From: Euglena gracilis
Lineage: Eukaryota
Direction of reading: 5' to 3'
Assembly (NCBI GenBank): GCA_039621445.1
Contig: CP154954.1
Span: 8,868,634-8,932,633 of the forward strand
Length of the DNA: 64,000 nt
Shown here: piece by piece, positions 1-64,000 of the stretch
How the letters are laid out: each line of letters opens with the position of its first letter
Position numbering within the stretch: position 1 is the first letter of the stretch
Notes under the pieces: generated by a model
Seen by the model: only the letters and a program-made list of their open reading frames with translations
The model's database searches: none
Told to the model about the DNA's origin: nothing
Made by a program: the position numbers and the translations under genes

Positions 1-329
1 AGCATTGGTGCAAGGGGTCCCTGGCCACTCACCACACAGCAAACTGGGCCAGAAGCGAAGTCCCCACAGGCCATGAACAGACAAGAAGCCCCAGTGCAAC
101 TAAGGGGGGGTGGTCGGCAGGCACTCCAATTCCGAGGAAGGCCCAGGCATTCCAGGGTACCCCGAGACCCCCTCCCCGGGGGTTGGTCAAATTTCAGCCT
201 CGGGAGGGGGGTATGCCTGAGCTCACCAGAGAGTTTTTTAGGGTTGTTGACGTTCTTTTTTCCGAATGCAGCACCAAAAGATTTTACCCCCGAAATTCAC
301 CCCCACAAAAAGCAATGGCTGCCCCTCCC

Positions 330-476
330 CAGGGACTGTGCGGGAATCCCCGAAACCCTCAGGGTGCTGGGTGGGAGGTCGACCCCCCACCCCAGCTGTA
401 CAGGAAGACCTGGTGGTGGGGGTCAACCCTCCCCACCCTCCAACCTTGGGGTTGTGGAGATTCCTGTACAGCCCTG
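330..476. mobile_element. MITE, CAGGG(A)CTGT family, degenerate 8-bp TSD
   Basis: CAGGGACTGTGCGGGAATCCCC ... GGAGATTCCTGTACAGCCCTG; flanks CCCCTCCC / CACCACCC. A related copy lies near 51984-52215. Confidence 0.65.
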
Positions 477-742
477 CACCACCCCCATCCTGGTGGGGGT
501 CGGATTCCCCGCTTTCCTGTATTTCTGGGGGGGGTTGATTTTTAGGTCAAAATTTTCCCTGCGCAGAGTTGTGGGGTGGGGGAGTCGACCGGCCCCCACC
601 CACCTTCTGGGTGGGGGGGACCTTCGCCCCAGGCACCCCCCCGGGGTGGGGTCGGCACCACCTTTTAAAAAAAACAGCCTGGTCACGGGGGTGAACTGGG
701 TGGAAGTTGCAAAAGGAAGCAACAAAAGTACACCCAAATAAA

Positions 743-1425
<683 letters not shown>

Positions 1426-1573
1426 CCTCCCTTCCCCTGTGTGCCCCGTGTTGGCTGTGCCCCCCCCCCCACCAAGGAGTGGGTGGGTTGGCCAAACCCC
1501 CCCACGAGGTCACAAAAAAAAAATCTGCCCCCCCCCCCACATAAACCAGGCATTCGCAGCCAGCCCTGGACCC

Positions 1574-4500
1574 AAAGGAGCAGCGGGGCAGGGACCGGGA
1601 CGCGGAGGAGTTTGTGGAGCAGCTGCAGATCGAGAACCGGACCGTGAAGGTTGCCCCCCCCCCCCGACCCCACTGGGGTGCTCCAAACCACACCTTTGGA
1701 GTGGCGCCCCCCTGTGAGGGTCAGGGTACCCCCCCTCCCCTTTGTGCAACGACCACCCCTTTATAATGACCACCCCCCGGTCACAGGTTGCAGGTGGGGG
1801 GTTACAGTAGGAGGAGGTTCGAGCTCGAACGTTCGAGCTCGAACCTCCTCGAACGTTTTTAACCCCCCCCTTCAAAGGGGGGGGGGGCTTAAAAACGTTC
1901 GAGGTCCCTCCTCGAACGTCCTCGAACGACATTCGAGGAGGGTCTCGAACCTCCTCGAACGTCCTCGAACGACGTTCGAGGAGGGTCTCGAACCTCCTCG
2001 AACGTCCTCGAACGACGTTCGAGGAGGGTCTCGAACCTCCTCGAACGTCCTCGAACGATGTTCGAGGAGGGTCTCGAACCTCCTCGAACGACCTCGAACG
2101 ACATTCGAGGAGGGACCTCGAACCTCCTCGAACGTCCTCGAACGACATTCGAGGAGGTTCGAGACCCTCCTCCTGCGTACATGCATACAACTTTCAACGA
2201 TTTTTTTCAGAAACGACCACCCCAAGCAGGCGAGACTATTCCCTCTCGATATGTGATTGGGTTGGTAATTTGAACTTTCAAATCCCCCCCCCCCCCGAAC
2301 CCTATCGAAATCTCCCCTCCTCGACGCAACTCCCATCGAACGCTCGAACTTCGTCTATTATTAAACCTCGCCAATCCTCCACCGCCGAATTCGGGTAGGT
2401 AACCCCCAGAACCTCCTCGACCTTCGAGGTCCCCCCTCCTCGAACGTCCCCGATCCGGTTCGACGCCTACCAAACTGTTCCTCACCCGACACATATCGAG
2501 GTTTGGGAAAACCCTCCGCGTCGTATCCTCACACAGCTAGTTCACCCCCTCCTCGAACACTCCAATAAGTCCAATCCCCCCTCGACGGGATGACATTTGT
2601 GAGGTATGCTTTCTGCTGTTGGTAACGTTTTTTTCCAATCTTTTTTAAAATCAAAATCAAATATTCCCCCAGTCTCGATTCCCTCGAACAATACAAGAAT
2701 AGGTTATCGGATAAATGTTCATCGATAATCCTCGCCACCCCGCGCTTCCTCAGTCAGAAAGCATTTTATAAATAACACCATCCTTCTTTTTTTCACATAT
2801 GGCATTCTTGTAACTCATTTCGGGAAACCCACGCAGGGTCCAAGAAGAAAATCTTTTTTTCATATTTTCCTTACGCAGGAATGCACTCAGTCGATAGTAT
2901 TTCTGTTCAAAAATATTCCCATACCAAGAGAATTTCTGAGGTTATTAGAAGGAATAGGGTTAGGGTCAAGATTTCATCCCCAATGGTTGCAACCATCCCG
3001 CTCCTCGTTGCTATATTTCCCTCTACAGGGTACACAGCGAACCCAAAGAGTCGCCCAACTAGGGTTAAAAACATGGGGGGACCCGAGCGTTTTAAAAGAA
3101 ACATATTTTTTATTACGCAGGAATGCACTGATTCTTCAACTTTTTTTTCAAAAATATTCCCATACCGGGAGAATTTGTGAGGTTAATAGAAGGAATACGG
3201 TTAGGGTCAGGTTTAGGGTTAGAAAATTATTTTTTACTTACGCAGGACTGCACTCATTCAAAAGTATTTTCATTCAAAAATATTCCCAACGTCCTCGAAC
3301 GACCTCGAACGATATTCGAGGAGGGTCTCGAACGTCCTCGAACGACCTCGAACGACGTTCGAGGAGGGACCTCGAACCTCCTCGAACGTCCTCGAACGAC
3401 GTCCGAGGAGGGTCTCGAACCTCCTCGAACGTCCTCGAACGATGTTCGAGGAGGGTCTCGAACCTCCTCGAACGACCTCGAACGATGTTCGAGGAGGGTC
3501 TCGAACCTCCTCGAACCTCCTCGAACGACGTTCGAGGAGGGTCTCGAACCTCCTTGAACGTCCTCGATCGATGTTCGAGGAGGGTCTCGAACCTCCTCGA
3601 ACGACCTCGAACGACATTCGAGGAGGGACCTCGAACCTCCTCGAACGTCCTCGAACGACATTCGAGGAGGTTCGAGACCCTCCTCCTGCGTACATGCATA
3701 CAACTTTCAACGATTTTTTTCAGAAACGACCACCCAAGCAGGCGAGACTTATTCCCTCTCGATATGTGATTGGGTTGGTAATTTGAACTTTTCAAATCCC
3801 CCCCCGTCGCCCCCTACTCGGGCAATTTTTCCTTACGCAGGAATGCACTCATTCAAAAGTATTTCTGTTCAAAAATATTCCCATACCAAGAGAATTTCTG
3901 AGGTTATTAGAAGGAATAGGGTTAGGGTCAAGATTTCATCCCCAATGGTTGCAACCATCCCGCTCCTCGTTGCTATATTTCCCTCTACAGGGTACACAGC
4001 GAACCCAAAGAGTCGCCCAACTAGGGTTAAAAACTCGGGGGGACACTCGCTCGGCGCCTTCGGCGCCTCGCTCGGGTCCCCATGTGTATTAACCCTAGTT
4101 GGTCGACTCTTTGGGGTAGCTGGTACCCTGTAGGGGGAAATTTTCCACGCATTGTAAAAGAAACATTTTTTTTCTTTTGCAGAACGCACTGGCTCTTCAA
4201 CTTTTTTTCCAGAAATATTTCCATCCCGAGAGAATTTCTGAGGTTATTAGAAGGAATAGGGTTAGGGTTAAGATTTTATCGCGAATGGTTGCCAACCATC
4301 CCGCTCTTCGTCAGTGGCAGAGTTTAAAAGGAACATATTGTTGAGCTGTTTTGTAAGTTGCAAGTCCATGGTTCGTTGTTCTTGATTCTGCTTGTTCCTT
4401 TTTGTCTTTCAGTGGCACGATCCGGAAGAAAGCAAAGACAGGGGAAGAGAGAGAGGATTTTGTTTCATCTGTTTTTGCTTTCAGTGGCAGAATTTAAAAG

Positions 4501-7401
4501 GAACATATTTTTCCTTACGCAGGAATGCACTCATTCAAAAGTATTTCTATTCAAAAATATTCCCATACCAAGAGAATTTCTGAGGTTATTAGAAGGAATA
4601 GGGTTAGGGTCAAGATTTCCTCCCCAATGGTTGCAACCATCCCGCTCATCGTTGCTATATTTCCCTCTACAGGGTACACAGCGAACCCAAAGAGTCGCCC
4701 AACTAGGGTTAAAAACATGGGGGAACCCGAGCGTTTTAAAAGAAACATATTTTTTCTTACGCAGGAATGCACTGATTCTTCAACTTTTTTTTCAAAAATA
4801 TTCCCATACCGGGAGAATTTGTGAGGTTAATAGAAGGAATACGGTTAGGGTCAGGTTTAGGGTTAGAAAATTATTTTTTACTTACGCAGGACTGCACTCA
4901 TTCAAAAGTATTTTCATTCAAAAATATTCCCAACGTCCTCGAACGACCTCGAACGATATTCGAGGAGGGTCTCGAACGTCCTCGAACGACCTCGAACGAC
5001 GTTCGAGGAGGGACCTCGAACCTCCTCGAACGTCCTCGAACGACGTCCGAGGAGGGTCTCGAACCTCCTCGAACGTCCTCGAACGATGTTCGAGGAGGGT
5101 CTCGAACCTCCTCGAACGACCTCGAACGATGTTCGAGGAGGGTCTCGAACCTCCTCGAACCTCCTCGAACGACGTTCGAGGAGGGTCTCGAACCTCCTTG
5201 AACGTCCTCGATCGATGTTCGAGGAGGGTCTCGAACCTCCTCGAATGTCGTTCGAGGAGGTTCGAGGAGGTTCGAGACCCTCCTCCTACGGTCCATCCCA
5301 CTACCGTAACCCTCCCGGTTGCAGGTAATGGGGGGTGTACGACCACCCCCCCTGGTCACAGGTTGCAGGTTGCAAAAAAGATTTTTTGTCGGTTTTACCA
5401 AGCGGTAGATTTCCCACCTCCCCCGCTGCAGGATTTTTTCTGCTATGTTCCTCCCCCCCGGCAACGTCAGAGCCAGATCCCAAAAAGGTGGTGTTGTTTG
5501 CAAAAGCAACACGTGGAATTTGGGTTTGGCACACGTTTTCAACAGGAACCTTTACCTGACAAAGGATCTGATCGATGGGGATTTGTCCTGAAAATTGTTG
5601 TATCACCGGAAGAAAAACTTCTATACCGTGCCCGCGGAATAGTGCCTGCCCCGCACCCCTTCGGTGTAGCATTTGCACAGCAGCCTTCTGGCGCTGTCGT
5701 TCATGACACCCCCTCAGGAGCTGTGTTTGGGCTGACCTCCTTTATGATTTTTTTCCGCTTTTCGCCGTGTGAGCCTTCGCCCCCTTTATAATGACCACCC
5801 CCCGGTCACAGGTTGCAGGTGATGGGGGCGTACGACCACCGCCCCCCCCTGGTCTTAGGTTGCAGGTAAATGGTCGTTGGACAAAGGGAGGGGGGGGGTA
5901 ATATGCAAAATGTGGGGTTCGAATGTTGCACGCTTTGCATCTTTTTTTTTTCTGGTATGAATAAAAGAATTGCATATATTCGCATACTCCACCCTCCCAA
6001 AACTTTCTTTTGCAACAACGAGATGGTGAATGGCGCCTGCCAACTTCCTGAAGCCTCCTGGGCAGTCTTTTCCTGTAATCTTTTTTCTAATTCTGTCCCC
6101 AGGCAATTTTGTTGATCTTTTTTGAATTTTGATGATCCTCAGATTGTTAATGATAATGATAATTATTATTAATTATGAAAATGTTTTTATCAGTTGTTAA
6201 GCAAATTTAATAATTTTCATTTTCAAATTTTCAAATTTAACAGTATGAAATGAGTTCCCCAAGAAGAACAGCTTCCCCCGATCAACCTCTGGCCTGTGTT
6301 TGTGCCCACAGGCGGAGAACGACCAGCTGAAGGCCATGCTGGCGCGCCTCACCACACAGCTGGAGCACTACGCCGCGCTGGCGAAGGCGTCCGAGATCCC
6401 CGACATGTTCACCCTGGGTGGCTGGGAGGGGAAGGGTCGACGCTGGGCCCCCCACAACCAGGAGCCAGGCTTGCTGTTGACTTCAGAGAGCACGTGGAGC
6501 TTTCTGGGAGACATCAGGGGGCGGACAAAATGGGCATTTTGTATTGCCTTTTTTGCCCTTTCTGCTGCCTTTTTTTTGCTGAAGTCAATCTCATGCATGC
6601 GCCGGGAACTTCTTGGTCACTCTTTTTTGCAGAAAGTGATGCCAGACGTTTTTCTGGCTCGGCTTTGGGGAAATACGTCTTATTTCCCCCCAAGAAGTGG
6701 TCACCCCCGTGAGGTTGTTGCGTAGCCCAGAAGGCCGCCCCCCAAAAGCACACAATTTTTTGCGCATTTTTCGTCGTTTTTGTGTGTTTTTGCAATAATA
6801 ATAAAAAACAGCACACCCCCCCACCCCGCATACAATCTGAACAAAAATTATAGGAAGCTGTTTTTTGGGGAAGCACCTCGCATATTCTTTTTTCCGAAAA
6901 TATTCTACCCACAATTTTCACCATTCCGGTTTTTGCTAATTTTTGTTCCCCTATGATTTTTGAATATTTTTTTCGTTGGGTCATTCCACTTGCAGGTCTT
7001 GTTCCCCCTGGCACCTCCTGATCAGCTCTAGCTTCTGTCTGTTCCGGCTCTGTGGTCCATGGTCCATTGCCCATGCCTCCACACGGGACCCAGCCCCCAC
7101 CCCCAGCCCTGTGCGGACTGGGCCAGGTGCTTCCATCCTTTCTGTGCAGGGCTGTGCTTTCGGTGCAGGTTTTAAGTCAGGGGGACGGTACCACTCTTTT
7201 GGGGCTTGGGCTTGTTTTTCTTTTGAGTTTGGAAAAAGCGCGGGCGGATTCAGTTCAATGGTGCAGGCCACACGTGTGCACGTGCGCACATACACATACA
7301 CACAGAACGCACACACGCACGCACGCACGCACGCACCGCGCGCACACACATACATACACACACACAACGCACACGCACGCACGCATACACGCACGCACGT
7401 G

Positions 7402-7482
<81 letters not shown>

Positions 7483-8257
7483 CGCACGTGCACGCACGCA
7501 CACACGCACTGCATCCACCCACCCACCCACACGGCCACAGCCAGTAATAATAAGGAACAAATATCCATCGCACCGAAATGAGGCGTGACGAGCCATCAGT
7601 GCCATCTGCGTGGATGGTGAGGTGGAACCGAGCCCTGTGCGGGACGGCCGGGAGCCGCGGTCCCCGCCGGACGCGGTGGTCGCCCGGCCCCGCGGCGGCG
7701 CGCCGCACCACGGCTGGCGGCTGTCGCCGCGCGCACGGTCGTACTCCCCGTCGAGCCGGCACTCGCTGTCCGGCGCGTCGGACCCGGTTGGGGGCCGGTG
7801 CGCCGCCCGAGTCGTCCTTCCGCGTACCTACCCCCCCCCCGAGAAATTGCCATGCCCGAGAACCAGTTAGGTATTGCCCAACCTGTGTCATCATTGGAAA
7901 TTGTCAGGTGCCTGGTCCCCGGTATATTGAATCTAGTGACAGGAGAGTTGTTTTCCTATTGTTGTGACGTTTTTGTCCAATAAATGAAATAATAAATGAG
8001 AATTTTGTTTGTTTGTTTGTTTTATGTTTTATATTATGTGAAATTTATTTATTTATTTCATTTTTATATCATTTGTTATATTTATTGTCATTTTGTTGAA
8101 GACCGGCCGGCCCATGGGGCAGCCCAGCCACCGGCCCCCAGCACCAGGGAGCGGCATCCTCAACTTCTGCACGCAGTGCGGCCGCCGCCTCAGCCCCAAC
8201 TCCTCTCTCTGCGCCCGCTGCAACACGATGCACCTCTTCCCCACCGGCTACCTCTGA
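1574..8257 (+). CDS. 3' part of a multi-exon gene: coiled-coil protein with Pro/Ser/Arg-rich linker and C-terminal CxxC-x10-CxxC zinc ribbon; 5' exons not identified
   Basis: Manual exons 1574-1649, 6312-6419, 7087-7120, 7614-7785, 8146-8257 join in frame: KEQRGRDRDAEEFVEQLQIENRTVK/AENDQLKAMLARLTTQLEHYAALAKASEIPDMFTLG/DPAPTPSPVRT/DGEVEPSPVRDGREPRSPP...SGASDP/GSGILNFCTQCGRRLSPNSSLCARCNTMHLFPTGYL*. Intron 1650-6311 is GT-AG. The other three have paired ends in the +4..+6/-8..-6 register (TGG/CCA, CAG/CTG, TGG/CCA; the last has a 14-bp stem). Confidence 0.7.
1729..5898. mobile_element. TA-flanked TIR element (GGTCACAGGTTGCAGG subterminal-repeat family) carrying a nested 3.5-kb insertion
   Basis: TA|CCCCCCCTCCCCTTTGTGCAACGACCA ... 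TGGTCGTTGGACAAAGGGAGGGGGGGGG|TA; shares subterminal repeats with 8546-8800 and 33847-34102. Confidence 0.7.
1810..5286. mobile_element. Nested composite element with TCGA-rich 43-bp satellite arms and internal duplications
   Basis: TA|GGAGGAGGTTCGAG ... CTCGAAC/GTTCGAGACCCTCCTCC|TA. Arrays of GAGGAGGGTCTCGAACCTCCTCGAACGTCCTCGAACGACGTTC lie at ~1900-2175, 3290-3685 and 4933-5286. The block ~2868-3600 is repeated at offset 1644 (~4512-5245), with a third partial copy at ~3828-4030. Confidence 0.7.
7285..7530. repeat. (CA)n/(CACG)n microsatellite
   Basis: Directly visible; another (CA)n tract at ~44771-44846. Confidence 0.95.
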
Positions 8258-8545
8258 CAACCCCTGCTCTCCTCCCCTCCCCCATCTTTTTGCTCATTGC
8301 ATTTTTTAAAACAGGCTGTTTTCTCAACTTCTGCCTTTGCAGTTTTTTTTGAGTATTTTATGTTTTTGTATTTTTCCTCTTTGCGGTGTTTTTTTCTTAA
8401 AAAAGAAATGCGTGAAGCGCCTTTTCCAGTCTTTTCTCTGCAGAGATTGCTTGTTGAAAAAGTGATTTTGTATTGGCCAATGATGGTTCAGGGGAGAATG
8501 CAGCCTGCCCCCACCATCTATCTTTTTGTGCTCCTTCTCCTTCCT

Positions 8546-8800
8546 CCCCCCCCCCCTAGTCGTACGACCACCCCTCATTTACGACCACCCCCCGGTCACA
8601 GGTTGCAGGTCATGGGGGTGTTATGACCACCCCCCCCCGGTCACAGGTTGCAGGTTGCGACAAATTTTACACCACCTTACCTATGACCGCCACCTCATTT
8701 ACGACCACCCCCCGGTCACAGGTTGCAGGTTATGGGGGTGTTATGACCCCCCCCCCGGTCACAGGTTGCAGGAACCCGGTCGTACGACTAGGGGGGGGGG
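8546..8800. mobile_element. MITE with TIR C(n)TAGTCGTACGACC and four internal GGTCACAGGTTGCAGG repeats
   Basis: Near-identical to 33847-34102; TA follows the right end. Confidence 0.8.
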
Positions 8801-9929
8801 TAATCCGAGGCCGAGGCTCTTCTTTCCGCTGCTGCCCTATTGCGTCCGGGGTCGGTCCCCCTGCCCTCCCCTTCTCAGCCACTGGCCCCCCGACGCCCTT
8901 CACCCGCAATACACGATTGGTCGCCACATTCCCAGCACCCCACCCGCCTGTGATCCGTTTCCTCTCTCTCCCCCCCATCCTCGCTGACCCCCCTTTTTAT
9001 GTGTAATCGACGATTTACTGAGCTGCACCTCCTTCCTGGTTCTGTTGCAGTTGGCCGACTTGAGGATGAGAGGTGTTGGCCGACCTAGACGGAGGCTGCT
9101 GAGATTCAAAAAAATAATATTTGATGGGGGAGTGTTGAGGAACTTTGCACGAATGCCCAGGTCATAATGAATGGAAAACAAGTGCAGATTACTGATGTGT
9201 TTTTTTAAACCTAAAGTGCATCTTTTCTTTCTTTCAACAGGAATTTTTTTGGAGGGCACCAAATGCTGTCCCGTGTCCACATTCCTTGACAAGGTGAGTG
9301 CTTTCTGCATCATCTGGCCGTCACCGGGACCTTAGTCGATTAACAATATAGTGATAATATATAACAATCATTTTTTGCAATTAAATGCAATAAGGTGAAC
9401 ATCAAGTGCATTTTCTGCTGATGCGCTGAAGAGGTGCAAAGGCGTTATATTTAGGCGGCGTAAATTGCCCAAAAGTTGTGGAAGGTTTGAAGTGGAATTT
9501 TTGGAAGGAGGAAGCGGAAAAACGCTTCGTCCGACCCCCCCCCAAAAATTAGCTTTTTTGGAAGAAGCCGTATTTGGGCTGTTTCTGCTGGTGTTTTGAC
9601 TTGGAGTAATGGATCTCTATAAGAGGCTGAAATGAGCGAAAAGGGGCATAAATGTTTCAGTAAAAACTGAAATTGGCAAAAAGTACACAAAATTTTCAGG
9701 TGAAGCGAAAAGGCGCTTCGTCACTGCCCAGTTCTACTGCACTCCGAGGCGCCGAAAACCAAAATGACCCAAAATGGGGTCTCACGAGGACAGAAAGAGG
9801 AGGGAAGCCACTTCCTTAAAATAGTAATAAAAGCAATAACCCATCATCAATCCCACCCACTGGCTCTGTTAAATCATCACCCTTTGAAGAAAAATGCAGT
9901 CCGTTTTAGGTCTTTGTTTTCTGAGTTCT

Positions 9930-9973
9930 GTAATTTCCTGCTCCTGCCCGCTCGCAGCTCCTCCCATCCAGCC
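9930..9973 (+). promoter_or_regulatory. Pyrimidine-rich tract with CAG acceptors just upstream of the MAPEG ATG; candidate spliced-leader trans-splice acceptor
   Basis: tttcctgctcctgcccgctcgCAGctcctcccatcCAGccATG. SL trans-splicing is established for Euglenozoa; use of this site is inferred. Confidence 0.4.
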
Positions 9974-12900
9974 ATGATTGCCATCCCCAATGACTTCGGG
10001 TACGTCGTGCTGACAATTTGTGCATCGTGGCCAGGGATTGGCGCCGTTCATGATGATGTATTCTATGTCGTGATGTATTCCATGTTGTGATGTATTCCAT
10101 GTTGTGATGTATTCCATGTTGTGATGCATTCCAATGTCATAATGTAATGCATGTTGTGACCCGGCTGAATTTTAAGACCAGTCCAAACCATGTGGGGAGA
10201 GGGGCCAATCTGGAGGACACTCGAATTTAACCCACAGGTGGTAGGGCACAAAATCGCAGTGTGGGTACTCAATGAGAAGGAAAAAGTGTCGATAGCCACA
10301 AAATGTCCACTTTTGGACCAATTTTCGATTACTTTCCTCTTTCTGAAATGAAATGTGGGAGCAGAAGCACCAAGGCACCTCCTGTTCGATGTTTATGTGC
10401 CGTTTCTTTTTAATATGCACTCATCCAGTTGTGTTTCATGTATTTCATGAATAATTTCCTGGTACGGCGGTTGCCAGAAGTTTCGGGTGTTTTCAGGGAT
10501 GTGGATCCCCCCAGCCAATTTGATGTGATGCAGTGCATCTCTGTTCAAAGTTACTAGTTGAACCTCTTCCCTGCCCCCCCCCCCCAACGCGTTGCCTCCT
10601 CCCGGAGGCTCTCGGCTTTCCTCCTTGCCGTTCAGGGGTGTTTTATTGTTGGACCCCTGGGGGAGGGGAGGGGAGGGGGCAGGGTGGGTGGGTCCCCCCG
10701 GACCCCCCCAGGGGAGGTACCTTTTTTGGCGCCGGAATCTTTTTTTGCATTTTCGTGGTTTCGCAGTGTCGAGAATGCCCCCCCCCCAAAAAGTGGGTGC
10801 CCCGAGAACCCCCAGGGGGTGGTGGAGGGACCCCCCCCTCCCCTCCCCCAGTTTAAAAACACCCTGTTCCCGTTGCATTAACCTTGAAACGGGTCAAGTG
10901 CCGGGGGGACCATGGACAGTGAAGATTTCCAGACACCTTTGGCAGTGCGTGTGCAGCAGTTCACCGTTTAATTTTGTCAATCGTCATTTCGTCGCCGCTG
11001 GAGGAAGGGCTCTCTTCCAAATGACTGAAAGTTCTCAAACCTGGGTTGAGTCCTCACCCCCCAACCCCCACTTGCACTTGTAGTGCAGCCGCCCTGACCC
11101 CCTTCCGGCGCCCCACTGCCGGAGGCTGATGAACTTCTACCTGGAGTCCCTCGTCATCATGGCCCGCAAAAAGTACCACGTGATGTACCCGGCCCTGTAC
11201 GCCGCGCAGGGCGCCGATTGTTGGCGCCCCCAGGCTCAGGCAGCGCGAACTGCCCAATTTTCCCCCTTTTCTGCGGGTTTGAGCCACGCGGGTTTCCACT
11301 CAGCCAACCCCGGCTGTTTGGGGTTGAAAGCCGGGGTGACAGCAGGAGGGAGGTGGCAGGACGGAGATTTCTTGACCCCACCGGTGGGCCATGGGGGGTC
11401 ATGGGCGGCACTCCCCCCACCCGTGGGTCAGTGCCGTCGCACACCCCCTGACCCGACAGCGGAGGGACCAAAAGGCCACTTTCAATTTGGGGAAATCGCC
11501 GGCAGACCCAGCCAGGCTCTGCCACAGGACGGAGATCTCTTGACCCCACCGGTGGGTCATGGGCCGCACTCCCCAGACCCGTGGGCTTTGTAGGGAGTGC
11601 CATCGCAAACCCTCTGGCCTGCACGCCCCCCCCCATTTTTCCCCCAGTGAACCAAATCTTGTGGTTACCCGCAGTGGGGATGCGGTACGCTGGGGGACGG
11701 CATCCACCCCCCCCCCTCAAACCTCCTCCGGTGCCCTGCCGCCGACAAGGACCACAAAGACCACGAGAAGTTCAACGCCGTGCAGCGGGCCCACCAGGGG
11801 CAGCCCGCGCCGGGCACATCCAGCACAAGTGTATACCCCCCCAATCCGAGTCACTTTTCCCCTTCTCGTCGCTGTTGTGACACCGACCCCTCCCCCGGAA
11901 CGCTGGCAGATTGGTCAGTACGGAGACCGGGACCGTTTTGGGGGGGGGGGAACCCGACAGGCTCCCGGGCATGGAGTTTTACCGGGAGACGGTCAGGATC
12001 ACCAGCGCCCCGTTTTTGGCCCGAAACCCATGCATTTTGGGTCATTTCGGGGTCAAAACAGCCGGAAAAAAAATCGAATCGAAATCGAACAAGATTTTTT
12101 TTTGCCCAGAACGATGTTTTTTTTTTTTTTTTTTTTTTTGGAGTTTTTTGTTTTTTTTTTTTTTTTTGTTTCTTTTTATTTTTTTGTTGTTTTCTTTTTT
12201 TTTTTTTTTTGTTTTTGTTTTTGGTTGTTTTTTGGCTTCCCCCGAGCCGCGAAAAAAACGGTTTTTGAGCCGAAAATGCGCGTTTTTCGACCCGCCAGCG
12301 CCCCATTTTCGGCCCCAGCGTACCTGGCCGGGCACAGCTTCCATCGGTCCTCAGCCGGGGCTGGGGCCAACACGCTGGAGTCGTGGGCCGCCGTGCAGAT
12401 TCTCATGCTGGTGGACGGGCTGGTGTTCCCCGGCGGGGGTGCCCTCTGCGCCTGCGCGGCACCCGGGGCCGTTTGGTGGCGGCTATTTGGGGCGAGGAAG
12501 GGAAACGGGGTTGTTTTTTTTGGTCTTGGACCCCCCGGGGGGGGGGGCAGGGTGGCTGGGTCTGGCCGAGCCCCCCGGGATCCCCTCCAGGGGGGGTGGG
12601 ACATATTTTTGCCAAAGGCACCGAAAATTTATGAAAAAGGTGTTTTTTTTAGCATTTTTCGCGATTTTTGGCCATTTTCGGGGACAAGTGAATGGGTCCC
12701 CCGGGACCCCTCCCCCGGGCCCCAGGGGGTGGGTGGGTGGGGGGACCCCCCCTCGGTCTTAAAACAACCCCTGAAGGGAAACAGTCTGCTCCCACTGGAC
12801 TGCAGTTTTGGGCTGCGTGCCGCAGCGGGGGAGCTTGGGACGCTGCTGCGTGGGGCGGGGCCGTGTTAGTGTGCACCCACCATCACCACAGCCCATGGGA

Positions 12901-13341
12901 GAAACTGGCAGGGTTGGGAGTTGGGTATCTCCCACAAGGATGTTTTTATTTTCCGCCCCTACTGTGTGGGTGTGGCTGTGGGTTTGTGAGTGTGTGTTGT
13001 GTGGGTGTGGGTGTGGGTGTGTGAGTGTATGTTGTGGGTGTGGGTGTGGGTGCGTCTATTTTATGTGCTCCTGAGCTCTCATTCAGACTTGACCCCCCAA
13101 AGCATCGGAGGACCACCCGTCCAGACGTCCAGGTTTCACAGTCCGCAGACGGCAGCCCCGGGCCAAGACAGCAGCGGGGCTGGGTCTGGTCTACGTGCTG
13201 GGCCGGGCGGTCTACGGCTACGGCTACGCCCGCCGCGGCCCCGAGGGGCGCATGGCGGGCAGCCTGCTGTCCCACGCCGGCGGCCTGCCGCTGCTGGCGC
13301 TGGCAGTGTACGTGGGGGCGGCCATGGCGAAGCTGGTCTGA
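9974..13341 (+). CDS. MGST3: MAPEG-family membrane protein, microsomal glutathione S-transferase 3-like, 142 aa, 5 exons
   Basis: Exons 9974-10028, 11124-11203, 11744-11797, 12369-12431, 13165-13341 (429 nt) give MIAIPNDFGYVVLTICASWLMNFYLESLVIMARKKYHVMYPALYADKDHKDHEKFNAVQRAHQNTLESWAAVQILMLVDGLVFPKTAAGLGLVYVLGRAVYGYGYARRGPEGRMAGSLLSHAGGLPLLALAVYVGAAMAKLV*. It contains the MAPEG motifs ARKKY..YP.LY, FN..QRAHQNTLE and GR..Y..GY, with four hydrophobic segments. The symbol denotes family likeness, not proven orthology. Confidence 0.92.
10050..10160. repeat. 17-bp tandem repeat GATGTATTCCATGTTGT
   Basis: About 5 copies, decaying at the edges. Confidence 0.85.
10633..10866. mobile_element. CAG..CTG MITE with 8-bp TSD, inside MAPEG intron 1
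   Basis: TTGCCGTT|CAGGGGTGTTTT ... AAAAACACCCTG|TTCCCGTT (7/8). Confidence 0.75.
11204..11743 (+). other. Nonconventional intron 2 of the MAPEG gene
   Basis: GCG-CAGGGCGCCG ... CGGTGCCCTG-CCGCC, about 11-bp terminal stem; joins LYA/DKD. Confidence 0.88.
11798..12368 (+). other. Nonconventional intron 3 of the MAPEG gene
   Basis: GGG-CAGCCC ... GGGCTG-GGGCC; removal restores the conserved RAHQ/NTLE motif. Confidence 0.9.
11817..12326. mobile_element. CA..TG-ended insertion with perfect 8-bp TSD, inside MAPEG intron 3
   Basis: GCCGGGCA|CAT ... CTG|GCCGGGCA; the TIR is weak. Confidence 0.55.
12432..13164 (+). other. Nonconventional intron 4 of the MAPEG gene
   Basis: GGC-GGGGGTGCCCTCTGCG ... 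CGCAGACGGCAGCCCC-GGGCC, 16-bp stem with 2 mismatches; joins VFP/KTAAGLG. Confidence 0.85.
12506..12773. mobile_element. MITE with perfect 8-bp TSD, inside MAPEG intron 4
   Basis: AAGGGAAA|CGGGGTTGTTTT ... AAAACAACCCCTG|AAGGGAAA. Confidence 0.8.
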
Positions 13342-13670
13342 TGGTCGGGCACCTGCAACCATGATCTGATGATTGCTGTGTCAAATCACAAGTTCCCCCG
13401 GCCCATTGTCCCCTGGACTGGTGATTCACCCGTTTAGCTGGGAGGCTGCTTTGCCCCTGGGCCATTGGTGTTCATATGCCTCCCCCCAAAGTTGGCAACA
13501 TGGCCCAGGACCCCCCCCCTATGGGGGGTCAGGCCGAGTGGGTACCTTGCCAGAGGTCGGCTTTCCCTCTGTTTTCGGCATGAAGCGCTGAACAATTTTT
13601 TTCCCCAAAATTGACCTCCCAAAAGTGGGTCCCCAGCCCCCCCCCCCGGGGGGCCCGCCTGGGGTGGGCG

Positions 13671-13933
13671 CAGGCTTCTTTTTAAGTCACCTGACCCCCC
13701 CCCCCAGGGGGAGGGGGGGTGGGTGGGTGGGTCCGGTGACCCCCCGGGGGGGGGGTCCCGCGCCGGAGGCGCTGGGTATACCTTTTCGGCGCAAAGCGCC
13801 GAAAATTTTTGAAAATTGCCTTTAACGGGCCCGATTTTGGGGGGGTCCCCCCCCCGGGGGGGTCCGGCGCCACCCTGGGTGGGTGGGGGGGACCCCAGCC
13901 CCCCCCCCCCGGGGGGTCTTAAAAAGAAGCCTG
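13671..13933. mobile_element. CAG..CTG MITE, 16-bp perfect TIR, 8-bp TSD
   Basis: GGTGGGCG|CAGGCTTCTTTTTAAG ... CTTAAAAAGAAGCCTG|GGTGGGTG (7/8). A shorter relative lies at 25682-25830 (AACCACAT/GTTCACAT). Confidence 0.82.
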
Positions 13934-14129
13934 GGTGGGTGGGTCCGGACCCCGCCTCCCCTGAGACTTTAAATAAAAAATCTCTGGTGCCCAAGTCCAC
14001 ACAAACACATGCAGACACGCACGCACGCACGCACACCCACACCCACACACAGGAGGACAGAAATCGTGCAAGTTGCGCAAAAATGTATGGTATTACCTGA
14101 AAAAGATTTCATTTTTTCTGTAGGGTCTG

Positions 14130-14312
<183 letters not shown>

Positions 14313-15384
14313 GCTGATATTTTTTGTCTGTTTGTGGGGAATGACTCATTTGCCTCGAAGAAGTTTATTCTTGTAGCCTTGCTCTCAGTTCATGAAAGTT
14401 ATTGGCTTTTTTGAAAGTACTCTTTTCATTCGTGCCAAGTATTGCCAGTGAATTGCAAAGGTGCAGTATTCACCCAGCCTCCCATCCTGAAAGCAGCAGG
14501 TGTCCGATGATGATGCTGCTGCCTGCAAAGGGAAAATCCCAGAAAGAAAAGCGCGTTTTCTGTTGGGGGAAAGTCGCATTTATGAACATTTGTGGTCTGT
14601 CCCTCCATTGTGTCCACCGACACAAGTAGTTGTCCGTCCTTGCTTCCTGTTTATCATCGTCTATTGTTTTGTTTGTCAACTGCGGGTGATATCACACTTC
14701 TCCCGAATTATCATTTGTGGCATTTACATTGTGGAAAGTCTTCCTTCGTGCATCAACTCACTGATTTGTACGTCAATGACATTTTTAAAAAGTTATCCAG
14801 GGTTATCATTCATATTTGCTGTATTTTTTTTTGTTTCTTTCCCCCATTCCCACCTTGAGAATGTTACCGTTACCCTTCCAGACCGGCCTTTGGTTGGGCT
14901 GGCTGGGGTTGGACAATTATGAGCCGGCACTGGCTTCGGCTTGACTGGGCGATTTGTACCCTGGTGTCGTCCTGCCCTGGATTTCCCACATGGGCAGCCC
15001 ATCTGAATTTTTTTTGTTTCAAGGACCACCATCGGTCCCGCCAATGGCCAGTCCGGGCGTCAGGTGGGGTCGAAAACACAAAAAAAAAACATATCTTCTC
15101 ATGCTTTGGATGGGTGGATGGGCGACGGCAAAGGAGGGGCGAAAGTCCAGGAATCATTTCCCCCCCAAAATCAACTGTTTTTATTTCCAAAATATGGCCA
15201 TTTTTCGGCATGTTTTTTTGGATTTTGACGAAGTTTTTTAACATTAATTATAAAATTATTAAATTAAAATTCAATTATTTAACAAAATTCAGCTTATTGG
15301 TTAAAATAAAACTCTGTAATCAATTATATAATTAAAATCAATTCATAGATTTATATATATACATATATATGTGTGTGTGTGTGT

Positions 15385-15597
15385 GTGGCAGCCCGAAACT
15401 AGGCCCAGTAGTTAATCCGGGGGGTCAAAATAGTTTTTTTGTGTTAATGATGGAATAGGGTTAGGTGCGCGACTTAGGGTTAGGGTTAGGCCTAACTTAT
15501 AGACGGGTGTTCGGTGTACAAGTTATGAACCCTAAGTAAGTCGCGCACTGCCCCTATTTCCGCTTACCTGACCCCCCTGGATTTAACTACTGGGCCC
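15385..15597. mobile_element. TIR element containing TTAGGG repeats, adjacent to a (TG)n/(TA)n tract
   Basis: GGCCCAGTAGTTAATCCGGGGGGTCA ... TGACCCCCCTGGATTTAACTACTGGGCC; internal core shared with 24318-24550. Confidence 0.6.
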
Positions 15598-15710
15598 CCC
15601 CCCAATTTTTAATTTAACAAAAAATAAAAGAAAGATAACAAGAGATCAAGAGAGAGAAAAAAAAAAAAAATAGAGAAAAAAGAAAAAAGAGAGGAGAGAG
15701 AGAGGAGAAA

Positions 15711-15895
15711 TAATATAAATAAAATATATATATAAATATATATATATATATAGATAAGAGATATAGATATAGATATATATATATAATATATAGATATATA
15801 TATATATCTATATATATATATATATATATATAGATATATCTATATATATATATATAATATATATATATGTATATATCTGTATATATGTAATATAT
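15711..15895. repeat. (TA)n-rich tract
   Basis: Directly visible. Confidence 0.9.
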
Positions 15896-16133
15896 GTGTG
15901 CGTTTGTTTTTAGGGGATTCCAACGTCCATTTCTCTTTTATTTTTCATGCCAAACCCCAACACACAGAAGGTTATGAGGAGAAGAGGATTATCCCACGAC
16001 GAAGATGTCACTTTTTGCTGAATTTCTCTGTCATGAACATAACAACTGGAAATCAGGCCATTATCATTACCAGGCCAGTGACGTAAAAATTTAATGTATG
16101 TTGTATATAATATATAGATATATTTATATATAT

Positions 16134-16166
<33 letters not shown>

Positions 16167-16399
16167 CATACATTTTGTGTACCCACATACATACACATAC
16201 ATTTTGTGTACCCACATACCAAGGGAAAGCAGAAAGTATTCATGGGGTATGCCCTTTGTCGGTTTGCTTTTTTTGCTTGAACGTTTGCACCAATGTCAGT
16301 CCATACCCACCTTTCTCTTTTGGGGAGTGATTTTCTTGGCATATTTATGACATTTTCACCAGAAATTGCTGTCGTGGCAGGCTTTACTCTCCTCTGTTA

Positions 16400-28167
<11,768 letters not shown>

Positions 28168-28470
28168 CACGCGTGACCCGCGTGACCCCCCTCCCGCCCT
28201 CGACCCCCACCACCAACTCCCCCATGCGCCCACCCCCTCTCCCGCGCCATACGTGGCTCTGGCACCACCGCTGCGCCTGTGCTGCCACGCAGCACGCCGT
28301 CCACCCAGAGCTCTGCCGGCTGACAGCTTCCAGCAAACCCTTCTGTAGGATGCCGGGGGGAGCGCCTTGTCGTTCCGGGCCACGTCACCTGACAGCGCAG
28401 GTGATTCCCGTGGGCTCTGTCTGTCCTTTTGTTCCAGTGTGTGGGGTCGCTGACTGACTCATTGAGTCTT

Positions 28471-28684
28471 CAGGGGGGGGATGCGTTGAGCATTTTTCCG
28501 CATTTTTGCGCATTTTTTGCGCATTTTTGTCAATTTTTCAAAAATGCGCATTTTTGCGCATTTTTTGCGCATTTTCCCCCCGTTTTTGCACATTTTCCAT
28601 TTTTTGCGCATTTTTTGCTCACTTTTTTTGCGCATTTTTGCGCATTTTTTTCCGAGGGCCGTCCAGCGCATTTCCCCCCCCCTG
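28471..28684. mobile_element. CAG..CTG element filled with TTTTTGCGCA repeats
   Basis: CAGGGGGGGGATGCG ... CGCATTTCCCCCCCCCTG; a longer decayed relative lies at ~48811-49240. Confidence 0.6.
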
Positions 28685-29703
28685 GATTCTTATGGAGACC
28701 GAGCCTGAAACGTGTTCGTGTGTATTTTTTTTACCAGCACGCTTTTGTTTTAAGTGGTGTGTTCCCATTCTTTGTTGATATTTTATTTTATTTAACAAGG
28801 CAGCCTTGAATTATCTGGAAAAAAGAGGGAGCTTGGACCCCTCTTGCATTTAACAAAGGGGATTGAATTCATGTTTTCCTTTTTACCCTCCCCGCTGGGT
28901 GGTGGCCCACGCAGTTACACAGTTGGGAAATCCTATTTGGGATATGGGATTAAGGTTTAGGTTTTTTGTTGGGGATTGCGTTAAGGATGGGGTTAGAAAT
29001 AAGGTTAGGTTCTGGATTTAGGTCCAAACTCCGGCCTAAAGGCCTAAGAGTAACCATTTCATCCGAACCATAACCCAAACCCCGCCTGAAACAACAGAAA
29101 ACACGGCTGCACCCATAGGTTCATTACCTACAGCTGCATATGGTACGGGAAGGGCACGTGGCCCTCGCTGTGGTGAATGAACAAGATGGCCCGAATTGTT
29201 CTGGTGTCCATGGTGTCCATGGCCACCGTCACAATTCATCCCAAAGGTGGCACATTACTCACCAATGGTGCCCGTGTGTATATATATTATATCAAATGTC
29301 AATATACATACTGTCCATTTATTATTTTTTGCATATATTATACATATAATATATATTATTATATGTATCATATATTGTTTTTTATATTATATCATACAAT
29401 TTATATTTCGATCCCCATTTCAACTGATACACAAAAAAAATGACAAATGAAAACTTGTAAAGCCCCCCCCCCCCCCTGCTCGATGCCCCCCTTGTTGGTT
29501 GTCCCCCCCCCCCCGGCTGTTTGGCTGTTGGAGCAATCTTGCCCCCCCCCCAAAGTCTGTCGGGGTCGATTTGGCCGGGGCAACGCATGAGGTGGAGGGG
29601 GGGAACCCTTCAAATATTAGCAACCCCCCAAATATCAACAACCCCCCCCCTCCATAAACAACCCCCAAGTTATAAGCCTCCCCTGGCTGGGCAATATGAC
29701 AGA

Positions 29704-29880
29704 ATATTTATTAAATATTTATTAAATGTTTATTAAATATTTATTAAATATTTATTAAATATTTATTAAATATTTATTAAATATTTATTAAATATTTATT
29801 AAATATTTATTAAATATTTATTAAATATTTATTAAATGTTTATTAAATGTTTATTAAATAATTATTAAATATTTATTAAA
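29704..29880. repeat. 11-bp tandem repeat ATATTTATTAA
   Basis: About 16 copies. Confidence 0.92.
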
Positions 29881-29988
29881 AAAAAAGGAAAAGCGACCAA
29901 AATTAGCGACTTCCAAGCACCAGCAACCAGTTGTTCATATTTGGGGGGGGGAGGTTGGTGGTGTGGCACATTCCTCCCGCCTGGGACA

Positions 29989-37209
<7,221 letters not shown>

Positions 37210-39211
37210 CAGCAAAAGTAGTCGCTGAAAGACAAACAGCCAAACACATAATACAAACGTAAAATACAAATATAATCAGAAGGGAACTTGAAATGCCACT
37301 AGCTCTTAGAATAATGAACAGGGCGATTATATTTGGTAATTTTATTGAAAGAAAGATGGACCATGCGCTTCGATGATGGGAGTTTACATTCACATCCAAA
37401 TTCAAATTCCCTGAAACAAAGCAAGTGTATGGATGCAAGTGCCTATTTTTTTTTTGCTCTGAAAGTTGAAATCCCTGCATTTTCTGTGCATATTGACCTC
37501 GGAAATGCAAAGTTTCTGATATTTTTGCCACCCCCCCCAAATAAATGACACCCTCCAAAAAATAAGACCCCCCAAAAATAACACCCCCCCCCCGGGCCCA
37601 TCGAGCAAAAATCCAAAATAAGACCCCAAATATAACACCCCCCTGACGGTGCAAAGCGCTGGGGAGGGTGAAAATTTCCCCTGAAATATTCCCCCCCCAC
37701 TTGTCCACCGACCATCCCCATGTATCTGCCACCCCCCCGGTTGGGGTTGCAGGTTGCTTTGAAATTTGGGTTGTTTTTGGCACCTAGTCGTACGACCACC
37801 CCCTGGTCGGGGGTCGTACCTCCCCCCCCCTTGTCCAAGCTCCACCCTTGTCTAAGCACCACCCCCCCCCGGTTCTTACCCATCTTTTTAAAGGTCATCG
37901 TCACGGGGAGGTTTATTTTGTGTGCATTTTTAAGGGAAGCTTCTCAAAAATTCCGAAATTTCTGCAGCTTCTGAGACCTGACTTGGTGAGGTATTGTTGA
38001 TTTCTGCATCCAAATGTGTGTAAGTTCAACAGTGGACCTCCAAAATAAGAGTAAATTTTCCTTTTTGGCGCGAAGCGCCGGATTTTAGCACCACCCCCCT
38101 GGTTCTTACCCATATTTTGGCAAAATAAGCACCCCCCCCCCCCGGTTCTTACCCATCTTTCCCGGTGCTTAGACAAGGGGGGAGGCGGGTTGGGGGGCGC
38201 ATAACCACCCCTAGTTGGGGGTTGTGAACCCGGTTGGTGGACAAGGGGGGGTCCGAAAAACCCAATTTCAGACACAAAAAAATGATGAAATTTCAAAGAT
38301 TTTGGTATTTTTGAAGTGCAAAAAAAAAACATGCTTAATGTATACCAATTTACACCCAACGCGAAGTGCCAAAGGAAATTTTTAGTGTTTTTGGGAAGTT
38401 GAAAAATGATGGTTTTTTATCGGCCCCTGGAGGTTTCCAGAAACGGACCTCAAAAATAAGACCCCGCCGTATTTTGGGGTGGGGTTAAGGGACAAGATTT
38501 TTCTTGCCTAAATGCCTCCCCGCCTTGGGCTTCAGAGCCGGCCAACGCCGGTCTGGGCGTCGATCAGGGTCGAGTTTTGAACAGTCGAAAATGCTTTTTT
38601 TTTTTACGCTTTGGATGGGCGAGGTTCCGAGGATTCCAAAAATAACTTTTCTCCTAAGTTTATTTTTTTGCCAAAATGACGATTCTTCGGCCATTTTTCC
38701 TGTGGTTTTTTGATGAATGTGGTGGGATGCGGAATTGGTTTACGCAAAAGGACGCCCTGGCTTTCACAGGTAAATTGATTTTCTATCAGAATGTCCCTGG
38801 AAATTGCCATTGCATACTCCACTTTTTTTTTGCTCATAAGTGTTGCACAGTGAAAATGACAAGTGCAACATTTGCGGCCAACCCTGCAACAACGCAAGTG
38901 TTTGCTAGCTTTCATTTGGTGTTCTCCTTTTTTTTTTATTTTTTTCAGTCCGTTTTCGATAAAAGTTCACAAGCCAGTATTTCGCTGATATGAGTTTTGG
39001 TGAGAAAGAAGTCAATGACCGTTCAAAGCATGCGCCCACTGCATAAGGAATCCCGGATGATGACGGAGAAGAGTCTAATATACATTACTCCGCCCACATT
39101 TTTTCTTGGTCCCCTGAAGCTGGGTGTGCTGTGAGGGGAGGTTTTACAGCGTCAGAGCTTCAGCAAGGAAGGCAGTAAGGGAGCCATAAAGGCACTTGCT
39201 TTTCCATTTCA

Positions 39212-40637
39212 GCGGAGGCCTTGGTGCATACCCTGCCCCACAACCAAAGTGGCGGAGTTTTTCTGAACCTGCTGGCTTGAATGCCAGCGCCTCCCTGTTT
39301 GGTGTTCCAACGCCACGTCCCACACCCACCCACCCACCCACCCCAACTTCACTGATGCTTCAGCCTGCCCCACAAGGTGCCCCGAGATACCTGCCAGGCA
39401 CCCGCCAAGAAACCCTTCAGGTCTGGCCAATGACGATGTACGCGGTATAGTTGTGACGATGTTGTGGCGATGCTGTGACGATGCTGTGACGATGTTGTGG
39501 CGATGCTGTGACGATGCTGTGACGACGTTGTGGCGATGCTGTGACGATGCTGTGACGACGTTGTGGCCACCAATGGCTGACGTTGTTTGCCGAACCGGAT
39601 TGCCGGTTAGGGAACGATCCCTGGAACGAGCGGCTACAGCGGCTTGGGAACCCAGGCACATGAGAGACCGCTCACAGGAGCGTGTGGCCCCAGCGCGTAC
39701 GTCAGATGTGCCACGCCTTGCTTGCCATTGGTGGACAGTTTGGGGCAGAGACGAGCACTCCAAGCAAACCCCATTCACAGCGCCACGACGCCAATTGTCT
39801 GAAGTTGCTTGGGTTGGCAAGGCGTGGGGGGGGGGGGGCAGGAGGAAAACGCAAACCGCGTTGTTTTGCGTTGTTCTTGCATTTCCTCGATTTTGGGCCA
39901 CGGCCATGTCCGTGTTCTTTCCCCTGGGGAGTCCCCTCAGGCTTCAGCGCAAGCTTGGTGGCAACAGAAAACCGCATTTACCATTTATTTAGGAAAGCGT
40001 CAAAACAGACGAGGAGAAACAGACGCCTGATTTGTCCAAGGTGGAAAAACAAGTGTCGCTCAGCCCCAAGGGCTGGCTGAACCTGCCTCGGCCTGGCCCG
40101 GGGGGGAGTCGGTACCTACCCCCCCCCCGGGAAACTGTCATGCCCGAGAACCGGTCAGGGTCCCGCCCGGGAAACTGTCAGGGTCCCCGGTACTGGCCAA
40201 CCTGTCAGGTGACAGTTTCCCGGGGGGGGGGGTAGGTAGGCCACCGCAAAGGTCGGCCCCCCTCTCCCCCCCACCCTCCTCCCCGCAGCGTATGCCGCCG
40301 GCGGCCCCGCCATCGCGATGGCCTACCCCCCGCCCCCCGGCGCCGGCCCCGCCCTCCCGCCTCCCCCCGGCCCCGCCGGCCTGGCCCTGCCCGCCGTGAG
40401 CGGCCTCCTCGGCGGCCGCCTGCCGAGCGGGCCGCCCTTCCCCTCCGTGGCCAGGGCTGTTCGGGAATCCCCGAAACCCTATTTGGCTGGAGGGGAGTCC
40501 GACCCCCCCCCCAACTAGGCCTTCCCGTATTTATATTTTTTCATTTATTATTTTTATCTTTTATATTTTTTTATTTTATTAATTTTAATGAATGAATATT
40601 TGTTAAAAATAAAATATATATTTATGTATTTATGTAT

Positions 40638-40696
<59 letters not shown>

Positions 40697-43600
40697 TGTT
40701 TTTCTTTGCGGGGTGCTGTGGTGGGGGGGGGTTGGCTCACCCCTCCTCCCACCTCCCGGGTGGGGGGGGGTCAACACTCCCACCAGGCCTTCCCATACAG
40801 CCCTGTCCTTGGTGGGAGGAGCCGGAGGCGTACCCCCGGCGTCGGTCCCCCCCGCGGGGAAGTTTGGGCCAGGCCGTTTCCCCCTGTCGATGCGCTGCCT
40901 CACTCCTCCCTGAGGTTGTGGCCAGGGTTCATGTCAGGAGTGTCTGTTGCCAAAAAGGTTTTATACTACAAAAAAATGCATTTTAAAACCCGTTGGCGCA
41001 CAGTGTCTGCTTTTTGAATGCAGTTAACGTTGTGCAAGGGGAGTAATTGCACATCGTCGTGTAACGAAACCAGGCAGGACGTGAGACTCACAATACAATG
41101 CTGACCCCCGGGCAGTATTTGGATTCCCCACAAATCCGGCACTTTGTGCCAGATTTTGAGCATTATTGCCAAAAAAAACGTCTGAAATTACACCATTTTA
41201 GAGAGAAAATTTTTGGCCAGGCGCTTCGCATTGGACCGAAAATTACTCATTCAGGTCATGCCTGAGATACACCTACCGGGGGGGGGGGATTTCGTGCCAG
41301 AGAAATTTTGCGGCGACAAATTTCGCGGGATTCCTTAAAAATGTCCGGAAATATTTCGCAGTATTTTTTTCTGTGAAGCAAAAAAAGGGAAGCCTTGAGC
41401 ACCTGAAAGGGAATATATGGACAAAAATTTCGCGGGATTCCTTAAAAATATCCGGAAATATTTCGCGGGATTTGCTTCTGCGAAATTTGTCCGTGCAAAT
41501 TTTCTCTAGGGCAAAATTCCCCCCCCCCCGGTATGAATTTGGATTTAATTCTCAAAAAAATTCAAGTGGGTAAAAAGTCATCAGTATTTTTCTGTTCCCC
41601 CAGGCTTCACTTGAAAACAATGTTCTGATGCCCAGAGCACAACCCCCCTGAATACCTGAGGCCAGAAATTGTCGGCGGCAAATCCACCCGCGGAGTGGAT
41701 TAAAACAAGTGAATTAGATTTTATTGTCAGGCTTCTGTGCCTGACCAATATGGTCCAGTTGAAAATATCTGAGGTGACAGGCATTGGAAACGGTGTGCTA
41801 GCCATAGGCTCACTTATCAATTGTGTGAGCCCCCCCCCCCTGGGGTTCGAGAGTGGGTGAACGAGTTGGAGCCACTGAACCCCCCCCCCCGGGGGGAATG
41901 GGTCAGATTTTGGCCTGGCCAAAGGCCAGGCCGTAAAAATTTTCGAGGATTTTCGGCCGATTTTAGCTGGATTTTGGGTGGGTGGGTCGGTGGGTGGTTG
42001 ACGCTTTCAGAAACCAAACAAACTGCGACGAATTGGTCCCATTGGAGGTGGAATCCACCACACAATGTATCTAATTTTGGCCGACGTGCAGAGTGGGTTG
42101 GGGAGGGCTAGGACCATGGATTCGCCAAGTGACCCCCAGGGGGGCACTTTTCCCCAGGGGCCAAACCCACCCACCCACATTTTTCGACGACCCCCCCCCA
42201 CGGGGGCCCCCCTCCCCCCCCCAAATTTAAAGCACCCTGTGGTCAGCCCCAAAGCCAATCTCGCAGCGATACCGTACGCTTTCTCTTCGTCTAGTTTCCA
42301 ATTTGCTCTGCAACGGAGCGCATGGGGGACCTACCTACCCCCGCCCCCGGGAAATGTTCACCTTGCTTTGGGGTGTGCTGGCTACTTTCGGTAGAAAGTT
42401 GTCCCTAGGAAAACCCCCAGGCCCAGCATTTGTTGTACGGGCTGGCTTAACTTCCCAGGGGGGGGGGGAGGGAGCAGGGAGGAACACAAATGCGTTTTTT
42501 TTGCATCTTTTTTGTGTTTTTTGATTTTGGAAAAATTTGTGTTTTTTGCGTTCATTTGCGGTTTTTTTTTGCGGATGTTTTTTTTTTGTGTCGCTTTTTG
42601 AGGGGTTGGCAGAGACGGCCTGCTGCGGGCTGCCGTTCAGCACGATGCCCAGCCTGGCTGGCCTGGCGCCGCGCCCCGACTCACAGCCACCACACAGGCC
42701 TGTGCAGAATGGAAAGACTGCTTTCAGACTGAGAATTTTGGCGGTCACGGCTGTTCTGGTTCAAGGGGCGTCGGGACAAATGCGTGTTGCAGATAATTCA
42801 AAAATATTTACGAACCTGATGCTGTATTTCTTTTTGGAGACAACAGTTTGGCTTGTTCCAGTTTTGTTCTGCATTTCCAATTCCAGGCTGTTAACTTTCT
42901 GCGCAGGGTATGATTTACGATGCAAATTTGCCAGAATTTTCTCTTTTTTCTTGTTGCGCATGTGAAGGACCCATCTCGCCCCCCACTTTTGGTAACAGAT
43001 TTGGTTGGTTAGTCCCAGCGATCCGTTTTGGATGGCCAACCCTTGACACAGCATCCCCAAAGAGTTGAACGTTGAGAAGTGTAGCACAATGTTGGCCCGA
43101 TACAATCCCCAAGTTAATCACGAATCCCATCATATTACACACTGTCATACCCCCCCCCTTGTCCAAGACGCACCGCGTCGTTGACACACCCCTGTGTCAA
43201 CGGCACATTCCCTGAACATTGGCGGATGCCTGAATCTGTCTGTCTGTCTGAGAGCCTTGCCGGAACCATAGACCCTCACAGTTTTTATCCTCACACTGGC
43301 TGGCACCGTTCCAACGGGCCTGCACAGGGCATTTCAATCAAGTTTGGCATTGCGACCCTGGCAACCTTTCGCACTGACAAGTCCGTGGCGGTGACATCGC
43401 AGTCGACAGTCTCCCTGCCGGGAAACCCAGACCACTGCCGGGTTGCCTGGTCCAGGGACAAAAATATTCCCGGGCCCGGTCTCCCCCACCCCTGTGTGTG
43501 TGTGTGTCCAATGAACACCCCGGTCACCTAAACACCCGTGTCCGGACTGCAACGTTTGCCACCAACCTGTTCACTGGACACAGGGGGGGGGGCAGGGGGT

Positions 43601-44767
43601 CGGAACGACCGGTCACGGCAAAGCGCACAGACGCGTGGCAGTTTTGGAGCACGTGTCATGGGGCCGTCTTTCCGGCCCGCCAGCGGATCGGCGGGCCGTC
43701 CGGACCCCACGCGCCTGAGCCCCATCTGCCGGGCTGGGGGCCCCCCTGCCGCCCATCCCGGCGCTGCCGACGCGGCCGCCGGTGCTGGACGCCCTCATCA
43801 CGCCCCCCTCCGGGCCGGCGTTGACCGCCTCCACACCGGAGAAGGCGGCTGCCAACGGCTCCGCCGTTGGGGTTGCCGCCGGGCTGCGGGGTCTATCGTG
43901 GTTGAAGAAACTGACGGAAAGAGAAATAATGCAGACATACATGAATATGCATAGATGTGCATACAGATATATAATTTTACAGTTTTGTTATTATGCATAT
44001 TATGCAGGTGTATATTATATTCATGCATTTTTAATACATTTTTTTACACGCACACACAGACAGAATACATATTTTCAAACCATGGTTTGCCCAAGGCCTG
44101 GCCGATAAGGTGTGAACCCGCTCTGCTCCGCTCGAGAATGCATTTTGAGTTTGAGAAAAAGTCTGAGAAAGTCTGAGAAAACCCACCCACAGCCCCCTTT
44201 GTTTATATTTCATCAAATGCCTGGCAGGGCAGAAAAGCGCAGAAAGCTCAAAAACGGTTGTTGTCATGATGTGTTGAGAGTTTAAATTTTCGCCAAAGTG
44301 AGAAAAGCGCCGTGTGAAATCAAGTACATACGCAACGCATACAAACCATGAACGGCCTCACAATCCGCCCGCCGCATCAAAGCACACTGGCCCAAATCCG
44401 GCCACACTGCAGCAGCCCCGGCCCCCTGACCGGCGCGCCTTCCCCTCCCCCGCCGGGCTCCCCAACGGCACGGGCCGCCACTCGCCCTCCAGCCCCCAGG
44501 CGTGGACGACCCCCGGCGCGAATGGCCCCGGCCCCAGCGGCAACGGCGGGCTCTCCTTCCTGTCGTGCGGCGTCACCCCCAGCCCCGGTGTGTGCGGCAG
44601 GGCTGTGGCAAACGCTGGGTATTTGCTGGGGTTGTGGTGCTTTTTTACGCGTTTTTTTTGTTGCTTTTTTTTTCGGGGTGTTGGTTGCGTCCTCCCCCGC
44701 CCCCAACCAGAATGCTGTGTTTTCTGCTTTGGCGTTGTCACACGCGCGCAAACACACAGGCACACAG

Positions 44768-44839
<72 letters not shown>

Positions 44840-45029
44840 ACACACAAAGCGTCTCACTCTCAGGCCGAGCCGCCAAACTCAGAATATCAACCCCTCTTTT
44901 ATTGGGAATGTGTACGAATTTTCAACTTTCAACTTTTCACCTGTTCCATCACTTTCACCAAAATTTTTAATGCCCATGTATTCATCAAAGTTGATATTAC
45001 ACACACACACACAAATATACATATATATG

Positions 45030-45062
<33 letters not shown>

Positions 45063-48000
45063 GTATATATATGTATATATATGTATATATAATGACATAT
45101 TATATATTATATATGTATTATATATGTATAAAATATATTGATATTTTATGACCTCCCACAAGTGTTTTGAGGGGTTTGAAAAAAAAGATGTAATGACATT
45201 TGCCTCACCAATTTGGGGAGGTTTCTGTGGCTTTCGCCGAATCCAGGGGATGAGCCAGCTGTCCAGCCGACAGATTTCCCATCTTGTCATCGTGAACTTC
45301 ACACACCGTCCCACTCCATGTCTCCTCCTTCACCTCCCCCCCCCCCCGCAGTGGACTCCACCGGCTATTCGCTCCCGAGCTCCGGCCCCGAGGCGGGCGC
45401 CGCGGCCGTCCAGGCGGCGGTGCTGCAGTCGCGGCTCGCCGCGGCGGAGCAGCAGCTGGGCCAGCGCGAGGCCACCGTGGCAGAGCTGCAGCAGAGGCTG
45501 GCCGCAGCGGACCGGGCGGCCGCGGAGGTGCCCCCCCCCCAAAACCATCCGCCGGTTTTTGTTGTTATACTCTGGTATTGTTTTGTTAATACACGTATTT
45601 TTGTTTTCTGCGCTGGTATTATTATTCTACTGATTTATTATTCTTATATTATTCTTATTCTTGTTATTCTCTGTTATTATTCTATATTTTTTTTGTAATC
45701 CAGGTATCAGCAACGAATTCAAAAGGGTTTATCTCTGTGGGTGAATGTTCAGTGCTGGGAATTTGTTTCCCCCATTGTCACCCAGCCGAAATTGTTGCTT
45801 TGGGTCAATAGTTGCGAGCTGTTCATCGTGTAAATTCATTTCCTGGCTGGAAATATGGCTTGACTTGTGAGGGACAACTTCTCAGCGGGTGGGGGGGCAT
45901 GTCTGATGAAGGAACAACAACTGGGTAGTGTTATGTTTGGGATCATTGATGGACAACTCCAGGGGTTTCTGCAGTTTTTCGTGGGTCTTCTTCCTTGAAT
46001 TTTTTTCAGCCAAAGTTGGCCCCCAAAAAAATTCTTTCCCCAAACAGCACAAAAGTTTTTCTTTCGCATAGTGGCTTCATGTTGAGATTTGATGTGGCCT
46101 TTTTGTGATGAAGTTCCATCAGAGTCGGAATCAGAGTGCGGACCATTCTGGAGTTTGGACTGTTTCCGGGTATTTTTAATCCAGCCCCAGGAGGTCAGGT
46201 GCATTTCAAAGCCACAAGAGGTGGGGAGGCTTCTCATGTTTGCCTTTTTTGGTGAAGAAAGGCAGTCCCGCATTGCGCATCCTTCCTTCTGTCCTCCGCA
46301 TCTGTCCTCGCATTCGACTTACCCTCATCCTGCCCACTGCCTCTGCGTGCGCCGACCAACCCAAGGCACACCCAAACCCACAGCCGGGGAATGAATTCAG
46401 AGATGGTTGTGAATGGGGGGGCAGAGCAGGGTGCTAAATGGGAATTGGTTTTGTACAGGGGAAGGAGAAGGGGGGGGGGGTAGTCTTTCTGTTCCGCGGC
46501 ACATGGCTCCAGAGAAGTTAGGTGTTTTTTGTTTTTTTATCGATTTGTTGGAAAAAAAAAACTCCTGAAAGCACCATTTTGGGGCATTTTTGGGGGGGCG
46601 TTCGGGAAAAATCTCCGGCATGTTGCGCCGGGTTTCCCCCGGGGGGGAGGAGGGAGGTCGACTCTACCCCTCCCCCCCCCCCCGATGAGAAAGGGGAGTC
46701 CAGACCACCCCCCTCCCCCCCCCCTGTCATTTCACTTTCCTGTCATGTCATTTAATTCCTTCGGGGGGGCTGGTTTTCTGTTGGTCTGCTCCCAGGCGGC
46801 GGAGCTGCGGCGCAAGCTGGCGGAGGCGGAGCAGCAGTGCAGCCACCTGCAGGGGGAGCTGGCCCAGAGCCGCATGTCCACCACCGCGTCCAACAGCCGG
46901 GGCTGGCCCGATGCGGCAGTCTGCGGCTTGCGTGGTGCCCGGGAGACCCAGGTGGGGTGGTCCCGGGCCCGAAAAAAAAATATATTTTTATATTTTAATT
47001 TAAAAAATTAAAAAGCACAACTCTGAAATCCCCACCGGGTCAGCAAACTATATGTTCGAAAAAAACTTACCCAGAAATCCTGCAGGTCAGCCCATTTTGG
47101 ATCCATTTCCCAATCAGGCTTGTGCTTAGTCGGGTGCCTACCCCACGGGGGGGGGGGTGCTAGGGGCAGGCACCCCATAGCACCCGATCCGACCCCCCCC
47201 CGGGGGGGGGGGTAGGGTTTTGGGGGGTGCCTGCCCCTAGCAGGCACCCCCCTCCGACCCCGGCGCCGAAGGCGCCGGGGGCCCAGAAAAGGCCATTTTC
47301 AATGAAACTTTTCTGGGTCCGGCCCGGACCCCTATCCCCCCCCCGGGGGGGGGTGTGCCTGCTAGGGGCAGGCACCCTATAGCACCCACCCCCACCCTCC
47401 CCCCCCCGGTTGGTAAGCACAAGCATGTTTCCAACCATTGGCCATTCAGCTCCCTCCAGGTCAAATAAATCTGGTACCGAATCAGTCTGATTCTGCTCGG
47501 CACCGGGGTGAATTCGTCGGAGGGGATCTGTTTGTGGGTTCTCTTTGTGGATCCCCACCAGTAGGAATTTTATCTCAAAATTGTCCGTTTCGGTTGCCCG
47601 TGTAGGGAAAGGTACAGCTTGAACTCACCCACGTGTCATCTTTCACCCCGTTGGGGAGGGCGATTCTTATCGTGCATTAGTCCCCAACCATTCGCCAGGA
47701 GAACCATTCGCGCGTGTCGCACAGTTGTATTTCTATATTACAAAAGGGCACAACGCCTGCGACAGACTCGGATGGTTCTTACGGTTTCAATTCTGATTGT
47801 GTGAATTTGGCTGATGCCTCTGAAACTTTGGAATTGCCTTTATGGTGTCATAATCATGTTCTCTTTTCCAATGTGGCGGTTGAGGAGTTTGCTTAGAGGG
47901 ATTTTGGCATTGCCTTTGTTTAAAGAGAGATTTATTGAATTAAAGGAAAAGTGCATTCGTTTTGTGGTAACGGCCTGGCTTCCTTCCCACGTTGCAGTGA

Positions 48001-51000
48001 AGTGTCCCGACAAACCCGATGCATCGTTTGCCGTGTGTTAGCTCCGCCGCTGCACACGTTCGTGCTCTGGAGCGCACCACAGCGATCCTTGCTTCTGTGC
48101 GGCGCTGTGGTGAGACTTCACTATTTCTGTGTGGCACCCCCTCTGCACGTTTACAGGAATGGGGCTTATGGCGAAATTGGCGGAACAAAATCCCGCCAAA
48201 TTTTTGTCCATATTTTTGTCCGAGGCCTCCAAACTGAGCCAGAAGCCTCCACGTTTTTTTCGAAAGTGTTCACCATTTAATCCATGATGTTAATAGAAAT
48301 GGCGCCAATTTAGAGATGATTCCTAACTGAAGATCAAAGATTCAATCACTTGTACGGGAAACCTCTAATTTGGAAAATGGCCCCTAATTTCAAAATTCAT
48401 GGGAGGTGCAATGTTTGTTTGAGAAATTTGCCATTTGTCAATTTTCTTTTCCATTTTTGACATGGTGGAAATCATGTAAAACTTGCAAAAATATGGTTCC
48501 ATCTCGCAGGTGAAGAAATGCGGGGGAATGTTATTTTGGGCTGCTGAATTCGATTCCAGGGAGAACATTATTTGGCGGAATATTGTTTGGGGAGGTATTT
48601 CAATAGGTCAATTACAAGCACGATACCCAGCTTAATCTGAGCACTTCTGTATTCACCTTAGTGCAATTTTAGCTAATTGTACACAATTTCGCGCACAAAA
48701 ATAGAGGTTCGATCAAAAAAAAACTTATGCTTTGCGTTCATAAACAAAGCGCTATGGAGAGGCTTTGTACTGCGAAGGACTAATTTCCCCACTTGGCATT
48801 GGACTAACGGCAGTGGGGGATGCCTTTCGAATTTTTGCACAAGTTTTGCACATTTTTTCGATTTTTCAAAAATACGCATTTTTGAAAAATCGCTCGCATT
48901 TTTGTGTATTTTCGTTGTTTTTTTTCAGTGCATTTTTTTGCTTTTTGGCGCATTTTTTCGTGATTTACCCAGTTTTTTTTTTGCATCTTTTGACCTTTTT
49001 TTTGCATTTTTCTTGCTATTTTTTGAATTTTCGAATTTTTGTACTAACAATTTCCTCATAATTTCATACAACATTTGTAATTTTTGTTCCATTTGATGTT
49101 TTTGGATAATTGCTTGCATTTTCATGATTTTTGATTTTTTTCCTCGGACTTTGAACATGCCCATTTTTTGCGCATTTTAGCGCATTTTCGCACATTTTTT
49201 CCAGGGCGGGCCTAAGCATTTCTCCCCCCCCCCCCGCCAATGGGCATCGGTCGTCACCCAATGAGAAGCTGCTGGAGCAGAACGCGACCATGTCCGCCAA
49301 CATTGAGACCCGGGCGGCGCTCAACACAGAGAAGACCCCATTCCCCCAAGGGGAGGGGCGGCGTGCGCTTGTAGCGGACCGACGCCTTCAGCGGCAGGCG
49401 GGCAGGGGGTGCGCTTTTATTTGGACCCTAAGCTTGTACGGCCCCGCGCTTCTATTAGGAGGGGGGGGGCGGGTTTCCCATTGTGGTGGTTACCCGGGGG
49501 GGTCGACACCCCCACCAGCAGGTCTTCCCATCCAGCCTCGGGGGGGAGGTATCACGATGCGCCTTCCGGGTGGCAAAGGTGATGGAGCGGCTGAACGACG
49601 TGCTGATGGAGCGGGAGGAGGTGGCCAACGAGTTCCGGCGCTACAAGGCCGCCGGGCACCTGGCCCAGGTCTAGTCACGTCTTGTGTGCGGCGGACGGGA
49701 GAGCCTACGACACACTAACGCTAACACTGCGTACACCAAGGCGAGTATCGCCCGGGTAGCTTTTTCCGCTGAGGTACCGGTCTCACACGCGGGAGGCGGT
49801 GGGTTTGAATCCCGTCGTGTGAGACCTGATCGATCCCGTATGGGCAGAGGGCATACCGCAGGGATCGATTGGCGCATCGTCGGCTGTGGACACGTCTCCC
49901 TTCTTCTGCAGGGTCCCACCCCTGCACACTGCCGGACGCTTGGGGTGGGTTTCAGAGCGAAAATTCCACCCCCATTCAGAAGAGCGAGATGCGCAGAAAA
50001 ACGGTGAAAAGCATATCGAGCACCAGCTCGCCAAGATTGCATAGGGGTCACTCTGGGCATTTCTACCGGCTCGAGAGTAGGTGCTTTTCGGGGAGCGTTT
50101 GTCGGTCCACAGTATCCCAGGCTGCCAGATGGAGTCTTCTTAAGTCTGTTAAGCCTAAGCGCCAGGTTATGGTTATGGGTATGTTAGGAACACGGTTGGG
50201 GTTAGTGTTTTAGCATGTGTTTAGGCTGAAATGTGGTTGGAAGTTAGTTAAAACCCTGGCCAAATTTTGTCCAAAAAGTACACCCAAAAACACGAAGAGG
50301 GTTTTAGGTTCAGGGTCAGGGTTAGCACCTCCTAACCCTGGCCTTACTCCTTCAATGAACCCTGATCAGCCAACAGCGGCAAAGGCGGGCCCACGAGGGC
50401 AACCCTGCTGCTGCTGCATTTTGCCTCCGAAAGAAGAATAGGCCGAAGCAGAAACCACGGGGAAGCGGGAAAGACACACACATTCTCCTCTCTTATTGAT
50501 TGTTGTATTTTATTATTGTTTTTATGGCCTCCCCAACAGGTGGGTCGCCTTGTGGAGCCCCTCGTCCAGGCCATGGCGGACGGCACCAACGGCTCCACCA
50601 CGGAGCTGCTGGACCGCGTCAAGCAGACCGTGTTCTCGGGAGCCAGCGCCTCCTTTCAGGTCGGTGCCTGACTGAACCTGAGGTTGTCCTGATCGCCCGT
50701 CTGGGGCTATAGCCTGGAGGAGCAGCTTGAGGAGGCTCAACTCGGGGGGTGGGAGTGCGTCTTATTTGTTTTTGTATGATTATGTTTGTGTCGCGTTATT
50801 TGAGCCCTCCCTCCCCGCTCGACCTCAGTTTGGTGTCTGGGTTTCAAGGTGGGTCCCCACCCATGGGTGTGGAGGGTTCCGGACGGATTTGGGGCTTTCT
50901 AGAACCCCAGAAAAAAGGTTGAGGTTTTTTCCCACAAAGCTTCACTCTAGGAATACTTTGGTTTTAATATGTTTTTCCCAAAAGAGAGAAACGTTAAAAA

Positions 51001-54000
51001 GTTGGGGTTTTTTTGTGTGCGCCAAGCGCTTTGCGCCAGGCCAAACAATTGAATCAACGGATTTTGTCACACCGCTGTTTCAGTGTGGAGGAAGGTGTCC
51101 CCCAGCCCTGTGACACCTGCTCAGACATCCCCCCCTTTGCTTTTACATCAGCATGTCAGACCCTATTCCCTTCTTCTCAAGGGGAGTATAAATGCCTGAA
51201 GCAGTCTATTTTTTTGTTTTTTTTTTGGTGCAAATCGCCTGAAACAAGTTGAACGACAAAGTGTTGGTTCCAGGTCCCAGGCATCAGATTGGAGCGTGTG
51301 ATTTCATTGCCGACAGATGTTATTCTGTCGCACAGAAGATCTGTCAATCTATCTTATTTAGCAGTTTAACAGTTTAACATTTATTACTTTTACTTATTTA
51401 TGCCGACCGTACGAGGGATTTTCATGCCCGAGAATTTGTCACAGTCCTGCCCGGGAAAATGTCAGAGTATCATCCAGCACCTCCCAATATTTCAGAGTCA
51501 AAGTCTTTGGAAATGCCCTGCTACTGCGCAACCCAGGAAACTCTCTCCCGCCCAGGAGAAAACAGCCAGAATTTTGGTTCTGCCCCCCCCCCCATACCTA
51601 CAGTCTCCAAGGTTTCCCGCTGCTGCCGACCTGTCAGGGGGGGGGTCTAAGATTTCTTATCTGTTGCCTGTCCATCAGTTTGTTTCATCGGAATGGGGGT
51701 GGGCGCCATTAAAATGGGAGCACAACGACACAGATTCAAAACAGTGCAGCATTTCAAACACAGGAAAAGACCCACGGGGTGCTGGTTCGCCCACATCAAC
51801 AGTGGACCCGTGCTTTCCGCCCCCCAAAAGGGGGCCCTGCCTACGGTGGAGGACGCACCAGAGCACGACCCGGACAACCTGCCATACCTGATGGAGGAGG
51901 ACTGCATCGTGATGCGGCGGCGGCAGGCCAGCGACCAGGCGGGTGTGACGTTGCGGCCGACCTCTCTATGGGGGCAGAGCTATGGCTGTACGGGAATCCC
52001 CGCAGCAGGGAGGGTGGGGGGGGGGTCCAACCCCCCCCCCCACCCCTTCCTTGAGGGCACCGATTTTTAGGTCAACATTTTCTGCCTTCGGCGCCAAAGG
52101 AATTTTATTTGGGCGGTGCCAGGGTGGGTGGGGGGGAGGGTCGGCCCACCCACCCACCCCCACCTCCCGGGTGGGAGGGTCGACCCCCCCCACCAGTATT
52201 TCCCGTAGAGCCCTGCACCCCCCCTGGCTGTCACTATGGGCCCTTGCAGCTGACTTTTTTTGTCATGTTGGAAAGTCCCCCCCAGGGCCCTCCCTCTGGA
52301 AGTCCAGAAAAGTTCAGCTGAGTGGGCGAATTTCCTCCTGTCCCCGCTGGACCATATTATTTTTTGAGGCAGAAATTTTTTTAAAAAAATTGAGGGGTTC
52401 AAAAAATTTGAACCCCTTTCTCAGGTGTTATTTTCCAGAATTTTGATTTGTATAAAAAGAAAAACTGCAAGGCATCGTTTTGTTGCATGATGGGAGTTTT
52501 CCCCAAGGTGGTGATTTTTTACAAGTCTGTTCCTGACAAAATGTGCACAGTCTGGACTTTGGCAGGGAATTTCTCCTCCAGGGAACCCACAGGGAAGTGC
52601 TTTCTTGGGCACCCCGACAGAGACCCCTCCCCCGGGATGGTCGACCCCAGCCTGCCGGCAACGGTCCTGCTGCGGCTCCCGCTCCAGCCCCAGCCAACAC
52701 CATCACCCCGCAGTCCAGCGTGGGGGACGCCGCATCGATGGAGCAGCCGGGCAGGGTGTGGTGGGATGAAGTGTGAAGAGGGCGTTCAAAGTCAATTCCA
52801 CCGGCGCACAGATGTGTGCACAGTTGGGTGCTGAAAGCAGGGATTACCTCAGTTTCGTGCCACAGAAAATCATGAAAAATCACGAAAAATAGCGAAGTCA
52901 CAAAAGAAATCACAAAAATCGCGAAAAGTCACAAAAAGATCACGAAAAGTCGCGAAAAGTCACGAAAAGATCGCGAAAAGTCGCGAAAAAAACACGAAGA
53001 ATCAGGAATGGCGACATGGGGTCTTCAGCACGAAACTGAGGGAATCCCTGCTGAAAGGCAAACTTTGGCCCAGGTTTCCAACACGGACGGGGGAGGGATT
53101 CCATTTCTGTCACCTGCCGTGCGAACTGCATTCCTTCGACCGCTGCTTCTTGTTTCTGCACCCGCGGCGTAAAGGCGACGTGGAACCCTCGACAGTGTTT
53201 GTCGTGTCTGCGTCGCCGCCTAAAAACCCCAGCTCATGGAGTGGACAGATCCGGTGCATTAACACACACGGTCTGTCACAACCATTGGGCGAAAAGCGTC
53301 CAACCCCCCCACTTGCAACACGCTCACAAACACGTTCCTTATAAGGACCGCTGGGGCTGGCTTACCAAACGACTTAGAAGAATTAAGCCTCGGCGCCGAA
53401 GGCGCTTGGAGGCAGGCACCAACTGAGTCGTGGAGGGGGGGTCTGAGTCAGGCTTGTGCTTAGTCGGGTGCCCACCCCACAGGGGGGGGGGGTGCTAGGG
53501 GCAGGCACCCCATAGCACCCCATCTGACCCCCCCCCCGGGACCGACCGGGGGCATACATCTCTCTAAGGTTCTGCGAACCCCCCCCGGGGGGGGGGGGGG
53601 GGCGGCTGCAGCCAGCCCCGACCTATTTGGACCCAGCCCAGCCGCAGCCGCCCCCTCCCCGGGGGGGGGGGGGAGTGCTGCTAGCCCTAGCTAGCCAGCC
53701 CCTTTTTTGGGGGTCCACCCCAAAATTTTTCGGCGCAAAGCGCCGAAATTTTTTGAAAAACTGTGTTCTAAAGTGGCCAAAAATGGGGTTTGGGGGGCGT
53801 TTGGGGCATTTTGGGGGGGTTTCAGATGCATCATTTTTTCAAAACTGTGTTTTGCAGGTCATTTTTGGGCATTTTTCCGATTTCAGTCCAGCTCGCCCCG
53901 GTTCGGGTCCAGCCCGCCCCCCCCGGGGGGGGGGGGGGCGGGCTAGCCCAGCAACCCCCCGGGGTCCTTAAAGAGATGTATGACCGGGGGGGGGGGTGCT

Positions 54001-56494
54001 ATAGGGTGCCTGCCCCTAGCAGGCACACACCTCCTGGGGGGGGGGGTTAGGGGGAGACCCAGAAATTTTTCATTGAAAATGGCCTTTTCCGGCCCCCGGT
54101 GCCGTCGGCGCCGGGGTCGGAGGGGGGGTGCCTGCTATGGGCAGGCACCCCCAACAACCCTACCCCCCAAGCACAAGCCTGTTCTGGGTCGTTCTGGGGT
54201 TTGGGGAATGACCAAAAAATGAGTTTTCATGATCTCTGAAATTGAAGAATTTTCACATTTTCTATCCACAGCATTCAAATTTGGTCACATCCAAACGAGG
54301 GGGGGGGGGGGCTGGCACCCCCAAAATAATGCCTTTGGGGTCACAACTTGGCCAACGCTCATTCGGTGCGTTCGCAAATGGCTGGTGAACCTGAAATCTT
54401 TGGTGTGCACAAGAATTTTCTTTGGTGGACAAGAATGAAAAGGGGTCCAACTGGCTGCCAGCTGGATCTGGAGGGTACACAGAAAAATGGGGGAAACGCC
54501 CGAATGCAGCTGGGTTGGCATTTTTCAGCCGGAGAAGGGAAAACTCCAAAAAAGAGTCCTCAAAGAAAAAACACTAATTGGGGCCTTTTCGGACTGCTCC
54601 CTCACCCAAAAAGCAGTTCGCACCAGAATTTTTTTTAAACCTCAGCCCAGGTGCGCCGGGCTACCCCAACTTCGCCGTGCCCCAAGGTGACGAGGAATGA
54701 GTGACACTCATGTTGTAGTCATCACCAGGGGACAACCTAAGGACCCGGGAGGGGGGGGGTCCAGCCAGCCAGCTGGAAAAAGGAGCTGCCCCCAAGAGGG
54801 GTGGGTCCCACCAGCTCCTGGGCTGGGCCCGACTCGTTTCCGGAAACTGGCGCCAAATCCCAAATCCAGCTGGGTTCACCAGGGATTTTTTTTAGACCTG
54901 GGGGTGGTCGCCCCATTTTAGGGTGGGGTCAATTTTGGGTCGATTTCGGCGCCGAATTTAGGGCCAAAGTCCCGCCTCCAGCAGGGGACCCACAAGGCTC
55001 TTGCGGGTCCCACCCCAGGGGGGGGGGGGTTGCGGCGGACCCGCCCACCCTGCTCCCCTCTCCCCCGGGGGTCCAACATTTTAAAAATCACCTTAGCAAA
55101 TTGGCAAAGTTGAAAGTACGCACTCGGGGAGTTGGGAGTCAAATGGAGGTATTGTGGCTGCTCTGGTCTCTATTTCCTTTAGTTTTTTCATAATTTACAT
55201 GTTTTAAATGTATATTTTTGGCAAGTCGATCATTTTCTGGGGGAGTTCTGGGCCACACTGGGAGCCCAGGGGTCAACCCCTAAATACTCGCCAATTTTTG
55301 CAGAAATTTCCCATATGCGCGCGATTGGGTGCAGATGGCACGTGCACGAGGGGTGCGCCTCCACCGCAAAGGTGCGCTCGGTCGGACAGTGTGATGTGTG
55401 CACATCATTCCCTCCTGGGGGCTTCGAACGCTGGCGGCCACGTCCGCCATGTTTTTCAGGGGGGTGAGGGTTCTTTGTCACAAGCCTTTAGTACGGAAAC
55501 GGCCGTCCAGGGACATATGAAAGAGATGCTGTTTTTGGATTTTGTTTTGACCAGGGATCCTGCTCATGCCCCGTTTCCGCTTCCCTGGGATTGTTTATCC
55601 TCTATGGGGACCTGAAGCAGGAACTGTGTTTGATGAGTGTGATCCGGAAAATCAAGGCCGCAAAGAAACCCAAAAAGCAGCACAAGTTATGAAAAAAAAA
55701 AACGTGATCTGCAGAGCCAACTTTCGCCCAACTCTGGCCCATTTTTTGGAACCCCCCAAGTGGGAAAAAAAACCTCCGCAACCGTCCCACCTGTAACCCT
55801 TATTTTTTTCTGCCCATGACAATTGCTTTCGGGCCGTTTTCCCCTGACCTTTTGCGTGGTTGTTGGTGTTTGCTTTGGCGTTGGCGTCAGGGTTGGCGTC
55901 GGCGTTGGCGTCGGTGGTGGTGTGCGTCCTTTGACCAGGGTTCGATATAAGGAGGGCGTACATGGTTTAGGTGGGGGGGTGTCCCCCCCACCCCCCCCCC
56001 CCCCCGCCTCCTGGCCCCCAGGGGGGGGGTCCGGACAACCCCCCCCCCCCACCTGCAAGGGGGGTCCGGACCGACCCTCGGGGGGCACCCGGGACCCCCC
56101 CCCCAAAAAGGGTCAATTTTTTCCTCCAGCGCTTCGCGCCGAAATTTTTTTGCATTTTTGGCCAATTTTTGCCCAAAAAGTGCCCAAAATGGCACTTTTG
56201 GTCGTTTTGGGGGGTCAAATTTTTTTCGGCCCGGCGCTTTGCGCCGGGCCGAAAATCGGTCACCCTGACCGCGCCACTGTTTAGGTGGGGGGGGGGGTGT
56301 CCCCCCCACTCCCCCCCCCCCCTGGCCCGCAGGGGGGGGTCCGGACCACCCCCCCCCTCCTCTCCTTATATCGAACCCTGCCTTTGACCCTTGGGCGGAC
56401 AGTTTGGCCCGGCGCCCTGCAGCCGAGGGAGGTTCACTGGGCGGGGCTCTGGGGCGCCTTCAAGGACAAGGTGTTCCCCCCGCCCGGCGAGTAA
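39212..56494 (+). CDS. Multi-exon protein with Pro-rich N-terminal half, central coiled coil and short aromatic C-terminal tail
   Basis: Exons include ~39212-39397, 39611-39655, 40289-40448, 40811-~40860, ~42614-42685, ~43700-43870, ~44425-44587, 45352-45527 (LQSRLAAAEQQLGQREATVAELQQRL), 46796-~46898 (AAELRRKLAEAEQQCSHLQGELAQSR), ~49260-49313, ~49570-49668 (VMERLNDVLMEREEVANEFRRYK), 50570-50658, 51845-51938, 52621-~52755 and terminal ~56403-56494 (REVHWAGLWGAFKDKVFPPPGE*). Several junctions are unresolved. Confidence 0.6.
39451..39566. repeat. 11-bp tandem repeat (T/C)TGTG(A/G)CGATG with 33-bp higher-order period
   Basis: About 10 units. Confidence 0.88.
40115..40236. mobile_element. Second, inverted copy of the ~120-bp GGGAAACTGTCA MITE
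   Basis: Near reverse complement of 24856-24979; TA on both sides. Confidence 0.8.
40449..40810 (+). mobile_element. Nonconventional intron that is a MITE copy (CAGGGCTGT family)
   Basis: TIR CAGGGCTGTTCGGGAA / TTCCCATACAGCCCTG (14/16) at 40452-40805, flanked by TCCGTGGC and TCCTTGGT (6/8). The same left-end sequence GGGAATCCCCGAAACCC occurs in the copy at 330-476. Confidence 0.75.
47115..47427. mobile_element. MITE, CAGGCTTGTGCTT family
   Basis: TTCCCAAT|CAGGCTTGTGCTTA ... TAAGCACAAGCATG|TTTCCAAC (6/8). Confidence 0.78.
49750..49815 (+). pseudogene. tRNA-Val(CAC)-like pseudogene or tRNA-derived SINE head, in an intron
   Basis: GGTAGC D-arm start, CTCACAC anticodon loop followed by GCGGGAGG, and B-box-like GGGTTTGAATCCC; the acceptor and D stems are broken. 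Confidence 0.4.
52865..53000. repeat. 10-bp tandem repeat TC(A/G)CGAAAA(G/A)
   Basis: Degenerate tandem copies. Confidence 0.8.
53449..54181. mobile_element. MITE, CAGGCTTGTGCTT family, interrupted by a nested MITE
   Basis: GTCTGAGT|CAGGCTTGTGCTT ... AAGCACAAGCCTG|TTCTGGGT (6/8). Confidence 0.8.
53553..53982. mobile_element. Nested MITE (CATACATCTCT family) with perfect 8-bp TSD
   Basis: ACCGGGGG|CATACATCTCTCTAAGG ... CCTTAAAGAGATGTATG|ACCGGGGG. Confidence 0.88.
55936..56380. mobile_element. MITE, perfect 19-bp TIR and perfect 8-bp TSD
   Basis: CCTTTGAC|CAGGGTTCGATATAAGGAG ... CTCCTTATATCGAACCCTG|CCTTTGAC; an older copy lies at 56863-57209. Confidence 0.9.
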
Positions 56495-59400
56495 CGCTCT
56501 CCCCTCTCACTGATCCGCCGATCCGGTCCGCCCCTCAACACAATGAGCCTAGCCTCTGTCAGGCATCGCTGACCCTAGCGCAAACCCCCCTCTGCGTGAG
56601 AGCAGAGGTGGAGACCAACCTGCCTGACCTGCTCCATTTCCTTACCTTCTTTGATTGTGCTTGCCTGGCTGGGGAACTTGCTGCCAGACGCAACAGGCGC
56701 CAATTATCTGACAGCAAAGTGAGTCATTAACTGTGGGGCAATTGTGGACGACCAGGGGTGGGGGTCCCTACACGTACGGGTGACTGTACAGCAAGCGTGG
56801 TGTAACCCAGGGGGAATTGCCTCGTTTTTTTTTCCATAGAGAATTCTGGTAAACGTCCCCAGCAGGATCGACATAAGGAGAGTATATGGGTTAGAGGAGG
56901 GGGTGTCCATCCCCCCCCACTGCCAAGGGGGTCCAGACCGACCCGGGGGTATCTGGGACCCCAAAAGAGGTCAATTTTTTTCTTCCGGCGCTGCACCGAA
57001 AATTTTGCGTTTTTTTTTGGGCAAATTTCTGCCCAAAGGTGCACAAAATGACATTTTTGGCCGATTGGGGGGGCAATGTTTTTTTCGGCCTGGCGCTTTG
57101 GTAACCCAGACCGCGCCATTGTACAGGAGCGAGGAGGGTGCCTCCCACCCCTACTGGATTGGAGGAGGGGGTCTGGCCACCCCCCCACCTGCCTTTATAT
57201 CGAACCCTGTCCCCAGTGCGAACTTGATGAAAGCAAAGCAAAGCAAAGCAACTCAACTTTGATTTTTTTGGTGAAAAGCGTCGGCTTCAGTTCAAACGCC
57301 CCGCCAACGCGATTGTGGTTGTTGGGCACCGGCGAACCACTCGGCAGGGAAGTCATCCCCCTTTTTCTGGAAGATGCTTTCCCGACCCCCCAAACAGGGT
57401 TTTTTCCAAAAAGGTTGATGACCAGGGGAGCAGGGTCCTGCCCCCCCCCCCCCAATGGCCTGAGTGGGCACACAGGGGGCTGTGAAACGCCGAAAGTTTT
57501 TGGGACCCCCTCCCAATGGCGAGTCCCCTCTGAGCCCCCGGGTCCACCACCCCCAGAGGGCATCGGGGTGGGTGCCGACCTCTCCAGAGTCTTAGAACAG
57601 CCTCTCCCATCTCCCGGGGGGGGGGGGTTCAATGAAATGGTGCAACGGTGCCTGGGGGGGGATTTTGCTGCGGGGGTCCGCCCAGACGACCACCTCAGCG
57701 GACAGCCAGGTCCAGCAACCCTCTCCTGTTCTGCCCTCGTCCTGGAGGCCGGTGGCGGGGCAGTCGGTCCAGCCTCCCCTTCGCCTTTTTTTCTTGAGTT
57801 TCTCATACTGCCCAAAAGTTTGCGTGCTTCCATTTTAGTCATTGCTAGATTTGTTGCCGACTGTTGCTGCGCCAGAAATCCAAACCCTGGATTTTTTTCA
57901 AAGAAATGGATCGGATCAACCTTATCGGTGGTTCGTTTGGGCAAACAAACCAAAACCTCAGCCCCAAGCCAATGCCAAAAAAAAAACAATGCCAAAACCA
58001 ACGCCAGCGCCAACTCCAACACCCACACCCACACCACCGATGCCAACACCTGGGATAGCCATTCCATCCAGAGCAAAAATGCATTCCACGGCACCTTGAC
58101 CTCAGTTTGAAGGGAACGTTGACGAGAGATTTTCGGATTTTTGTTGTTTGATTTGTATTCCCATTCTTCAACGTTTGTCATGATGGAAAATCACACATGA
58201 TAGTGGTGACCTGGTGGGTGCGTATCATCATGGAGTTGTCTCACCTTGATGCGAAGGCAGTCATCCTCGTTTTATGCCTCATGTGCTGGCTCACCTAGCC
58301 CCCGTTGTCTGCCCACCTTTTTTCGACGTTTTTTCATGGAAAAGGTCACGGGTACCCGTAAAGCATCAGCGGGGTGGAATATTCCCAGAACTATTTCGGA
58401 ACACCCCGGGGCCCACAAATTTCCCGTGATTTTTTTTCGGGGCAAAATCAGAAATATCGGGCCAAATCGGGTCGTTTTTCGGGTGGGCAGGCAACGCGGG
58501 CTAGGTCTGAGTCCCAACACCCTCGTGTTCTTCTGTTGGCGACTTGAAATCGGGCTGCCTCTTTATTTGGGCAGAACAACACCAGAATTGTAGTGTCGTG
58601 AGTTTGCACATCCCACCACAAAGGGGAAGTCGGTCCCGAGGGGCATCACCCCTCCCTGGGGATTTTTCAGGATACACCCCTTCCCCTTTTGCCTCAGCCA
58701 CCTGCATGGGTGCTTGCGTTGCTGTGCCCTTTCTTTGCGGATTGTCCAACGCCCTAATCAGATCGCCAGCCACATGTGGGTAGACCAGTGTGGTGCGATG
58801 GTGTAAGCCTGCCCCAAATAATATACCCCCCTCTCCAGGGGTTTCAGCTGTCTAAATTATTAGATTATGTCTAAATTAAATAAATGTACCCCCTTTGCCG
58901 CACCCCAGATATCAAAATATCCTCAATTCCCGTCCAAAAACAATATATTTTTGAAAAAATGTCTGGTACCGAAAAATACGGCAGTATTTACCTGAAATAA
59001 ATTGTCAAAAAAGTTTAAAAATCAGAAATTATGTAAAGATGTCATTGTAAGTGGATCCAATGAATAAACGCCTAAAATAGTATCCCTCCTTGGCCCCCAA
59101 CTTCGGATGTCCAAATAATATTCCCCCGGGTGAATTATTTGGGGACACCTGCTGTTGGCGAATGGAGGTGGCATAAGTGATGTGTGGCACCGTGAGGTTC
59201 GCCAGACATGACCTCCAAGCTGACGGTGATAGATTATGTTTGGTGCAGTCTGGACAAGAACGGGAGGCAAAACTACCATCAAAGTTTTCCCATATTTTTT
59301 GTAAGTTTTGTCTTCCGTAATCTCGTCCGTCCGCCCTGTGTCATCTTTCACTGGCCTTCAAGCCACAGGTGGTCCACACCAAAATTATCACCAAAACACC

Positions 59401-60870
59401 GCCCCAAAAGAACCCAGATGCAAAAATCCAAGAACAAGAACTCCCATTCAAATTTAAGAAGCCCCTGACGGCGTAAAGTGCCGGTGACTGAATGCGTTAC
59501 CTCCAAAATTACCCGTAGCCTCAACTTCAGGCACCAGAATGATGAAATTCTGGTCTTTGATCATTGCAAGACCCAAGAATCATGTGAAGTCTCCATTTTC
59601 AGTACATAAGAAAATGAAAAATAAATTTTAAAAAAACTAGAAATTGAAATTTTGGGAAAGCACTTAAATTTTCCCGAAATATTCTTTCCTGTGCACACCA
59701 TTTTTTTTGCCATTTTTTTTCCTTTTCCCACGCCATTTTGAGCTAAGACAAAGCAAAACAATCGCACAGGCAAACTGCTCTACTGCCAGACAACTGAAAG
59801 TTCTATGTACATATTCTCAGACCAATTTCAATGATTATGAAACATAATTGTGTGGAACTGGTCAAACCAATTATGCCACATTGCAAGTTTGCACAAGTGT
59901 TTTGGTGTGGCATTTTTTTTGCAGCATTCTTTTGGTTTTTTTTTGGCATTCTACTGAAAAAATGGCCTGTTTTATATATGCTTTTTTATATTTTATTATT
60001 CAGGGTTAGAGAAACGGTGCGAACAATTCTCCCAAGTATCCACTGAGTTGAAGCGGAAAACAATCAAGTGAAAAGTTTTCCGTGGAAGAGATAAAATTTC
60101 TTTCTGAGTCTCTCCACCATGAAAGTGTGCAGCATTGCAGATCTCCAAAATGAATTTACATGCAACTTGCATTTTTGCAGTCTTTTCTTCATTGCATATT
60201 TTGAGGAGCCTTGTTGCATCTTCCCCTCCCCATTGAGCTTGTCCGACGTGTGGGCTCCTCTGCACCACGTTGCATTCCAATGACTTTGCCCCCCTGCCCC
60301 GTTTCTCGCCCCCCCCATTGGCGGCATGGCGGGCTCGCCCGCTGTCCTCCACCGAAGACAGTCTTTGATGACCTCTGCCAACCCCACACTGCTGCAGCTG
60401 TTGCGATTTCCTGTTGGCCTTGACACTCTGTTCCAGCGCCAAAACGGGTCTGGGCCATACCACGGGGGATGACTGACTGGGTTTTGAAAATTCCCAAACA
60501 CCCAACCCCCCCCCCTCAAGGGGGTCGGCAAAAAAAAAACACCAAGGTGACCCGGCGCCGGTGATTTTTCTGGACATTTTCTTCACAGTTCCGGTCGATT
60601 TTCCCTGAATCTGGGAGTGGTCAACCTCGGGGGGGGGGGGGGGCATTGACAGACTGTTTTTTGAAGAACGGAAGTGACCCCCATGGGGATCAGTTAAAAA
60701 AAATTGTATTGTCTGGACACACAGCCTCACGTGAATACATCCACAACGCAGGCAGGGTCAAAGATCAGCAGATTTTTGGCAGGCTCAGCCCCCATCAGGG
60801 ATTCAGCCAGCATTCTTTCCAGCAAGAAAATCCCTGAGTCAGTGTGCAGGTCCCCCGGGGGGGCGGGGGG

Positions 60871-61468
60871 GTGCTTCCGCACCGCGTGCACCGCGTGCAC
60901 CGCATCATGAGAAGAATCATTTCCGAATGTGCAATTTTCACAAATTTCCGCCAGTGCCCCATCTGTAGTTCACTTCCGTTCTTTTTTTGTCTGGTTTCCT
61001 GCAAATCAGCAACTTTTGGTCTTTTTGGCCATTTTTTTTTGGCCACTTTTGGCCACTGTGAGCTGCATTTGGCAATTTAGACCGCTTTTGGCTGTTTGAA
61101 TGCATTTTTGGCTCATTCACACCAATTTCGGATGCTTCTGGACAGTTTAGCATATTTGTGTCCATTTTAGGTCATTTCTCAGTGCTTTTAGCCACTTTTT
61201 GCACATTTTTTTTACCAATTTTGGCCATTTTGTGGCCACTTGCACAGCTTCAGTGGCCATTGGGACAGATTTGGTGAGATCTGGTGGCAAAACCGGGTGA
61301 TTTGGGCCAAAAACCGCCAAAAAATGATCAAATTCACCCAAAATGCCTTTTTACTGCAGTTTTGTAATCGATGGGTGCTTTTGCGGGCGCTTTACTCTCA
61401 TTCAATCATTTTAGATTTTACCTGATTCTTGTCACGCGGTGCCACACGGTGCACGCGGTGCGAAACAC
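60871..61468. mobile_element. Inverted-repeat-bounded element with GCACCGCGT repeats
   Basis: GTGCTTCCGCACCGCGTGCACC at the left versus GGTGCACGCGGTGCGAAACAC at the right. Confidence 0.5.
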
Positions 61469-64000
61469 TTAGACGGCCGGGAATGCATTTTTCATTTTTG
61501 GTGTTTTTTTGCGCACCTGCGCATTCTTTTGAGACCAAGTGTGTCGCCACCACTTGACGGGGCGGCCGACCCGTCAAGTGAAACCCCTGGTACCAAAATG
61601 GGTACCACCACCTTCGATCCCTGGGTTTTTTCCTGGGCAAACCGACTTTTTTCGTTTTGAAAATGACGGTTTAGCACCTCCGCGGACCGAGGGAAAACCC
61701 CCGTCTGCCGAAGTAGGTGCGACACAAAACGCTGTTTCACGAGGACGAACCCTCGTCAGGTGAAGGCGTTGTACCTGTGGCTGCCCCCCTGTTTTGTGGA
61801 CCCCAGTGAATGCGCAGGTGCGCATTCACCCCCCTCTCCGTCCCGGCCTTTTCCTGAAGTGTTGGACGGTTATTGTGGCTCCCAGGGGTGGTTGTGGGAA
61901 GCGGGCACTGTGGTCTATACGGTTAGAGTGGATGGGAGGTTCTGTGCCCTGTGCTGGAAGCAGGGCACGAGGGGGCGATGGTGAATGTTTGTTGTGTACG
62001 TGTACTCTGCATTCAGAGAGTGGCGGGGGGGGTGTTTAAATCCACTCCAGATGTGTGTTGGGGAGGGCTCGTCACCCTCCTCAGGCTGCCTGCTGTTTGC
62101 CATTCCACACGGTACACTGCACCCCTCTGTGACACATGCAGGCACAGCATCCCTCCAGTGGCGCATGCCGTCCGCTCCCCATGTGCCTTCTCATAGGCAC
62201 CACGGCACCTCACCATGTGGGACCACCTGTGTTTGGGTCTGACGTTTGGGATGGGGTGCTTGGTATGGAAGGGGGGGGGCTGGCTTGCACCCCTTTCCTG
62301 CGTGTCACTGGTTTTTAAAGCTATGGAGCGGAGCCCCGCCTCAAGCCTTTCTGCCACAGACCATACCCTCCAGAACAGCCCTCACAAACAACATAAAATG
62401 GCTCCTCTCCGAGGTTGCATGAGGCACAAGAATGCGCACGTGCGCACTCTTGAGGCCATTCCTTCGCTGGCTGGCTGTGATTCTATCTGCAGGAGAGCAG
62501 GAGGGGAGCAGCGCTGGGCATCCACAAGAGTGCGCACCTGCGCATTCCGTGAGGGGGAGTGCGCAGGTGCGCATTCTCTGTGTGCTGTGTCTCGCACCCC
62601 TGAACCCAGTGCCAGCACAGCATTGTGGTAGGGCTACCCCCATGGTGCACTGCTGGCCTTTTTGTTAGCAATTTCAGAGGCATCTCATTGCACAGGAGGA
62701 TGCCGCCAGAGTAGGGTGTACGTCTCCTGGGCTGTGCCTCTACCTTGTGTGCTGAGTTGTTTGGCATGGCTCTCTATAGCAACCTCCTACCAGGGTGCTG
62801 TAAGGGGAGACACAAGAAGGGAATGCGCATATGCGCATTCACCCCAATGTGCCATGTTTGACTGCAGCCATTGCGGATGGGGTGTGTGGAGAAGGTGTGT
62901 GCACATGTGCTTTCCCTGGTCTTCACAGCCGCCAGGGGTTGTGTAGTTTGCAGTGTTGGTGTGTCGACTCTGAGTTCATGATAAAAAAGGGTTCTGTGTG
63001 GTGGGTGACGTTTATTGCCAGCAAGGCCACAGGTGGTGGTCCTCGTCTGCCGTGTTTCGCTCCAGGGCTGTCTCGTCCTCGGACACCATTGGATCCTCCC
63101 AGGGAGGTCTACACTTCAGCTGTGTGGTTTCAAACCCAGGCCACTCGGGGGGGAGTTGGCGTGGGTGGTGGCAGCCCACCTGGGAGTGAAAATATTCGAC
63201 GGTGTGGCTGTCATTCAAAGAAAGGCACAGGACGATTTTTTGCGCATGTGCGCATTCACCAGCTTTTCACTCATGCCATGAAGGACTGCTGACCGCATTT
63301 GGGAATTAGGGTGCCCGTCACCGAGGAACTTCCTGGGGCATTGAAGTCCCTTTCTCATCCGTTTTCCCTTGGTATGACACAGTGGAATACACAGAAAAAG
63401 CAGAACGGAAAAACTTACTTGGTTTATCGGCAAGTTTTTGTTGTGATGTTTTTGTCCCTGTCTCACAATCTCAAGGGCCTGGAGAAATTTTGGGGTAAGG
63501 ACTGACCAGTGGTGTTCGCTTCTTTGAGTCCATCTGGATTGTAAATTAATTCTGTGTTTACAGACCGTTTTTGGGGAATGATGCCGAAGGTGGTGACAGG
63601 CGTGTTTCGCTCTCGAGGTGCCAACCCCATGAGCACTGTGTGTGGTACCAGACACAACCCCCTGCGTTGACCCTAATTGTGGGGCACAGTGCTTCTTGCA
63701 CCTCGTACCGCAGCCCAACGTAAGGTTGTTCAGTGCGACCATTGGCTGTGTGCTGCCATGCACGCTCTGGGGCGTGGGGTTGGACAACGCTGGCACCAAC
63801 CGGCCCACCACCTCCGCTGGGTGGGGGACCGTTGCCTGTGTGTTGTTACGTGCTCCACACGTTCATGAGAGCAACGCAGGCTGGGCTGGGCACTGGACTG
63901 CAGCGGGTGAAGTGGAATGCGCAGGTGCGCATTCTGATTTGCTCAATGATTTGCACTGCAGGGGGCAGTTCCCCTATCACTGAAGGACATGGATTCGTGC

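Follow-up and report, generated by a model that had tools for sequence, protein, structure and literature searches.

Why should the nonconventional introns of euglenids be cut in an asymmetric 3/5 register, and where do such introns come from? Their cis code, 5′-N3CDG-/-CH′GN5-6|R, has been defined by experiment (Nomura et al. 2025, PMC12501133): in the knock-in tests described there, only CDG/CH′G, pairing and spacer length were needed, the spacers being “random”, and the discussion section of the same paper calls the origin of these introns “unclear”, with MITE-like elements given as a possibility only. In one review, the CAG/CTG ends of these introns are termed terminal inverted repeats, and the repeats at their junctions target-site duplications (PMC11282704); according to a 2014 paper, no transposable elements had so far come to light in the genomes of euglenids. 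Most of the pieces are thus in print, namely a MITE-like origin, junction repeats described as “TSD-like”, the N3/N5 code, and an 8-nt repeat at a gapC intron of recent gain; an explicit link of the form 3 + 5 = 8 was not found in the literature. Here we describe a locus that bears on both the origin of the introns and the reason for their register. It lies in a 64-kb stretch of Euglena gracilis DNA, the window of this analysis, and consists of an intron, verified by RNA, whose two ends belong to a repeat family as its tips; CAGG-tipped elements flanked by perfect 8-bp duplications are found in these 64 kb as well. An initial annotation had read this intron as a MITE whose splice geometry equals an 8-bp target-site duplication, an interpretation that, as a whole, is partly supported by our results.

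A nonconventional intron supported by RNA

The RNA data contain a joint from 40447 to 40810 that skips 362 nt, three letters fitting either side. One X15 transcript contig, at depth 54.1, carries it, as does a single stranded raw read from X21, which is the whole of the raw-read support across this junction; there were no reads across it in X24 and no contigs in the DNA run X1. The 362-nt intron, hereafter intron 1, is real. The features of the host gene that concern us are the following:

40344-40448, plus strand: upstream coding exon (the X15 contig covers 40344-40447)
40449-40810, plus strand: intron 1, nonconventional, 362 nt, code register N3-CAG...CTG-N5|R, equivalent starts 40448-40451
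40811-40866, plus strand: internal exon of 56 nt, from RNA joints (leftmost register 40810-40865)
40867-42627, plus strand: intron 2, nonconventional, 1761 nt, GGC-CAGGCCGT...ACGGCCTG-CTGCG|G
42692-43723, plus strand: intron 3, nonconventional, 1032 nt, 3+6 geometry, ACA-CAG...CTG-AGCCCC|A

GT/AG borders are absent from all four equivalent registers of intron 1, its ends being TG..CT in the leftmost register and GG..TT in the code register. In the latter, which was assigned by the code as formulated in PMC12501133, the borders read GGC-CAG...CTG-TCCTT|G and match that code: CDG lies 3 nt inside the 5′ end, CH′G within the prescribed 5-6 nt of the 3′ end, and the next exon starts with a purine, G. 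The junction that the initial annotation had predicted, 40448/40811, is the code-fitting one of the four registers and is used by transcripts. Both flanks proved exonic, as seen from the transcript joints and from a frame that stays open over five exons, and the proposed geometry of 3 nt + inverted repeat...inverted repeat + 5 nt holds for this RNA-supported intron.

The upstream exon probably starts near 40288, judging from a C-rich tract that precedes this point and ends in CAG. The spliced frame 0 runs open across five exons for 193 aa, and the coordinates of the X15 contig record are contiguous over these exons, so that nothing lies between the joined sides. The earlier picture of the exon 3′ of intron 1 has to be revised: this exon measures only 56 nt and is followed by a second nonconventional intron, leaving the stop codon at 40911-40913 unused. 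The joint of intron 2 is found in six X21 reads, one X24 read and the X15 contig (four letters fit either side), and that of intron 3 in six X21 reads, two X24 reads and the X15 contig (three letters). The tips of intron 2 are perfectly complementary over 8 bp and its flanking 8-mers, GTTTGGGC and CTGCGGGC, agree at 5/8, with k=8 as the best length; the flanks of intron 3 agree at only 2/8 (k=8) or 4/9 (k=9), and intron 4 of the same gene is without the published code altogether. The N3 spacer GGC is common to introns 1 and 2, and their N5 spacers differ (TCCTT vs CTGCG). Intron types are mixed in the window, where a C-rich polypyrimidine tract is also present, and both features point to nuclear DNA of euglenid type.

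A MITE-like element fills intron 1

Inside its two spacers, intron 1 is an element of 354 nt without coding capacity, about half of it AT-rich simple sequence, bounded by terminal inverted repeats, which is the structure of a MITE. It can be dissected as follows:

40444-40451, plus strand: left 8-mer TCCGTGGC, putative left copy of a target-site duplication; 5 nt are kept in the mRNA and 3 nt (GGC) form the N3 spacer
40452-40467, plus strand: left terminal inverted repeat CAGGGCTGTTCGGGAA; likeness to the copy at 330 extends to 40480
40530-40706, plus strand: AT-rich core with (TATT)~20 at 40615-40697, from repeat analysis
40790-40805, plus strand: right terminal inverted repeat TTCCCATACAGCCCTG, complementary to the left one at 14 of the 16 nt
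40806-40813, plus strand: right 8-mer TCCTTGGT, putative right copy of the duplication; TCCTT forms the N5 spacer and 3 nt are kept in the mRNA

A partial duplicate of the right subterminal region precedes the core, 40511-40529 resembling 40779-40797. In the repeat search the arms span 27 nt (40441-40467 / 40790-40816) at 78% complementarity. The predicted minimum free energy fold of the intron reaches -141.7 kcal/mol (z -7.6; none of 100 shuffles folded as well) and pairs 40452-40460 with 40797-40805 and 40463-40467 with 40790-40794; the flanks themselves are partly complementary (CC..GG pairs), and the predicted helix extends into the exons.

The 8-mers beside the inverted repeat, 40444-40451 and 40806-40813, had been said to match at six of eight positions, and this is confirmed, with k=8 as the best length among k=2-14. 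Identity of at least 6/8 has a background P of 0.005-0.009 (random 8-mer pairs in the same geometry: mean 2.0/8, P 0.009). A second alignment of the flanks, 7/11 at k=11 with P ~0.01, shows local low complexity, and the 6/8 identity taken alone is weak evidence for a duplication. No empty site, that is, no joined form, was seen for intron 1 in the DNA run X1, one of 14 DNA runs listed.

Sister copies of the element in the window

Two further copies accompany intron 1:

330-476, plus strand: sister copy, 147 nt, right tip TTCCTGTACAGCCCTG
51981-52215, plus strand: sister copy, 235 nt, with a foreign insert, right tip TTCCCGTAGAGCCCTG

With at most 3 mismatches allowed, the 16-mer end has nine occurrences in the window; shuffles gave 2.58 ± 1.50, and none out of 100 reached nine. 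The left end of intron 1 is 95.8% identical to the first copy over 24 nt (336-359; E 2e-5 for a search of the window) and 94.7% identical to the second over 19 nt (51984-52002); to judge from these sequence comparisons, the two stretches and the like right tips exceed what the splicing code demands. The view that one family is present at 330-476 and at about 51984-52215 thus stands as regards the shared ends and the similar right tips, but the copies have diverged and do not show a clean duplication. Similarity among the three family copies in the 64 kb is short, with a mean column identity of 51%. The flanks of the first sister (CCCCTCCC / CACCACCC) agree at 6/8, but they are C-rich and of low complexity, and neighbouring registers also score 5-6; the second has a degenerate left tip, TATGG and not CAGGG, and flanks that agree at 2/8. 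Just outside the right tip of both sisters we find CACC.CCC, so that the true ends of both may extend further out. The N3/N5 spacers of the sisters differ from those of intron 1. The 9-nt tip is weakly enriched in the window, with 23 occurrences against 13.8 ± 4.2, the shuffle maximum being also 23. Word depth in the DNA run reaches 490 and 2000 in two bins over intron 1, against 25-30 for single-copy sequence, values that do not represent a copy number.

Eight-base duplications at other elements

A window-wide scan, in which inverted-repeat pairs were scored for flank identity at varied k, yielded 31 pairs starting with CAG, against 5.7 expected in shuffles (maximum 12). Five independent loci among these 31 have a flank identity of at least 5/8 at k=8, where ~1.1 would be expected (binomial P 0.005; shifted-flank control 0.0055); among the five are 55936-56380, a perfect 8/8, and 13671-13933 at 7/8. 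At other values of k the scan gave no independent hits outside low-complexity sequence, except one 7/7 at k=7. Elements with such flanks, none with an assigned strand, are the following:

55928-56388: CAGGG-tip element of 445 nt (55936-56380), tips CAGGGTTCGATATAAGGAG matching at 19/20, with the perfect 8-bp duplication CCTTTGAC
53545-53990: CATAC-tip element (53553-53982) with the perfect 8-bp duplication ACCGGGGG, nested in the 53449-54181 element, in unique sequence
34827-35257: CATAC-tip sister (34835-35249) with a different perfect 8-bp duplication, ATATACAT, within a 23-nt tandem array
13663-13941: element with tip CAGGCTTCTTTTTAAG (13671-13933), flanks GGTGGGCG / GGTGGGTG, 7/8
53441-54189: element with tip CAGGCTTGTGCTTAG (53449-54181), flanks GTCTGAGT / TTCTGGGT, 6/8 with a sharp peak at k=8

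For the 55936-56380 element, which lies in unique sequence, flank identity is 8/8 at k=8 and at most 4 at other k, and in the CATAC-tipped pair the homology begins and ends at the repeat tips. The sister of the 13671-13933 element, at 25682-25830, has flanks that agree at 5/8. Among the other CA-tipped elements of the window the duplication is clearly seen, with a flank identity of 8/8 three times, then 7/8, 6/8 and 5/8. The duplication is missing from four of the nine CAGG-start pairs whose repeat cannot be extended outward (8312-8507, 1/8; 11795-13293, 2/8; 41071-41264, 4/8; 55936-57209, 1/8), and at 52838-53050 a 7-nt repeat stands in its place. CAGG-ended elements that make 8-bp duplications exist in the window, and the excess of flank identity at 8 nt on which the initial annotation had staked its model is supported, at the level of this window, by the 31 CAG pairs and the CATAC pair. 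A search for a transposase gave no Pfam hit in the 10 long ORFs scanned, out of 26 ORFs of at least 220 aa listed.

Proposed origin and scarless removal of the intron

The explanation that, as a whole, best accounts for the locus is the insertion of a MITE, the ensuing 8-bp duplication and excision in the 3+5 register, and we consider it fairly likely to be correct. A small element without coding sequence, bounded by terminal inverted repeats with the tips CAGGGCTGT.CGGGAA, would have inserted into a coding exon of a gene for a proline-rich protein, duplicating 8 bp that ancestrally may have read about TCCKTGGY. In the pre-mRNA, the terminal repeats would pair (CAGGGCUGU/ACAGCCCUG plus GGGAA/UUCCC) in a predicted helix that draws the junctions together, and the nonconventional splicing machinery would cut 3 nt before CAG and 5 nt after CTG, with a 2-nt stagger across the helix. 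The joining of the exons after removal of intron 1 is seen in the RNA. The mRNA would retain 5 nt of the left copy of the duplication and 3 nt of the right one, and since 3+5 equals the 8-bp duplication, exactly one target equivalent would be kept and both reading frame and sequence restored. It had been claimed that any insertion of this kind is perfectly excised; the sum of 3 and 5 does give scarless excision, but the splice code as set out in PMC12501133 also needs a purine at position 6 of the duplication. The presence in the same window of CAGG/CA-tipped elements with 8-bp duplications implies that such transposons exist in the genome, which in turn would make intron 1 a member of an intron-generating MITE class.

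The superfamilies hAT, Merlin and P all make 8-bp duplications; the CAGGG tips may fit the hAT end rule quoted in the initial annotation, which would make hAT one candidate. It seems to us rather unlikely, if well worth keeping in mind, that the same mechanism was served by a Merlin or P-like enzyme. The account of E. gracilis transposons in PMC8101967 includes two Merlin families in which the DDE motif is conserved and the duplications are 8 bp long, Merlin being the only 8-bp-duplication superfamily reported in print for this species; the 8- or 9-bp duplications given there would parallel the N5-6 tolerance of splicing, with its 3+5 and 3+6 forms, and a full-text literature search for a hAT transposase in Euglena returned this paper alone. 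The conserved terminal 5′-GG that it states for Merlin repeats speaks against that enzyme, the elements described here starting with CA.

There are three further rivals. Intron 1 might be an ordinary old nonconventional intron, its 6/8 identity due to chance or to selection for a Y|R junction or for extension of the helix into the flanks, and its likeness to 330-476 and 51981-52215 to end constraints or later repeat exchange. Such a history would fit the partly complementary flanks and the predicted entry of the helix into the exons, the alternative 7/11 alignment, the sister copies without clean duplications and the pyrimidine|purine junction preference described in print. Conventional introns are likewise flanked by direct repeats, which in the figures given for E. 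agilis accompany 84.4% of all introns, so that junction repeats alone are not transposon-specific. We nevertheless judge an old intron to be an improbable source of the pattern: the 24 shared nt at 96% go beyond the needs defined by knock-in, the ends of the family keep a distance of exactly 3 and 5 nt to the splice sites, as would not be expected of a repeat landing in an older intron, and the perfect 8-bp duplications at other CAGG/CA-tipped elements are non-palindromic, which indicates direct duplication and not helix selection.

Repair of a double-strand break, in which filler DNA would be trapped between short duplicated ends with no part for a transposase, predicts neither a fixed length of 8 nt, nor terminal inverted repeats starting with CAGG, nor sister copies with different perfect 8-bp duplications; even though the passages of PMC4770533 on the 8-nt gapC junction repeats propose it for that case and cite a high break-rejoining activity in euglenids, we hold it to be very unlikely here. 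Spread through RNA, finally, would involve circular intron RNAs that reverse-splice and are copied back into DNA, the copies keeping their own N3/N5 spacers and lacking a target duplication. Full-length circular RNAs of nonconventional introns have been reported (cited in PMC11282704 and PMC12621601), and the N3 spacer shared by introns 1 and 2 would agree with this route, which can hardly be the correct one given the different N5 spacers of the same two introns, the other N3/N5 spacers of the sisters and the CATAC tips, which do not fit the splicing code, so that the CATAC family could not spread as an intron.

Insertion of a MITE with an 8-bp duplication invites a more general proposal. The splicing machinery cuts 3 nt before the terminal-repeat stem and 5 (to 6) nt after it, a geometry that may be fitted to the target duplication of 8 (to 9) bp left by resident DNA transposons with CAGG tips. 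Nonconventional introns, the majority of introns in euglenids, would then largely be MITEs inserted into exons, and the machinery would serve to erase transposons at the level of RNA, having evolved together with a single transposon class or been recruited for it. This generalization appears possible to us, with our doubts slightly the heavier. If it is true, each exon insertion of a CAGG-tipped element would be erased from the mRNA scar-free. A 3+5 rule by which the element is lost together with one copy of its 8-base scar would explain the harmless spread of such introns. With this locus and the published code, the general “MITE-like” idea becomes a quantitative prediction, namely an identity peak at exactly 8 nt that decays with family age, and, if true, transposon-driven intron gain would be extended to a splicing system without GT/AG sites.

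Comparison with known systems

Intron 1 resembles the introns characterized in PMC12501133 in its non-GT/AG borders, CAG at +4..+6 and CTG at -8..-6, paired ends and 3/5-nt spacers, as well as in the purine that starts the next exon and the junction that slides over a short direct repeat. Unlike the introns as presented there, it has ends that double as the tips of a repeat family with further copies in the window. Short terminal inverted repeats and a putative target duplication of 8 bp are what it would have in common with hAT, Merlin and P elements; by the rule stated for Merlin in PMC8101967, the duplication length is compatible, whereas CA tips contrast with a terminal 5′-GG. The closest euglenid precedent is gapC intron 4 of E. 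agilis strain ACOI 323, newly gained in that strain and bordered at its junctions by direct repeats of 8 nt (Milanowski et al. 2016, PMC4770533), which is likewise nonconventional and has its junction repeats in an 8-nt register. In that paper's account of it, the gapC intron is recent and strain-polymorphic, has the full 8 nt, is read as a product of double-strand-break repair, and comes with no reported repeat family; in intron 1, by contrast, the repeat has decayed to 6/8, but we see a family as well as further elements that carry 8-bp duplications. Outside euglenids, the DNA transposons known as introner elements, which are MITE-like, give rise to spliceosomal introns in Micromonas, Aureococcus, dinoflagellates and others (PMC11282704). 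Like the introners described in that review, intron 1 would be a short non-autonomous element in an exon, spliced out with one duplication equivalent and therefore silent. For introners, however, the review has the spliceosome use sites of GT/AG type that come from the element or from the duplication (3 nt in Micromonas), whereas the removal of intron 1 would be guided, without GT/AG, by a terminal-repeat stem at distances of 3 and 5 nt, in step with a duplication of 8 bp.

RNA evidence for the intron and its gene

The analysis centers on the following features:
40449–40810 (+), a 362-nt nonconventional intron (intron 1), whose element spans 40452–40805
40444–40451 and 40806–40813, left and right 8-mers flanking the element, a putative target-site duplication
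330–476 and 51981–52215, sister copies of the family to which the intron 1 ends belong

Intron 1 is real. The region 37200–44700 was examined with two raw RNA runs (X21 and X24), transcript-like contigs (X15) and a DNA run (X1). A single X15 contig (1742 nt, depth 54.1) holds four joints, none of which is present in the DNA run, and the first skips 362 nt, bearing out the nonconventional intron that the initial annotation had placed at 40444–40813. The contig record is contiguous over 1219–1742 and equals the sum of five exon pieces, so that nothing lies between the joined sides. In every X21 read pair over the joints the first mate lies on the minus strand, which fits plus-strand RNA given a standard stranded library. 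The junction originally proposed, 40448/40811, is among four equivalent registers of this joint.

RNA joints and fit of each intron to the published splicing code
Intron 1: joint 40447 to 40810, skips 362 nt, 3 letters fitting both sides, 1 X21 read, 0 X24 reads; GGC-CAG...CTG-TCCTT|G, fits
Intron 2: joint 40865 to 42627, skips 1761 nt, 4 letters, 6 X21 reads, 1 X24 read; GGC-CAGGCCGT...ACGGCCTG-CTGCG|G, fits
Intron 3: joint 42689 to 43722, skips 1032 nt, 3 letters, 6 X21 reads, 2 X24 reads; ACA-CAG...CTG-AGCCCC|A, fits as 3+6
Intron 4 (43863–44427, 565 nt, GC..CT): joint 43862 to 44428, skips 565 nt, 1 letter, 1 X21 read, 1 X24 read; RNA-supported, nonconventional, outside the code

Joined by coordinates, the exons give a single open frame of 193 amino acids, rich in proline. 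The exon after intron 1 is internal rather than terminal, and 56 nt long. The next 30 letters of the contig match the window from 45352, which makes 44588–45351 a fifth intron, conventional in its GT...AG borders and C-rich tract. An exact 9-nt left tip of the intron 1 family, CAGGGCTGT, stands alone at 44598–44606, 11 nt inside this intron; no partner right tip was found and the match may be due to chance. None of 1797 candidates scored in the comparison of exon 6 (58 amino acids) with longer proteins, and no Pfam family was detected in the 10 ORFs scanned out of 26 of at least 220 amino acids.

The code 5'-N3CDG-/-CH'GN5-6|R was defined by knock-in experiments by Nomura et al. 2025 (PMC12501133), who found that the 5' spacer of 3 nt is obligatory, that a 3' spacer of 5 nt works best while one of 6 nt still allows splicing, that the spacer sequences can otherwise be called random, and that the following exon begins with a purine. 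Intron 4 lacks both CDG at +4..+6 and CH'G at −8..−6. Introns 1 and 2 of this gene start alike with GGC-CAGG, and the junction repeat GGGC of intron 2 (40862–40869 / 42623–42630) stops exactly at its terminal-repeat boundary.

Structure of intron 1 and the family of its ends

The interval 40444–40813 reads TCCGTGGC, CAGGGCTGTTCGGGAA ... TTCCCATACAGCCCTG, TCCTTGGT, that is, an 8-mer and a 16-mer on the left and a 16-mer and an 8-mer on the right, with 14/16 positions complementary between the 16-mers and 6/8 identical between the 8-mers; a repeat search extended the inverted arms to 27 nt at 78% (40441–40467 / 40790–40816). Inside lie a subterminal region of G/C runs and an AT-rich core holding (TATT)~20 at 40615–40697, and the right subterminal region is partly duplicated, 40511–40529 resembling 40779–40797. 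Allowing at most 3 mismatches, the window holds 9 matches to the terminal 16-mer; shuffled sequence gives 2.58 ± 1.50, and 0 of 100 shuffles reach 9. In the predicted RNA fold (−141.7 kcal/mol, z −7.6) the terminal repeats are paired and the helix continues into the flanks. Cutting 3 nt from the repeat on one strand and 5 nt on the other would produce a 2-nt stagger across this predicted helix, and an RNase III-type enzyme is among the options raised in PMC12621601. No Rfam family matched in 37000–46500.

The left end of intron 1 resembles 336–359 (24 nt, 95.8%) and 51984–52002 (19 nt, 94.7%), and the right tip TTCC[C/T][A/G]TA[C/G]AGCCCTG is common to all three copies. Judged from these alignments, the ends resemble each other beyond what the code requires. 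The distance from the ends of the family to the splice sites is exactly 3 nt on one side and 5 nt on the other, and the element would therefore itself define the intron instead of being an insert in an older one. Against a mobile-element reading, the three copies have diverged to a mean column identity of 51%, the left tip of the 51981 copy is TATGG, and the 9-nt tip motif is weakly enriched in the window (23 vs 13.8 ± 4.2). Pairing the 9-nt motif across the window yielded no additional complete copies. DNA-run depth over intron 1 reaches 490 and 2000 against 25–30 in single-copy bins, a figure that reflects repeated content and not copy number. A metagenome scan returned 26 loci matching the left tip, none with a preceding CAGG or following family sequence, and these were set aside as chance matches.

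Putative 8-bp duplications at introns and at other elements

Random pairs of 8-mers in the window agree at a mean of 2.0/8 positions, with probabilities of 0.009 for at least 6/8 and 0.037 for at least 5/8. We scanned duplication lengths (k) from 2 to 14.

Flank identity by assumed duplication length
Intron 1: best k 8, 6/8; a second alignment, 7/11, at k=11
Intron 2: best k 8, 5/8
Intron 3: no clear best k; 2/8, 4/9, 6/10
330–476: best k 8, 6/8; C-rich, neighboring registers also 5–6
51981–52215: no best k; 2/8 at k=8

Taken alone, these five cases are only suggestive of an 8-bp duplication. A broad inverted-repeat scan of the window gave 715 pairs, mostly tandem or palindromic arrays at 1811–3700, ~29700 and 61500–63900, and 72 pairs were left once repeat ends occurring in many pairs had been filtered out. 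Pairs starting with CAG and matching at 12/14 or better number 31, against a shuffle mean of 5.7 (maximum 12). Among these 31, five independent loci have at least 5/8 flank identity at k=8, where chance would give ~1.1 (P 0.005 by the binomial, 0.0055 with the shifted-flank control).

CAG-start loci with at least 5/8 flank identity
55936–56380: 8/8, CCTTTGAC on both sides; tips CAGGGTTCGATATAAGGAG, 19/20; 445 nt
13671–13933: 7/8
53449–54181: 6/8; tips CAGGCTTG; 733 nt
40452–40805, element of intron 1: 6/8
25682–25830: 5/8

At other values of k the matches are redundant or of low complexity, with the sole exception of 52838–53050 (7/7), a 213-nt element with tips CAGGGATTACC, a 7-nt and not 8-nt direct repeat (CTGAAAG), and a 10-nt tandem array at 52866–53008 inside it. 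Where the repeat of CAGG-start pairs cannot be extended outward (n=9), 5/9 carry the signal and 4/9 do not (1/8, 2/8, 4/8, 1/8). Two CATAC-tipped sisters, 34835–35249 and 53553–53982, align up to, but not beyond, their tips and are flanked by different perfect 8-bp duplications, ATATACAT and ACCGGGGG, respectively; the former interrupts a 23-nt tandem array, which weakens its case, and the latter, of 430 nt, is nested inside the 733-nt element 53449–54181. Their CAT tip falls outside the CDG splicing code. Sequence comparison indicates that elements tipped CA or CAGG that make 8-bp duplications are present in the E. gracilis genome.

Several further repeats were observed. The element at 55928–56388 is clean and apparently young, and the published code predicts it to be spliceable in both orientations, a purine following the 5-nt spacer on each strand; a solo right tip matching it lies at ~57196–57209. 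A palindromic element of ~113–125 nt with perfect 20-nt arms (a C-run plus GGGAAACTGT) occurs at 24854–24978 and at 40113–40238, just upstream of the exon before intron 1. Its word depth in the DNA run is ~530,000 against ~28 in single-copy bins, and many RNA and DNA reads leave it into unrelated sequence, marking an extremely abundant dispersed repeat. Arrays of a palindromic 43-nt unit (CCTCGAACG...CGTTCGAGG) span 1907–2172 (6.2 copies) and 3288–3685 (9.2 copies), and 61500–63940 is scattered with many copies of one palindromic motif, TGCGCA..TGCGCATTC, which pair among themselves in every combination.

Origin of the intron and comparison with published proposals

We consider it rather probable that intron 1 derives from a MITE and that the 3/5 splice register removes the element together with the equivalent of one 8-bp duplication. 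Perfect excision further needs a purine at position 6 of the duplication. The initial annotation had likened the element to hAT-type transposons; hAT, Merlin and P may each have mobilized it and are candidates on an equal footing, and E. gracilis Merlin families make 8-bp duplications according to PMC8101967, the one paper recovered on Euglena, hAT and transposase.

We found no explicit link of 8-bp duplications or hAT to euglenid introns in the literature, nor any statement that 3+5 equals the duplication length, in a search that lay outside the supplements of PMC4770533 (Table S3, gapC intron sequence), PMC12501133 (sliding distances) and PMC8101967 (Merlin terminal repeats). The components of the proposal do have precedents. 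Milanowski 2014 (PMC3935182) suggested that the introns arose from MITE-like elements and pointed out repeats at their junctions, and Milanowski 2016 (PMC4770533) described a new strain-specific gapC intron with eight-nucleotide junction repeats, interpreted as break repair. A 2024 review (PMC11282704) equates CAG/CTG ends with terminal inverted repeats and junction repeats with target-site duplications, its accessible text mentioning neither hAT nor 8 bp, and Nomura 2025 (PMC12501133) gives the N3/N5 code and calls the origin of the introns unclear. The present case of a transposon-generated intron was thus largely anticipated in print, piece by piece, and is now sharply testable.
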